DNA from: an uncultured Gemmatimonadales bacterium
GTDB taxonomy: Bacteria; Gemmatimonadota; Gemmatimonadetes; Longimicrobiales; RSA9
Assembly (NCBI GenBank): GCA_963783305.1
Contig: CAWAMW010000006.1
Coordinates: forward strand, 64,001-128,000
Length of the DNA: 64,000 nt
Direction: 5' to 3'
Both the position numbers and the translations under genes were made by a program. Shown here in pieces: positions 1 through 64,000 of the stretch. Within the stretch, counting starts at the first letter, position 1; every line of letters starts with the position of its first letter. The notes under the pieces are model-generated. The model worked only from the letters and a program-made list of their open reading frames with translations. It made no database searches and was not told where the DNA came from.

Positions 1-1380
1 CAGGGCCGGCGTGCCCAGACCGAACGAGCCCTCGGCCGCCACGAACGCGCCATCCGCCGAGAGGACGTAGCCGCTCAGGTTCGTGACCTCCTCGACGACA
101 CCGCCGCCGCTGCCGCCGGGAGCATCGCCAAGCACGATCAGCGAGGCGCCGTCCAGCGTGGTGCCGGGCGCGCCGCCGATCTCGAAGTACTCGTCGCTGT
201 CCGCCCCCGTCTGGTCCGTTCGGATCTCGCTCAGGAAGAGCGGCCCCGACGGCGTCGGCTCGGGGTTGCACGCCCCGAAGGTGTTCGGCTGCGGCCCCGT
301 CCACACGCTCCCGACCCGCTGGAGCGAATGGCCGACCGGCGAGGACGAGCTCTCCTCCACCCCCACGTCCGTCGACGTCATGCCCATCGCGGGGCCCGCG
401 GTGGCCGTGATCACTCCCTCATACGACAGGAACTCGACCACCATCCCCGACGGCGCCACGAGCGCGAGCCCGTCCGGCGACCCGTTCTGGAGCCCGGACT
501 CCTCGAAATGGAGCGCGCCGGAGCCGAAGCACGCGTCCGGCAAAGTGCCGCTCAGCGCGATGCTCCCGTAGCTCTCGCCGTTGCTGCCGTTGTAGAGCAC
601 CACCGACCAGCCGGCCAGGTCCGTACCCGCCGGCCCGAACACCTCCACCGCCTCGCCCACGTCGGAGCCGGCGTTGTCGTAGTGGAACTCGCTCAGGACC
701 ACGTCGGCGTGACTGCCGCCATCCCCGCCATCCCCGCCGTCACCACCATCGCCACCATCGCCACCATCGCCACCATCCCCAGCGCCGTTGCATGCGCCGA
801 AGGTCGACGTCACGGGACCGGTCCATACGTCGCCCGTCCGCTGGAGCGACTCCCCCGCGGGCGTGGAAGGGCCCTCCTGCACGCCGATGTCCGTGGACGT
901 CATGCCGTCGGCGGCACCGCCCGCGGCGACCAGCGTCCCCTCGTAGCTCAGGAACTCCACGACCGTCCCGCCCGCGTCCACCAGGGCGAGCCCGTCGGGC
1001 GACCCGTTCTGGATTCCGTTGACGGGCAGCTCCAGCACCGTCACGCCCTCACCCTCACCCTCACCCTCACAGGTGGCGGGCAGGACCCCCGACAGGGACT
1101 CCGTGCGATAGACGGAGCCGTTGCTCCCGTTGTAGAACACGACGCTCCAGCCGGTCAGGTCCGTCCCCGCCGGGCCCGTGATCTCCACGGCCTCGCCCGT
1201 ATCGGTGCTCTCGTTGTCGTAGTGGATCTCCGTGATCCGTACGGAGGTGGCCGGGGCCTGGAGGAGGGTCGGCGCCACCGCGCTGGTGAGGGTCTCGGTC
1301 GGGCCGTCGTGGCAGGCCATGAGAGCACCCGCCGCGGCGATGGCGGCGAGTGTGGAAAGGGCAGGGGATCTCCAACTCAT
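1..1380 (-). CDS. Secreted lipoprotein with tandem lamin-tail-like domains, probably an extracellular nuclease/phosphoesterase (ExeM/NucH-like); runs off the left edge
   Basis: Not in the ORF track. My translation from ATG 1380 gives MSWRSPALSTLAAIAAAGALMAC (lipobox-like), two copies of E(I/F)HYDN..D.GEAVE..GPAGTDL.GWSVV.YNGSNG...QNGSPDGLALV...VVEFLSYEG, then LFLSEIRTDQTGADSDEYFEI. The catalytic domain is not visible. Confidence 0.75.
   Translation of the reverse strand, partial: MSWRSPALSTLAAIAAAGALMACHDGPTETLTSAVAPTLLQAPATSVRITEIHYDNESTDTGEAVEITGPAGTDLTGWSVVFYNGSNGSVYRTESLSGVLPATCEGEGEGEGVTVLELPVNGIQNGSPDGLALVDAGGTVVEFLSYEGTLVAAGGAADGMTSTDIGVQEGPSTPAGESLQRTGDVWTGPVTSTFGACNGAGDGGDGGDGGDGGDGGDGGDGGSHADVVLSEFHYDNAGSDVGEAVEVFGPAGTDLAGWSVVLYNGSNGESYGSIALSGTLPDACFGSGALHFEESGLQNGSPDGLALVAPSGMVVEFLSYEGVITATAGPAMGMTSTDVGVEESSSSPVGHSLQRVGSVWTGPQPNTFGACNPEPTPSGPLFLSEIRTDQTGADSDEYFEIGGAPGTTLDGASLIVLGDAPGGSGGGVVEEVTNLSGYVLSADGAFVAAEGSFGLGTPAL
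718..780 (-). repeat. 9-bp-period coding repeat encoding a (Gly-Asp-Gly)x7 linker
   Basis: Minus strand reads GGG GAT GGT GGC GAT GGT GGC GAT GGT..., between the two duplicated domains. Confidence 0.85.
1046..1069. repeat. (CCCTCA)x4 in-frame microsatellite encoding a Glu-Gly run
   Basis: Four perfect 6-mers read directly from the sequence. Confidence 0.85.
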
Positions 1381-1503
1381 CGAATCGTCTGCTCCGGAAT
1401 GGGGGAGTGGGCACCGGGAGCGCGGGTGGGGCCCGGTTCGCGGCTGCTCTACGCGTCGATTCTAACGCACAAAGGGCGGCGCCGCACGCACCAACCGCCG
1501 CCA

Positions 1504-1530
1504 ACCGGACCGGTTTCCTCATTCCTCATT
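1504..1530. repeat. Left palindromic inverted repeat flanking the Y1 transposase
   Basis: ACCGGACCGGTTTCC (1504-1518) is the exact reverse complement of 2593-2607; the match is 23/27 when extended. Confidence 0.8.
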
Positions 1531-1576
1531 TGGCCGAGGCTCCGCGGCGGCCCCGCATCTCAATGGCGGTGGGTCG

Positions 1577-2530
1577 TCAGCGCCCTACGATGATCGTCGA
1601 CACGCACTGGGGGCTGACCCGGAGGTACCGCGCGATCACGTGGTTGGGATGGCCGGCGTCGTGTGCGCGAAGCACGATATCGCGGCGGGCCCGCGCGATC
1701 ACCCGCGTCTTGCACCCGCTGCGGATCAGGTCGAGATCGAGGTCGAGGCGGAGCTCGGCGACCATGCGTTTCGCGATGTCGCTGAGATCCGTACGCTGGC
1801 GACGTCGCGCCCGAACGAGGTCGGCGCCGGCGAAATCGGGTCGCGTCGCAAACTCCGGAAATCGCCGCGCCCACGGGTCCTGCCCGCCCCACAGCGGCGG
1901 CGGCTCCGGTCGCTCGGATCCCGCATCGTAGCCCTCGAACAAATCGCACTCCAGCCGCCATGCGACGAACCGGTCGTAGGACGCCCGCAGCGCCCCCCGG
2001 TCCGCGCCGGCGGTGGGGGCGAACAGCGTCAGCCCGAGCTCGGCGGCGAGTACGGACTCCAGGGGGCCAGCGCGACGGCCGGACGCCGGGTCGTCCCGGG
2101 AGTACGACCCGTGGGAGCTCCACACGTATTGGCCAGGCGCGTCGACAAGCCCGGCGCGCACCGGATTGAGGTTCGTATAGACGATCGCGTTGCGGATATA
2201 GTGGGGGTCGAGACAGGCCGAATCGCGAAATCGACCTTCGAAGATGTGGCCAGTCGTGCGATGCGCACGCTGCGCGCGGAGCGCGACGCGGCGCAGCAGC
2301 GGCTTCATGCACCGGTCGAGCGGCTTCTGCCCCTGCCGGATCACCAGATGGAGGTGATTCGACATCACGCAGTAGGCGAGGAGGCGTGCGTCCGACCTCG
2401 CGAACACTGCGGCAATGTCCCGCTCGATCTGCGACCGGATCACCTCGCTGAACCGGCCGCGGCGGCCGAGCGTGCGGGCGGTCAGGTGAAAGACCGCGCC
2501 AGGCAGGTGGGATCGCGGGTATCGGGGCAT
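1577..2530 (-). mobile_element. Y1 (HUH) tyrosine transposase, RAYT/IS200-like, with C-terminal HTH
   Basis: MPR.PR...PGAVFHLTAR start, AYCVMSNHLHL (HUH), GHIFEGRF, IVYTNLNPVRAGLV, YVWSSH; C-terminal IARYLRVSPQCVS helix-turn-helix. Confidence 0.88.
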
Positions 2531-2580
2531 GCCGGCAATGTGGAGGGTCAGGCGGGGCACGCGAATGGCTGACTGGGACG

Positions 2581-2607
2581 ATTGTGGAATATGGAAACCG
2601 GTCCGGT
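2581..2607. repeat. Right palindromic inverted repeat flanking the Y1 transposase
   Basis: GGAAACCGGTCCGGT at 2593-2607, the partner of 1504-1518. Confidence 0.8.
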
Positions 2608-2638
2608 AGGGAGTAATCCCGTGCCCGCGGGGAGGGCG

Positions 2639-4687
2639 CTACCCCGTCCTCCCCCATCCCGCGCCCGCGGCGCCGCCCTCGTCCGGCCGGCCGGCGGCGA
2701 CGAGCTCGCGTCGCTCCGTTCCGCGGGCCGCGGGTGCGGTCGATGGGACCACTTCCGAGGTGGCGCGCTGGCGGGTCGAGAGGCGGAACCGGCCGACCAG
2801 TCCCTTCAGCTGCTGCGCCTGCCCGGACAGCTCCTCGGCCGAACTGGCGCTCTCCTCGGAGCTGGCCGCCGACCGCTGCGTGACGGCGTTCATCTCCTCG
2901 ACAGCGCCGTTGATCTGGGACACGCCCTCTGTTTGCTGCTCGCTCGCCGCCGCGATCTCCGCCATCACCTCCCATACTCGGCCCACCCCGGTACGAACCT
3001 CCCCCAGCTTCTCGACCACTTCGGCCTGAACCTCCACGCCGTCCTCGGAGGCCTCCACGCTCTGCTCGATCAACGCGGCGGTCTCCTTCGCCGCCTCGGC
3101 GCTGCGCATCGCCAGGTTCCGTACTTCCTCCGCCACCACGGCGAACCCTTTACCGGCCTCCCCGGCGCGGGCCGCCTCCACGGCCGCGTTCAGCGCGAGC
3201 AGGTTCGTCTGGAAGGCGATCTCATCGATGGTCTTCACGATCCGGCTTGTGGCGTCGCTCGACTCCCGGATCCGCTGCACGGCGGCGCTGAGGCGCTCCA
3301 TGGACTCCGTGCCGCTCACGGTGCTGCCGTTCGCGGCATCCGCGAGTCCCCGGGCCTCGTTGGCGCTCAGGGCGTTCTGGTTGGCCATGGACGCCAGCTC
3401 CTGCAGGCTGCTCGATACTTCCTCGAGGCTGGACGCCTGCTCGCTGGAGGCTTCGGCCAGGCCCTGGCTGCCCACGGCGATCTGTTCGGACGCTGTCGAG
3501 ACCTCATCGGCACTGCCCGCGACTTCCGCCAGGGCGCCCTCCAGCGTGTCCAGCGCACCATTCAGGGAGTTCTGGAAGTCGACGAAATCTCCGCGATAGC
3601 TCCCGGTCATCCGGACCGAGAGGTCACGCTCCGCGAGCCTGCCGAGGACGCCGGCGGCCTCGTCCACGGGCTCGACGATCGCGACGAGCGTGTCGTTGAC
3701 CCCGCGTGCGACCTCGGCGTACGCCCCCGCCAGCCGGTCGGTCCGGGCCCGCGCCTTCAGGTCGCCGTGACGCGCGGCCTCCGTGAGGCCGGTCATCTCG
3801 TCCACCAGCGCGCGGACACCGTCCCGGGCGGTCAGGATGCTGCGGGTGAGGATATCGTGCTCGGAGCGGGGTTCGAGCTCGAGCGACGTGTCGCCCCCGC
3901 CGAGGCGGTTCGCCCCGGCGGCGGCTTCGCGAAGGTAGTCGGACATGGCCCGGAAGGCGTCAGCGAGCCGACCGGTCTCGTCCGACGCGGTGTGTTGGAT
4001 GTCCACGAGCTCGCCACTGGCCATCCGTTCGCCGGCGTCGGTGACCACGCCGATGCTCCGCGAGATGGCCCTGGCGACGTAGGTCAGCGTCAGCAGCGCC
4101 AGCAGGATCACCAGCGCGATGCCCATGTAGATGGCCTGCTTGACGCCCGCGGCCGTCGCGGCGACGTCATCCAGGTACACGCCGGTGCCGAGGATCCACC
4201 CCCACGGCTCGAAGTGAACGGCGTGGCTCATCTTGGCCTTCGGCTCGTCTTCGCCCGGCTTCGGCCAGAGGTAGGTCACGTCGGCGGTACCGGTGGCCAC
4301 GGCGTCCTTCACCATCGGCTGGAGGATCCGCACCCCATTGGGGTCGGCGAGGTCCCACTGGTTCGTGCCCTCCAGGTCCCGCCTCGGGTGCACCAGCATG
4401 TTGCCTTCGGAATCGAAGACGTACACGTAATCCCCGTCGCCGTACTCCATGTTGCGGATCAGGCGGGCCGCACGGATCTGCGACTCCTCTTCTGTGTCGC
4501 CCGCGGCCAGGCCGGCCTCGTGCTCCGACTCGACCAGGGCGAGCGCGACGGCCGCGATGTTCCGGGCGATGTCCATCCGCTCGGCGAGCATGGCGCGCTC
4601 GAAGCGCTCCCCCATCCACCAGCCGAGCACGGCGAGGAGAGGGACAATGACCGCCCCCGCGAGCGTGACCTTCGTTGCGATCTTCAT
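2639..4687 (-). CDS. Methyl-accepting chemotaxis protein (single Cache sensor, HAMP domains, MCP signalling domain)
   Basis: Start [25 protein letters not shown]...YLWPKPG...[13 protein letters not shown] (sCache_2-like), [43 protein letters not shown]. Confidence 0.95.
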
Positions 4688-4701
4688 CGTCGTCCCCTGG
4701 C

Positions 4702-5985
4702 TCAGAATGCGTAGAGTATGCTGAAGCTGATCTGATCGGCCGATCGATCCAGGTGTCCGTCGTTCTCGGCCCACCGTGTGTCCGCGTGGAACCACTCCAT
4801 GGCCGCGCGCCACGCCGTGTCGTTCCATTGGAGCGACAGCGCCTGTGTGGAATTGTGGAGGCGTGAGCCGCCGCTGTCCCTCACGTCCGCGTCCACCGGA
4901 TCGTCGTAGCCGCGGAAGTACCAGAGGCCGAGCCGCGGGGTCAGGTCGTAGCCGAGCTGTGCCCATCCCCCCTGGCTGCCGATGTCCCCGAACTGGGCGA
5001 GGGCGGCGAACTGCTGACCGATGGCGCGGCCGACGTAGGCGTTGCCGTGCAGCGTGTACCGGCCCCGGCTGGCTCTGCCCCCGGCCTGGAACGCGGTCCC
5101 CGTGAGGGAGTCATCGGTGTCGAAGTGGTCACCGACCCCGCTCAGGTCCTTCCGGTCGACGTGCCCCACCGCGTACGCACCCCACTCCGCGCCGAGCGCC
5201 TGGCCTCCCACGTCGACCCGGGCCTCGAGCTGCGGGATGCCCGCTTCGCCCGCGCTCCGGTGATCCGTCACCTGCGTGGGGTCGTCCGCGTCGGTCCCGC
5301 TCCACGATCCACGCTGGGCTCCGAGCTGAATGCGGAGCTGGACCGGCGCCTCCCTGCCGAGGAGCTCCTGCTCCACCACGACGCCGGGGAACCGCCATCC
5401 GAGGAACCCCGAGCCGAGCCCCAGCGGGAACGCGACGTGAGCCACCGACACGGGGACGGCGCCCGTCATGGGCGCCCACGCCTGGCCCGCCCGGACGGTG
5501 GTGCCGCCGCCCTGGAGCTGGACGTAGGCGAGCCGGAGCCGGGGCTGGGGCTGTTCGTCGTTGAACGGACCCACGCCCGTGAAGGAGCCGAAGAAGTCGA
5601 TCTCGAGAATGCCGCTCGCGCCCCATCGGGAAGGGCTGTTCGTGGTGGCCGCGGTCAGGCGGAGCCGCGTGTTGCGCACGTCCCCGCCTATGAACCAGGG
5701 ATCCACGTCGTCCGACCGGTTGGCCGCGAACACGGCGCTCTGACCGTTGCCGAAGCCGAACGACTGGTTCTGGACGAAGCTCGTCGCCGCCACGAACCCG
5801 CTGACGCTGAGCGTCACGCCGGGGATGGGGGCGGGCGCGTCGGCCGAGTCCCCGGCCACCGGGATCGAGTCGGGCGCCAGCACGGCGGGCACGAGGACCG
5901 CCTGGGCGTGAACGGGTCCAACGGCGATACCGACGCCAGCCAGCGCGCTGAGCAGGAACGGCCGCAGGGAAGATCTTCTGTTCAT
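4702..5985 (-). CDS. Outer-membrane porin-like beta-barrel (DcaP-like)
   Basis: Signal peptide, [28 protein letters not shown] motif, alternating beta pattern, C-terminal Phe (ILYAF). Confidence 0.7.
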
Positions 5986-6556
5986 CCGTCAGACTCCGAA
6001 TCGAGTTCATGGGCAGCCGACCGCTCGGTCTTGCCTCGGGCTGTCGGAGAGCGTCGGGTCCACGCGGGAATACTTGAGACCGGAGCTCTGGACGCCGCTC
6101 CGCGCGCGGCTCAAACCGGATGCACCCTCCCCGATCACCCGCAACTCGCATCGATGCGCACCCCAACGCTGCCCGACGCCCGCCGTGGCGCGCGCCGCTG
6201 TTCGCGCTGCTGGGCGCCGCCGTGGTCGCACCGGCGGGGGACGAGCGGGTGGCCGCCCGCTGGGCGCACGTCGACAACGTGCTCCAGCGCCGGGCCGATC
6301 GGATCCCACGGGTCGCGGCCGTGGTGGGGGCGGAAGCGGCCCACGAGCGAGCGGTGGTGGAGACGCTGTCATCGGCGCATCGCGACCACCGGGGGCCAGG
6401 GAGGCGGCCGTCCGCGCTGCCCCCTCAGCCGCAGCCAGGCCTCGCTCGCAGCCACTTCCCGCGGGCAGCAGCGCTTCCCCGGTCGGGCCCGTCGCTGGCG
6501 CGACTCCCCGCCTCTCCATAGCATGTCCCTGCTGCTCAATCATCATCGGAGGAACC

Positions 6557-8506
6557 ATGCCGACCCGTCCTCGCCGCCGGCACTCCAGGCGCTACGTCGC
6601 TCCCATCATCCCCCTCGCACTGGCGGCCATGCTCGCCGCCACCGCCTCGCCCCTCCTCGCCCAGGGGCGGCCCAACAAGCCGGTCCTCCATGGCGCCCAC
6701 TGGGTGGCCATCACCGGCAAGCCGCTGGCCGCCACCGCCGGTGCCCGGATCTTCCACGAAGGCGGCAACGCGGTGGACGCGGCCTGCGCCATGCTCGCCG
6801 CCGCGGCCACCATGTGGGACGTCCTCTCCTGGGGCGGTGAGACCCAGGCGCTCATCTACAACCCGGAGACGGATGAGGTGGTGGGGGTGAATGCGCTCGG
6901 CGTCGCCCCCTCCGGTGCGACGGCGGAGTTCTACCGCGCCGAGGGCTACGACCATCCGCCGCAGTACGGGCCGCTGGCGGCGGTCACCCCGGGCACGCCG
7001 GGCGGCCTCATGACAATGCTGGCGGAGTTCGGGACGCTGTCGCTGGCGGAAGTGCTCGCCCCGGCCATCGAGATGGCGGAGGACGGCTACCCCATGGAGG
7101 CGCAGGCGGCGGGTTCCATCGAGGCGGGCAAGGAGCGGATCCGGGAGTGGCGCTATTCCCGGGAGGTCTTCCTCCCGCACGAGGGCGAGGAGTGGGAGGC
7201 GCCGCGGGCGGGCGAGCTCTTCCAGCAGCCTGACCTCGCCGCGACGCTCCAGAAGCTGGTGGAGGCGGAGCGGTCGGCGCTTGCGGAGGGGAAGAGCAGG
7301 GAGGAGGCGATCCAGGCGGCCTACGATCGGTTCTACCGCGGCGACATCGCCCGCGAGTTCGTCCGGGGCGCCAACGAGGAGGGCGGGCTCTTCACTCTCG
7401 ACGACCTCGCCCGCTGGCAGGTCCACCTCGAGGAGCCGGTCCACACCCGCTACCGGGACTACGACGTCTACAAGCTCAACGTCTGGACACAGGGCCCCGC
7501 CATGCTCCAGATGCTCAACATGCTGGAGCCCTTCGACCTTCAGGCCATGGGCTACAACAGCGCACGCTACATCCACACGGTGTACCAGGTGATGAGCCGC
7601 GCCTTCGCCGACCGCGACTTCTACTACGGTGATCCCCTCTTCCCACCGGCCGAGCCGGTGGAGGGGCTCCTCTCCAAGGAGTACGCGCGGGACCGCGCGG
7701 CGGGGATCGACCCGGCGCGGAACGACCCGGACGTGAAGCCCGGCGACCCATACCGCTACCAGGCCGGTGGTAACCCCTTCCTCGATGACCTCGAGCGTTG
7801 GCACACCACGGGTGTGGAGGGCGCGGGTGACGTGGTCCCCGAGCACGACCGGCCGCCGACCCTGGGCTCGGCCTCGACGCCCTCACCGGTCGAACCGCTG
7901 CACGCCTTCGAGCGCGACTACTGGAGTGGGACCACCACCGTGCAGGCCGCCGACGCCGAGGGGTGGGTGGTGAGCATCACCCCCAGCGGCGGGTGGGTCC
8001 CCGCGGTCATCGCCGGTCGCACCGGCGTGGGCATGAGCCAGCGGGCCCAGAGCTTCGTCACCGACCCGGCCGAGAACCCGTACAACGTCATCGAGCCGGG
8101 AAAGCGTCCCCGGGTCACCCTCACTCCCACCCTCGCCCTTCGCGACGGGCTGCCGTTCCTTTCCTTCGCCGTGCAGGGCGGCGACACCCAGGACCAGAAC
8201 CTCCTCCAGTTCTTCCTCAATGTGGTGGAGTTCGGCATGAACGTGCAGGAGGCCGCGGAGGCGGCCAACGTCAACAGCTACCAGCTCCGGAACTCGTTCG
8301 GCGACCACGAATCGGTCCCCGGCCGGCTGCTGGTCAACGATGCGATGCCGCCCTGGGTCCGGGAGCAGCTCCGGGAAATGGGGTACGACCTGGCCACCAG
8401 GGACCGCACGTCCGGGCCCATCAACGCCATCTGGTTCGATCGCGCCCACGGCACCATGTGGGGCGGCTCCAGCGACTATGGTGACGACTACGGGATCGCC
8501 TGGTAG
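6557..8506 (+). CDS. ggt: Gamma-glutamyltransferase family protein (exported)
   Basis: GGAGG RBS; signal peptide; GGNAVDAA, PGTPGG, AFADRD, autoproteolysis Thr in GTTTVQAAD, PGKRPRVTLTP, QGGDTQDQ. Confidence 0.9.
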   Translation: MPTRPRRRHSRRYVAPIIPLALAAMLAATASPLLAQGRPNKPVLHGAHWVAITGKPLAATAGARIFHEGGNAVDAACAMLAAAATMWDVLSWGGETQALIYNPETDEVVGVNALGVAPSGATAEFYRAEGYDHPPQYGPLAAVTPGTPGGLMTMLAEFGTLSLAEVLAPAIEMAEDGYPMEAQAAGSIEAGKERIREWRYSREVFLPHEGEEWEAPRAGELFQQPDLAATLQKLVEAERSALAEGKSREEAIQAAYDRFYRGDIAREFVRGANEEGGLFTLDDLARWQVHLEEPVHTRYRDYDVYKLNVWTQGPAMLQMLNMLEPFDLQAMGYNSARYIHTVYQVMSRAFADRDFYYGDPLFPPAEPVEGLLSKEYARDRAAGIDPARNDPDVKPGDPYRYQAGGNPFLDDLERWHTTGVEGAGDVVPEHDRPPTLGSASTPSPVEPLHAFERDYWSGTTTVQAADAEGWVVSITPSGGWVPAVIAGRTGVGMSQRAQSFVTDPAENPYNVIEPGKRPRVTLTPTLALRDGLPFLSFAVQGGDTQDQNLLQFFLNVVEFGMNVQEAAEAANVNSYQLRNSFGDHESVPGRLLVNDAMPPWVREQLREMGYDLATRDRTSGPINAIWFDRAHGTMWGGSSDYGDDYGIAW

Positions 8507-8536
8507 CCGCTCCCCGCCCACCCTTTTCGGGACCCG

Positions 8537-9454
8537 CTAGCCCTCTTCCGTGTGTGTGTCGGCGCCATAGAAACGGCGCGCGGGAGCGTGCACGTCCACG
8601 GCGTCCGTCCGGCTGCGTTCCTCGGAAGGGCTATGCCCGCCCCCCCCGGTCCCGGCACGCTCGAAGAAGTCGTCGACAGCCAGGGCATGGTTCTGTGTCA
8701 GCGGCAGCCCGCCGTATTGCGGGTATTCCGCGAGATCCGGCGCGAGCAGACCGGCGACCACTACCTTCTTGGATCCGTGGTCCAGCCGCACACGCTCGCT
8801 CGGCAGCAGGACATGTCGGTCCACCGGCTCGAGCGCCAGCGTCTTCTCGTCCACCGCGACATCCAGGTAGCGGGCCTTCATCTCACCCGTGGCGACCAGG
8901 AGCTCCGAGACGCGACCCACGGTTTCACCCTCGCCCGTTACGACCTTCCACCCGCGAGGGTCATCGCCGCCGACCTCGTACTCCTTCTCCAGATCGGCCA
9001 TCCGACGCAGCTCCACCGGCTCCCTGACCGCCCGCACCCTCCCGGTATCGGCCTCCCCGGTTTGGATGACCTCGCCCGCTTCCGTGCCTCTGCCCTGCCG
9101 GCTCGCCCCACCGTAATACGCGCGCAGCCGGCGCTCGTAGCTCTCATCGAGCGTCTCCGGCTCCATCACGTATTCGGGCGCCTCCTCGAGGCGCTCCTTC
9201 GTGACACCCTCTACCCACACGGTGTCTCGTTCCCGGTCCGCGCGGGCCTGGTCGAGAGGGATGAGGACATGCTTCTTCATGAACCCGAGGTCCACCTCGA
9301 GGTAGCTCAACTGCCCATCGGCACCGAGCAGCATGTCGTCCACCTGTCCCGCCTTCTTGTCATCGGACGCCGTCCGAACGGTCCAGCCACGGACGTCCCA
9401 CGTACCCGCGGGGAACTCGAACGCGTCCACACGGGAGATCGGTCGCAAAGCCAT
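8537..9454 (-). CDS. Protein with two PRC-barrel domains
   Basis: GGAGG RBS; two copies of D(V/P)RGW.V....G.V..(M/L)L......YL.VD....HVL(I/L)P. Confidence 0.8.
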   Translation of the reverse strand: MALRPISRVDAFEFPAGTWDVRGWTVRTASDDKKAGQVDDMLLGADGQLSYLEVDLGFMKKHVLIPLDQARADRERDTVWVEGVTKERLEEAPEYVMEPETLDESYERRLRAYYGGASRQGRGTEAGEVIQTGEADTGRVRAVREPVELRRMADLEKEYEVGGDDPRGWKVVTGEGETVGRVSELLVATGEMKARYLDVAVDEKTLALEPVDRHVLLPSERVRLDHGSKKVVVAGLLAPDLAEYPQYGGLPLTQNHALAVDDFFERAGTGGGGHSPSEERSRTDAVDVHAPARRFYGADTHTEEG

Positions 9455-9647
9455 GAGCTCCTCCAGCACAGGGGTTCCACTCCTCCGGTGGACGGGGGGG
9501 CAAGGGGAGTGCCACGACGAACCCGCGAAACGATCGGAAGCAAACACCTGGCGGTGAACGCCCGAGCGTGCGCATTATGGAGTCCTCCCCGGTGGGCGCG
9601 CCGCGCCCGATCAGTCGACCAACCCGAACACATCCAGCAGCCCGACA

Positions 9648-10946
9648 ATGGCTCCATTGCACTCGAAACTCGCGGTGATGCTTCTGCTCTTCCTCCCCGC
9701 CTGTGGCACCGTTGCGGGCGGCGTGTCCAACTCGCCGGTCGGGCGACGGGCGCACACCGGGGTCGCCGACGCGGGTGCGGAAGACTCGGCAGTCCTCCGG
9801 GAGGGGGCGCTCGACGGCACGGCGTTCGGCGCGGCCGACGCGCCGCGGATCAGACTGGAAGGGCTCGCCCTTCCCAGTACGCCCGGCGCATTCCTCTACC
9901 CCAGCTCGGGAGAGCTGCCCGAAGAGATCCAGAGCCAGGTGGAGCAGTTCATCCACGCGTTGACGGACGGCCGAGCGAGCGGACGATACGGTCGGTGGCT
10001 CGACGGGGAAGCGGTGTGGGGTGACTGGATCCGCGCGGAGCTCCGGGATGCAGGCCTGCCCCAGGACCTCGTCTACCTGGCCATGATCGAGAGCGGGTTC
10101 CACCCCGCGGCCGTCTCTCACGCGGGCGCCGCCGGGATGTGGCAGTTCATGGCTCCGACCGCCCGTATGTCAGGCCTCCGAGTAGACGACTGGGTGGACG
10201 AGCGACGGGAGCCCGAAGCGGCGACTCATGCGGCGATACGTCACCTCTCCGACCTCTACAAGGCGACGGGCGACTGGGCCCTGTCCGCCGCGGCCTACAA
10301 CGCCGGGCTGGGCCGGGTGACCCGAGCGGTGGCAGGGGAAGGCGAACGCGACTACTTCAGCCTGTCCCTGGCCGGACGCCTTCCGCGTGAGACCCGTGAA
10401 TACGTACCCATCATGCTGGCCGCCGCGTGGGTCGACCGCCATCGCGCGGAGTACGGGATCCCGCCCCGGGAGCCGCGCGGGCGGCCGGTCAGCGATTCCG
10501 TTCATCTCGAGGGCCGCACCCGCCTGTCCGTGGTCGCCGACGGGCTGGGGATCCGGCGGGATAGCCTGAAGGCGCTGAACCTCCACCTCGTCCGGGGCGC
10601 CGTGCCCCCGACGGGTGGGATCGTTCGTGTGCCCGTGGCGAGCGACACGGGAGCGCTCTCCGTTCACCTCGCCAGTCTGTCCCGCGAACAGCGGCTACTC
10701 CCCGACTGGATCGAGACCCACTACTCCGTTCGGTCCGGAGACAGCTGGTGGGCGATCGCCCGCCGCCATGACACGACCGTCGACGCGCTCCGTGCCCTCA
10801 ACCCCACTCGCCGCGATGTGATTCATCCAGGCGACCGGCTCATCGTTGCTCGCACAGCCGCATACGACACCGGCCCCGGGAAAGGGTCCCCGACGCCCGC
10901 GGCGGCGCCTCGCGCCTCACCCTCGGCCAGGAACGATATGAAATAG
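9648..10946 (+). CDS. MltD-like lytic transglycosylase (SLT plus LysM), probable lipoprotein
   Basis: LAMIESGF, AAGMWQFM, AAYNAG, ETREYVP; LysM YSVRSGDSWWAIARRH...LNP...IHPGDRL. Confidence 0.9.
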   Translation: MAPLHSKLAVMLLLFLPACGTVAGGVSNSPVGRRAHTGVADAGAEDSAVLREGALDGTAFGAADAPRIRLEGLALPSTPGAFLYPSSGELPEEIQSQVEQFIHALTDGRASGRYGRWLDGEAVWGDWIRAELRDAGLPQDLVYLAMIESGFHPAAVSHAGAAGMWQFMAPTARMSGLRVDDWVDERREPEAATHAAIRHLSDLYKATGDWALSAAAYNAGLGRVTRAVAGEGERDYFSLSLAGRLPRETREYVPIMLAAAWVDRHRAEYGIPPREPRGRPVSDSVHLEGRTRLSVVADGLGIRRDSLKALNLHLVRGAVPPTGGIVRVPVASDTGALSVHLASLSREQRLLPDWIETHYSVRSGDSWWAIARRHDTTVDALRALNPTRRDVIHPGDRLIVARTAAYDTGPGKGSPTPAAAPRASPSARNDMK

Positions 10947-11003
10947 CCAACGCCGCTGCGGGTAGGTGAGGCGCTCGGGATGCATTTCAGCCCGACCTGA
11001 AGG

Positions 11004-11351
11004 TTACCCTCCGAAAGGTACTCGCCCAGAGCATCCAGGTCCGGCAGAACGACTGCGCCCGCTCCCTCCAGCCGGTCCCCCAAGGCGCCCTGCACCCGCG
11101 CCGCCCACCAGCGCCCGCGTCCCCGAAGGCGCCGCACCCGTCAGCGCCACGGTCTCCCGGGCCACCCCGTCCAGATCGAACCCGGTCGAACACCTTTTAC
11201 AGCCCCTCGCGGTCCAGCCCCCGGACCCGCACCATCGAACGCTCCACCCGTGCGGACGGGGCGCGCCGACCGCACCGGCCCCGGACGTCTTCCGCGGTGT
11301 ACAGACGATTCCCCGCGGCGTCCCGGGCTCCCTCGGAGGCTTTTCGTCCAC
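11004..11351 (-). pseudogene. Relic of a CarH/LitR-like MerR-family B12-binding regulator
   Basis: Collinear fragments in shifting frames: MerR wing RDAAGNRLYTAEDVR; helical-bundle VERSMVRVRGLDREGL*KVFDR (in-frame TAA); Rossmann end ALVGGAGA / LEGAGAVVLPDLDALGEYL. Confidence 0.65.
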
Positions 11352-11420
11352 CGTCTGTCTATGAGTTGTCCATGGTATAACTTGCGCTGTTCATATCATG
11401 TACATATCTTGTTCAGGTGA
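11345..11420. promoter_or_regulatory. 11-bp-periodic TGTnnA operator array around an extended -10 element (CarH/CarA-type operator candidate)
   Basis: CGTCCA 11345, TGTCTA 11356, TGTCCA 11367, then TGTTCA 11388, TGTACA 11399, TGTTCA 11410; TGGTATAAC lies at 11373-11381. Confidence 0.7.
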
Positions 11421-11457
11421 CAACGGTTGGGACACCCATACAGAAGGAGAGGGAGAA

Positions 11458-12357
11458 ATGACGCGCACGATGGGGATTGTACTGAGCCTTGCGGTCGCCA
11501 CGGTCACGGCCGGGTGCGAGGACGACAAGGGGTCTGCTGCGCCGGAGCCGAGCCTGGTCGAGGTGGCTGCGGCCACCCCGGAGCTGAGTACGCTGGTGGC
11601 GGCGCTTCAGGCCGGGGAGCTGGACGGTACGTTGGGCATGGAGGGACCGTTCACCGTCTTCGCGCCGGTGAACTCTGCGTTCGGTCAGTTGAGCGAGGCC
11701 CAGCTGGATGTGCTGCTGGCGCCGGAGAACCGAGCGCTGCTTCAGAAGGTGCTGACGTACCACGTGGTGGCCGGTGAGGTGTACGCGGCGGAGCTGACCG
11801 ACGGCGCCGAGGTGACGACGGTGGAGGGGAGCACGCTTAGGATAGACCTGAGCGGGGAGCCCATGGTGAACGGCGCCCGCATCATTGGCACGGACATCGT
11901 GGCGTCGAACGGTGTGGTGCACCTGATCAATGGCGTGCTGACGGAGAACCTGGACATCGTGGACGTGGCGACGCTGAACGGGTTCACGACGCTGTTGACG
12001 GCCGCGTCGGCCGCTGGCCTGGTGGACGCCCTCCGGGGCAACGGCAGCGGCGATGGGCTGACGGTGTTCGCGCCGACGGAGGCTGCGTTCGCGGCGCTCG
12101 GTGAGGTCCCGAGCGACCCGGCGGTCCTCGAGCAGGTGCTGCTCTATCACGTGGTGGGTGGCCGTACCCCGTCCTCCGCTCTGACCGACGGGCAGACCAT
12201 CTCCACCCTTCAGGGCGGCACTGTCACGGCGAACCTTTCATCCGGCGTGACCATTGATGGCGCCAGCAACAGCGCCGACGTGATCTCGGCCGATGTGCAC
12301 GCGAGCAACGGCATCATCCACGTGATCGACGCCGTACTGCTGCCCCCGTCCAGCTGA
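11458..12357 (+). CDS. Fasciclin (FAS1) domain lipoprotein, two domains
   Basis: Lipobox VTAGC; two copies of TVFAP....F...L.YHVV...ASNG(V/I)(V/I)H.I..VL. Confidence 0.93.
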   Translation: MTRTMGIVLSLAVATVTAGCEDDKGSAAPEPSLVEVAAATPELSTLVAALQAGELDGTLGMEGPFTVFAPVNSAFGQLSEAQLDVLLAPENRALLQKVLTYHVVAGEVYAAELTDGAEVTTVEGSTLRIDLSGEPMVNGARIIGTDIVASNGVVHLINGVLTENLDIVDVATLNGFTTLLTAASAAGLVDALRGNGSGDGLTVFAPTEAAFAALGEVPSDPAVLEQVLLYHVVGGRTPSSALTDGQTISTLQGGTVTANLSSGVTIDGASNSADVISADVHASNGIIHVIDAVLLPPSS

Positions 12358-12381
12358 GGCACCTGAATCGACGGGAATGAC

Positions 12382-12417
12382 GAAAGGGGAGGCGAGCAGG
12401 GGCTCGCCTCCCCTTTC
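12382..12417. terminator. Perfect 16-bp hairpin between convergent genes (probable bidirectional terminator)
   Basis: GAAAGGGGAGGCGAGC-AGGG-GCTCGCCTCCCCTTTC. Confidence 0.8.
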
Positions 12418-12461
12418 CTCTACAACCGCCGGGGGGAAGATCGTTCCGTGGCGCCTCAGAC

Positions 12462-13223
12462 CTACGGGCGCCAGATGACGGACGCGACCGCGCTGTGGAG
12501 CCAGGCGAAGGTGTAGACCTCGTCCACGTCGGCGCCCCCCTCGACGGTGCGGTAGCCGAGCTCCAGCGTCCAGTTCTTCGCCACGTCGTAGCCCAGCTCC
12601 AGCGCGGCGTCCTCGGCTCGCCCGGGGCCGCCGGCCAGGGCGTCGACATCGAGGCCGAGCCGCCAGCGAGGCGCGAACCGCCAGTGGCCGGCCAGGTGGA
12701 GGAGCGGTACGAAGCCGAGGTCCGTCTTCTCGCCGGTGGTCGGACCCTGCTCCAGGCGAATGACCGCATCCCGGATCTTGGCCGTGAACCCTACCCACCC
12801 TGTCGTCGTCTCGCTCTGGTGGAACCGGTAGCGGTAGGTCAGGCGGTACGAGTTGAAGGTGTAGGTCGCGTCCGCCGGCTGCCCTGCCGTGAACGACGCC
12901 CCGGCGAAGTCGATGGCCGTCCCCGGCGTGCCGGTCTCGGTCAGGGAGAACGGGGCCAGGAGCAGCCGGAGCCCGTGGCGGTCGTTGAAGTTCCACGTGA
13001 CGTACAGCCGACCCCCGGCCCACGGCCCGGCGCCGGCGAGGTCATAGAGGGAGAACCGGGTGGCCGAGCCGTCGTTGGGGATCTCCACGTCGTTGTAGCT
13101 CTGCCACACGGGGCCGCCTTCCAGTTCGATCTGCACTGTGGGCGCACCCTGTGCCCTCCCCGGTGCGGCCGCCAGCCCGACGAGCAGGCCGGCCGCGGCC
13201 AGTCTCGCGATCCATACGCGCAT
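12462..13223 (-). CDS. Hypothetical outer-membrane beta-barrel protein
   Basis: Signal peptide ending RAQ; amphipathic aromatic-rich strands (YRLTYRYRF, WTLELGYR); GGAGG-like RBS. Confidence 0.65.
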   Translation of the reverse strand: MRVWIARLAAAGLLVGLAAAPGRAQGAPTVQIELEGGPVWQSYNDVEIPNDGSATRFSLYDLAGAGPWAGGRLYVTWNFNDRHGLRLLLAPFSLTETGTPGTAIDFAGASFTAGQPADATYTFNSYRLTYRYRFHQSETTTGWVGFTAKIRDAVIRLEQGPTTGEKTDLGFVPLLHLAGHWRFAPRWRLGLDVDALAGGPGRAEDAALELGYDVAKNWTLELGYRTVEGGADVDEVYTFAWLHSAVASVIWRP

Positions 13224-13260
13224 GATCCCTCCCTCGTACGGTGGTGGTGCGGCTCCGGGG

Positions 13261-13722
13261 CTAGTGCTCGTCCCCTCCGCCCGCCCCGGCTTCCTCCCGA
13301 CCGAAAGTGGCTACGAGGCCGCGGATAAGCCGGCCCTTCTCCTGGTCGGTCAGCCGCGCCTCCGCGTGCAGCGGCAGGTAGTACCAGGGCGGCATCTCGT
13401 TTTCCTCCACCATCTCGGCGGCCTCATCAGCCTCCTGCTCGCCCTGCCCCCACTCCGATACGTTCAGGTGCTCGCGCCCCTCCGCCACGTCGTTCTGGAG
13501 GAGCCACGACGCCGGAGCGACCTGGCTGTACCACGGCCAGCGGGTCTCGTTGCTGTGGCAGTCGCCGCAGGCGCGGAAAAATAGCTCGCGTGTCTCCGGT
13601 TGGTCCCATCCCGGCTCCGCGGCCACGGCCGGGTTGTCGTGATCGCGGCCGTAGGGCACGACCTGGATGAGTATCAGGATCGCCAGCAGGGCCACCGCTC
13701 CGATCAGGAGAATTCGTTTCAT
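13261..13722 (-). CDS. Haem-binding domain c-type cytochrome (Haem_bd family)
   Basis: N-terminal [19 protein letters not shown] (CxxCH), [18 protein letters not shown]...H.EARLT. Confidence 0.85.
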
Positions 13723-13946
13723 CAAAGCACGTCCTTGTCGATAGTCATAACCTGCGCATCAGGATGCGGTGAGGAGGCCGCTTGCGCCAGCAGCCGGGCC
13801 GCTCGACCCGTACCCGGTTCGTCGGTACGGGGGACCCGGTCGCCCTTCCCCCTGTCCTCTCGTGGACCGCCGGGGATATATTTCCATCTGGGAATACAGT
13901 TAGAAACGCCGGGCGACGCGCCGGCCGCAGCGAGGAGGAGTGGTCC

Positions 13947-14771
13947 ATGAGCCAGCAGACGGGTGAATCGTGCGGTACGGGAGGAGGGGCGTGCCCATCG
14001 ATCCGTGGAATCCCGCTCCCTCTCCTGCTGGTACTGGGGCTGTTGATCTATACGGTGGCCCAGGGTGCCTGGGCGCGAGCGAGCGCGGCGGAGGTGGCGC
14101 CGCAGGATCTCCTGGAGGCCATGGCGGGGGTGGAGCGGTCGTACATCACGGCGCTGTGGGCGACGGGGAACGGCACGCCGGCGGAGGCGGTAGCGAGTGT
14201 GGCGCGGCTCAGGGCGGCGTGGTCGAAGTTCGAGGCGGAGCGGGGTGCGGAGCTGTCGCGGCTGGAGGGTGGGGCGGAGGCGGGGTCGCTGGTATCGGAG
14301 CGGATCGAGGCGGCGGCGTCCCTTGCGTCTGAGGCGCCGTCGCGGGCCCACGAGGTGCTCGAGGAGATCCGGCTACGTCTGCGGGAGCTGCGCGTGGCGA
14401 ACGGGCTGGAATACTTCCCCGACCGCCTGACTGCGTACCACGAGCCCATGGAGGCGATCGTGATCGCGGCAAAGTCCGGGGGGCCTGCGGGCCCGGGGCC
14501 GGAGGCCGTGGCGGAGATCCGGGCGACGCTTCCGGAGGCTATGGAGAGCTGGGCCGCCCTCGAGGCCGCGCCCCACGACAACGCCGTGTATGGGCTGACG
14601 CCTGAAATGCTGCGGCGGCGCGAGAAGCTGCTGGCGGCGGAGCGATCGGCCCTCGAGGAGCTGGCCGGCGCCCTGGAGGCCGGGGACGCGCGGGCCGTGG
14701 GACGGGCCGGCACCGCGCTCAAGCCGGTCTTCGCCCGGATCGTGCTCCTGTACGGTGAGCGCGACGGCTGA
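13947..14771 (+). CDS. Hypothetical exported all-helical protein
   Basis: [12 protein letters not shown]; hydrophobic N-terminal segment; AHEVLEEIR and YHEPME His/Glu motifs; coding-like GC3 bias. Confidence 0.65.
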   Translation: MSQQTGESCGTGGGACPSIRGIPLPLLLVLGLLIYTVAQGAWARASAAEVAPQDLLEAMAGVERSYITALWATGNGTPAEAVASVARLRAAWSKFEAERGAELSRLEGGAEAGSLVSERIEAAASLASEAPSRAHEVLEEIRLRLRELRVANGLEYFPDRLTAYHEPMEAIVIAAKSGGPAGPGPEAVAEIRATLPEAMESWAALEAAPHDNAVYGLTPEMLRRREKLLAAERSALEELAGALEAGDARAVGRAGTALKPVFARIVLLYGERDG

Positions 14772-14840
14772 GGGCGCGGTAGGGAAGTTGCAGCGGGGAC
14801 CCGCACCGGCAGGCGCAGTTCGACAGGGATGGAGGGGCAA

Positions 14841-15827
14841 ATGGAGCGGAGGCGACTGGGGTCGCACGGGTTGGAGACATCGGCCGTTGGACTCGGCTGC
14901 ATGGGGATGAGCGAGTTCTACGGCGAGACGGAGGAGGGGCGGGGGATCGAGGTGATCCACCGTGCGCTGGACCTGGGGGTGGAGCTGCTGGACACGGCAG
15001 ACATGTACGGCCCGTTCACGAACGAGGAGCTGGTGGGGCGGGCGATCGGCGATCGTCGCGACAACGTGGTTCTGGCAACGAAGTTCGGGAACGAGCGTCG
15101 CCCCGACGGCACCTTCGTGGGCGTGAACGGTCGTCCGGAATACGTGCGCGAGGCGTGCGACGCGTCGCTGGCGCGGCTGGGGGTGGAGCACATCGACCTG
15201 TACTACCAGCACCGGGTGGACCCGGACGTTGCTATCGAGGAGACGGTGGGTGCCATGGCCGAGCTGGTGGCCTCGGGGAAGGTCCGCTGGCTGGGGCTGT
15301 CGGAGGCGGCGCCATCGACGATCCGGCGGGCGCACGCCGAGCACCCCATCAGCGCACTCCAGACCGAGTACTCGCTGTGGACCCGGTTCGTAGAGGCGGA
15401 GGTCCTGGCGACGGTCCGCGAGCTCGGGATCGGCTTCGTCGCCTACTCCCCCCTCGGCCGAGGATTCCTCTCCGGTCGGATCCGGAGCCCGGAGGACCTG
15501 GCGGAAGACGACTGGCGTCGGGAGAACCCGCGCTTCCAGGGCGACAACTTCCGGCGCAATCTCGAGCTGGTGGACCGGGTGCGCGGGATGGCCGACGAGA
15601 AGGGGCTGGAGCCGGCGCAGCTGGCGCTGGCGTGGCTGCTTCACCAGGGAGACGACATCGTGCCCATCCCCGGCACCACCCACCCCGACCACCTCGAGTC
15701 GAACGTGGCGGCGGTCGAGGTCGAGCTGGACGAGGGGGAGCTGGCCCGGCTCGACGAGCTCGCGCCGCCCGGGACCGCCGCCGGGGACCGGTACCCCGAG
15801 CAGGGGATGAAGGCGGTGAGCCGGTAG
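14841..15827 (+). CDS. Aldo/keto reductase
   Basis: [47 protein letters not shown]. Confidence 0.95.
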
Positions 15828-16137
15828 GTTGGCAGGCTGCTGAAGAGGTCGGAGGCGCGGGTCGAGGGTCGATCCCTGCGGTCGCTCCGCTTCCCGAGGA
15901 CCCCGCTGGCGCGCGAGGCGACCGCGCTGCGCGCGGCGTCGACGGGACGGGGCACGCGCGTGTGCTTCCAGCTACGGCGGCGCGAGACTCCGGGGAAAGA
16001 CGGAGCGCAGCGGAGATCGACCAGCGAGGCCGGAGGCCGAAGCGATCGACCAGCGAGCGAAGCGACGCGAACGACAGGGAGCGCGAGCGACCGTTCGCTC
16101 CCGCCCACCGCATGTCTCACCGACCTGTCGGGGCTCG

Positions 16138-17271
16138 CTACAGGCCCGGGTCCACCAGGTATTTCTCGCCGGTCGCCTTGCGCTCGTAGGCCCTGGCCAC
16201 GTCCGGGTCGATCATGTCGTCGAGGCTGATGGTCTGCGTGTAATGGCTGGCGAAGATGCCGTTGCGCTCCTCCACGGTGAAGCGCCGCATCTCCAATACC
16301 CGGTCCTTCCCCATTTCCTCGAGGTGCGGCGTGAGAAGCCAGCCCCCGACGCCCCAGTACATGCCGTAGCCGGCGGTCAGGACCGTGTCACCGGTGTCGA
16401 GCCGGCCGTAGATGTAGACCTGCTTGTGGACGGTCGAGCCGTAGACGCTGAACTCGGCACCGCGCTTCGCCTGCGCCCGCTCCATCGCGACGAGAATGTC
16501 GTTCGCCATCCGGCCACCGCCGATGGCGTCGAAGCCGAGGGTCGCGCCGGTCTCCGCCAGGGCGTCGGTGAGGTCGTCCATGAAGCGGTCTCTCGAGCTG
16601 TCGACGATGTGTGTCAGCCCGATGTCGGCCAGGATCTCCTCCTGCTCCTCCGAGCGCACGATGGCGACCAGCGGGACACCTTCCTCCAGGCACAGCCTGG
16701 CCAGCATCTGGCCGAGATTGGAGGCCGCCGCCGTGTGAACGAGCCCCGAGTGCCCCTCGGCGCGCATGGTGTTCAGGAAGCCCTGCGTCGTCATCGGGTT
16801 GACGAACAGGGAGGCACCCTCGTGAGCCGGCGCGCCGTCCGGCAGCGGAATTACGTTCTCGGCCTTGGTCCGCGCGTGGGTGCGATAGAGACGGCCATCG
16901 ACGAAGCTCACCGTTCTGCCCATCAGCGACTGTGCCGCGTCTGACGACCCCGCCGCGACCACCCTGCCGGCGCCCTCGTTGCCGGCGGGGAGCTTTCGGC
17001 CCGTCCGTCCGGCCAAGACGCGCGCCATGCGGGGCGCCACTTCGGCGACCAGCGCCGGGTGTCCATCGACCACGTCGCTCCGCGCCGTAGACATGTCGGC
17101 GGGCGCGAGCAGCAGCCCGAGGTCGCTGGGATTGATCGGCACCGCCCGCATCTCGACGACGATCTCGTCCTCGGCGGGCTCCTCCACCTCGTCCGGCTCG
17201 ATGGAGAGGATCAGCCTACCGCCCTCCGTAACCGTAGTGAACAGCTGCTTCGCGTCGGGGAAATCGGTCAT
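16138..17271 (-). CDS. Medium-chain dehydrogenase/reductase (zinc-independent, NADH oxidase-like)
   Basis: PINPSDLG, GNEGAGRVV, FVNPMT, HTAAASNLGQML, FDAIGGG; AGGAGG RBS. Confidence 0.88.
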   Translation of the reverse strand: MTDFPDAKQLFTTVTEGGRLILSIEPDEVEEPAEDEIVVEMRAVPINPSDLGLLLAPADMSTARSDVVDGHPALVAEVAPRMARVLAGRTGRKLPAGNEGAGRVVAAGSSDAAQSLMGRTVSFVDGRLYRTHARTKAENVIPLPDGAPAHEGASLFVNPMTTQGFLNTMRAEGHSGLVHTAAASNLGQMLARLCLEEGVPLVAIVRSEEQEEILADIGLTHIVDSSRDRFMDDLTDALAETGATLGFDAIGGGRMANDILVAMERAQAKRGAEFSVYGSTVHKQVYIYGRLDTGDTVLTAGYGMYWGVGGWLLTPHLEEMGKDRVLEMRRFTVEERNGIFASHYTQTISLDDMIDPDVARAYERKATGEKYLVDPGL

Positions 17272-17324
17272 CTCGGTCCTCCTGTGGGTAGATCCGCGCT
17301 CGGGCGCCCGGGTGCTGAAAGCGT

Positions 17325-17903
17325 TCAGGCCTCCGACCTCAGTACTCGCAGAGCCCGCGTCCAACGCAGCAGCTCGTCGAGCATCACCCGAGAAGCTTTC
17401 TCCTGCACCTCGCCCGGTGTGAAGTCGCCCGACGCTTCATCGATATGCCTGGAGAAGAACGGGATCGAGACGGCCTCGGGGATGGGCATCATCCGCAGCG
17501 TGGTCGCCACCAGCTTGCTGACTTCGGCAGATCGCGTCCCGCCGGATACGCCGCCGTAGCTGACGAACCCGAGGGGCTTGTAGGCCCACTCGCGGACCAG
17601 GAACTGGAACGCGTTCAGGAGCGCGGCCGGGGGCGAGTGGTCGTACTCGGGCGTCACGACGACGAAGGCATCCGCCCGCTCGACGATCTCCGCCCACTCC
17701 TGCGTGTGCGCGTGCTCGTAGTCCTGCAGGCGCGGGTGTCGGGGCTCGTCGAAGAGGGGGAGGTCGACACGGGCGAGGTCGACGGGCTCGATCCGGAACC
17801 CTTCGTGGCGGCGAGCCTGATCGAGGAACCAGTCGGCCACGACGGGGCCCTTGCGGCCGTCGCGGGTGCTGGCGGTGATGACCTGCAGGAGCGGCTCGTC
17901 CAT
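17325..17903 (-). CDS. NADPH-dependent FMN reductase
   Basis: ASTRDGRKG, ADAFVVVTPEYDHSPPAALLNA, EWAYKP.GFVSYGGVSGG. An alternative start lies at 17927. Confidence 0.92.
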   Translation of the reverse strand: MDEPLLQVITASTRDGRKGPVVADWFLDQARRHEGFRIEPVDLARVDLPLFDEPRHPRLQDYEHAHTQEWAEIVERADAFVVVTPEYDHSPPAALLNAFQFLVREWAYKPLGFVSYGGVSGGTRSAEVSKLVATTLRMMPIPEAVSIPFFSRHIDEASGDFTPGEVQEKASRVMLDELLRWTRALRVLRSEA

Positions 17904-18232
17904 GGTCCTCAGTCGTTGGGCCGTCATGGCTGCCGCGCTATAGCATGGCGCGGTAGCGGGGGCCAGAGGGGGTGCAATAATCGGGCACGGGCGTCGGCCC
18001 TGCCGCTGGACCGCCGACTGTCCTACCTCCGCATTTTCCGGCGTACGATCGACCACTTGAACCCGGAGGGGCCATGATCTCTGTCACGATCGGCGTGAGG
18101 ACGGTGCGTGTGCGGCGAACGCGCGTCCGACTCCCGACGCCGCGCCCGGGCAGACCGTGCGCGTCCTTGCGCGGGGGGCCCGGAATCGGCACCCATTGTG
18201 TGAGTGACCCGTTCCGTTGAAAGGAGAGACCC

Positions 18233-19930
18233 ATGGAGCGCATCTGGACCCGCCACTATGACGACGGGGTTCCCGCCCACATGGACTTCGAGGAGAAGAC
18301 CCTCCTCGACTACTTCGACGAGTCGACGGCGGAGTGGCGCGACCGACCCGCGCTCACCCTGAAGGGGAAGACCCTCAGCTACGCAGAGCTGAGAGACCAG
18401 GTCGACCGGCTGGCCACCGCCCTGGCTGCGCTGGGAGTCACGAAGGATAGTCGGGTCGCCCTCTGGATGCCGAATCTGCCGCAGATGGTCATCGGCTTCT
18501 TCGCCACCCTCCGGCTCGGCGCGCAGGTGGTGAACACGAACCCGCTGTACGTCGAGCGTGAGATCGTGCACCAGTTCAACGACGCCGGCGTGACCGTTGT
18601 CATCACCCTCGATTTCCTCTGGGATGGCCGCCTGAAGGGTGTCCTCGACCGCACCGGCGTGGAGCACGTCATCGTGACGTCGATCCCCGACTTCCTGCCG
18701 TTCCCCCTCAACTGGCTGGCGCCCTTCAAGCTCAGGAAGACGGGCCAGTACGTGAAGGTGAAGCCGCAGCCCCGCGTCCACTTCCTCAAGGAGCTGTTGA
18801 AAGAGCACGAGCCGGAGCCGCCCCGGCCGAAGATCGGCATGGACCACCTGGCCGTCCTCCAGTACACGGGCGGAACCACGGGCGTCTCGAAGGGCGCCAT
18901 GCTCACGCACCGCAACCTGTCGGTGAACGCGCAGCAGGGCGCGGTGTGGTTCTCGAACGCCCGGAATGGGGAGGAGGTCTTCCTCGGCTGCCTGCCGTAC
19001 TTCCACGTCTTCGGCATGACCGTCTCCATGGTGATTCCGGTGGTGATGGGCGCGCACATCGTTCTTGCCCCCAACCCCCGCGACATCCCGGACCTCGTCA
19101 ACAGCATCAGGAAATACCGCGTCACCCTGTTCCCGGCGGTGCCGGCGCTCTTCGGAGCCATCAACACCTACCCGGGAATCGAGGACATCGACATCTCGAG
19201 CGTGAAGGCCTGCCTCTCCGGTTCGGCGCCCTTGCCTGTGGAGGTGCTGGAGCGGTTCGAGGAACTGACGGGGAGCAAGATCACGGAGGGATTCGGCCTT
19301 ACGGAGACGTCGCCGATGACGCACGCGAACCCGCTGGAGGGTTTGCGGAAAGTGGGATCCGTGGGTGTCCCGTTCCCCGATACCGATATCAAGGTGGTGG
19401 ACGTGGAGACCGGCGAGCAGGAGCTGGAGCTGGGCGAGGACGGCGAGCTCTGCATCAAGGGCCCGCAGGTGATGGAGGGCTACTGGAACCGGCCGGATGA
19501 GACCGCCATCGCCCTCCGGGACGGATGGCTCTATACGGGCGACCTCGCCCGGATCGACAACGATGGCTTCACCTTCATCGTCGGCCGCAAGAAGGACATG
19601 ATCGTCGCGTCCGGCTACAACGTCTTTCCAGACGAGATCGACCAGGTGCTCTACGCACACCCGGCCGTCCTGGACGCCGCCACCATTGGTATCCCCGACC
19701 CGAAGCGGGGCGAAACGGTGAAGTCGTTCGTAGCCCTGAAGGAGGGCGCCACCGCCAGCGAGGAGGACATCCTGGAGTACTGCCGGAAGGAGATGGCGGT
19801 GTACAAGGTCCCGCGGCAGATCGAGTTCCTGGACGAGATCCCGAAGAGCAGCATGATGAAGATCCTGCGCCGGGAGCTGCGGGACCGGGAACTGGCAAAG
19901 ACGGAAGGCGGGCGGACGGGCCGGGCCTGA
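18233..19930 (+). CDS. fadD: Long-chain-fatty-acid--CoA ligase
   Basis: YTGGTTGVSKGA, EGFGLTETSP, GPQVMEGYW, TGD, GRKKDMI, C-terminal KILRR. Confidence 0.93.
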   Translation: MERIWTRHYDDGVPAHMDFEEKTLLDYFDESTAEWRDRPALTLKGKTLSYAELRDQVDRLATALAALGVTKDSRVALWMPNLPQMVIGFFATLRLGAQVVNTNPLYVEREIVHQFNDAGVTVVITLDFLWDGRLKGVLDRTGVEHVIVTSIPDFLPFPLNWLAPFKLRKTGQYVKVKPQPRVHFLKELLKEHEPEPPRPKIGMDHLAVLQYTGGTTGVSKGAMLTHRNLSVNAQQGAVWFSNARNGEEVFLGCLPYFHVFGMTVSMVIPVVMGAHIVLAPNPRDIPDLVNSIRKYRVTLFPAVPALFGAINTYPGIEDIDISSVKACLSGSAPLPVEVLERFEELTGSKITEGFGLTETSPMTHANPLEGLRKVGSVGVPFPDTDIKVVDVETGEQELELGEDGELCIKGPQVMEGYWNRPDETAIALRDGWLYTGDLARIDNDGFTFIVGRKKDMIVASGYNVFPDEIDQVLYAHPAVLDAATIGIPDPKRGETVKSFVALKEGATASEEDILEYCRKEMAVYKVPRQIEFLDEIPKSSMMKILRRELRDRELAKTEGGRTGRA

Positions 19931-19956
19931 CGGGGACCTTGGCCCCCGCGGCCCAG

Positions 19957-19990
19957 CTCGTTAAATTACGACTCGTAAATTTACGACTCG
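19957..19990. promoter_or_regulatory. Tandem 15-bp repeat containing a perfect 14-bp palindrome upstream of the ATPase gene
   Basis: CTCGTTAAATTACGA CTCGTAAATTTACGA CTCG; TCGTAAATTTACGA (19973-19986) is self-complementary. Confidence 0.7.
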
Positions 19991-20005
19991 CACCCCGGCG
20001 ACCCC

Positions 20006-21160
20006 ATGAGCCATACCCCATTCCGGATCGGCGACCACGTCACCGGCGCGTTCTTCACCGACCGGGCGGCGGAGGTGAGCCGGATCGTGCGTGCGCTGCG
20101 GGAGCCGACGCGGCTGCTCGTGTTCGGAGCGCGGCGGGTGGGGAAGAGCTCGGCGATCGCGGTGGCGATGGAGCGGGCGCGGGCGGAGGGGGTGCTGGTG
20201 GTGCGGGCGGACCTCTCGACGGCGAGCAGCCTGGTGGACGTGGCGAACCGGCTGCTGCACTCGTTGTCGGGGCAGCGGCCGGGGGACCGGCTGGCGGAGC
20301 TGGCGGCTGCGCTGTCGCCGCACGTGACCCTGTCGTTCGACGAGGCGTCGGGGGCGCCGCGGCTGGCGTTCGGGGTCGCGCGTCGTCGTGAGGCGGAGGA
20401 AGGGCAGCGGCGGTCGCTGGAGTCGGTGATCGAGCGGCTGGCGAAGGGGGTGGGTTCTGGGTCGGGGGAGTCGGAGCGGGTGGCGGTGGTCCTGGACGAG
20501 TTCCAGGCGATCCGACGGCTGGGCGGCGAATCGGGGGAGTGGTACCTGCGGGACCTGATCCAGCGTCACGGGGAGCTGAGTTTCGTGTGCGCGGGGTCGG
20601 AGGTGACGCTCATTCACGAGATGCTGGGGCAGGACCGAGCGTTTTTTCGGGCGTTCGAGCTGCTGCACCTGGGGGCGATCGACGCGGACCACCTCGGCCG
20701 CTGGATCGATGACCGGCTTACGGGGGCGGGGGTCGCCGCGAAGGGAGTGGGTGCGGCGGTCATCGCCGCGGTGGGCCCACGCACGCAGGACGTGCTGCAG
20801 GTGGCGCGGCACGTCCACGCGCGCGGCGTGGGTGCGGGCGTGGTGGGTGCGGACGACGTGGAAGAGGCGGTGCTGGACGTGGTTCGGGAGGAGGACCCCG
20901 TGATCCGGACCACGTGGCTCAACCTGACTGCGCACCAGCAGAACGTGCTTCGTGCGGTGGCGTCGGGAGTGGACCAGCTGTTCGCGTCGGCGACGCGGGA
21001 GCGGTTCGGTCTGTCCACGTCCTCGACGGTTGCCACGGCCGTGGACGCTCTCGAGTCGAGGGGGATCCTCTTCCGGGAGGGCGAGGCCATCACCTTCGAC
21101 AGCCCGTTCGTTCGCTGCTGGGTGGAGCGCGAGGCACTGCCCGACGTCCCGCCTCACTGA
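20006..21160 (+). CDS. P-loop ATPase (archaeal-ATPase/STAND-like) with C-terminal winged helix
   Basis: FFTDRAAE, Walker A GARRVGKS, Walker B VVLDEFQ, FVCAGS; C-terminal STVATAVDALESRGIL...FDSPF..W. Confidence 0.85.
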   Translation: MSHTPFRIGDHVTGAFFTDRAAEVSRIVRALREPTRLLVFGARRVGKSSAIAVAMERARAEGVLVVRADLSTASSLVDVANRLLHSLSGQRPGDRLAELAAALSPHVTLSFDEASGAPRLAFGVARRREAEEGQRRSLESVIERLAKGVGSGSGESERVAVVLDEFQAIRRLGGESGEWYLRDLIQRHGELSFVCAGSEVTLIHEMLGQDRAFFRAFELLHLGAIDADHLGRWIDDRLTGAGVAAKGVGAAVIAAVGPRTQDVLQVARHVHARGVGAGVVGADDVEEAVLDVVREEDPVIRTTWLNLTAHQQNVLRAVASGVDQLFASATRERFGLSTSSTVATAVDALESRGILFREGEAITFDSPFVRCWVEREALPDVPPH

Positions 21161-21172
21161 CCCCCGGGAACG

Positions 21173-21997
21173 TCACCGCCCGGCGAGGAACTCGAGCGAG
21201 AGGCGGTTGAAGGTGTCCGGCCGCTCCACCGTGCAGACGTGGCCGCAGCGCTCGATGACGTGCAGCCGCGCGCTGGCGTGCTTCGCGGCCATGGCGCGGG
21301 CGCCGTCGATGAACATGTGGTCCTGGTCGCCCATGATGTAGAGGGTGGGAATGCCGGGGTCGCGGGCCGCGAAGCACCGGAGCCGTGCCGGCAGCTCGTG
21401 GGTAACCGGGAGCCAGCGGAGGAACTCGGCGCGTGTGAGTTGTCGCGCCTGGTCGACCACCATGCGGCGGCTCTCGCCGTGGTTCTTTCGCGGAAGAAGC
21501 ACCCAGGCGTAGAAGCGGTAGAGCCAGAGATGGGGGACGAAGCGCTTGAGTGCGTGGGCGAGGGCGATCAGGAGCCGGGCGCGGCGCTTCAGATCGACCA
21601 CGGCGCCGGCCATGACCATGGACCGGACGCGCCCGGGCGCGAGGTCGGCCACGCTCCGGACCACAATGCACCCCATGGACACGCCGAGGAAGTGAGCGTG
21701 GTCGATGCCGTGGTGATCGAGGAGGTCGAGGACGTCGCGTGCGGCATCGTCGAACGAATGGGGCTCGCGTCCGGCTTCTTCCGGCGGGCGGGCGGACCCG
21801 CCGTGGCCGCGCAGGTCGGGAAGCAGCAGGTTGTAGCGTGCGCGGTACGCTTCGATCTGCCGCGCCCAGATGTCGCTGGTGACGCCGGCGCCGTGGACCA
21901 GGACCGCCCATGGGGCGTCCGGATCGTTCCGGTGGACCGTGTGGTGCAGGAGCGGCGCGGGGTCGGGCGGCGGGTCGGGCCGTGGGTCGGAAGGCAT
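21173..21997 (-). CDS. Alpha/beta hydrolase
   Basis: LVHGAG, PDLRGHGGS, nucleophile elbow GVSMG, GDQD, CGHVC. Confidence 0.9.
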   Translation of the reverse strand: MPSDPRPDPPPDPAPLLHHTVHRNDPDAPWAVLVHGAGVTSDIWARQIEAYRARYNLLLPDLRGHGGSARPPEEAGREPHSFDDAARDVLDLLDHHGIDHAHFLGVSMGCIVVRSVADLAPGRVRSMVMAGAVVDLKRRARLLIALAHALKRFVPHLWLYRFYAWVLLPRKNHGESRRMVVDQARQLTRAEFLRWLPVTHELPARLRCFAARDPGIPTLYIMGDQDHMFIDGARAMAAKHASARLHVIERCGHVCTVERPDTFNRLSLEFLAGR

Positions 21998-22073
21998 GCC
22001 TCGGCGTGGATCGGGTGGGCTCAATGTCGGCGATGGGGACCAGTGCAGAAAGCGTACTCGTGAGGCGAACCAC

Positions 22074-23351
22074 ATGACCATGTTCGAGCTGCTGGCCATA
22101 CTGGTCACTGTCACCGCTCTGCTGGGGTGGGTGAACGAGCGGTGGCTCGGCGTGAACCCGGTCGTGGGCGTGACGCTGGGCGGGCTGATCGTCTCCGTCG
22201 TCCTTCTCGTGCTGGGGCAGCTGGGGGTGTGGGGGTTCGGCGCCGAGTTCGCCGCCGGGACGCTGGCCCGTCTCGATTTCGACGACTTCCTGCTCCACGG
22301 TCTGCTGGGCGCCATCCTGTTCGCGGGCGCGCTGGACATCGAGCTGAACGAGCTCATGTCGAACCGCTGGCTCATTCTGGTCCTGGCCACGGTGGGCGTG
22401 GTGCTCTCCACTTTCCTGGTGGGCACGGGGATCTGGCTTCTGGTGGGGGGGATCGGGCTCTCGATCCCGTACCTGTATGCGCTCGTGTTCGGCTCCCTCA
22501 TCTCGCCCACGGACCCGGTGGCGGTGCTGGCGATCCTGAAGCGGGCGAGGGTCCCCGCGGACCTCACGGCGCTCATCAGTGGTGAGAGCCTCTTCAACGA
22601 TGGCATCGGCGTGGTGGTGTTCACGGTGGTCCTGGGCGTAGCCACCACAGGGCACGCCACCATGCTCCACGTCGCCGAGCTGTTCCTCGTAGAGGCCGTG
22701 GGCGGAATCGCGTTCGGGCTCGTGCTGGGGTACATGGCGTTCTTCATGCTGAGGAGCGTCGACGACTACACCGTGGAGATCCTGATCACCCTGGCGGTGG
22801 TGACGGGCGGGTACGCGCTGGCGCTCCGGCTCCACACGTCGGGGCCACTGGCCATGGTCGTGGCCGGGCTCCTGATCGGGAACCGCGGTCGCGCGCTGGC
22901 GATGTCGGAGGAGACGCGGCATAACCTGGACACGTTCTGGGTGGTGGTGGACGAGACGCTGAACGCGATGCTCTTTCTCCTGATCGGCCTGGAGGTGTTG
23001 GCGCTGGAGCTCCGGTGGGAGTTCCTGGCCGCGGGGGCACTGACCGTCCCGCTCGTCCTGGGGGCCCGGTTCGTCAGCGTGACGCTCCCCATCTCGGCCA
23101 TCCGGCTCCGGTCGGACGTGAAGCCGTACACCGTCCGGATGCTGACCTGGGGCGGGCTCCGGGGCGGGATCGCCATCGCCCTTGCCCTGTCGATCCCGCC
23201 GGGTCCGGAGCGCGGCCTGATCCTCTCCCTCACGTACGTGGTCGTGGTCTTCTCGATCCTGGTCCAGGGGCTGACCGTCGAGCCACTGGCGCGCCGGCAG
23301 GCGAGCGTGCTCAAGGGTGCGGCCGTGTACCAGGACGACGTCACGCCGTAG
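22074..23351 (+). CDS. Na+/H+ antiporter, CPA1/NhaP family
   Basis: ISPTDPVAV, GESLFNDG, WGGLRGGIAIALAL, SILVQGLT; about 12 TM segments. Confidence 0.95.
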   Translation: MTMFELLAILVTVTALLGWVNERWLGVNPVVGVTLGGLIVSVVLLVLGQLGVWGFGAEFAAGTLARLDFDDFLLHGLLGAILFAGALDIELNELMSNRWLILVLATVGVVLSTFLVGTGIWLLVGGIGLSIPYLYALVFGSLISPTDPVAVLAILKRARVPADLTALISGESLFNDGIGVVVFTVVLGVATTGHATMLHVAELFLVEAVGGIAFGLVLGYMAFFMLRSVDDYTVEILITLAVVTGGYALALRLHTSGPLAMVVAGLLIGNRGRALAMSEETRHNLDTFWVVVDETLNAMLFLLIGLEVLALELRWEFLAAGALTVPLVLGARFVSVTLPISAIRLRSDVKPYTVRMLTWGGLRGGIAIALALSIPPGPERGLILSLTYVVVVFSILVQGLTVEPLARRQASVLKGAAVYQDDVTP

Positions 23352-23426
23352 CGCCCCTTGCCATGCCGTCGCCTCGATGCGTTACCTTCCGTCGGAAATC
23401 GACCTGTCCATCCGACGATAGTCCTG

Positions 23427-25709
23427 ATGAATATCCTGATCGTAGAGTCCGGCGCCAAGGCGAAGACGCTCCAGAAGTACCTGGGCGAGGGGTGGAGCGT
23501 GCTTGCCACCGGCGGACACATCGAGACGCTGCCCAATGACCGTAAGCTGCACGGCAAGGACGCCAGCAAAGCGTTCTGGGCCAATCGGCCGGGTCAGCTG
23601 CCGTCGCCCCCGTGGGTCCCCACCGACCGGGGCGGCGACGCGGTGAAGAAGATCCTGGCCGAGGCCGGCGACGATGCCACGTTCTGGATCGCCACCGACC
23701 CGGATCGCGAGGGCGAGTTCATCGCGTGGTCGCTCCAGCGGCTGCTGGAGAAGCGGGGCCCGACGCACCGGGTCGCATTCCAGGAGGTCACGAAGGAGGC
23801 CGTGGAGGCGGCGATCGCGCGGCCCCGTGCGGTGGACAGCCGGATGGTCGACAGCGCGCTCGTCCGGAAGTTCCTGGACCGGCTGGTGGGGTACCGCGCG
23901 TCGAAGATGGCCAACGCCGTGGTCCCGGGCCGGGGCGCGTCCATGGGCCGTGTGCAGACGCCCACACTCGGGTTCGTGGTGGAGCGTGAGCTGGAACGAG
24001 AGGCCCACGTGCCGATCCCGTATTTCGAGGTCCATGCCGTGGCGCAGGGGATCGATCTGGAGGTACGGTTCCACGAGCCGGAGGACGACGATGCGTGGCG
24101 CGACGAGGTCGGCAAGGCCCATCCGTCGCGTACCTTCGATGGCGAGCTGGCCCGGGAGGCGCTGGACGCGCTCGAGGCAGCGGGCGCGGTGACGATCACG
24201 GGGACGAAGTCGAGCACGCGCCAGCGCCGCCCGTCGGCGCCGTTTTCCACCGACGCGCTCCTCCAGGTCGCCGGCTCACGCTTCGGCTGGTCGCCCCGGA
24301 AAACTTCCGCGCTCGCCTCCATGCTCTACGAGGCCGGTCACATCACCTACATCCGGACCGACTCCACGCGTCTCGCCACGTCGGCGGTGCAGAAGGCGCG
24401 GGCGGTGGTGGAGGAGTCGTGGGGCGCGGACCACCTGGGGCACGCGTCGAGCGCGAACGTCGCCACAGGCCCCACGCAGGACGCCCACGAGGCCATCCGT
24501 CCCACGCGCCTGGAGGTGGAGGAGCCCGATGTGGAGGACGGCGACGCCCGTCGCCTCTACCGCCTCGTCCGCGCCCACACCCTCGCCAGTCAGATGGCGC
24601 CCTCGCAGCGCTCGAGCGTGAGCATCGGCGCCGCCTGCGACGGCCTGCCGACGCCGCTTACCGGCAGCGTGTCCTGGCGCACCTTCGACGGGTGGGAGGC
24701 CGCGTATGCCGAGTTCATGAGCGATGTGGCCACTTCGCCGCCGGATGTGGCGCTGGACGAGGGCGCCGTGTGGCCGTTGGATCCGGCGCTGGACGAGCGC
24801 GACAACCCGCTCCTGGTCGAGGACGAGACCCGGCCTCCGACCCGGTTCCGGCCTCACACGCTGATCAAGGCCATGAAGGACGCCGGGATCGGCCGGCCTT
24901 CCACGTACAGCCGCACCGTGGACAAGCTGGAAGAGCGGGACTACGTGGAGATGGAGGACGGCGCACTGGTGCCCACGGACCGCGGGCGCGCTGTCTGGAC
25001 GGAGGCAGCGCCCCTCTACTCCGAGGATACCGAGGACGACGGCACCGACGCGGTCGAGCTGTTCAGCCCCGAGTTCACCGCGGGGATGGAGGAGCGCCTC
25101 GACCAGATCGCCAGCGGTGAGGTGCCGGCGCCTCATACGTGGGAGGAGTGGCGCGACCAGATCCGCGACCTCCACCTGTCGGCGCAGGAGAAGAAGAAGG
25201 CCGGGGCCATGGTGCCCGCGCAGAAGAAGATGCTGAAGCGGCTGCTGGAGAACGCGCCGGAGGAGGTCCGGGCGGCCCACGGGGGCGAGGTCTCGGGTCT
25301 GTCGTACGAGGAGGCGCGGTCGCTCATCGCGGAGCTCCGGGATTCGGGCGTGAAACCCGTTGCGACCGAGGGTCAGCTGAGCTATCTGGAGGAGCTGGTC
25401 AGCGATCTGGAGATGTCCGATGACGAGCTCGAGGCGCTTACCGGCGTGCGCGCTCTCGATCAGATCCGGAACAGCGATCAGGCGAGCGCGGCCATCACGG
25501 AGCTCAAGCGTGTCCACGAGGAGCGCCGCCCGGCCAGCGCGAAACAGCGCCGGTTCATCGCCGACCTCGTCAAGGACTCGGGCCTCACCGCGGCCGAGGC
25601 CGCGAAGCTCGTGGACGCCGCGTCGCTCGACGAGCTCACCGGCGGCAGCGAGGGGACAGCCAGCGAGCTGATCGACCTGCTCCAGGAGCGGGCCAAGAAG
25701 AAGGGGTAG
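23427..25709 (+). CDS. Type IA DNA topoisomerase with atypical C-terminal helical repeats (no zinc ribbons)
   Basis: TOPRIM LIVESGAKAKT, ATDPDREGEFIAW, GRVQTPTL, catalytic GHITYIRTDS, QDAHEAIRPT, GIGRPSTY, FTA.MEE.LD.I. Confidence 0.92.
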   Translation: MNILIVESGAKAKTLQKYLGEGWSVLATGGHIETLPNDRKLHGKDASKAFWANRPGQLPSPPWVPTDRGGDAVKKILAEAGDDATFWIATDPDREGEFIAWSLQRLLEKRGPTHRVAFQEVTKEAVEAAIARPRAVDSRMVDSALVRKFLDRLVGYRASKMANAVVPGRGASMGRVQTPTLGFVVERELEREAHVPIPYFEVHAVAQGIDLEVRFHEPEDDDAWRDEVGKAHPSRTFDGELAREALDALEAAGAVTITGTKSSTRQRRPSAPFSTDALLQVAGSRFGWSPRKTSALASMLYEAGHITYIRTDSTRLATSAVQKARAVVEESWGADHLGHASSANVATGPTQDAHEAIRPTRLEVEEPDVEDGDARRLYRLVRAHTLASQMAPSQRSSVSIGAACDGLPTPLTGSVSWRTFDGWEAAYAEFMSDVATSPPDVALDEGAVWPLDPALDERDNPLLVEDETRPPTRFRPHTLIKAMKDAGIGRPSTYSRTVDKLEERDYVEMEDGALVPTDRGRAVWTEAAPLYSEDTEDDGTDAVELFSPEFTAGMEERLDQIASGEVPAPHTWEEWRDQIRDLHLSAQEKKKAGAMVPAQKKMLKRLLENAPEEVRAAHGGEVSGLSYEEARSLIAELRDSGVKPVATEGQLSYLEELVSDLEMSDDELEALTGVRALDQIRNSDQASAAITELKRVHEERRPASAKQRRFIADLVKDSGLTAAEAAKLVDAASLDELTGGSEGTASELIDLLQERAKKKG

Positions 25710-25722
25710 GGGAGGGCGACCC

Positions 25723-26772
25723 GTGGACCGCCGCTCCCGCGCCACCGGCTGCCTGCTGGCCGGCGCCGCCGGCGACGCGCTGGGCGCACCCGTCGAGTTC
25801 CTGTCGCTCGCCGAGATCCGCCGCCGCTACGGCCCCGCCGGCATCCGCGATCTCGATTGCGCGTACGGCCGCGTGGGTGCGATCACCGATGACACCCAGA
25901 TGACGCTCTTCACCGCCGATGGTCTGCTGCGCGCAGGCGGCGCGGAGCGTGAGACGGTGCGCCGCGCCGTGTACCACGCCTACCTTCGCTGGTACTCCAC
26001 CCAGGGGGAGGACCCGCCCGCCGACCCCGGCCCGCCCGGGTGGCTCCTGGGGCTGGCCGAGCTGCACGCTCGCCGCGGCCCCGGCAACACCTGCCTCGGG
26101 GCCCTCGGCTCCGGAGCGATGGGTTCGCGGGAACGGCGGATCAATCACAGCAAGGGCTGCGGCGGCGTGATGCGCGTCGCGCCCGCGGGTCTCATCGGGA
26201 CCGACGACCCGTTCTCCCTCGGCTGCGACACCGCCGCCATCACGCACTCGCACCCCGCTGGCTTCCTTTCCGCCGGATTCCTCGCGCTGCTCCTCCACCG
26301 GATCCTCCGGGGCGATCCTCTGCACGCGGCCATCGACGCGGCCGCGGAGCGGCTCGCGGCGGAACCCGAGCATGAGGAGACCTCCGCCGCCGTTCACGCC
26401 GCGCGGGCGGCCGCGCAGACCCTTGCGGCGGACGCGTCCGCCGCGGCCGACGGCGCGACGCCCGAGGCGGTGGAGCGGCTGGGTGGCGGCTGGGTGGGAG
26501 AGGAGGCGCTGGCCATTGCGCTCTTCTGCGTCCTTGCGCACCCCACCGACCTCGAGGCCGCCGTCATCCTCGCCGCCAACCATTCCGGCGACACCGACAG
26601 CACGGCCGCCATCACCGGACAGATCATGGGTGCGCTGCTCGGACGGGATGCGGTCCCCGGGCGCTGGCTGGAGTCGCTGGAGCTGCGGTCGGCGCTGGAG
26701 CGGGTCGCGGCCGACCTCGTCGGCGGTGGGCGGGAAGCCCCGGATTGGCTGGAGCGATACCCGCCGGAGTAG
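25723..26772 (+). CDS. ADP-ribosylglycohydrolase (ARH/DraG family)
   Basis: GDALGAPVEF, ITDDTQMT, SKGCGGVMRVAP, ITHSHP, HSGDTDSTAAITG; GGAGG RBS. Confidence 0.93.
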   Translation: MDRRSRATGCLLAGAAGDALGAPVEFLSLAEIRRRYGPAGIRDLDCAYGRVGAITDDTQMTLFTADGLLRAGGAERETVRRAVYHAYLRWYSTQGEDPPADPGPPGWLLGLAELHARRGPGNTCLGALGSGAMGSRERRINHSKGCGGVMRVAPAGLIGTDDPFSLGCDTAAITHSHPAGFLSAGFLALLLHRILRGDPLHAAIDAAAERLAAEPEHEETSAAVHAARAAAQTLAADASAAADGATPEAVERLGGGWVGEEALAIALFCVLAHPTDLEAAVILAANHSGDTDSTAAITGQIMGALLGRDAVPGRWLESLELRSALERVAADLVGGGREAPDWLERYPPE

Positions 26773-26784
26773 AGGTGGCGGCCC

Positions 26785-28461
26785 CTACCCGCGGCGCTCG
26801 TGCACGGCGTAGTCCAGGCCGCCAATTCGGAACCAGCGGTAGCTGAGAGCCTCGAGGGGCACCCGGTGGACCCCCTCGTCGTCGGCGTTCAGCTCCTCCT
26901 CCCTGAAGAGGTTCGCGAGGCGGAGCCGTCCGCATTCCTCTGCGTCATCCGCCAGGCGGAGCCGCGCCTCCCGCGGCTGGCTGGCGAAGTTGTGAAGCAC
27001 CACGAGCCCGTTCCCACGCCAGTCGTAGCGCAGGGCCAGGCAGTTCTCGACCCCAGGGTCTACGATGGTGGGGCGGCCCCAGCCGATCTCCGGGCACTCC
27101 TTCCGTACCCGGATCATGGTCGCCATCCAGTTCAGGAACGAATCCGGGTCCCGGCGCTGCGCCTCCACGTTCATGTGCCGGAAGCTCCAGACGCCATCGT
27201 CGATGACCGGGTGGACGAGATCGTCCTCCTCGGCGGTGGAGAAGCCCGCGTTCGGCTCGTCGGCCCACTGCATGGGGGTGCGGACGGTCGCGCGGCCCTC
27301 GAGGGAAAGGTCGTCGCCCATCCGCAGCTCGTCGCCGAAGCGGATGACGGGGGTGCCGGGGAGCGAGAACATGACGCTGTACGCCAGCTCCTCGTGCTCG
27401 CGGTCGCCGAGCATGGGGGCGAGCCGGCGCCGGATCCCGCGGCCGAACAGCCGCATGTGCTCCTCCGGCGCGAACTTCTCGAATATCCGCTCCCGCTGCT
27501 CGTCGCTGAGACGGCCCAGGTCGAGCTCGTCGTGGTTGCGGAGGAACTGCGCCCACTGCGATGTGTCCGGGATGTCCGCCGTGGCCTCGATCGCTTCCTT
27601 CAGCGGTCCCACGTCGTCCGTGGCCAGCGCATAGAACAGGTGCTGGTTGACCCAGAAGTTGAACATCATGTGGATCCCCGTTCCGCCGTCCGGGCCGAAG
27701 TAGAACTTGCTGTCCTCCGGCTCCACATTGGCCTCGCCCAGGAAGATCGCGTCGCCCTTCTGCCACTGGAGCAGCCGGCGGAACTGCCGCAGGTACTCGA
27801 ACCGCTTCTCGCCACGCTCTCCGTCCCGCTGGATGGTTTCCAGGAGGAACGGCACCGCGTCCAGGCGGAACCCGGCGACGCCCAGCTCGAGCCAGTACCC
27901 CATGATGCGCTCGATCTCTTCGCGCACCGCCGGGTTCTCCATGTCGAGGTCCGGCTGGAAATCGTAGAAGCGGTGGAAGTAGAAGAGTCCCGCCTTCTCG
28001 TCCCGGGTCCAGGTGCTCTCCTGCTCACCCGGGAAGATCATGCCCGAGTCGGCGTCGGGCGGCCGCTTCTCCGACCACACATACCAGTCGCGGTACGGCG
28101 ACTCCGGGTCCGCGCGCGCCGCCTGGAACCACGGGTGCTCGTCCGACGTGTGGTTCACGACCAGGTCCATGAGCACCTTGATGCCACGCATGTTCGCCTG
28201 GTGCATGAACTCGACGAACTCGCCGCTCGAACCGTGCCGCGGATCCACTCCGTAGTAGTCGCTGATGTCGTAGCCGTTGTCCCGGTTCGGCGTGGTGTTG
28301 AACGGCGCCAGCCACACGGCGTCCACGCCCACGTAGGACAGATAATCCAGCCGCCGTATCAGACCGCGGAAGTCCCCCACGCCGTCCCCGTTGGCGTCCA
28401 GAAACGTCTCCAGGTCGAGACTGTAGATGACGGCGTTCTTGTACCAGAGGTCCTCGATCAT
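26785..28461 (-). CDS. GH13 alpha-amylase family protein (trehalose synthase TreS-like)
   Basis: LWYKNAVIY, DLVVNHTSDEHPWF, GFRLDAVP, GEAN, FLRNHDELDL, RGIRRRLAPML. Confidence 0.9.
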   Translation of the reverse strand: MIEDLWYKNAVIYSLDLETFLDANGDGVGDFRGLIRRLDYLSYVGVDAVWLAPFNTTPNRDNGYDISDYYGVDPRHGSSGEFVEFMHQANMRGIKVLMDLVVNHTSDEHPWFQAARADPESPYRDWYVWSEKRPPDADSGMIFPGEQESTWTRDEKAGLFYFHRFYDFQPDLDMENPAVREEIERIMGYWLELGVAGFRLDAVPFLLETIQRDGERGEKRFEYLRQFRRLLQWQKGDAIFLGEANVEPEDSKFYFGPDGGTGIHMMFNFWVNQHLFYALATDDVGPLKEAIEATADIPDTSQWAQFLRNHDELDLGRLSDEQRERIFEKFAPEEHMRLFGRGIRRRLAPMLGDREHEELAYSVMFSLPGTPVIRFGDELRMGDDLSLEGRATVRTPMQWADEPNAGFSTAEEDDLVHPVIDDGVWSFRHMNVEAQRRDPDSFLNWMATMIRVRKECPEIGWGRPTIVDPGVENCLALRYDWRGNGLVVLHNFASQPREARLRLADDAEECGRLRLANLFREEELNADDEGVHRVPLEALSYRWFRIGGLDYAVHERRG

Positions 28462-28580
28462 GCGGGGTCCCGGGGGCGGTCGTCTTTGGATTTTACCCAC
28501 GGCCCCTGCAAGGTTCTCACCAGCCGACACCGGGCCTTCGGCTCGCCCGGCAGCCGCCCGGCACCCGCCGGGCCCCGCGG

Positions 28581-29054
28581 CTACTCCCGCCTCCGCAGCG
28601 ACTCCGGCATCCGTACGGCCAGGACGGTCCCGCGGGCGGTGACCGTCCCCTCCACCTCGACCTCGACGTCCACCTCCACCTTCCGCGCCCCCACGTCACG
28701 CGGGCGTGCGGTGAGCACGAGCTCCGGGCCGAGCGGTGTGGGCTTCAGGTAGTCGACCCGCAGCGAGGCCGTGACGAAGCGGGCCGACGGGTCCGAGCCG
28801 GGTGCGGCCCCCTCGCGCTCCATCCACGCGGCCGCCGCCGTGCCGATCCCGTGGCAGTCGATGAGCGAGGCCAGCAGTCCGCCGTATACATACCCCGGCA
28901 CCGCTACGTGCTCGGCGCGAGGGGTGAACCGCGCCACGCCCGCGCCGCCGCACCAAATGGTTCGCACGTGGTGCCCGTCCGGGTTCAAACGCCCGCAGCC
29001 GTAGCAGTGGGCCACGTCCTCCGGGTAGAGGTCCTGGATCGCCGCGTCGGTCAT
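28581..29054 (-). CDS. PaaI/hotdog-fold thioesterase
   Basis: HCYGCG..N, YGGLLASLIDCHG, FVTASLRVDYLKPTP; GGAGG RBS. Confidence 0.88.
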   Translation of the reverse strand: MTDAAIQDLYPEDVAHCYGCGRLNPDGHHVRTIWCGGAGVARFTPRAEHVAVPGYVYGGLLASLIDCHGIGTAAAAWMEREGAAPGSDPSARFVTASLRVDYLKPTPLGPELVLTARPRDVGARKVEVDVEVEVEGTVTARGTVLAVRMPESLRRRE

Positions 29055-29357
29055 GATGGCCTCCCGTGGAACGGTGAAGGGGGTGCCCCGGTCTACCGTG
29101 ACACCCCCAATTCACTCACCCTGCCAAGGAGAGTATGTCCCGCACGCCACTTTCGCGACGGTATGATCCGGTTCATGACCTGATCGTGCACGGAGTCTAG
29201 GCCGTGTCCGACGGTGGATCTGTCGGGGGATCCCCGCTTCCCTTGTCGGGCACGGCCCGACGATGCCCTGTCGGCGCGGGCGGCCCGGTGATAATCTGCG
29301 CGGGTTGGACTGCGCCTGGCTCGACTGCGCCGGTCTATCCCCGCAACCACGCTCCCG

Positions 29358-30173
29358 ATGACGTCTACACCACCGTCGACCTCCTCCTCCAGCGCGCTGG
29401 TCCGCGTCTCTCGCACCGCGTGGACGGGTACGCGCGAGGGCTGGAGCGGCACGAGCCACGATGCGCGGAGGCGGTTCCTGCTCCGGCTCCTCGGGGCCAC
29501 GCTCCTCGCCGCCGCCGCGGCCAGTATCTCGGCGTTCGTGCTCCGCGACTTCGCAGTCGACGGCGCGCTCCCGGGCGACGCCGCGCTCACGGCGCGGATC
29601 ATGGATCTGCTCTCCATCCACAGCGCCGTCTGGCTGGGCGCGTTCACCAGCTCGGCCATGGTCACTCCGTTGCTGGTGCTCGCGGCCGTGCTCTGGGCAC
29701 GGCGCGGCCGCTGGGAGCGGGCGGTGACGGCGATTACGGCCTATATCGCGTCCAAGGCCATCATCTTCGCCGGCTGGAACACATGGGATCGGGCGCGCCC
29801 CGCGGACGTGCTGAACGGGGAGCTCGTGCCGGCCGGGCTGTCGTCGTACCCCTCCGGTCACGCGGTGCAGACCTGGACGGTCTACGGGCTCCTCATCCTC
29901 TGGTGGGCCGCCGCCAGCGACCGTGCGTGGGAGCGGGCCCTCGCCTGGACGCTACTGCTGGTGGGATCGCTGGTCATCGGCGTGGGCCGGGTCCGCATCA
30001 GCGCCCATTATCCGTCGGACATCATCGGCGGCATCCTCATTGGCGCACTCTGGCTCGCCGGCGCGGCGTGGGCCGAACGGGCGGTGGGGCGCCCGCTCAG
30101 CCCTTCCGGCGGGCGGCGAGAAGGCGGTCCCGATCGGACTCCGGCAGGTACTTCACGGCCTCGCGAACGGTAA
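29358..30173 (+). CDS. PAP2-family membrane phosphatase
   Basis: K......RARP, SYPSGH, GRVRISAHYPSDI motifs and TM segments; start position uncertain. Confidence 0.85.
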   Translation: MTSTPPSTSSSSALVRVSRTAWTGTREGWSGTSHDARRRFLLRLLGATLLAAAAASISAFVLRDFAVDGALPGDAALTARIMDLLSIHSAVWLGAFTSSAMVTPLLVLAAVLWARRGRWERAVTAITAYIASKAIIFAGWNTWDRARPADVLNGELVPAGLSSYPSGHAVQTWTVYGLLILWWAAASDRAWERALAWTLLLVGSLVIGVGRVRISAHYPSDIIGGILIGALWLAGAAWAERAVGRPLSPSGGRREGGPDRTPAGTSRPRER

Positions 30174-30846
30174 GCCCCGCGGCGCGCACCACCCGGGGCT
30201 CAAGCCACGCGACCACCAGCTCCGGTCGCTTCTTCCCGGTCTCTCGGAGCACCCAGCCGATGGCCTTCCGGATGAAGAACTCCCGCTCCCCGAGCATCGG
30301 ATCCGCCAGCGCGGCGAATCCCTCGAAGTCGCCCCGGCCGCGGCGCAGGCCGTAGAGATGGCCGAGGAGGGCGGCGCGACGCAGCCAGAAATCGGGATCG
30401 CCGGCCCAGCGCGTGAGCGTGGCGTCCATGCCGTCGGGGAACCGGTCCACCAGTGCGCCCGTGACACTGGCCGCGAGCCCGTCCACGAGCGCCCACGTGC
30501 CGGACCCCCGGATCAGGCGCTCCAGGAGCGGCGCGTCGTCCGGGGTGAGCCGGTCGATGTCGAGGTCCAGTACGTCGACGGCTGCCATCCGGAGCTCGAA
30601 GATCTCGCGCCCCCAGAGCGCCTCCACCAGCCCGATTACCTGGGGGTGGGACAGGTCCGGCTGCTCGCGGTGGAGTGCGACCACCGCTTTCCGCGTCGCC
30701 GGGACGGTAGCGCCCAGGAACGCCATCTCCATCTTGAGGTAGGCCTGCTCCTTCGCCGCCCGCTCCGGTGTGGCCTCCGACCGCAGACGTTCCAGGATCC
30801 CGTCGACCCACTGCTCCTCGACGCTGCTGCGCTCCACGATCTTCAC
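30097..30846 (-). CDS. DNA alkylation repair protein (AlkD-like)
   Basis: GTG start overlapping the upstream stop (GTGA); [39 protein letters not shown]. Confidence 0.88.
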
Positions 30847-32183
30847 GGCTCCTCCTCGCGTGAAAGCGGGGTGCGCGCCCCCGCTCCATCCGCGCCGACC
30901 CGCGTGAGCACCGACTCCCGGATCTCGGCCACGCTCCGGCAGCCGGCCAGCCCCGCGGTGAGGTCCAGGTCGGCGACCAGGTTCCGTATGACCTCCTTCA
31001 CCCCGCTCTCTCCCCCGATGGCCAGGCCGTAGACGTACGGTCGACCCAGCAGCACCGCCGAGGCGCCCAGCGCGATCGCCTTGAACACGTCCGCGCCCGT
31101 GCGGATCCCGCTGTCGAACAGGACTGGCACGCGGGCGTCGATGGCCGCGGCCACGCCGGGCAGCGCGTCCAGCGCGCCGATGGCTCCGTCCACCTGGCGA
31201 CCGCCGTGGTTCGACACGATCACGCCGTCCATCCCGTGCTCCACGGCCCGTGTCGCGTCCTCCGGGTGCAGAATGCCCTTGAGGAAGATGGGCAGTGACG
31301 TCAGCTCCCGCAGCCGCGCCAGGTCGTCCCACTCGAGGGAGGGGCGGGAGTAGGTGGCGATGAACCGACGCACGGCCGACCGCGCGTCGCCGCTCCGGAG
31401 CGCGCGTAGCGTGGACCCGGGGAACCGCCGCGCCATCTCCAGCGCGGCGCCCATGGCCTTGAGTGTGACCGGCGGCCGTGGAGCCTCCGCGGGGTCCGTG
31501 TCCGCAGCGTCGGCGAGGCCCGCGCGGAAGGCGGGGTCGCTCGTGTACTGCGCGATTCCCTTGCCGCGCAGGAAGGGCAGGTATCCCAGGTCGAGGTCCT
31601 GCGGGCGCCAGCCGAGCATTGTCGTGTCCAGCGTGAGCACGATGGCGTCGCACCCGCACGTTTCGGCCCGTCGGACGAAGCTCGCCACCAGATCGTCCGA
31701 CCGGCTCCAGTAGAGCTGGAACCAGCGTGGCGCCGCGCCCATCGCCGCGGCGCACTCCTCCATGGTCCGGGAGGCCTGGCTCGAGAAGATGAACGGGACG
31801 CCCGTGTCGGCCGCCGCGCGCGCGACGGCCAGATCGGCCTCCCCATGCGCCATCTCCAGCACACCGATGGGCGCCAGCAGGAGCGGCGCGGGAAGACGCC
31901 GCCTCTGCAGCTCCACCGACAGGTCCCGCGATGAAACGTCCCGGAGCACCCGCGGCACGATCCGCCACGCCTCGAACGCCTCCCGGTTGCGGCGCATGGT
32001 GCTCCCTGTCGCCGCGCCCCCGGCCACATACGCGAATGCCTCCCGCGACATCCGCTCCCGCGCCCGCTCCTCCAGCGCCGCCGGCTCCAGTGGCACCGCG
32101 GGGCGCCGGCCCGACAGCCCGGTGACGAAGATCTCCCGCTGCCGCGTGCGGCCGGGCTCCATTCGTTCCGATTCGTCGGTCAT
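30843..32183 (-). CDS. FMN-dependent alpha-hydroxy acid oxidase (lactate 2-monooxygenase-like)
   Basis: [55 protein letters not shown]. Confidence 0.93.
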
Positions 32184-32405
32184 GCCAGCCTCCGAGCCGG
32201 TGGGGGTATTGACGCAGAAGTCCCAAATCCGCATTATCCTGCAGCGCGCCGGCCCCCCTTTGGACGGCGCGAACTCCCCATCCTTCCTGATTGGCACACC
32301 GGCGCGCAAGGCCGGCTCGCAAAGCTAGGGGTCTCTCCGAGACAGCCCGGCTGCAGAAGGACGTACCGGAGCACAGCTCCGGATCTCCCCACTTGGAGAC
32401 CTGCC

Positions 32406-33848
32406 ATGCGTCACACGAAGACCCTCTGTACCCTCGTTCTGGGTGCGGTGGTCGTCTCCGGCTGCGCCGATGATGCCACCTCCCCCACCTCCCTCGCCCC
32501 CACCGAGTCCCTCGCCTCCCTCTCCGCCGGCACCACCTCGAGCGACAACCAGCTCGTGGTGTTCAAGAAGTCCCGGATTCCGAACGGCTTTGCCGCGCAG
32601 GTCGCCGCGCTCGGCGGCAACGTGGAGCTCACGATCAGCACGGCGGGCGCCGCCGTGATCAGCGGTGTGGACGCAGCAGGCCTCGACGCCATCCGCGCGA
32701 GCAGCGACGTGGACATGGTGGAGCCGGAGATCATGCTCGAGCTGCCAGAGCCCTTCGAAGTGGGGGTAGCGACCGCCGCCGACGCCGCGCCCGCGAGCCC
32801 CGGCGACCCCAGCGCCGCGTACTTCTTCCCGCGCCAGTGGAACATGCGCGCCATCGGCGCCGACGTGGCGTGGGCGGCCGGGAACACCGGCTCGTCTGAT
32901 GTGACCGTCGCCATCCTCGACACGGGGATCGGCTACACCCATGAGGACCTGGTCGGGCGGGTCGATCTGAGCCGCTCGGTCTCGTTCGTCCCAGACGATG
33001 ATTTCTACGTCGCGTATTACTTCCCTGGTGCCCACCCCATCGCCGACATTGGCTACCACGGCACTCACGTCGCCGCGACGGTCGCGAGCAACGGGATCGT
33101 CGCGGCCGGCGTCACCTCGCAGACCACGCTCATGGGCGTCAAGGTCTGCAGCGTGGTGACGGGTGGCTGCTCGGGTAGCGCCATCTTTGCCGGCATCGAG
33201 TACGCCGTGGACAACGGGGCGGATGTGATCAACATGAGCCTCGGGGGCGCCTTCCAGAAGAAGGACTATCCCGGGTACGTCTCGGTCCTCAACCGCCTCT
33301 TCAACTACGCACACCAGAACAAGGTTACCGTGGTCGTTTCGGCAGGGAACGAGTCCGCCGACCTCGACCACAACTACTATCCGGACGACGACGACGTGCA
33401 GACGCACTACCCGAGCCTGTACAAGACGTACTGCTCGACGCCCAACAACATCTGCGTCTCGGCCACCGGCCCCACGGCCGCCGCGTCCAACATCGGACCG
33501 TGGACGAACGTGGACGCACCCGCAGTGTACACCAACTACGGCCGCTCCGCCGTGAATGTGGCGGCGCCCGGTGGAAACACCGGCGCGGGCGTGATGGCCG
33601 CCTGCTCGACGTTCAGCCTCGTCATCCCGGTCTGTCAGGCGAACGGCTACGCCGTCACCCTCTCCGGCACCAGCATGGCGGCGCCGCACGTCACCGGCCT
33701 GGCAGCGCTCATGGTGGCGCAGTACGGCAAGAACCCGGCGAAGGTCCGGGCCGCGATCCAGCAGTCGGCGGATGACCTCGGACAGCCCGGGACCGATCCG
33801 TTCTACGGCAAGGGCCGCATCAACGTGGCGCGGGCGACGGGCAACTGA
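32406..33848 (+). CDS. S8 subtilisin-like serine peptidase (lipoprotein)
   Basis: Lipobox VSGC; catalytic triad AILDTG, HGTHVA, GTSMAAPHV; oxyanion SAGN. Confidence 0.95.
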   Translation: MRHTKTLCTLVLGAVVVSGCADDATSPTSLAPTESLASLSAGTTSSDNQLVVFKKSRIPNGFAAQVAALGGNVELTISTAGAAVISGVDAAGLDAIRASSDVDMVEPEIMLELPEPFEVGVATAADAAPASPGDPSAAYFFPRQWNMRAIGADVAWAAGNTGSSDVTVAILDTGIGYTHEDLVGRVDLSRSVSFVPDDDFYVAYYFPGAHPIADIGYHGTHVAATVASNGIVAAGVTSQTTLMGVKVCSVVTGGCSGSAIFAGIEYAVDNGADVINMSLGGAFQKKDYPGYVSVLNRLFNYAHQNKVTVVVSAGNESADLDHNYYPDDDDVQTHYPSLYKTYCSTPNNICVSATGPTAAASNIGPWTNVDAPAVYTNYGRSAVNVAAPGGNTGAGVMAACSTFSLVIPVCQANGYAVTLSGTSMAAPHVTGLAALMVAQYGKNPAKVRAAIQQSADDLGQPGTDPFYGKGRINVARATGN

Positions 33849-33870
33849 CGCTCTACCGCGCTCGCAGTGG

Positions 33871-33904
33871 AACAGGGGTGGCTTTCGGGCCACCCCTGTT
33901 TTTT
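33871..33904 (+). terminator. Rho-independent terminator
   Basis: AACAGGGGTGGC-TTTCGG-GCCACCCCTGTT followed by a T run. Confidence 0.88.
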
Positions 33905-33986
33905 GTGGCCTTGTCCCGCGCGCGGGGCCGGGCCACTATGCTCTGACGCCGCACTCCGCATCCATCCCTCGCAAACGCCGTCCGCA

Positions 33987-34505
33987 ATGACCAACCGTAT
34001 CGAGGCCTTCTTCAGGCGACGCATGCAGCTGCCCTCCAACGGCGACGAGTCGGCCGGGGGCGGAGGGTCTGCTGGGGCGGCTATACCGGATCCGGAGGTC
34101 GTGGCCGCGGCCGAGGCCCGGCACCGGCTCCACCTCGCCGCCTGCGCGCTCCTCCTCGAGCTCGCCCACGCCGATGACCAGTTCACCCCCGAGGAGGCCA
34201 CGCACATCGAGGTGGTGCTGCGCCGTCATTTTGACCTGAGCGAGGAGGAAGCGCAGCAGCTGATGGAGCTCGCCGAGCAGGAGCGATCTGGTGCGGTGGA
34301 CCTCTGGCAGTTCACCAGCCTCATCCGCGCCAGCTACGACATCGGCCAGAAGACGCTCCTCGCCGAGGTCATGTGGGGGCTCGTCCTGGCCGACGGAGAG
34401 ATCGCGCGCCACGAGGCATACCTCCTCCGCAAGATCGCCAACCTCCTGGATCTGGAGCCCGGATACCTCTCTGCCGCCCGGAAGCGCGCCGCCAGCGACG
34501 ACTGA
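33987..34505 (+). CDS. TerB-family protein
   Basis: ALLLELAHAD..F..EE, DLWQFTSLI, MWGLVLADG....E...LRKIANLL. Confidence 0.85.
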   Translation: MTNRIEAFFRRRMQLPSNGDESAGGGGSAGAAIPDPEVVAAAEARHRLHLAACALLLELAHADDQFTPEEATHIEVVLRRHFDLSEEEAQQLMELAEQERSGAVDLWQFTSLIRASYDIGQKTLLAEVMWGLVLADGEIARHEAYLLRKIANLLDLEPGYLSAARKRAASDD

Positions 34506-34590
34506 AAACCCGCGGCGGCCCGCGCTGAAACTGGTGACGCGCCGCGCCCGTATCGGTCTCCGGCACTCACGCCCACCGGAGGCCCCCCGC

Positions 34591-37020
34591 ATGCCCGAAC
34601 TCCTCAGTGACGTTCGCTACGCCATCCGCTCCCTCTCGAAGCGCCGCGGCTTCACCCTGGTTGCCGTGCTCTCCATCGCCCTCGCCATCGGCTTCAACAC
34701 CGCCATCTTCAGCGCGGTGAACGCGCTGCTGCTGCGGCCGGTGCCTGGTGTCGTCGGGGCCGATCGGGTGGTGGAGCTCGGCCGTACCAATCGAGGCAGC
34801 GGGTTCGACTCGTTCTCCTATCTCGATTTTCGGGACCTGAGGGAGAACGTGGAAGAGCTCTCGGAGCTCTCCGCGTGGCGGATGTTGCCGGTGAGTCACG
34901 GCGCTGAAGAGGGTGGAGAGCGGGTGGTGGCCATGGTGGTGTCGCCCGGGTACTTCCCGGCGCTGGGGGTGACTCCGGCGGCCGGCCGCTTCTTCGCCGC
35001 CGATGACGACGTGCCGGGCGTGAGCCCCGCCACCGTCGTGATCAGCCACGCTTTCTGGCAGACGCGGCTGGGCGGCGCCCCCAATGTGGTGGGCTCCACC
35101 GTGGACGTGAACCGGACGCCGTTCACGATCATCGGCGTGGCGCCGCCGTCGTTCCGCGGCCATTTCCCCCTGGTCGGCGTGGAGCTGTGGCTGCCCGTGG
35201 CGCGGATCGACCTGGCGGAGCCGTCCTTCAACACCACCAACTTCGATCGGCGCGGCGCGATCTGGCATCAGGTGATCGGACGCCTCGCCCCGGGGGTTAC
35301 CATGGAGCGCGCCGAGCTGGCGGTGCGGTCGGAGATGGCCCGGCTCGCGGAGGCCTACCCGGAGACCAACGACACCCGTGGGGCCACCCTGGTGGAGCTC
35401 GGCCCCGTGCCGGGTGGGGGTCGCGGCATGATACGCGGGTTCCTGGGCGCGTTGCTCGCCCTGGTGGGCCTGGTGCTGCTGGTGGCGGCGGCAAACGTAG
35501 GGGGCATGCTCCTGGCCCGCGGCGCCGCCCGCGAGCGGGAGGTGGCCATCCGGATCGCCCTCGGATCGGGGCGCGCCCGGCTGGTCCGGCAGCTCACGGC
35601 GGAATCGGTCCTGCTGTTCCTCGCAGGCGCGGTGGTGGGGCTGGCGCTCGCGTGGTGGGCTTCGAGCCTCGTCTCCGTGATCGCCGCACCGGGGCTCGAG
35701 ATCACCCTGGACCTTGCGCCCGACCGCACCGTCTTCGTCTTCACATTCGGGATCGCGCTGGCCACGGGGCTCCTGTTCGGGCTCGTGCCCGCGCTCCAGA
35801 CGTCGCGGCCCGAGCTTGTCTCCTCGCTCAAGGACGAGGGCCGGACAGGGCGGCGCGGGACCCGCACGCGTCGCCTGTTCGTGGCCTTCCAGGTGGGCGT
35901 CTCGATCATTCTGGTGACCGCGGGGGGGCTCCTGGTGCGCTCCCTCCAGGAGGCCAGGCAGGTGAGTCCCGGGTTCGACGCCGAGGGAGTTCACCTCGTG
36001 ACGCTGGACCTCTCACTCGATGGCTATACCGACGAGACGGGCCCTGACTTCCAGATGGAGATGCGAAACGCCCTCGCGGCGCGGCCGGGCGTCAGCCACG
36101 CCGCCCTCGCCGTCGACCTGCCCATGGACCTGTCCGAGTGGGGCAACGCCGTGTGGCCCGACGGTTGGGAGGACCCCGAGGGGCGCGGCATGTCCGTGGA
36201 CGCCAACTTCGTCTCGGCCGACTACTTCGAGACGCTCCGGATCCCGGTGGTCCGCGGCCGCGGGTTCACCGACGGCGACCGCACCGGGAGCGCCCCGGTG
36301 GTGGTGGTGAGCGAGACGCTCGCGCGCGAGGCGTGGCCCGAGGGCGATGCCATCGGGCAGCAGATCCGCTGGAACGAGCGGGAGAGCGAGCCGCGCACCG
36401 TCGTAGGGGTGGTAGCCGATACGAAGAATCAGACGCTCGGCGAGCCGCTGGACGGCATGATCTACCTGCCCCTTATGCAGGAGTACCAGGGCGCCGTGAG
36501 CGTCCTGGCCCGCGGGCCAGGCGTCACTCCCGCCACCCTGCGGTCCGCGCTCCTCGAAGCCGATCCACGGCTCGCCATCAGCGCACCCCAGACGCTCGCG
36601 GAGATCACGGCCGTGGGGCTGCTCCCGGCCCGTGTGGCCGCCTACGTTGCCGGTCTCCTGGGAGCGCTCGGGCTCTTCCTGTCCGCGCTCGGCATCTACG
36701 GCGTTGTGGCCCATGGCGTGGTTCAGCGGCGGCGGGAGATCGGGATTCGCATGGCCATCGGCGCGGAGGCCGGTCGTGTGCTGCGGGGCGTCATCAACGA
36801 TGGGATCCGGCTTGCGCTCCCGGGTCTGCTGCTGGGCGCGGTTGCCGCGCTCGTGGTCGCCCGGTTGATTCGGGGAATGCTCTTCGGCGTGTCCCCGACC
36901 GACCCTCTGACGCTCGTTGCCGTGGCGCTCCTGCTCCTGGCCACGGTGGCCGTGGCCAGCTGGGTGCCGGCGCGGCGCGCGGCATCCGTGGACCCGGTGG
37001 AGGCGCTCCGGGCGGAGTAG
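34591..37020 (+). CDS. Duplicated MacB/FtsX-type ABC permease (ADOP-like)
   Basis: DVRYAIRSL, ALAIGFNTAIFS, REREVAIRIALG.GRARLVRQL, RRREIGIRMAIGA, PARRAASVDPVEALRAE. Confidence 0.92.
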   Translation: MPELLSDVRYAIRSLSKRRGFTLVAVLSIALAIGFNTAIFSAVNALLLRPVPGVVGADRVVELGRTNRGSGFDSFSYLDFRDLRENVEELSELSAWRMLPVSHGAEEGGERVVAMVVSPGYFPALGVTPAAGRFFAADDDVPGVSPATVVISHAFWQTRLGGAPNVVGSTVDVNRTPFTIIGVAPPSFRGHFPLVGVELWLPVARIDLAEPSFNTTNFDRRGAIWHQVIGRLAPGVTMERAELAVRSEMARLAEAYPETNDTRGATLVELGPVPGGGRGMIRGFLGALLALVGLVLLVAAANVGGMLLARGAAREREVAIRIALGSGRARLVRQLTAESVLLFLAGAVVGLALAWWASSLVSVIAAPGLEITLDLAPDRTVFVFTFGIALATGLLFGLVPALQTSRPELVSSLKDEGRTGRRGTRTRRLFVAFQVGVSIILVTAGGLLVRSLQEARQVSPGFDAEGVHLVTLDLSLDGYTDETGPDFQMEMRNALAARPGVSHAALAVDLPMDLSEWGNAVWPDGWEDPEGRGMSVDANFVSADYFETLRIPVVRGRGFTDGDRTGSAPVVVVSETLAREAWPEGDAIGQQIRWNERESEPRTVVGVVADTKNQTLGEPLDGMIYLPLMQEYQGAVSVLARGPGVTPATLRSALLEADPRLAISAPQTLAEITAVGLLPARVAAYVAGLLGALGLFLSALGIYGVVAHGVVQRRREIGIRMAIGAEAGRVLRGVINDGIRLALPGLLLGAVAALVVARLIRGMLFGVSPTDPLTLVAVALLLLATVAVASWVPARRAASVDPVEALRAE

Positions 37021-37042
37021 GGCCGCTGGTGCGCCTCGAGCC

Positions 37043-38236
37043 TCAGTCGCTACGGTTCTCGAACGTCCCGCGCACCACCACCTCGCCCTCCTCGACCATG
37101 GGACGCCCGCGGGCGACGACCCAGGAGACCTCGAGGTCGGCGCCCAGCAGGAGGAAGTCGGCGTCCGACCCGATGGCGATCCGCCCCTTGCGGGGGAGGC
37201 GGAGGAGACGGGCGGGCGTGAGGGTGACGGGTCGGAGCGCGTCGGCGAGGTCGAAGCCGTGGTCGCGGACGGCATCGCGGACTTCACCCCACAGCGTGTC
37301 CGGGCGGCCCGTGGTCAGCCGCTCCAGCTCGCCCTCCGCGTCGAACGAGGGAAGGGAGCCGCCGGCGTCGGAGCTGAACGTGATGTGGTCGAGGGGAACG
37401 CCGTCGTCGACGAGTTCGCGGAGTGCGAGCGATGGCTTGACCTCCTCGTCGGAAAATGCGGGCCAGGCGGAGGTGGTGATGTCCAGCGTCGCGCTGCGGC
37501 CGTAGACCCTGGCGTGCTCCAGCACCGCGCGGCTCCGATTGGCGTGCGTCGGGTGGAACTGGCGCCAGGTCAGCTCGCTGCTGCCCACCGCTTCGCGGAT
37601 CAGCCGGAACGGGTCGTCGGCATCGCCAATGTGGAGGTGGACCAGGCCGCACTTCCCGCCCAGGAGCCCGCCCAGCCGCACGGCCTTGGCCAGCCGGACC
37701 AGCTCCTGGACCGTCGGGCTCGACGAGCGGTGATCGGCGATGGCGATCTCGCCAGCGCCGATCACCTCCTCGACCAGCGCGAGATCGCGGGTGAGGTCGC
37801 CGGTGAGGGTGGGCGTCGGGATCGGGTACGCGCCCGTCCAGATCCAGGCGGAGATGCCCTCGGCCCGCAGCGCCTTCGCCTTCATCAGCACGGAGTCCAC
37901 GGTCCGCGTCGCGCCATCGGCCCCAAGCAGCCCCACGACCGTGGTGGTGCCTCCTTCCACCAGCGACGACAGCGACAGCTCTGGCGTTCGCGTCGCCGGG
38001 CCGCCCTCGCCGCCCGCGCCCGCGATGTGCACGTGCCCGTCGATCAGCCCCGGGACCAGGGGCGCTCCGCCGGCATCCACGACCCGGGCCCCGAGCGACT
38101 CCGGCACCGTCAGATCGGGCTCGATGGCGACCACGCTGCCACCCGCGCAGAAGACGTCGCGGCGGCCCATGGCCTCGGGCGCGAACACGTCCGCGTTCCG
38201 GATCAGCAGCGGCGCGGGGGCGGTGTGGGACATCAT
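37043..38236 (-). CDS. iadA: Isoaspartyl dipeptidase (beta-aspartyl peptidase)
   Basis: PGLIDGHVHIAGAGGEGG..TRTPE, GTTTVVGLLG.DG, GEIAIADHRSS, HLHIGD, PTH.NR, SSDAGGSLP. Confidence 0.95.
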   Translation of the reverse strand: MMSHTAPAPLLIRNADVFAPEAMGRRDVFCAGGSVVAIEPDLTVPESLGARVVDAGGAPLVPGLIDGHVHIAGAGGEGGPATRTPELSLSSLVEGGTTTVVGLLGADGATRTVDSVLMKAKALRAEGISAWIWTGAYPIPTPTLTGDLTRDLALVEEVIGAGEIAIADHRSSSPTVQELVRLAKAVRLGGLLGGKCGLVHLHIGDADDPFRLIREAVGSSELTWRQFHPTHANRSRAVLEHARVYGRSATLDITTSAWPAFSDEEVKPSLALRELVDDGVPLDHITFSSDAGGSLPSFDAEGELERLTTGRPDTLWGEVRDAVRDHGFDLADALRPVTLTPARLLRLPRKGRIAIGSDADFLLLGADLEVSWVVARGRPMVEEGEVVVRGTFENRSD

Positions 38237-38285
38237 CGGTGATTCCTTTCCTGGCTCGGCGCGAGCCGGCGGTGGGGGTACGTCT

Positions 38286-39812
38286 TCACCGGTATCCGAT
38301 GGCCACCGCCAGGACCACGAAGGCCGAGGCCGCGATCAGCAGTGCCAGCAGGAACTTCCAGATGAACCGCGCCCAGATGGCCCAGTCGACGCGAGCGACG
38401 CCGAGGGTGCCAATCAGCGCGCCCGACGTGGGGACGATCAGATTGGTGAAGCCGTCGCCCAGCTGGAAGGCGAGGACCGCCACCTGACGGGTGACGCCGG
38501 CGAGGTCGGCGAGTGGGGCCATGAGGGGCATGGTGAGCGCGGCCTGCCCGGAGCCGGATACCACGAAGAAGTTGAACACGGACTGGAAGACGAGCATGAG
38601 CCAGGCGGACAGCGCGCTGGGCAGGTCCCGGATGAGCAGACCGGCCTCGTGCAGCAGCGTGTTCAGGACCGTGGGCTCGGTGGGAGAGTCGCCTCCCAGG
38701 ACCAGCACGATCCCCTTCGCCATGCCGACGATCAGCGCGGCATCGAGGATGTCTCGAGCGCCGGCCTTGAACCCCGTCCCGATGTCGTTGATGCCCATCC
38801 CGTTCAGATGGAACGCGGCCCCGATCACGCCCGCGACCACGCCCATGACGAAGAACTGGCTGGCGATCTCGGGGATGTAGTACTGGTGCTCGATCACGCC
38901 CCATATGACCCAGACGATCGTCGCCAGGACAGTCAGCAGGACGAGTTTGTGTCCGAAGGTGAACGCGAGGTCCGGGCGGCTCGGGTCCGGGGCCTCGTCG
39001 GCGAATGGGTCGGGGAGCCCGTGGAGCGGTGAGCGCGACGGCTCGCGCCGGACCCTCTGGGCGTACCACCACGTCCAGCCGGTGCCGAAGAGCGTGAAAA
39101 ACGTCCACATGACGATCCGGAAGGGAGCGCCGGAGAGCACCGGTATCTCCGCCACCCCCTGGGCGATGGCGATGCTGAACGGGTTCATCCACGACGTCGC
39201 GAAGCCGATCTGGGTGGCGACGTAGGTGATGAGGACCCCGACGATGGCGTCGTAGCCGAGGGCGATGACCAGCGGCACCAGGATCATCGCGAATGCGATC
39301 GCCTCCTCGCCCATTCCGAAGACCGCGCCCCCGAGCGAGAACAGCACGAACATCACCGGGATGAGGAGCGCCTCCGCCCCCGCCGTGCGCTGGATCACCG
39401 CCATGATCCCGGCTTCGATGGCGCCCGTCCGGAGCACGATCCCGAAAGCGCCGCCGATGATCAGGATGAACGCTACCACGCCGATGGCCGCGCCCCACTT
39501 GCTCCCCGAGACCAGCCCCTCGAACGCGTAGTTGAACAGCCCCACCTCGCCACCGGGCGCGAAGAGAGGGACACCCCGGTGGACCGGCTCGCCCACTTCG
39601 TCGCGGAGCAGCTCGAAGCTGCCGGGCACCAGCACCTCCCGCTCCTGAACCGCGCCCGCCGCGTCGGTGAAGCGGATCAGGGTCGTGTCGAACGAGCCGG
39701 CGGGGATCAGGTACGTGCATGCCGCCGCGAAGAGGATGACGAAGAAGATGATGACGTACGTGTCGGGCGCCCGGAAGCGAGGTGCCCCCGGGCTGCGCGC
39801 GGCCGCGGGCAT
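38286..39812 (-). CDS. yfcC: YfcC-family (putative basic amino acid) transporter
   Basis: PDTYVIIF, GMGEEAIAF, QIGFATSWMNPF, SGSGQAALTMPLMAPLADL.GVTRQVAVLAFQLGDG; about 12 TM. Confidence 0.88.
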   Translation of the reverse strand: MPAAARSPGAPRFRAPDTYVIIFFVILFAAACTYLIPAGSFDTTLIRFTDAAGAVQEREVLVPGSFELLRDEVGEPVHRGVPLFAPGGEVGLFNYAFEGLVSGSKWGAAIGVVAFILIIGGAFGIVLRTGAIEAGIMAVIQRTAGAEALLIPVMFVLFSLGGAVFGMGEEAIAFAMILVPLVIALGYDAIVGVLITYVATQIGFATSWMNPFSIAIAQGVAEIPVLSGAPFRIVMWTFFTLFGTGWTWWYAQRVRREPSRSPLHGLPDPFADEAPDPSRPDLAFTFGHKLVLLTVLATIVWVIWGVIEHQYYIPEIASQFFVMGVVAGVIGAAFHLNGMGINDIGTGFKAGARDILDAALIVGMAKGIVLVLGGDSPTEPTVLNTLLHEAGLLIRDLPSALSAWLMLVFQSVFNFFVVSGSGQAALTMPLMAPLADLAGVTRQVAVLAFQLGDGFTNLIVPTSGALIGTLGVARVDWAIWARFIWKFLLALLIAASAFVVLAVAIGYR

Positions 39813-39818
39813 ATCCCT

Positions 39819-40703
39819 CTAGTCCTCGATCACGCGGCGGCGGGCGAGGTCGTACCGCTGGCCGCTGCCGAGGATGTGCAGCGTGAGACCGTGTCCCACC
39901 AGGTCCCCACCCGCGGTTGTAGCTACGCCGGCCGCGTTGGAGGCGTCGATCACCATCACAGTGTTCTCGCCGAAAACCTCGAAGCTGTCAGGGTCCCGCA
40001 CGATGATCGCGGTCGACTCGTCGATCCCCACGCCCACCAGCTGCGGGTTCTCCAGCACCAGCGAGATCAGCCGGTTCTGCCGTTGCCGGGCGATGAAGTG
40101 CTGGTCGATGATCACCCGAGCGACGAAGCCGAAGCCCGGGGCCGTCATGACATTGCCCCGCTCGATCGTGGTGAAGGAATACTCGGCGTCCGGGTGCAGC
40201 GCCTCGTCACCGGTGATCATGATCTCGCTCATGATGGCGGCGCCAGCGCTCGTGCCCGCCAGGACACCCCCTCCGCGGTGGATCTCGCGGACCCGGTCCA
40301 GGAGCCGCGTGTCCAGCATGTGGGCGGTGAGCCGGTTCTGGTCCCCGCCGGAGAAGAAGATCCCGGTGACGTCATCGAGCGCCGCGACGATGCTGTCATG
40401 GTTCGCGGTGATGCTGTCGAACCGGACGAAGGAGACGTCGGGGCAGCCGGCCTCCTCGAGCTGCCAGCTCTGGTAGAGCGCCACGTCCAGCGGGTCGGAG
40501 CTGGCCATGGGGATCACCACCATCCGACACGCGTCCCCGCCCGCCAGCTCGACGATCTTCTCCATCATGTAGTGCGGCCGGCTCCCGCCCCCGATGATGA
40601 CCAGCGGCCCCGGGTCGCGCCGGGGCGAGAAGGCGGCGAACAGGATCAGAGTCCCGAGCAGCAGTCCCGCCGTGCCCGTTCCCGCGACCACGCGTCGATT
40701 CAT
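39819..40703 (-). CDS. cphB: Cyanophycinase (peptidase S51) with N-terminal signal peptide/anchor (CphE-like)
   Basis: LVIIGGG, IPMAS, FSGGDQ.RL, GTSAGAA, IIDQHF..RQRQNRL, GIDESTA; MNRR plus hydrophobic leader; GGAGG RBS. Confidence 0.9.
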   Translation of the reverse strand: MNRRVVAGTGTAGLLLGTLILFAAFSPRRDPGPLVIIGGGSRPHYMMEKIVELAGGDACRMVVIPMASSDPLDVALYQSWQLEEAGCPDVSFVRFDSITANHDSIVAALDDVTGIFFSGGDQNRLTAHMLDTRLLDRVREIHRGGGVLAGTSAGAAIMSEIMITGDEALHPDAEYSFTTIERGNVMTAPGFGFVARVIIDQHFIARQRQNRLISLVLENPQLVGVGIDESTAIIVRDPDSFEVFGENTVMVIDASNAAGVATTAGGDLVGHGLTLHILGSGQRYDLARRRVIED

Positions 40704-40907
40704 GGCGTTCCTCCAACAATGTGTTGACCGCAGGGTGTGCGGCTGTTGCGGGGCAACATGCTTTCGGCGGAGGGCACGGTCAACCTGGGTCAACAACCTC
40801 CGACGGGGATCGAGATTCGGATGCGGATTCGGTGGCGGTGTTCCGCTCCGGAGCAGGGCTGCCGCAGATGGGGTTGGGGCGCACACAAGTTGCATATACC
40901 ACATCCG

Positions 40908-43625
40908 ATGACCGACTCTGTGACGGATACCGCGCCACCGTCCTCAACCTGGGGGCTCCACTCATCGCTTCCGACGACGAACGTCTCGGAAGTGCTGCGG
41001 CGCGTGGCCCACGTCGCCCGCGACCTGACGGGGGCCTACGGCGCGTATGTGGAGCAGGTGGTGGACGGTGAGGTGGAGGTGGTGGCGGTGGTGGGGGAGG
41101 GCGCTCCACCGTTGAGCACCCGGATCGCGTACCCTGGCTCGGTGACCGAGGAGATCGCGCAGGGTGGGCTTCCGGTCACGGTGCCGGAGCTCGGCGAGGA
41201 GTCGGCTATCGTGCCGTACCTCGGGAAGAGCTGTGCGAGTTGCGGGTTCCTCCTCGCACCGCTCATGGCGGGGGAAGAGCTTCTGGGCGCGCTCGTGCTC
41301 CTGAGCCGCGCCCGAGGTCACTTCGGTTCCGACGACATCGCCACGCTCCGATCGCTGAGCGAGCTGGCGTCCGTGTCGCTCCGGCTGGTGGGGGAGATCA
41401 GCCGCGAGCGCGAAGAGCGGACGGCGCTGCTGGATTCCACCGGAGAAGGCATCTATGGGATCGACCCGGCGGGGCAGTGCACGTTCATGAACCGCTCCGG
41501 GGCCGCTCTCCTCGGCTATTCGCAGGACGAGGTCCTGGGTACCAACCTGCACCGTCTGATCCACCACACGCGTCCCGACGGCAGTGCGTACGAGGAGGCC
41601 GCCTGCCCGATCTACGATGCCGCGCGGGCGGGGAAGGGGGTGCGGGTGGAGAACGAGGTGCTCTGGCGGAGCGACGGCTCGTCCTTCCCCGCCGAATACG
41701 CGTCGCACCCGATCCGGGAGGACGACCGGATCCTCGGCGCGGTGGTGACCTTCCGTGACATCTCGGAGCGAAAGCGGGAGGAACAGCGCCGGGCCCACCG
41801 TCTCGAGCGCGAGCGCTTCCTCGCCGAGGCCAGCGCCGTGCTCGCGTCGTCGCTGGACTACGAAACCACGCTCGACCAGGTCGCCCGGCTCGCCGTGCCG
41901 CGCATGGCCGACTCCTGCGTCATCGACGTGCTGGACAAGGACGAACGGCTGAACCGAGTGGGGGTGGCCCACATCGATCCCGGGATGCAGCGCGTGCTCG
42001 CTACCGCGCGGCCGCACGCGCCGCCCCCCGATTCGGGTAGTCCCGCGCTGGCAGCGCTGGAGGGGGCGGAGCCCGTCCACGTGCCGGTGGTCACCGACGA
42101 ATGGATCGAGAGGGTCGCCCTCGATCCCGAGCACCTCGACGTCCTGCGGAGCCTGAAGCCACGCTCCGTGATGATCGTTCCGCTCCTCGGCGCCGGACGC
42201 ACCGTAGGTCTCTTCTGGCTCGCCCGCACCGACCCCGATCGCCCCTACGATGCCGACGAGCTTGCACTCGCCGTAGAGCTCGGCCGCCGGGCCGGCGTAG
42301 CCGTCGACAACGCCATGCTCTTCGCCGGCGCCGAGGAGGCCCGGGGCGAGGCGGAGCGCCGGGCTCGCGAGGAGGCGGCGCTCCGGGAAGCCATTCAGGC
42401 GGTGGCCGCCAGCGCGTCCACCGAGGAGGTCATCCATCGGATCGCCGGGAGCGCCGTGCGGGCGACCAACGCTGATGGGGCGTTCGTTGAGCGCATCGAG
42501 CACGACTGCGCCGAGACGCTCGTGGTGGCCTCCGCCGGAGAAACCGCTCCGGCGGTGGGGGGTCGGCTCCGCTACGAAGGCTCGTTCACCGAGTACGTGG
42601 TGGAGCGGGCGCAGCCCCTGGTGGTGCCCCGGATCGCCGACGCCGAGCGGGGCCTTCCGGGCGAGCTCGCCCGCGCCCGCCCCGACGACGCCATGCTGAT
42701 TCTCCCGCTGGTTGATGGAGGCGAGCCCATTGGCTCGCTCTATCTCATGCGCCGGTCGGAGAAGTGGCAGTTCCGCGAAGACGAGGTACAACGCGCGCTG
42801 GCGTTCGCCGAGCTCGCCGCCCTCGCCTTCCGCAAGATCCACATGCTCGAGGACTCCGAGCGGCGCCGTGAGGAAATCCAGAGGGTGATGGAGAGTCGCG
42901 CCCGCCTCATGCGCGGGTTCAGTCACGACGTGAAGAATCCCCTCGGCGCCGCCGACGGGTTCCTCCAGCTCCTGCAGGACCAGGTCGTGGGCCCTCTCAC
43001 CGAAAAGCAGGCCGAGCATCTGCGGCGCGCCCGCCGCTCTATCCATAGCTCCCTGGACCTCATCGAGGACCTCCTGGACCTCGCACGCGCGGAGGCCGGC
43101 CAGCTGGAGATCGAGTGGGGGCCCGTGGACCTGAGGGATGCCACCCGCGAGCTCGCGGAGGAGTATCGCACACAGGCCGACCGGAAGGGCATCGCCATGC
43201 ACCTCGAGCTGCCCGACGAGCTGCCCGTCATCCGCAGCGACGCGACCCGCGTACGGCAGGTCCTGGGCAACCTCCTCTCCAACGCGGTCAAGTATACCGA
43301 TGAGGGACGGATCGCCGTCCGTGTCGATCGTCGCTCGACCGGCGCCTCCGGCCCCGCCGACGCACCCGAGCGCGCCGGTGAGTGGGTCGTCGCGGAGGTG
43401 AAGGACACCGGCCCGGGCATCCCTGCAAACCAGCAGCGGCGGCTGTTCGAGGAGTTCACCCGCCTCGACCCCGGCGAGAAAAGCGGTGCGGGCGTCGGGC
43501 TCGCCATCAGTCAGCGCATCTCGCATGCGCTCGGCGGCGAGATTGCCGTCAGCAGCGAGCCCGGCGAAGGCTCCGTGTTCACCCTGTGGCTGCCTCGCGC
43601 AGCCCCGGACGGCGCCGACGACTGA
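40908..43625 (+). CDS. Cytoplasmic sensor histidine kinase (GAF-PAS-GAF-GAF-HisKA-HATPase)
   Basis: PAS EGIYGID..G.CTFMN...FRDISERK; H-box [38 protein letters not shown]. Confidence 0.92.
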
Positions 43626-43711
43626 GACGCGTTGACTCCCTCGCACGAGGGGCCCTACCTTTCCGTCAGCCCCGCTTTCTCCGGCGTCTCATTCCAGACA
43701 CGAGACGCACC

Positions 43712-45382
43712 ATGCCGAACGCCGTCGCAGGAGCCGCCGCACCTACATCGGAGCCCGGCGCACTCGCTTTCGAATATCAGGACCCGTTCCCGCTCGGGCC
43801 GGACACCACCGAGTACCGGAAGATCGACGGGTCGGAGCGCTATGTCCGGGTAGACTTCTTCGGAGACGAGGAAGTGCTGCGGGTCGACCCCGCCGCGCTG
43901 GCGCTGCTCACGCGCGAAGCCATGCGCGATGTCTCCTTCCTGCTGCGGCCGTCGCACAACGAGCAGGTGGCGCAGATCCTGACCGACCCGGCCGCGTCGC
44001 CGAACGATCGCGGCGTCGCCCGCGCCTTCCTCCGCAATGCCGTGGTAGCGGCGGAGGGAGAGCTCCCCGTCTGCCAGGACACGGGAACGGCCACGGTCGT
44101 CGCGAAGAAAGGGCAGCGGGTGTGGACCGGCGTGAAAGACGAGGAGTGGATCTCCCGAGGCGTCTATCGCACGTACACCGAACACAATCTGAGGTACTCC
44201 CAGACCGTACCGCTGGACATGTACACGGAGAAGAACACGGGCACGAACCTCCCCGCGCAGATCGACATCGCGGCCACCGAAGGGGAAGCCTACAAATTCC
44301 TGTTCATGGCGAAGGGCGGCGGCAGCGCCAACAAGACCACGCTCTACCAGCAGACGAAGGCGCTCCTCACACCGGAGAAGCTGGAAGCGTTCCTGGTGGA
44401 GAAGATGAAGTCGCTCGGCACCGCCGCATGCCCGCCCTACCACATTGCGTTCGTCATCGGCGGTACGAGCGCCGACGCGGTCATGAAGACGGTGAAGCTG
44501 GCCAGCGCCCGCGACCTGGATGGTCTGCCCACCACCGGCAACGAGCACGGCCGCGCCTTCCGTGACGTGGAGCTGGAGGGTCGGCTCCTCCTCGCTGCGC
44601 AGCGGCTCGGCATCGGCGCCCAGTTCGGCGGGAAGTACTTCGCCCACGACGTTCGCGTAATCCGGCTCCCGCGCCATGGCGCGAGCCTGCCCGTGGGCAT
44701 GGCCGTTTCATGCTCCGCCGATCGGAACATCCGGGCCAAGATCACGCGGGACGGGCTCTTCGTCGAGGTGCTCGACGCCAACCCGGGCCGACTGCTCCCG
44801 GAGGAGAACGTGGAGGGACAGGCGGTGGAGGGGATACGGATCGACCTCTCCACCGGGATGACCGAGGTGAGGAAGGCGCTTTCGGCCATGGACGTCGGCG
44901 ACGCGGTGCTGCTGTCGGGCACACTCGTCGTGGCCCGGGACATCGCCCATGCCCGCTTCAAGGAGATCCTCGACCGCGGGGACCCGCTGCCTGAATACCT
45001 GATCGATCATCCGGTCTATTACGCCGGTCCCGCCAAGACGCCGGAGGGCCGTCCGTCCGGCTCGTTCGGCCCCACCACGGCCGGGCGGATGGACGCCTAC
45101 GTGGACCTGCTCCAGCGCAACGGCGGGAGCCTCGTCATGATCGCAAAGGGCAACCGCAGTCAACAGGTGACGGACGCCTGTCGCGAGCACGGCGGCTTTT
45201 ATCTCGGCTCCATGGGCGGGCCCGCGGCCATCCTCGCGGCCGAGAACATCCGGAAAGTGGAGTGCATCGACTTCCAGGAGCTCGGCATGGAGGCCGTCTG
45301 GAAGATCGAAGTGGAGGATTTCCCGGCCTACGTCCTCGTGGACGACAAGGGCAACGACTTCTTCAAGCGCCTCGGGATCTGA
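43712..45382 (+). CDS. fumA: Fumarate hydratase class I (Fe-S)
   Basis: [58 protein letters not shown]. Confidence 0.95.
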
Positions 45383-46115
45383 TCCGGAGCCCCAGCGCCA
45401 CCACTCCCAGGATCGGTAGCGCGGCAAGATAGGTCCAGTCCACGCCGCGTTCCGGGTGCGGCGGGGCGGCCACCATGCCGTAGAGTGGGCGCGCGGCCAG
45501 CCGCGCCGCGTCTTCGCGCGCGCGCTGGTCCCGCTCCGCCTGCAGGATCGGCGCGATGAACGCCATGTAGGCCTCCGGGAAGAGCGCCACGTGGTAGTGC
45601 GGGGGGTAGTATTCCCGCGTCACGTCCACGAGCCCCTCCTCCTCCATGGCCAGGAGCGTCTCCTCCAGCCATTGCCGGCACGCCCCGCGCCGGCTCACTC
45701 GCAGGTCCACGGCGATCCCCGCCGGGTGCACCGACAGGCGGTGCGCGTTCGGCGGTTGCCGCGTGATCGGCCGTGTCAGGCTCGTCACCACCAGCTTCTC
45801 CTTGCACGCCGCCGCGTACCCGGCTGACAGCTGCTCGATGAACGTGCGCATTTCCTGCCGCGCCACCAGCGAGCCCACGCCGTTCCGGAACCCGTAATCC
45901 TCGCTGCCTTCTAGGGGCACCAGATCCCCTCTCGCGACCAGCCGGTCCAGCTCCTCCGGCGTTTTCACGAATCGGAAGCCCAGGGCAAGCGCCACCCCGT
46001 GCTGCCGCTCCATGGCGGCCAGCGACCCCCTCAAAGTCACGGGGACATCGGCGGATGCGGGCGCGGCCGCCAGCACCGCGAGCGCCACGGTGCCAATGAG
46101 GAAGGGTCTCAGCAT
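45363..46115 (-). CDS. DUF5715-like exported protein (peptidase M15/LAS-type fold)
   Basis: Signal peptide; [20 protein letters not shown] (H-x6-D), PPHYHV (HxH); C-terminal TM. Confidence 0.75.
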
Positions 46116-46262
46116 GTCCTGCTCCTGCGTAACACAAATAAAATCGGCGCCCACCCGCTACGGTAAAGCGCCTCGATGAACAGCTTTCCGGGGCCTGATA
46201 CAGCGCAGCGCCCGGTGGGTTCCCCCGCCGGGCGCCGAATCAGGCTTCACACGTACGCCGCG

Positions 46263-46418
46263 TCAGCGGCCGGTACTCTCGCTCCGGGTGCCCTCCCACA
46301 GCTTTTTCGCCAGGAGCAGCGCTGCGCCCCACTTGAGCGCCTTCATGGGGTGCAGCACCGCAAACGTCCGCTTGGGCGCCTTCTTGTATGCGACGAGCTT
46401 CGCCAGTCCTTTGAGCAC
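46263..46418 (-). CDS. Small basic hypothetical protein (51 aa)
   Basis: GGAGGAAAC-GTG start; MLKGLAKLVAYKKAPKRTFAVLHPMKALKWGAALLLAKKLWEGTRSESTGR; fills the gap between two genes. Confidence 0.65.
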   Translation of the reverse strand: MLKGLAKLVAYKKAPKRTFAVLHPMKALKWGAALLLAKKLWEGTRSESTGR

Positions 46419-46562
46419 GTTTCCTCCCCGTTCGGGTATCGCCGATGTCCACCCTCCTGTTGTGCAAGGCGCGCGCCCAGCGAGCCCGCGGGCGGCCTCA
46501 TTCCTGCAACGGCTGGCAACCTCCGCAACGGCCGGACGAATCTGCAATTCAGCCAAGGGCAA

Positions 46563-48828
46563 ATGACGCCACGTACGAATCCGTTCGCAGGCGAGGGGGA
46601 GGTGCGGAAAGTGGCGCGGTCTATCGACTGGGCCGCGACCCCGCTCGGGCCAGTGGACCGTTGGAGTGGAACGCTCCGCGACGTCATCCGGACCTGTCTG
46701 GACTCGCCGTTTCCCATAGCCCTCTGGTGCGGCCCCGAACTCGTCTTCGTCTACAATCAGGCCTATCGCGCCATACTCGGGGCGAAGCACCCGTCGGCTC
46801 TCGGACGTCCCGGACCGGAGGTGTGGGCCGAGATTTGGGATCAGATCGAGCCCATGTTCGAGCGCATCCGCGCCGGTGGCGACCCCGTCTACGAGCAGGA
46901 TGCGCCTTTCGTCGTCCAACGCCACGGCCCGAGATCCGAATCGGCGGAATCCGAAGTCAATGCCTGGTTCACCTTCAGTCTGAGCCCGGTCCGCGATGAT
47001 GATGGTGATATCCACGCCTTCCTGAACATCGTCTCCGAGAGCACGAGCAGGGTACGGGCGGAGCGGGCGCATGAGGAGGCGCGCGCCGAGGCGGAGCGAG
47101 CGGAGCGCCGCCTGCGAGACGTCTTTGCCCAGGCGCCGGCGTTCCTGGCCGTCGTCAGAGGGCAGGACCACGTCTTCGAATACGTGAATCGTGCCTATTA
47201 CCGGCTGGTCGGCCACCGCGACCTTCTGGGCCGGCCGGTGTTCGACGCGCTCCCGGAGCTGCGCGGACAGGGGTTCGAGGAGCTCCTCAATGGAGTGCTG
47301 GAGACGGGGGAGCCTTTCGTGGGGCGCGAGGTGGCCTTCACGGTCGCACCCACCCCCGGCACCGAGCCGGAGGAGCGCTTCGTGGATTTGGTCTACTACC
47401 CCATCGCCGAGGCCGACGGGACACGGTCCGGTGTGGTCGCCCACGGCTCCGACGTGACCGAGCACGTGCTGGCTCGCCACGAGGCACAGCGCGCACGCGC
47501 CGAAGCCGAGCACGCGAACCAGGCCAAGAGTCAGTTCCTCGCCACCATGAGCCACGAGATCCGCACGCCCATCAACGCCGTCATGGGGTATGCCGACCTG
47601 TTGGACGCGGGCATCGCCGGCTCCCTCGCCGACGAACAGGAGCGCTACGTAAAAGGAATCCAGGCCAGCAGCCGGCACCTGCTCGGACTCGTGAGCGATA
47701 TCCTCGATCTCGCCAAGATCGAGGCCGGGGAGATGCTCGTGGGGGCCGGCGAGAATGGAGGCTCGGGACGCGATCAATGCCGCGATCCGCATGGTCACTC
47801 CCGAGGCCGCTGAGCGCGGTCTCACCATCGAACAGGTGTGGGAGTGCGGCCGCGATGCGGAGGTGGTCGGGGACGACAACCGGGTCCGCCAGATCCTGCT
47901 CAACCTCCTCTCCAACGCTCTCAAGTTCACCGAAGAGGGCGGGAATGTCACCGTCCGGTGCAGTGTCCGGGAGTCGGCTCCACCCGATTCGATGCTCCCG
48001 GGCTACGGCCCGTGGGTTGTCATTGAGGTCGAGGACACCGGCCGCGGCATCGCCGAGGAGCAGCTGGGCCGTGTTTTCGACCCGTTCGTCCAGGCCGAAT
48101 CCGGACACACCCGCACGGCAGGGGGCACGGGGCTCGGGCTGACTATCAGTCGGCGCATGGCCCGACTGATGGCCGGCGAGCTCACCGCCCGTAGCGAGTT
48201 GGGGAAAGGATCCGTTTTCTCGCTCTGGCTCAGTCCTGCCGCACAGGAGCGCGTCAGCATCGACTCGAAGCCGTCCATCGAGGGGCAGCCGTGGCCTCCC
48301 GCTCCCCACTTGCTTCCGGGCCTCGCTTCCGCCGGGCGCGCGCTCCTGGCCAGCATAGAGACCGCCGAGGAGGAGTGGGTGGAGTGGGTTCGTACGGACG
48401 CGGTGATTCGCGCCGCCGATCGTGCCAACCGCGCTCAGGTCGCAGACCAGACCGCCGAGCTCATTGCCGCCTTCGCCAAGGTCCTCTTCGTCCTGGAAGA
48501 GGGCGGGGGAGATCCGGGCCTCCTAAAAGATGCGGAGATCGTCATGGAGGTGATCGCCCGGCGACACGGCCGTCAGCGCAGGCGCCTGGGCTGGAGCACC
48601 GTCGCGCTCGAGCGCGAATACAGGCTCCTCGGCAATGTGCTCGACGCTGCGCTCCGCCGCGAGGCCCCGAAGCGTACCGCGGCGAACCTCGGCACCGCTG
48701 TTGGCGTCGTGCAGCGGCTGACCGCTCGGGCCGCCTCGGTCAGTTTGCAGGCGTTCGGCAGCGCCGACAGCGGCTCCGCCTTCGACCTGGGCGCCGAGGC
48801 CGATCGCACCTGCGAGGGGACGGGCTAG
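46563..48828 (+). pseudogene. PAS-PAS-HisKA-HATPase kinase with RsbRD_N-like tail, split by a frameshift near 47750
   Basis: First frame: IDWAATPLGP..W, PAS, FLATMSHEIRTPIN, DLAKIEAG. Next frame continues QILLNLLSNALKFT, DTGRGI, GTGLGLTIS, then RRHGRQRRRLGW...REY. Confidence 0.8.
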
Positions 48829-49421
48829 ATCGAGCGCACCGCCGCTTCCAGGACCTCGTACGGCTGACAGCCCACGACCGTCCGATCTCCGAGGAACAGC
48901 GTGGGGATCCCCGTTACACCGGCGGCGTTCGCCTCGATGCGGGTGCGGGCGATCCGGTCCAGGTAGCGTGGGTCCGCCATGGCGGCCACCGCCGCGTCCC
49001 GATCCAGTCCCATCCGCTCCGCCAGCCCGCCGATCACCGACGGGTCCTCAATGTCACGCCCCTCGCGCCAGTACGCGTCCATGACGGCCACGCGGAAGGG
49101 GTCCAGCAGACCCTCGTCCCGCGCGTGCTCCGCCACCGCCAGCGCCGGGCGAGTGCTCGGAATGTGGTCCGGCTGACGCATGTCATGGATGCCGAACGAC
49201 GCCGCGAATTTCTTCAGGTAGTCTCGCGCCCGCTCGCGCCCGCCCCGCCCGAGCAGGCGCTCGGCCGGCATGCCCCCCGGCGGTATCTCCGGGTGGAGCT
49301 CGAATCCGCGCCAATCCACCGTGACCTCATGCTCCTCCTGCAGCCGCTCCAGGCTGCTCCGCTCCGCAATGAAGCAGAACGGTCAGATGAAGTCCGTGTA
49401 GAGCCGTACCTTCACGCTCAC
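48825..49421 (-). CDS. DsbA/FrnE-like thioredoxin-fold oxidoreductase, probable selenoprotein (UxxC)
   Basis: GTG 49421 gives VSVKVRLYTDFI-TGA-PFCFIAE..., continuing in frame into the 48825..49319 ORF (WRGFELHPE, GVTGIPT, GCQPYE). The TGA at 49383-49385 occupies the first Cys position of CPFC. Confidence 0.8.
49340..49357 (-). promoter_or_regulatory. Candidate bacterial SECIS hairpin
   Basis: GCAGCC-UGGAGC-GGCUGC, with the loop starting 31 nt after the UGA and G at loop position 2. Confidence 0.45.
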
Positions 49422-49768
49422 CCGGTCCCCCTCCCCCTCTCCATCTCCATGCCGGCGCGACGCAGGCCGCCGATCCCGCCGGCGTTCTCGACCCGCTCGA
49501 ACCCCTGCGAGCGCAGCACCCGCGTCGCCACGCTGGACCGGCTCCCGGTCCGGCAGTATACCAGCAGCCTCTTGCGACGGTCTCCCTTCAGCTCCGACCA
49601 ACGCGCCGTAATCTGCGTGTGCGGGATCAGCTTCGCCCCCGCCACATGGCCCCGCGCGTATTCGTGCGGCGTCCGTACGTCCACGAACACCACGTCCTCA
49701 CCCTCCTCGACTGCAGGCGGTGAGGGGAGGACGTAGCCGAGAATGCGGTCCAGCCAGCGTACCCCCAC
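49418..49768 (-). CDS. Single-domain rhodanese-like sulfurtransferase
   Basis: FVDVRTPHEY..GHVAGA, YCRTGSRS, GF..V.N.GG. Confidence 0.9.
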   Translation of the reverse strand: MGVRWLDRILGYVLPSPPAVEEGEDVVFVDVRTPHEYARGHVAGAKLIPHTQITARWSELKGDRRKRLLVYCRTGSRSSVATRVLRSQGFERVENAGGIGGLRRAGMEMERGRGTG

Positions 49769-49770
49769 GC

Positions 49771-50487
49771 CTACGGTGCGCCCGGCCCGTTGCCCGGCGT
49801 AGTGGCGCCCGCCGTCATCTGCCCGTGATCCATCGCCTCGATAGGCCCGCAGGCGATCACAGACATGTCCGCCGCGTGCAGGTTCACCACGTGGCCCGTC
49901 AGATCGAGCCCCGCCGTGGCGGCACCTTGCGGCGAGTTCATGCCCGCGCTGCCCGTCCGGAGCGTGTCGCTCGACGCAGCGGCGGTATCCGACGCGGCGC
50001 CTCCCGGACCGGTTCCGGCCAGCGCCATCCGCAGCTCACCCACCGAGCGGCGCGCCTCGTACCGCAGGGCGCCCTGCGCATCCGACTGCGGGTACGCTTC
50101 GCCCCGCGGGTCGCCATCGTTCGGCAGCGACAGCTGGTCATCCAGGTTCAGTACGATCCCGCCCGCGTCATCACACGTAGCATTCATGTGGATGTGCTGC
50201 GGCACCTGCGTGCTGGGGTCCAGCCCGGTTGCGGCGATCGTCACCACCAGCTCGTTGTCCTCGACCGTGAACGTCGCCGTGCCCTCCACTCCCGATTCCG
50301 CCCGTGCCTCCAGCTGAGCCTCGTACATCTCGCTGCTCAGCTCCCGGCTCTGGCTCACCGTGTCCTGCCGCGTCGTGTCCATTGTGGCCTCACCGGCCGT
50401 GTCGCTCTCCACTTCGCACCCCGCCACCGCGATTGCGGTGGCCGTTGCCAGCAGCACTCCGGAGAGAGTCCTCGCGCGACCTGTCAT
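49771..50487 (-). CDS. Lipoprotein with Cu/Zn superoxide dismutase-like fold
   Basis: Lipobox VAGC; G.ATF......V.I.ATGL, QHIH....C, LTGHVVNLH, IACG.I; Zn-loop histidines not evident. Confidence 0.6.
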   Translation of the reverse strand: MTGRARTLSGVLLATATAIAVAGCEVESDTAGEATMDTTRQDTVSQSRELSSEMYEAQLEARAESGVEGTATFTVEDNELVVTIAATGLDPSTQVPQHIHMNATCDDAGGIVLNLDDQLSLPNDGDPRGEAYPQSDAQGALRYEARRSVGELRMALAGTGPGGAASDTAAASSDTLRTGSAGMNSPQGAATAGLDLTGHVVNLHAADMSVIACGPIEAMDHGQMTAGATTPGNGPGAP

Positions 50488-50565
50488 CGTTCCTCCCTTT
50501 CAAGGGCGTTCGTCCGCCATTCACTGCCACACTGCCGTTCTGCAAAAACCGTTCATGTGCCGCGG

Positions 50566-50850
50566 TCAGTCTCGCGTGTCCCCGTAGCCCCCGCTCCGAT
50601 TCGCGTCCAGGTCCGGACCCCCGGAGTCTCCCACCGAACCGTCGGCATCCAGCAGCGCACGCAGCTCCACGTCCGCCATCTGGTCCAGTGCATACGGCGC
50701 CTCACGCACCCGCTCGTCCCCGTCATCCCGGGTGAACCGCAGCTGATGCGCCACTTCCCCGTCCTCCTCTTCTCCCCGTGCTCGAAGGGGCCCTTGATCC
50801 TCTACATCCCAACAATGCCCGTCCTCGTCCGCCAGCTGTCGATGGCTCAT
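50566..50850 (-). CDS. Small acidic hypothetical protein (94 aa)
   Basis: AGGAG upstream; MSHRQLADEDGHCWDV...LRF...ERVREAP..LDQMADVELRALL; coding-like codon usage. Confidence 0.65.
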   Translation of the reverse strand: MSHRQLADEDGHCWDVEDQGPLRARGEEEDGEVAHQLRFTRDDGDERVREAPYALDQMADVELRALLDADGSVGDSGGPDLDANRSGGYGDTRD

Positions 50851-51017
50851 CTCTTCCGCTCCTGTTGACTCGGGTCCGCCTTCCAGTCCTCTCCTTCCCT
50901 CGTGCAAGGGCGGGGCCGCACGCGCGCCCGCCCGTGACCCGGGATTGCACGGGCCGACCGATCCTTGCGACAGATGGAAGTGCGTCTGATCTGAAATGTG
51001 GCGCTGTAAGGAGGACG

Positions 51018-51397
51018 ATGTACCGCAGTACCATCGCCGCCCTCGCCGTCGCGCTCCTCGCCGCCGGCTGCGCCCCGACCGAGACCGAGGACAGTCAGCC
51101 TCCCGCGGAAGAGTTGCAGGGATCCGTGCCGGCCGAGGTGCAGGATGTGGAGGATCGACTGCTGGACGCGCCCAACGCCGCGGTGGAGGAAGCGGTGGAA
51201 TCGGCGGCGCTCGAGGTGGAGGAAGGCCAGGCCACTTTCTACGCAGACGTGCTCGAGGGGGCACCGCAAGCGGGCGGGCGTACCAGGAGAGCCTGCCCGC
51301 CGTGCTCGACCTGTCGAAGGCGGCCGCGCGCCAGCTCGGATTCCTGGATGCCGGGCGTGCCCAGGTGCGGATCGAGGTTCTGGAGTGGGGTCCCTGA
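51018..51397 (+). pseudogene. rlpA: RlpA-like (DPBB) lytic transglycosylase lipoprotein, frameshifted and internally deleted
   Basis: AAGGAGG RBS, lipobox AAGC, EGQATFYAD.LEG, frameshift, TASGRAY, then directly VLDLSKAAARQLG...G.AQVRIEVL. The usual AAH..LP.GT...NDRGP core is absent. Confidence 0.75.
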
Positions 51398-51441
51398 GCC
51401 CTCGCATCGCCGCGAGGCGAGCGCTCTGATACTCTGGAGGG

Positions 51442-52437
51442 ATGCGAGACGACCTCCATGGCTCCGCGTTGCGGGTGGACGCGGACTTCGCCCACGATGT
51501 CCTGGGTGACCTTTACGCGTACCGGCGGAAGCGGCGCCTGATCGCCTGGCTCCTCTGGGGGGTGTTGGGGTGGCTTGGCGCCCACCGGTTCTATCTGGAG
51601 AGGCCGGGGAGCGGCCTGGCGCAGATGCTAACCGGCGGCGGTCTGCTCGTCTGGTGGGTCGCGGACGCGTGGCGTATTGGCCGGCTGGTCCGGGAGCACA
51701 ACAACGAGCAGGAGGCGCGTGAGTGCGCGGGTGACCCACCCATCGAGTTGTCGTTCATGCCCCCGCGGGCGGTGGATGTCCTGAATGATCCACCGGAGTG
51801 GACGGTCCGATGGAGCCAGCGGGGCACCGCCTGGCGGGGAGCTCGGCTGGCCGGTGACCTGCTGGTGCTGCTCGTCGCCGGCAGTGCCCTCGGGGCTCTC
51901 GCGGGTGTAGAGGGTGGAACCGAGGCGGTGTTCGCCGTGGTGTGCCTCATCGGGGTGACGCTCCTCGGTGGGCGCGTCGACTGGCTCGACGGAGTGCCAG
52001 GGGCTCAGCTACTGGTCCGCTGGAGCCACCGTCTCCGGCTGTATTACTATTTCAATCGACCCGGCTCCCCACCAGGGCTCCTGCTGCGTGGCGCCACCGC
52101 GCTGATCCTCGCCCCGTTCCGGCGCCAGGACCGTGCGGAAGTGCAGCTCTATCTGGAGCTCGGCGGCGTTTTCACCCTCGGCTTCATGGCCCTGGATCTC
52201 GTCGAGGACCTCGTGCTGCCCCTCCTCCGCACGGGGCTCTCCGCCATCTCGCCCCTCCACCTTGCCGCCCTCTGGTTCCAGGAGCTCTTCCTGACGTTCC
52301 TGGTGATCTACGCTTTTGCCGCTCCCGTGGGCGCGATTCTCACTCTCTACCTGCTGACACGTCGGACCCACACCCTCCCACGGCTCCTCGGCGCTCTCAC
52401 GCTCCTCTTCATCGCCATGGGCGCCTCAGCCTGCTGA
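51442..52437 (+). CDS. TM2-domain membrane protein
   Basis: AWLLW..LGWLGAHRFYL...G.G...LTGGG...WW..D TM2 motif plus several further TM helices; GGAGG RBS. Confidence 0.8.
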   Translation: MRDDLHGSALRVDADFAHDVLGDLYAYRRKRRLIAWLLWGVLGWLGAHRFYLERPGSGLAQMLTGGGLLVWWVADAWRIGRLVREHNNEQEARECAGDPPIELSFMPPRAVDVLNDPPEWTVRWSQRGTAWRGARLAGDLLVLLVAGSALGALAGVEGGTEAVFAVVCLIGVTLLGGRVDWLDGVPGAQLLVRWSHRLRLYYYFNRPGSPPGLLLRGATALILAPFRRQDRAEVQLYLELGGVFTLGFMALDLVEDLVLPLLRTGLSAISPLHLAALWFQELFLTFLVIYAFAAPVGAILTLYLLTRRTHTLPRLLGALTLLFIAMGASAC

Positions 52438-52480
52438 CCAGCCTCCCTCCAGAACATCGATCCTCGCGGGACCGGGGTAC

Positions 52481-52516
52481 AAAAAAAACCGCCCCGGTGA
52501 CCCGGGGCGGCTTTTC
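52481..52516. terminator. Bidirectional rho-independent terminator
   Basis: A8-CCGCCCCGG-TGAC-CCGGGGCGG-CTTTT between convergent genes. Confidence 0.85.
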
Positions 52517-52536
52517 CGTTCAGGCGTGGCGGAAGG

Positions 52537-52743
52537 TCAGACCTTCTGCACGTTCTCCGCCGCCGGGCCCTTCTGGCCCTGTACGACGTCGAACTCGACC
52601 TTGTCGCCCTCGCTCAGGCTCTTGAAGCCCTGGCCCTGGATCGCGCTGTGATGGACGAAGCAGTCCTTGCTGCCGTCCTCAGGCGTGATGAAGCCAAAGC
52701 CCTTTTCGTCGTTGAACCACTTCACGGTTCCCGTGGTACGCAT
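52537..52743 (-). CDS. cspA: Cold-shock protein
   Basis: [42 protein letters not shown]. Confidence 0.97.
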
Positions 52744-52937
52744 AATACCGTACTCCCTGTGTTCTGGTGCTGGTGCCGTCGGGGTCCGGTATTTCCGTAC
52801 CTCACGCGCTCACCTTACCCATTGGCGGATGTGAAAAAGACCTGGGCGTCTTGGGCCCAGGTCCTCGCGTTGCCGGGCTCCGACCGCCGGAGCTTTTCGA
52901 TCCACCGCAGGGAACATTATGGCTGAGAGGCTACGTG

Positions 52938-53540
52938 TCAAGAGGGATGCGCCGCGCGCTGTGGCTCCCGGCTCTCCAGCCGCTTCCGTCGGAGTCGCTT
53001 CGGGCCATACCACATCCAGAACCCGCTCGCCGACAGGAGCAGGAGCCCGACCCCCAACGCGTTCATGGCGATCAGCTTGAACGCACCGCTGATGATGGAC
53101 CCGTCGTGGATCCTCTCGATCCAGTCGGAGTGGCGCCGGGCCACGGATCGCACCTCCGCGGAGGCGCCGTCCACCTGTACCTCCCAGTCAGCGGGGAAAA
53201 GCACCTTCACCACGCCGTCCGCGGGCCTCACATCGAGGCGATCCGGGACCGTGCGGTCCGACGCACCCGGCCCCAGCCTGGCCTCGAGTGCCGCCGCTGC
53301 CACGGCCGCCAGCTCGTGCAGCGGCCGCCACTCGTCGAGACTCGCCGCCTGCCCCCGCTGCGTGGGCGGCTGGAGCATGTCGCTGTTCTTCTTCCACCCG
53401 AGGAGGATCCCCGTGGTGCTGCTGACCACCACCAGGACCAGGAGCCAGAGCGCCGCCACGCCGTGGAGGGACCTGACCCCGCGGAGCACCCGCACTCGTA
53501 CGGCTGCGCCGCCCCGTCCTCTTTCGCTGCTTCGCGCCAT
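52938..53540 (-). CDS. PepSY-associated TM helix protein
   Basis: RSLH...TGILL N-terminal TM, WEVQVDG, WIERIHDGS, SGFWMWYGP. Confidence 0.75.
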   Translation of the reverse strand: MARSSERGRGGAAVRVRVLRGVRSLHGVAALWLLVLVVVSSTTGILLGWKKNSDMLQPPTQRGQAASLDEWRPLHELAAVAAAALEARLGPGASDRTVPDRLDVRPADGVVKVLFPADWEVQVDGASAEVRSVARRHSDWIERIHDGSIISGAFKLIAMNALGVGLLLLSASGFWMWYGPKRLRRKRLESREPQRAAHPS

Positions 53541-53753
53541 CTATTGCCGTCTCTTCGCCGTTCCCGTCCAGTGCCGGGGGTCGCGGCCCGAGTCTTCTCG
53601 AGCGTCCCGCGCATACGTAACCCGGCACCGCGGCCGGGTTCCTGAACGGATCAGTGGGTGAAGGTACGGACAGCGAGCAGAGCCAGCGAGAGCTCCGTTT
53701 CGGGCCGCGCGGAGGCGAGCTGGAGGAAAGCCGGCGGGACTCAGAGGCAGTCT

Positions 53754-54398
53754 TCAGTCCACATGCGGCCGCTCGATTCGGCGGATCTCACCGAGCAGCG
53801 TGTACTGGTCGAGCCCGAGACGACCCACGGGCCGCAGGGATTCCACATCCACGGTCATGGTCTCCTCCTCGACCGCCAGCGACGGAGCGAGCCGAACGGC
53901 CATTACCTTCCCGATAACCAGGGTGTTCGGAGCGTCCAGGTCCACCACCTTGAACAGCCTGCACTCCAGGACCGCCGGCGCATCCGCCACGTAGGGCGCG
54001 TCCACGGACTCGCACTGCGCCGCCACCAGCCCGGCCTTCCCGAACTCGTCCGTCCCTCGCGGCCATTCCCCCGAGGTCCGGACCATCGCCTCCAGATGCT
54101 GCTCGGTCACGATGTTCACCGAGAACGCCTCTGTATCCTGGATATTCAGGAGCGTGTCCTTCCACGCCGCATCGCCACTCGGTCCGCGACGCTGTCCGAT
54201 GGAGGCGCCCACAAGCATCGCCGTTGCCGAGAGGCCGTTGAAATAGCTGAACGGGGCCAGGTTCGGACCCGTTGAGGCGGACTGGGTCCCGAGCCAGCCG
54301 ATCGGCCGAGGGACCACCAGCGAGGTCAGGAGCCGGTAGCGCTGGCGGCCAGAAAGAGCGTCGGTGCGGAAGAGGCCATCGGAGCGGTCGTGGCTCAT
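53754..54398 (-). CDS. Flavin reductase-like protein
   Basis: VVPRPIGW, NLAPFSYFN, KDTL.NI, DEF...GL, LEC, PVGRLG...Y. Confidence 0.9.
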   Translation of the reverse strand: MSHDRSDGLFRTDALSGRQRYRLLTSLVVPRPIGWLGTQSASTGPNLAPFSYFNGLSATAMLVGASIGQRRGPSGDAAWKDTLLNIQDTEAFSVNIVTEQHLEAMVRTSGEWPRGTDEFGKAGLVAAQCESVDAPYVADAPAVLECRLFKVVDLDAPNTLVIGKVMAVRLAPSLAVEEETMTVDVESLRPVGRLGLDQYTLLGEIRRIERPHVD

Positions 54399-54577
54399 GG
54401 TGTTTCGTGTCTCAGGAAATCTGGGCCGGGGACCCCCGGCGCACCCGCAGCGGGTAGGATGCAAGCCGGGTGCGCGGCGCCGTGCCCGTGGCCCACGCCG
54501 GTTCGTTTCATGCAGTGTCGAGGCGTGCGCGGTGTGCCCCTGGAGCGCCCCGCCACGGACGGAACGGGAGGAGCGGG

Positions 54578-55444
54578 ATGGCAGAAATCACGGGCACGGC
54601 GGCGGAGAGCGGAACATTTCCGATCGGGGGCGACCTGGCCGTGCATCGCCTCGGCTTCGGCGCCATGCGGATCGTGGGGGACGGAGTGTGGGGCCCACCG
54701 GCGAACCGGCAGGAGATGGTCGAGTTGGTGCGTCGGGTGCCGCAACTCGGCATCGACTTCATCGATACCGCCGATTCCTACGGTCCGTTCATCAGCGAGG
54801 AGATCATCGCCGAGGCGCTCCACCCGTATCCGGAGGGCCTCGTGATCGCCACCAAGGCCGGCCTGATGCGCAGTGGGCCCGGAGAGTGGGAGCCCAATGG
54901 CCGGCCGGAGCACCTCCGCGAGCGGTGCGAGGGCAGCCTGCGGCGGCTGAAGGTCGACCGGATCGACCTTTTCCAGCTCCACCGGATCGATCCCGACGTC
55001 CCCACCGCCGACCAGTTCGGTGCACTCAAGCGTCTCCAGGAGGAGGGAAAGGTGCGGCACGTGGGGCTCTCCGAGGTCTCGGTGGAGGATATCGAGCGGG
55101 CCCGCGAGACCCTCGATGTCGTATCCGTGCAGAACAAGTACAACCTCGCCGAACGGGAGTCGGACGACGTGGTGGATTACTGCGAGCGGGAGGGGATCGC
55201 GTTCATCCCCTGGTACCCGTTGAAAGCAGGCCCCCTCACCACGGGGGACGGTCCGCTGAGCGACCTGGTCGGCGATCTCGACGCGACGCCGGCGCAGATC
55301 GCACTGGCCTGGCTCCTGCACCGCTCACCGGTCATCCTGCCGATCCCGGGGACGTCCAGCGTGGAGCACCTGGAGGAGAATACCGCGGCGGCACAAATTA
55401 CTCTTGACGCCGAGACGATGGCCCGGCTCGACAACGTAGCCTGA
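54578..55444 (+). CDS. Aldo/keto reductase (YdbC-like)
   Basis: [55 protein letters not shown]. Confidence 0.95.
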
Positions 55445-55528
55445 GCCGGCAAGGACCGACGAAGATCGCGCTCCCGGCGGGCGGCGCGCTATCTTGATCG
55501 AGCACGCCCGCCTGAACCCGACTGCACC

Positions 55529-55852
55529 ATGGAGCTCGAGATCCACAACCCTGAGCTGACGCCTTCCGTGGTCCCCGCTTCCGCCACCGACCGGAGGGCC
55601 GTCGAGGTGTTCGCCCTCTCGTTCGATGGCTATGCGCACTGGGGCGACCGCTGCGGCTCTCTCGCCACGGCCGCGGCTTCGGCTTTCCACGCGGTTGGCA
55701 CGCTTCCCGCCGACCTGTCGGATCTGCGCGCGTGCCTGTTCTACGAGCACCAGCGCTGGCGCTGGCTGCCGCAGGACCCGGAGGACTCCGACCGCGCCTA
55801 CCTCCAGGCGCTGCTCGACGCCATCCGAGTTGCCACGTCCTCCACCGACTGA
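55529..55852 (+). CDS. Hypothetical protein (107 aa)
   Basis: Compact ORF with FALSFDGY.HWG and LRACLFYE..RWR segments; 4 nt upstream of the next gene. Confidence 0.7.
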   Translation: MELEIHNPELTPSVVPASATDRRAVEVFALSFDGYAHWGDRCGSLATAAASAFHAVGTLPADLSDLRACLFYEHQRWRWLPQDPEDSDRAYLQALLDAIRVATSSTD

Positions 55853-55856
55853 CCTC

Positions 55857-56432
55857 GTGGACGACACCGCTCCACCCCAGGCTCGGCTCCTCTCCGCACT
55901 CCATTTCGCCGCCGACAAGCACCGCGATCAGCGGCGTAAAGGCGAGAACTCCTCGCCGTACATCAACCACCCGATCGTGGTGGCCGAGACCCTGTCCCGC
56001 CACGGCGTGACCGACTCCGTCACCCTCCAGGCCGCCATTCTCCACGACACCCTCGAGGACACCGAGACGACCCCTCAAGAGCTCGAACGGCATTTCGGCG
56101 CGCAGGTCCGCGACGTGGTCCTCGAAGTCACCGACGACCACGCCCTCCCGAAGCGCCAGCGGAAAGAGGCACAGGTCACGAACGCCGCGTCCCTCTCCCA
56201 TCGCGCCAAGCTCGTACGCATTGCGGATAAGATCAGCAACGTACACGACGTACTCCACGCGCCCCCCACCGACTGGTCCGTCGACTGGCGCCTCGGCTAC
56301 GTGGAGTGGACCGAGCGCGTCATGACCGGGTGCCGGGGCACCCACGCCGCCCTGGAAGCGCACTACGACCGCGTCCTCCGCGCCGCCCGCGACGCGCTCA
56401 CCTCCTCCGCGACCCCCACCGACCCTACCTGA
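55857..56432 (+). CDS. HD-domain small alarmone hydrolase (Mesh1/SAH-like (p)ppGpp hydrolase)
   Basis: FAADKHRDQRRK....PYINHP, AAILHDTLEDT, V.EVTDD, LVRIADKISN. Confidence 0.9.
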   Translation: MDDTAPPQARLLSALHFAADKHRDQRRKGENSSPYINHPIVVAETLSRHGVTDSVTLQAAILHDTLEDTETTPQELERHFGAQVRDVVLEVTDDHALPKRQRKEAQVTNAASLSHRAKLVRIADKISNVHDVLHAPPTDWSVDWRLGYVEWTERVMTGCRGTHAALEAHYDRVLRAARDALTSSATPTDPT

Positions 56433-56465
56433 CGAGCCCCCGCCGGCCGATTTGGGCGTCCGCCC

Positions 56466-56494
56466 TTGACATTCATCATACGAATATGAAGAAT
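56466..56494 (+). promoter_or_regulatory. Sigma70-type promoter overlapped by an inverted-repeat operator
   Basis: TTGACA (56466-56471), 17 nt, AAGAAT (56489-56494); ATTCATCATA-CGAA-TATGAAGAAT is a 9/10 inverted repeat. Confidence 0.65.
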
Positions 56495-56544
56495 TGGTCG
56501 AGGAGTTTACTCGGACGCACGCGCCACGGGCAGGGAGGGGGCAG

Positions 56545-57834
56545 ATGAACGCGACGACCACAGCGCCGCCACCGGCGGGCCCCCGGGGCCTGGCCGGGCG
56601 CAATGCCCCGCCGTTCCTGCTGCCGGGAGAGCACTTCGCGGCGGGCGTGGTGTTCCTTCTGGCAGGTGCGGTGGGGCTCATCTGGGTGGCGCCTGAAGCG
56701 GCGATGGGGGCGTATCCATCGTCGCGGGTGGTGGGGGTAACGCACCTTTTCACGCTGGGCTGGATCACGCTCTCGATCTGGGGCGCGCTGTACCAGTTCC
56801 TGCCCGTCGCGCTCGGGGAGCCGATCCGTTGGCAGAGGCTGGCGCACGTGACGTTCGGGCTGTTCGTGCCGGGTCTGGTCTCGTTCGTGGTGGGGCTGCT
56901 CTGGGGCGGTTCGGGCCTGCTGCTGGGCGGTGCGGCGGCGTTCGGCGCTGCGGTGCTGCTCTTCGTGGTGAACCTTTCGGCTACGCTGGCGCGGTCGGGG
57001 AAGCGGGACCTGACCTGGTGGTCGCTGGTGGCGGCCGCATTCTACCTGTCGCTCACGTTGATACTGGGACTGACGCTCACAGGCAACCTCCGCTGGGGCT
57101 ATCTGGGGGTGGGGCGCTGGACGGCGCTGGGAGTGCACATGCACGTGGCGTTGGCCGGCTGGGTGGGGATGGTGGTGATCGGGGTGGCGCACCGCCTCAT
57201 GCCGATGTTTCTGCTGAGCCACGGGGCGGGGGAGCGGTGGGGGAAGGCGGCCGGGACGCTCGTGGCCGGAGGCGTCGGGTGGCTGGTGGCCTTCCATCAC
57301 GCCGGGCCCCTGCTGGCCTGGTGGGTCCCGGCGGCGCTGATCGGGGCCGGGCTCGCGTCGTTCCTTGTGCAGGCGCGGAGGTTCTACGCGACGAGGGTGA
57401 AGCGGCAGCTCGACGCCGGCCTGCGGACCGCTGCAGCGGGCCTGGGAATCCTGGCCCTCGGCCTCCTGCTCGGGGGAGTCGTGCTGGCCACGGACCTCGC
57501 TCCCGCCCGGCTGGCGACGGCCTACGGGGCCGCGCTCGTCCTGGGCCTCACGGTTTTCGTTGCGGCTCACTATTACAAGATCGTGCCGTTCCTGGTCTGG
57601 TTCCATCGCTACGGCCCCCGCGTCTCGCAGGGCCCGGTGCCGCGGGTAAGCGAGCTATACTCCGGCCGGGCGGCCACGTGGGCGGGCGGCCTGATGGCGC
57701 TGGGGTCGCTCGGCGTGGTGCTCGGGGTCGTCGCGGGATCAGGTGGGGCGGCGCGCACAGCGGCGGTCCTGCTGGCTGCGGGGGCCGCGATCGAACTGGT
57801 TCAGATGGGGAGGCTCGGATGGAAGAAACCGTGA
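56545..57834 (+). CDS. Polytopic membrane protein (~12 TM) with in-membrane His motifs, DUF2249-cluster associated
   Basis: THLFTLGW....[18 protein letters not shown]....[27 protein letters not shown]. Confidence 0.8.
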
Positions 57835-58115
57835 GTCTGACGGAGGCCGGCGTCTACGGCGCGCTGCGGGACGTCATCGATCCGGAGGTGGGGCTGGATA
57901 TCGTCACCATGGGGCTCGTGTACGGGGTGCGCATCGAGGACGGTGTGGTCACGGTGCGCTACAGCCTCACGACGCCGGGGTGCCCAATGGAGATGCACAT
58001 CACCAACGGGATCGTGGGGATGGTGGCGGGCCTGGAGGGCGTGCGGGACGTGGTGCCGGAGCTGGTGTGGGAGCCGGCATGGACGCCGGGCATGATCGCG
58101 GAGGACGCCTGGTGA
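57831..58115 (+). CDS. DUF59/SufT-like metal-sulfur cluster assembly factor
   Basis: [42 protein letters not shown] overlap with the upstream gene. Confidence 0.92.
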
Positions 58116-58723
58116 CGCTGAGGGAGAGACTTGAGCGCTTGAGCGAGGAGGGGGACATGGCGGTATCGGGGGCGGGTCGACCGGAGCGTATAGAGGGTCT
58201 GCCGCGGGACCGGATCGTGGAGCTGGATGTCCGCGAGGACCTGCGGGAAGGACGGGAGCCGTTCGCGAGGATCATGGCAGCGCGAGGGCAGGTGCCTGAG
58301 GGGGGCGCTCTGATGCTGCGGGCCATCTTCGAGCCGGCGCCCCTGTATGCGGTCCTGGGTAAACAGGGCTGGAGCCACTGGACGGACCAGCGGGGCGAGG
58401 AGGACTGGGTGGTGTGGTTCTACCGGGACGACGCGTCGTCCGGGGATGCAGCTCCGGCCCAGGGTGGGGCCGAGGAGGCGCTGGAGGATGGTGAGCCGGA
58501 GGGTGCGGTCGTGCTGGACGTGCGGGGGATGGAGCCGCCGGAGCCCATGGTCCGTACCCTGACGGCCCTGGAGTCGCTGTCGAGGGGAGAGACGTTGGTG
58601 CAGATCAACGTGCGGGAGCCGCGATTCCTCCTGCCCCAGCTGGAGGAGCGAGGGTTCGTGTATGAGGTCCGTGAGCAGTCGGAGGACATGGTGCGGGTAT
58701 TCATTCGACACGCCGAGGAGTAG
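58112..58723 (+). CDS. Tandem DUF2249 (TusA-like fold) protein
   Basis: [14 protein letters not shown]...FEP.PLY and [16 protein letters not shown]...REPRFL...L; GTGA overlap. Confidence 0.85.
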
Positions 58724-58728
58724 AGACA

Positions 58729-58986
58729 ATGGAGCAGGCGAACATGGAGAGCCGGACCGAGCGGGTGCTGGACGTGCGGGTGATCCCACCGCGGGAGAAG
58801 CACCCGGCGATCTTCACGACGTTCGGTGCGCTGGAGCCGGGTGAGTCGTTCATCCTCGTGAACGACCACGACCCGAAGCCGCTGCGCTACCAGTTCGAGT
58901 TCGAGCACGCGGGGGAGTACGGCTGGGAGTATCTGGAAGAGGGACCGGCGGTCTGGCGAGTCGCGATCTCGCGGCTGGCGGCCTGA
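58729..58986 (+). CDS. DUF2249 domain protein
   Basis: LDVR.IPPREKHPAIF..F..L.PGE...LVNDHDPKPL.YQF...WEYLEEGP.VWRV.I. Confidence 0.9.
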   Translation: MEQANMESRTERVLDVRVIPPREKHPAIFTTFGALEPGESFILVNDHDPKPLRYQFEFEHAGEYGWEYLEEGPAVWRVAISRLAA

Positions 58987-59738
58987 TGCGGCTGGCTTTG
59001 AGCTCGGCGGCTGCGCCCGACGCTCCGTTCGTCGAGCTGCTGGAGGCGGCGGCCCGCCGGGGACTGGCCGCCGTGGAGCTCGTGGATGCGCACGGCAATG
59101 GACACGGCATTTCCCCGGGTCTGATCGGCACCGCTGCGATTGCGCGCGCCGTCGAGCGCGCGCGGGAGGAGGGGCTCGCTATCGCGGGATTCCGACTCCT
59201 CGGCCCGCCGGCCCCTGTGGCCGGCACCGAGATCCGCGTGCTCGAGCGGTTCGCGCGCGCCCTTCGTGCTCCGCTGCTGGTCCCGCTCGAGGCGTCGTTG
59301 GATCGCGGCGTTGCCGGAATGGCGGCTCTGCGCGAGGCCGCCGTGGATGCGCGGCCGATCCTGCCCGCGGCGCGCGCCCTCGAGGCACTGGACGTCCTCG
59401 ATGGGTCCGTCCCGGAGATCGATCTTGCATGGGACGCCGACCCGCGCGTGGGGGACCTGGGGGAGCTCGGGTCGGCACTGCTCTCACGGGTGGGACGGCG
59501 GCTCAGACACGTGGTCCTGCGGGGCGGCGGCCCGGAGGCCACGGAGCAGGAGGGCCGTGGCGTGGGGTCGCTCATGGTGCGCCTGGCCGTGAGCGGCTAC
59601 GACGGCACCATCGCCCTGGCACCCAGCTCCGCGCGCTACCGGGTTATCTGGGATGCGTGGCTCGGCCGGAAGGGTGGGTGGGGGTGCGGGAGCCGGTCGG
59701 AGGACCGGACACTGGTGACGCTGGGAGGAGGACAATGA
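58986..59738 (+). CDS. Degenerate sugar-phosphate isomerase/xylose-isomerase-like TIM barrel, ending in GWGCGS
   Basis: MRLALSS......ELLEAA...GL.AVEL, LAWD, HVVL.G, L..SGYDG.I.L pattern; several metal ligands appear to be lost. Confidence 0.55.
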   Translation: MRLALSSAAAPDAPFVELLEAAARRGLAAVELVDAHGNGHGISPGLIGTAAIARAVERAREEGLAIAGFRLLGPPAPVAGTEIRVLERFARALRAPLLVPLEASLDRGVAGMAALREAAVDARPILPAARALEALDVLDGSVPEIDLAWDADPRVGDLGELGSALLSRVGRRLRHVVLRGGGPEATEQEGRGVGSLMVRLAVSGYDGTIALAPSSARYRVIWDAWLGRKGGWGCGSRSEDRTLVTLGGGQ

Positions 59739-59992
59739 CGAGTCTGGACGTGAGGCCGGTCCCGCCGAAGGACCGCTACGACCGTATCATCGGCACGTAC
59801 GAGGCGCTGCCGGTCGGCAGCCAGATGGAGTTGCTGGTGGACCATGATCCCACCTGCATGTACTACACGCTCAAGGCTACCCGCGGGGACTCCGCTTTCC
59901 AGTTCGACTACCTGGAGAGCGGCCCCGAGATCTGGCGCGTGCGCGTGAGGAAGCTGCTGGACGTCGAGGAGCGGGAGCCGCTTCTGCCCTAG
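59735..59992 (+). CDS. DUF2249 domain protein (Cys-containing variant)
   Basis: GGAGGAGG RBS, ATGA overlap; [13 protein letters not shown]...[24 protein letters not shown]. Confidence 0.88.
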
Positions 59993-60008
59993 GCTCTCGC
60001 AGCCGGGG

Positions 60009-61463
60009 TCACGCCGCGGATGCGGTCCGGTCGTTGTCGCAGTGCCCGCACGACTCCACGTCCCCGGCATCCTGTCCGAAGTACTCCCGCACGAACCGCG
60101 TCCGGCAGCGCGCGTTCCTGCAGTACGAGACCATGGCGTCCAGCTTCTCCCGGTCCGCCTGGCCACGCGCTTCGTAGTCCGTGAGCTGCTCCTGGAGGTC
60201 CGTCTCCGTCACGTCCTCCACCCGGCGCTCCCAGCCATCCCCCCGATACTCGCCCACCGCGCCCTTCCGCTTAAGCAGCGTGAGGAGGATGCGGGTCTTC
60301 CGGACCGGTACGTCCGCGGACGTCGCAATGTCTTCGAGCGACAGCGCCTCCCCGCCGTGCAGTCCGTTCATCACGCGGGCGACCTGGGCCGCCTCGGCGA
60401 GCGAAGGATACCTGCCGCCGAGGAAGTAGCTCTGGATGCGGCGATCCTCCTCTCGGTAGAGGAGGACGCAGCGCGCCCTCTTCCCGTCCCGTCCGGCCCG
60501 ACCGATTTCCTGGTAATACGCCTCCAGCGACCCTGGCAGGTGGTAGTGGATCACGAACCGGATGTCCGGCTTGTCGATGCCGAGCCCGAATGCGTTCGTC
60601 GCGAACACCGCTTTCACCCGCCCGGCCATGAAGGCGTCCTGCGCTTCACGTCGCTGCTTGCCCGTCCGCTGACCGTGGTAGAGCGCCAGGTCGTACTCCT
60701 TTCCCATCTCCTCGAACAGCCGCTCGGCCTCCTTGACCGTGGCGAAGTAGACGATGCCGGTCCCGTCGGTCTCGTCCAGGATCCGCTCCAGCGCTTCCCG
60801 TTTCCGCTCCTCATTCACCGTTCGCTCCAGCTCGAGATGGAGGTTCGGGCGGATGAGGTCGAAATCGAGGTGGTGGGGATCGCGCAGGCCGAGCTGGTCA
60901 CTGATGTCCCGCTGCACGTCGGCGGTGGCGGTGGCCGTGAGCGCGAGGATGGGCGGCCGCCCCAGTCGCTCGGCGACGGATCCGAGCGTCATGTAGTCGG
61001 GCCGGAAATCGTGACCCCACTGCGATATGCAGTGGGCCTCATCCACCACGAACAGGCTCACCTTCCGGTCCATGAGAAGGTCGAAGAACTCCCGGTCCCG
61101 GAACCGCTCCGGCGCCACGTAGAGGATCTCGCCGCCGCCGCCTCCCAGCTGCTCTCGCACGGCCCGCTGTTCGCTGACCCTCAGCGCCGAGTGCACCGCC
61201 AGCGCCTCGACCCCGGCCTTCCGCAGCTTGTCCTGCTGGTCCTTCATCAGCGCGATGAGCGGGGACACCACCACCGTCAGGCCCTGCAGGAGCACGGCCG
61301 GGAGCTGGTACATCAGCGACTTCCCGGAGCCCGTCGGCAGGACGACCATGGCGTCCCGACCCTCGAGTACCGCCCGTATGACTTGCTGCTGCCCCGGCAG
61401 AAAGGCCTCGTGGCCGAAGCGGTCGCGCAGCGTGTCTTTCAGCGACTCACCCGTGCTGCTCAT
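60009..61463 (-). CDS. recQ: RecQ-family DNA helicase (short, no HRDC)
   Basis: [57 protein letters not shown]-terminal CR...YFG...CGHCDN. Confidence 0.93.
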
Positions 61464-61521
61464 AGCCCCCGTCAGCCCCGGATGCTGTCGGCGATGGCAT
61501 CCGGTTGGTCCTCGGGGAGGG

Positions 61522-61818
61522 TCACTCGAGGCCCTTCGGGTATCTGCCGCGCACCTTCTTCCAGCCCGCGGCCGCGCCTCGCTGCGCCATTAGACGGCCC
61601 AGTCCCACGGCGATCCCCGAAGCCACCGTCCAGGCCAGAGCCTCGCCCCAGTCCACGGACCGCGCCGCCGGGTTCTCCGGCGGCTCCTCCCGCTTCACCA
61701 TCTCCCAGCCGCTCTCCAGCACGTTGCGAACGGCCACGGCCGTCAGGCCCGCGCTCACCAGAGCCACGATGTTCCAGGCCCTCTCCTCACCGCCCGCGAT
61801 ATCCGCCAGAAATGCCAT
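61522..61818 (-). CDS. DUF4235-like small membrane protein
   Basis: W......EPPENP....V.W.EALAW...SG...GL.R..A.RGAA..W motif; GGAGAGGG RBS. Confidence 0.8.
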
Positions 61819-61931
61819 TCCCTCTCCCTCTCTCGCAGTTGCGTTGCGGTGATCCAGGGAGCAAAGGTGGTGCCGCGACGTTGGCCGGTCCCGCCATTCC
61901 GGTGCCCCGAACGGCCCCCCATTCTGGACCC

Positions 61932-63731
61932 ATGACGACAACGCGCCCGTCCCTCCGCTCGCCCGCCGCCGCACGCGCGGTCCTCCAGGACCACTTCGGA
62001 TTCCCCGATTTCCGCCCCGGTCAGGATCGTGCGGTCCGGAGCATCCTTGCGGGACGGGATGTCCTCGTTCTCATGCCTACCGGCGGTGGCAAGAGTCTCT
62101 GTTTCCAGGTGCCGGCCCAGGTCGGGGGTGGCCTCACGCTGGTGGTCAGCCCGCTCATCTCCCTCATGATGGACCAGGTCGAGGGTCTGAATCGCGCTGG
62201 GATTCCGGCCACGTTCGTGAACTCCACACTGGACGCCGCGGAGTCTCGACGCCGTCTGGATACGGTGGCGGCCGGTGAGGTACGGCTCCTCTACGTGGCG
62301 CCAGAGCGTTTCGCGAGTCGAGGCTTCATGGACTGGCTCGATCGACTCGAGGTGGGACTGTTCGTCATCGATGAGGCGCACTGCATAAGCCAGTGGGGCC
62401 ATGACTTCCGCCCCAGCTACATGAAGCTGGGCGCCGTCCGGGACCGGCTCGGCTGCCCCACGATGGCGCTGACCGCCACGGCCACTCCGGAAGTGAAGGA
62501 CGACATCATCGGGCAGGTCCGTCTTCGGAACCCCATCGTGGTGGCGAAGGGCTTCGACCGGCCCAACCTCCGCTGGCACGTCCTGTCCGCCGCCAACGAC
62601 GCCGAGAAGGACGAGCTGCTGGTGCGCCTGCTGTCGGACCGGAAAAACGGCGGTGGGGACGGGAGCGCCATCGTATACGCCACCACTCGCAAGAGTGTGG
62701 ATGCAGTGACCCATTTCCTGAACCGACGCGGGGTGACGGCCGGCGGCTACCACGCGGGGATCGGAGGAGGCGAGCGACAGCGGCTCCAGGAACGGTTCAT
62801 GAACGGCCGGCTGCGGGTGATCGTCGCGACGAACGCCTTTGGCATGGGGATCGACAAGCCCGACGTCCGACGGGTGGTCCACTACAACACGCCGTCCACG
62901 CTGGAAGACTATTACCAGGAGAGCGGTCGGGCGGGACGGGACCGGGAACCGGCCGACTGCGTGCTCCTGCACGCGTACGCGGATCGCTTCACCAACCAGT
63001 TCCTGCTGGAGCAGGCCCATCCCGAGCAGAAGGTGGTGGAGTCGGTCGCGCGGCTGCTGCGGATGGCGACCGCAGGGTCTCTCGCCTTCCATGGTGGGCT
63101 CGTCCTCCTCCAGGGCGATCTCTTCCGACAGGCCGCCCGCCTGGCCGGTGGCGCGGGGCGGCTCGAGGCGGTGCTCCGGCTGCTCTCCTCGAACGGCGCC
63201 ATCGCCCGCGACGGTGCCGCCACCTCCGGCTCCTGGATCCGGGTGATCGCCACGCCCGCTCGGGCGGCTGAGGCGCTGGACCGGGAGCCCACCGCCCGCC
63301 TGCTCCTGGAAGCGGTCCGCTCGGCGCTGGATCCCGAAACCGCTCATCGCTGGGCGCCGCTCCCTCCCGAGGACCTGCTGCCCGCGGTGAGTCCCTCTGA
63401 CCGCGGCAGGATCCTCGACTCCCTCAAGGACCGTGGTCTCGTGGACTGGCGGCCTCGAGGGATGGGGGCCGCCTACCGCCTCCTCGAGCCAATCTCGCGG
63501 CCCGCGCTCGGCGTGGACTGGGAGCACGAGCGCAGAAAGCACCGCTCGGACCTGGACAAGATCCGCCGCATGCAGGGGTACGCGTACCAGCAGGGCTGCC
63601 GCCGGCGCTACATCCTCCGCTACTTCGGTGAGGATGCGCCCTGGCGCTGCGGCGGCTGCGACCGCTGTATTCCCACCGACCGCCGGATCGTCCCCGGGTG
63701 GCCCGCGCCTCGACGTCGCCGGCTCCGATGA
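61932..63731 (+). CDS. recQ: RecQ-family DNA helicase (second paralogue, with inserted helical region)
   Basis: [62 protein letters not shown]....CGGCDRC. Confidence 0.93.
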
Positions 63732-63851
63732 GGGCTGCCGACGCTACCCCGTGTCGTAGCGCCTGGTCGGCTGATAGACTGACCTCCCACGCTCCACCGA
63801 TGCGGGGTGGGCGAACGCAGCCGAAGCCGGGAGATTCATGGGGGGACGCCG

Positions 63852-64000
63852 ATGAGGGAGGTGCCGGTCCTGGACCTGGTGGTCCTTCTGCTGTACCTCG
63901 CCGGAGTGATCGCCTGGGGGATCTGGAAGGGCAGGGGCGGCCGGACCGGCCGGGATTACTTCCTCGGGGACCGGAACATCCCCTGGCCCGCGGTGCTGCT
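63852..64000 (+). CDS. Sodium:solute symporter family protein, N-terminus only (runs off the right edge)
   Basis: MREVPVLDLVVLLLYLAGVIAWGIWKGRGGRTGRDYFLGDRNIPWPAVL, the typical SSS D...Y....G......DYFL..R..PW start. Confidence 0.75.
   Translation, partial: MREVPVLDLVVLLLYLAGVIAWGIWKGRGGRTGRDYFLGDRNIPWPAVL

Follow-up and report, generated by a model that had tools for sequence, protein, structure and literature searches.

As a store of fixed nitrogen, cyanophycin is widespread. How a bacterium might feed on the cyanophycin of other organisms with a set of three genes, and which protein would then bring the released β-Asp-Arg dipeptide into the cell, is the question raised by the locus described here. 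Among scavengers, genetic evidence for uptake of the dipeptide exists solely for the AotJQMP ABC system of Pseudomonas aeruginosa (PMC9974463, excerpt). In the window, i.e. the whole 64-kb stretch of DNA that was analysed, the listing of open reading frames gave three co-oriented minus-strand genes coding for a cyanophycinase, a YfcC-family carrier, and the isoaspartyl dipeptidase IadA. In reading direction, the features of the locus are:

40710-40714, minus strand: GGAGG ribosome-binding site, 6 nt 5′ of ATG 40703 (sequence)
39819-40703, minus strand: cyanophycinase (peptidase S51), 294 aa, with an N-terminal predicted signal or anchor (TIGR02069, Pfam S51, CphB alignment)
40635-40703, minus strand: codons 1-23 of the cyanophycinase gene, MNRR and then a hydrophobic stretch of 19-21 residues that is predicted to be a Sec signal or signal anchor (Kyte-Doolittle)
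39813-39818, minus strand: 6-nt spacer (AGGGAT) between the cyanophycinase stop and the yfcC start (sequence)
38286-39812, minus strand: YfcC-family carrier (DcuC/ArcD-type), 508 aa, putative β-Asp-Arg importer (NF008611, Pfam DcuC)
38237-38285, minus strand: 49-nt spacer between yfcC and iadA, with a AGGAAAGGA box ahead of ATG 38236 (sequence)
37043-38236, minus strand: isoaspartyl (β-aspartyl) dipeptidase IadA, Type I (Glu-bridged), 397 aa (TIGR01975, 1ONW alignment)

The longest open frame of the cyanophycinase gene spans 39819-40904, and its real start is ATG 40703. Both gaps that the original prediction had given for the co-oriented trio, 6 nt and 49 nt, were confirmed (39813-39818 and 38237-38285). 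No terminator-like site was found in the 49-nt spacer between yfcC and iadA. A scan of positions 36700-41100 for consensus promoters and terminators gave no match, which is weakly informative for a genome of 70% G+C from this lineage. Judged from the short gaps, the Shine-Dalgarno boxes, and the lack of a terminator-like site, the three genes likely form one operon.

Within the family, the three genes occur all together or not at all. They are common to the genomes G000, G182, and G227 as one 3.6-kb block with 79% nucleotide identity and unrelated flanks, and the YfcC gene lies directly between the cyanophycinase and IadA genes in all three genomes of the window clade. In the fragmented assemblies of two genomes from the same genus, searches for the three genes and for cphA found none of them. 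This distribution marks the operon as an accessory, patchily distributed ability within the family. The divergence of the block (79% identity) is about that of the housekeeping fumarate hydratase gene (79-81%). At the DNA level, only the latter gene and short flank stretches match the same-genus genomes; because synteny with these fragmented assemblies is uninformative, neither an insertion site nor horizontal transfer is claimed. In a sample of 151 genomes of the phylum, a cyanophycinase was present in 66 and this YfcC only in the genome under study. Thus, most cyanophycinases work without YfcC.

The deduced cyanophycinase scored 178.6 bits against TIGR02069 (curated cut-off 126.6; 178.8 bits in a whole-genome search), and its residues 32-291 aligned to CphB from Synechocystis (3EN0). 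In this alignment, Ser152, His202, and Glu229 fall on the catalytic triad positions of 3EN0, and Gln122, Asp200, Gln201, Arg206, Arg208, and Arg211 correspond to the CphB pocket residues Gln101, Asp172, Gln173, Arg178, Arg180, and Arg183. The triad serine is the residue that is swapped for alanine in the 7UQW chain. Next to the serine, we take His174 and Glu201 to be the numbers of the other two triad residues of CphB. Ser132 of CphB, the Ser/His/Glu triad, and the list of substrate-pocket residues are those given in the available excerpt of PMC3235067. With the triad and six pocket residues kept, the active site is intact, and the protein is assigned as a cyanophycinase at the family level.

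The N-terminus of the enzyme, MNRRVVAGTGTAGLLLGTLILFAAF, holds its only hydrophobic segment (residues 5-23, mean Kyte-Doolittle value 1.92). This segment precedes the start of the CphB alignment and is part of an extension of approximately 30 residues beyond the cytoplasmic CphB. The core of approximately 21 residues and the trailing Arg-Arg-Asp would suit an uncleaved anchor equally well as a signal. The Arg-Arg-Asp that follows the core is net positive, and charge sets the orientation only weakly when the window cyanophycinase is taken alone. This net positive charge would fit a hydrophobic stretch that is not an export signal, and hence a cytoplasmic cyanophycinase acting on imported oligomers or on endogenous polymer. 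Such a location is, however, highly improbable in view of the related enzymes. Among cyanophycinases of the same phylum, a signal-like N-terminus was present in 10 of 10 enzymes whose genes do not adjoin cphA versus 0 of 10 cphA-linked, presumably cytoplasmic, ones, and several of the unlinked enzymes end the signal in an AxA-type or lipobox-like sequence. The 79%-identical orthologues begin MHRHVARARPAALLLGAFLLAGF; their n-region is cleanly positive and their C-flank neutral. Signal-like N-termini occur in the orthologues at loci L090 and L091 and in the enzymes at L045, L067, and L071. As a prediction, the export signal proposed earlier for the cyanophycinase is supported both by the segment 5-23 and by the contrast within the phylum.

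An endogenous polymer is also at odds with the genome content. The original prediction noted the lack of a cyanophycin synthetase in the window, and this was borne out: no cphA was found in the 64 kb, and a search of the whole genome (4.35 Mb, 17 contigs, 95.96% complete) likewise found none, the best TIGR02068 match reaching 120.5 bits versus a cut-off of 850. In the operon-carrying relatives G182 and G227, cphA gave no match at E ≤ 1e-40.

The IadA protein scored 426.4 bits against TIGR01975 (cut-off 331.25) and aligned end to end with IadA from E. coli (1ONW, residues 1-394, E = 1.9e-92). All metal ligands are kept, with His68, His70, Glu163, His202, His231, and Asp290 corresponding to His68, His70, the bridging residue 162, His201, His230, and Asp285 of the E. 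coli enzyme. Glu163 occupies the position of the carbamylated Lys162 of E. coli IadA; it was considered as an anomaly and dismissed, since a Glu bridge defines Type I IadA and is its normal state (PMC5517026). Neither a hydrophobic segment nor an export signal was found in IadA by Kyte-Doolittle analysis.

From these assignments, a route of three steps can be proposed. A Sec-exported or membrane-anchored cyanophycinase, as predicted from its N-terminus, would cut the polymer or soluble fragments of it to β-Asp-Arg outside the cytoplasm. YfcC would then import the dipeptide, as suggested by the position of its gene between those of the two enzymes and by a pairing that is conserved across other phyla. 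Finally, IadA, with a predicted cytoplasmic location, would split β-Asp-Arg into aspartate and arginine. We put at roughly 0.7 the probability that a bacterium lacking cyanophycin synthetase uses the operon in this way to feed on the cyanophycin of others, with YfcC importing the dipeptide. The scavenging interpretation put forward in the original prediction is supported in silico by the active site, the signal contrast, the absence of cphA, and the pairing of YfcC with IadA.

The carrier scored 742.9 bits against NF008611 (cut-off 500) and 410 bits against Pfam DcuC, is 52% identical to E. coli YfcC over the full length (510 columns), and has at least 10 hydrophobic segments in the Kyte-Doolittle analysis. 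No related solved structure was found at E ≤ 1. Among the 7997 candidates scored, 5855 proteins matched the YfcC family at E ≤ 1e-20. ArcD genes reside in arginine deiminase operons, and transport of a dipeptide is not known from any member of the YfcC/ArcD family. The window YfcC, E. coli YfcC, and the streptococcal and haloarchaeal ArcD arginine-ornithine antiporters belong to the same family, and the members studied handle arginine (PMC4129364). The streptococcal ArcD proteins, on which work as arginine/ornithine antiporters exists, bear the annotation C4-dicarboxylate anaerobic carrier in some species, and they share 44% identity with an E. coli protein that is listed under the name ArcD (PMC4129364). 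Because these relatives handle arginine, recognition of the arginine moiety within the YfcC family is plausible.

YfcC could instead be a basic amino acid exchanger of the arginine/ornithine type that handles free arginine, the dipeptide entering via Dpp, Opp, or an ABC system comparable to P. aeruginosa AotJQMP. The NCBIfam name of the NF008611 family, putative basic amino acid antiporter, points in this direction, as do the streptococcal Arg/Orn antiporters (PMC4129364) and the fact that the sole importer with genetic evidence for β-Asp-Arg uptake is an ABC system (PMC9974463, excerpt). We nevertheless consider an exchanger improbable. IadA has no export signal, and therefore no extracellular free arginine would be produced for YfcC to take up. 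An exchanger also leaves unexplained the tight yfcC-iadA pairing and the presence of other N-acyl/dipeptide hydrolases in the same position, both of which emerged from a survey of YfcC neighbours.

For this survey, the best 80 YfcC loci in species genomes (54-73% identity) were used, and partners were counted within 7 kb. IadA was present at 46 of the 80 loci, at 42 of them within approximately 350 nt; in 39 of the 46 cases, iadA directly followed yfcC in the same orientation, the median gap being 120 nt. The pairing spans Bacillota, Synergistota, Spirochaetota, and Alteromonadaceae (four phyla among the 80 loci), and Gemmatimonadota is added as a fifth phylum by the window clade. In eight Vibrionaceae loci, a hydrolase of the AstE/AspA family replaces IadA beside yfcC, and three loci have the gene order M20 - cyanophycinase - YfcC. 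An S51 peptidase was found at only 8 of the 80 loci and was absent from 38 of the 46 IadA-paired ones. The original prediction had named co-occurrence with cphB/iadA as a check; it was seen for iadA at 46 and for an S51 peptidase at 8 of the 80 loci. None of the three counted partner types was found at 23 loci, including those of Fusobacteriaceae; five of the 23 sit on truncated contigs, and one (L039) has an M20-family amidohydrolase two genes from yfcC. Unlike the window gene, E. coli yfcC has no peptidase partner nearby and comes after ackA-pta. No further YfcC of the NF008611 type was found at E ≤ 1e-150 in 250 genomes from the phylum of the Bacteroidetes locus L082.

The AstE/AspA family includes the β-Asp-Arg-specific CphZ (PMC9974463, excerpt). 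An identification of the Vibrionaceae neighbours as CphZ was rejected at the sequence level. The best PDB matches of the neighbour from Vibrio thalassae (L078), the one searched against the PDB, were 2QJ8 and the DoeB deacetylase; the CphZ-like structures 3FMC (2.3e-8) and 3LWU (7.7e-6) matched its N-terminal part only, and no CphZ-named entry was among the matches listed. All eight neighbours share only the Pfam AstE_AspA catalytic domain.

The small number of S51 neighbours bears on the breadth of the substrate range. IadA enzymes from cyanophycin clusters remained promiscuous (PMC10206079, excerpt), and together with the 8 of 80 loci this means that YfcC may take β-aspartyl dipeptides broadly. 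The operon would then be as described, but YfcC would be an importer for β-aspartyl (isoaspartyl) or other dipeptides in general, and yfcC-iadA a general salvage module to which the cyanophycinase was added in this lineage. The 38 IadA-paired loci without an S51 peptidase fit such a module, as does the promiscuity retained by IadA (PMC10206079, excerpt). A sister YfcC from Gemmatimonadota (L010), which is flanked by a Tricorn-like S41 protease and an S9 peptidase, also fits. We regard a general importer as rather unlikely, since the carrier gene stands directly between those for cyanophycinase and IadA in three of three window-clade genomes and the experimentally studied relatives handle arginine (PMC4129364). 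Moreover, the Vibrionaceae partner falls into the family of CphZ (PMC9974463, excerpt), though the one neighbour compared (L078) is not close to CphZ-like PDB entries. For a role of YfcC that extends beyond the window, the chances appear evenly balanced: YfcC carriers, including the orphan E. coli YfcC, would be the missing secondary importers of β-aspartyl dipeptides, chiefly of β-Asp-Arg from cyanophycin. They would form a two-gene uptake-and-cleavage module in at least six bacterial phyla, in which the hydrolase partner is swapped (IadA, AstE/AspA-type zinc hydrolase, or M20 peptidase).

The source organism is presumably diderm, judged by its lineage. A search of the 22 proteins encoded at 18-58 kb of the window (approximately 20 kb on either side of the operon) found neither a TonB-dependent receptor nor SusD. 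A TonB-dependent receptor is present at four other cyanophycinase loci of the phylum and at five YfcC-linked loci elsewhere, and SusC/SusD-type pairs flank other cyanophycinases of the phylum. A complete scavenging route had been proposed for the locus; the set for depolymerisation, putative import, and cleavage is supported in silico, whereas completeness is not, as the route lacks an outer-membrane step in the window and is therefore incomplete for a diderm cell.

If the assignment is correct, YfcC would be a second importer of the dipeptide, unrelated to AotJQMP, and a large family that includes an E. coli y-gene would gain a substrate. The annotation of nitrogen scavenging in metagenomes would improve, and yfcC-iadA would provide a simple marker pair for the use of β-aspartyl dipeptides. 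A cyanophycin-utilization locus built on a SusC/SusD-type outer-membrane complex was reportedly described by Ben Hania et al. in 2017 for the Bacteroidetes strain L21-Spi-D4. Unlike that locus, the one in the window is a minimal operon of three genes, none of them for the outer membrane. Sharon and Schmeing surveyed transporter-containing loci for cyanophycin scavenging in 2023 (PMC10206079, excerpt). As in the published scavenging loci, genes for a cyanophycinase, an isoaspartyl dipeptidase, and a transporter lie together here in a genome without cphA1. The novelty originally claimed is lowered accordingly, because this type of locus had already been published in both accounts; the observation is sound but largely ordinary. 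The name YfcC is absent from the portion of PMC10206079 available (main text and five supplement files), and no paper naming YfcC for cyanophycin scavenging was found.

The extracellular CphE of Pseudomonas anguilliseptica and P. alcaligenes acts on exogenous cyanophycin (PMC3235067, excerpt). Like CphE, the window enzyme is of the serine type with GxSxG, His, and Glu; CphEal has a 24-residue N-terminal Sec signal, and the window enzyme has a predicted signal or anchor. The two are set apart, by description, in size, with a CphEal gene of 1260 bp (approximately 420 aa) versus a window enzyme of 294 aa that consists of a CphB-sized core plus the predicted signal; in addition, the latter keeps Gln where CphE has Thr (PMC3235067, excerpt). 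The aot operon of P. aeruginosa (AotJQMP and AotO/CphZ) resembles the window operon in that β-Asp-Arg from other organisms is taken up and hydrolysed in the cytoplasm, with importer and hydrolase co-encoded (PMC9974463, excerpt). Unlike the window operon, it contains no cyanophycinase in the excerpt available, and its hydrolase is CphZ with an AstE/AspA fold instead of IadA. For its importer, a primary ABC system, there is genetic evidence, whereas that of the window is a putative secondary carrier of the DcuC/YfcC type (PMC9974463, excerpt).

The cyanophycinase, YfcC and IadA are encoded in tandem on the minus strand with spacers of 6 and 49 nt, and all three proteins passed the curated NCBIfam cut-offs with concordant Pfam assignments.

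Operon genes and their neighbours in the window
39819-40703, minus strand, cyanophycinase, 294 amino acids (TIGR02069, 178.6 bits versus cut-off 126.6; Pfam S51)
38286-39812, minus strand, YfcC, 508 amino acids (NF008611, 742.9 bits versus cut-off 500; Pfam DcuC)
37043-38236, minus strand, IadA, 397 amino acids (TIGR01975, 426.4 bits versus cut-off 331; Pfam Amidohydro_1)
34291-37020, plus strand, ADOP-family duplicated permease, neighbour
40737-43625, plus strand, divergent histidine kinase, 900-plus amino acids, neighbour
32406-33848, plus strand, serine protease, N-terminus hydrophobic and ending in Cys (weak match to a mycosin model), neighbour

The operon is confirmed as originally described. 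The longest open frame of the cyanophycinase extends to 40904; the start was placed at ATG 40703 because a GGAGG box lies 6 nt ahead of it and because homology to CphB sets in at residue 32 as numbered from this codon. The iadA start is preceded by a AGGAAAGGA box. A scan for terminator-like sites in 36700-41100 gave none, which is weak evidence. On the iadA side, 22 nt separate the end of the convergent permease gene from the iadA stop codon; on the cyanophycinase side stands the divergent histidine-kinase gene, the long N-terminal region of which matches no kinase model. This kinase could be a sensor for the operon; nothing connects the two.

Residues 32-291 of the cyanophycinase aligned to Synechocystis CphB (3EN0), placing Ser152, His202 and Glu229 at the catalytic-triad positions and Gln122, Asp200, Gln201, Arg206, Arg208 and Arg211 at those of pocket residues; the CphB residues listed in PMC3235067, after Law et al. 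2009, are Gln101, Asp172, Gln173, Arg178, Arg180, Arg183 and Ser132. The chain of entry 7UQW carries alanine at the position of the catalytic serine. The alignment of IadA to its E. coli counterpart (1ONW, E = 1.9e-92) is end to end; His68, His70, His202, His231 and Asp290 are retained, and Glu163 takes the place of the E. coli carbamylated Lys162. Glutamate at this bridging position defines Type I and, according to Park et al. (PMC5517026), is true of all IadAs outside Enterobacterales. Judged by these residues, both enzymes look active.

The cyanophycinase N-terminus reads MNRRVVAGTGTAGLLLGTLILFAAF/SPRRD, and its sole hydrophobic segment comprises residues 5-23 (mean Kyte-Doolittle value 1.92); IadA has no such segment and YfcC at least 10. 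Two orthologues (79% identity) start with MHRHVARARPAALLLGAFLLAGF.. and have a clearly positive n-region, and three yfcC-adjoining cyanophycinases of unrelated uncultured bacteria have a hydrophobic leader ending just ahead of a conserved (L/V)(F/V)IIGGG motif. As a control, 20 cyanophycinase genes were picked from about 100 matches in a sample of 151 genomes of the phylum, 10 of them directly adjoining the synthetase gene cphA and 10 not. A hydrophobic N-terminus was present in 10/10 unlinked enzymes, several with AxA-type or lipobox-like ends, versus 0/10 cphA-linked ones; the window cyanophycinase shares 38-45% identity with the unlinked and 32-38% with the cphA-linked group. Since the N-termini of the orthologues, of the yfcC-adjoining enzymes and of the 20-gene control agree, the predicted export of the cyanophycinase is well supported, be it by a signal peptide or a membrane anchor.

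No cphA was found in the own genome, a 4.35-Mb assembly in 17 contigs that is 95.96% complete and may lack about 4%; the best match to the synthetase model reached 120.5 bits versus a cut-off of 850. The genome holds a single cyanophycinase gene. Among the 151 phylum genomes, cyanophycinase scored above cut-off in 66, cphA in 37 and YfcC in the window's own genome only. A second, distant DcuC/YfcC-family paralogue of this genome (G000:C2:2330-3721) scored 327 bits to NF008611, below cut-off, and four further genomes of the sample had no match apart from paralogues of this kind. A sample of 121 genomes of the order contained YfcC of the window type in three: the own genome, plus G182 and G227 from a different genus within the family. 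These two hold the same three genes as a single block, with 79% DNA identity over window positions 37058-40637, flanks that do not align to those in the window, and no cphA at E≤1e-40. Neither of two same-genus genomes (95% and 94% complete) contained cyanophycinase, window-type YfcC, IadA or cphA. The three genes are present or absent together in relatives and therefore behave as one accessory unit. Recent transfer is not claimed because the block is no less diverged than the nearby housekeeping gene for fumarate hydratase (79-81% identity). In G227, iadA is split into two frames 2 nt apart (G227:C6:1231738-1232887, about 9706-10885 of locus L090; model positions 3-177 and 178-389), which reflects a frameshift or else faulty assembly.

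YfcC relatives amounted to 5855 proteins at E≤1e-20 among 7997 candidates scored, with about 64% identity between the window protein and those of Bacillaceae. One genome per species was scanned, and the best 80 loci of 446 confirmed relatives (54-73% identity) formed the neighbour set. An IadA homologue lies within 7 kb of yfcC in 46 of these 80 loci: directly downstream on the same strand in 39, upstream on the same strand in three and divergently upstream in four (Synergistota). The two matches are a median of 120 nt apart, and the distance stays within about 350 nt in 42 of the 46 pairs. An S51 peptidase was present within 7 kb in just 8/80. On a FastTree tree of 82 sequences (L083 left out for lack of a full ORF; the L072 branch is suspiciously long), the YfcC-IadA pairing occurs in Bacillota (Bacilli, Clostridia), Synergistota, Spirochaetota, Alteromonadaceae and the window's Gemmatimonadota clade.

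For the 34 loci without IadA, 123 neighbours were annotated. In eight Vibrionaceae loci, yfcC directly adjoins the gene of an AstE/AspA-family zinc hydrolase; three loci combine an M20 peptidase with a leader-bearing cyanophycinase, and one has an M20-family amidohydrolase two genes from yfcC; the remaining 22 (Fusobacteriaceae, some Bacillaceae and five truncated contigs) contain none of the partner hydrolases IadA, AstE/AspA or M20.

Partner hydrolases at yfcC loci without IadA
L064, L073, L076, L077, L078, L080, L081, L087, about 8500-9650: Vibrionaceae, AstE/AspA-family hydrolase directly after yfcC
L045 2048-9047; L067 614-7928; L071 158-7452: M20 (PepT-like) peptidase, cyanophycinase (TIGR02069, 188-202 bits), YfcC, RpiR, TonB-dependent receptor

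The M20 enzyme of the latter clusters may stand in for IadA. The hydrolase of L078 (Vibrio thalassae), the single neighbour searched against the PDB, had 2QJ8 and DoeB deacetylase as best relatives and matched the CphZ-like entries 3FMC and 3LWU weakly; the Vibrionaceae neighbour has the fold family alone in common with the beta-Asp-Arg-specific CphZ. No cyanophycinase was found in the V. thalassae genome, the one Vibrio genome checked. Locus L080 has two AstE/AspA-family copies, one on each side of yfcC. Three Cetobacterium loci (L047, L066, L088; 8750-11680) show an arginine-related setting without dipeptidase, with genes for an NhaC-like carrier of the Na+/H+ antiporter family and for argininosuccinate lyase located after yfcC. 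The sister-clade YfcC of a Gemmatimonadota MAG (L010, 2581-10669; 71% identity) is encoded between genes for a Tricorn-like S41 protease, a PIN-domain protein and an S9 peptidase, with neither IadA nor cyanophycinase within 7 kb. Longer S51-like proteins were also observed. Those in Bacillaceae/Guptibacillaceae (L012 13041-14369, L020 13100-14437, L014 about 14743-15408; 29-33% identity to the window cyanophycinase) have 442-445 amino acids, start with a hydrophobic leader and are encoded some 3.5-5 kb downstream of yfcC-iadA. Those in Alteromonadaceae (L079 1775-8491, L084 1876-9651; TIGR02069 95-98 bits, below cut-off) have 591-637 amino acids; genes for a TonB-dependent receptor and YfcC come next, and in L084 iadA as well.

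Because yfcC recurrently adjoins the gene of a cytoplasmic beta-aspartyl dipeptidase, and elsewhere those of other N-acyl/dipeptide hydrolases, YfcC would most simply be read as the importer of its partner's substrate; such a neighbour pattern is no proof of specificity. Within the window clade, the cyanophycinase gene ahead of yfcC would fix this substrate as beta-Asp-Arg, an assignment well supported by context, and the proposed scavenging of foreign cyanophycin is likewise supported in silico. As a cyanophycinase is missing from most yfcC-iadA pairs and IadA is promiscuous (PMC10206079), the substrates of these pairs may instead be dipeptides that other organisms release, as proposed for Pseudomonas (PMC9974463), or the whole range of isoaspartyl dipeptides. 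For beta-Asp-Arg as the YfcC substrate, recognition of the arginine moiety appears plausible because the relatives of the family that have been studied, the ArcD proteins of streptococci, reportedly act as arginine/ornithine antiporters; some of them carry the annotation C4-dicarboxylate anaerobic carrier (PMC4129364). Transport could proceed by symport or by exchange. No solved structure related to YfcC was retrieved at E≤1.

The Gemmatimonadota envelope is diderm, and cyanophycin is a large, poorly soluble polymer. The best YfcC matches carry Gemmatimonadota names, and this lineage predicts an outer membrane for the window organism; none of the 22 proteins from window 18-58 kb was identified as an outer-membrane component. 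Operons of IclR, a signal-bearing cyanophycinase and a SusC-like TonB receptor (about 1010 amino acids) are present in four further genomes of the phylum.

Candidate outer-membrane loci
L107 (G145:C150), L106 (G122:C2), L108 (G108:C215), L102 (G104:C84): IclR, cyanophycinase, SusC-like receptor
L112 (contig 17 of the own genome, 79000-97000; genes near 4010-11241 within the locus): PD40 propeller and S9 peptidase (two adjacent ORFs), SusC-like, SusD-like

A SusD/RagB-like gene (about 450 amino acids) follows the receptor in L106, L107 and L108, L102 being annotated only up to the SusC-like gene; neither IadA nor YfcC occurs within 5 kb of the four cyanophycinases. Operons of this kind represent a SusCD-type cyanophycin locus outside Bacteroidota. 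A TonB-dependent receptor adjoins yfcC in the three M20 loci and the two Alteromonadaceae loci. The own genome encodes one SusD homologue only, which shares 44% identity with the SusD linked to cyanophycinase in L107, and the S9 peptidase-SusC-SusD genes of L112 are a possible outer-membrane route for peptides. Instead of outer-membrane import, the cyanophycinase may be secreted beyond the periplasm, as proposed for Pseudomonas CphE (PMC3235067).

A literature search, largely without subscription journals, retrieved no paper joining YfcC with cyanophycinase, cyanophycin or bacterial dipeptide transport, nor cyanophycinase together with 'C4-dicarboxylate anaerobic carrier'; the supplements of PMC10206079 mention none of YfcC, antiporter, transporter, permease or dicarboxylate. 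E. coli YfcC is 52% identical to the window protein, and its gene stands in the order ackA-pta-yfcC-yfcD with no peptidase partner, whereas the window yfcC lies between cyanophycinase and iadA. Exported cyanophycinases without a synthetase have also been inferred for marine Acidobacteriota (PMC8528874), and AotJQMP is the only importer with genetic evidence (PMC9974463). The locus is of an already known type; the one thing that it offers beyond this is the hypothesis on the substrate of YfcC, which gene context supports well.
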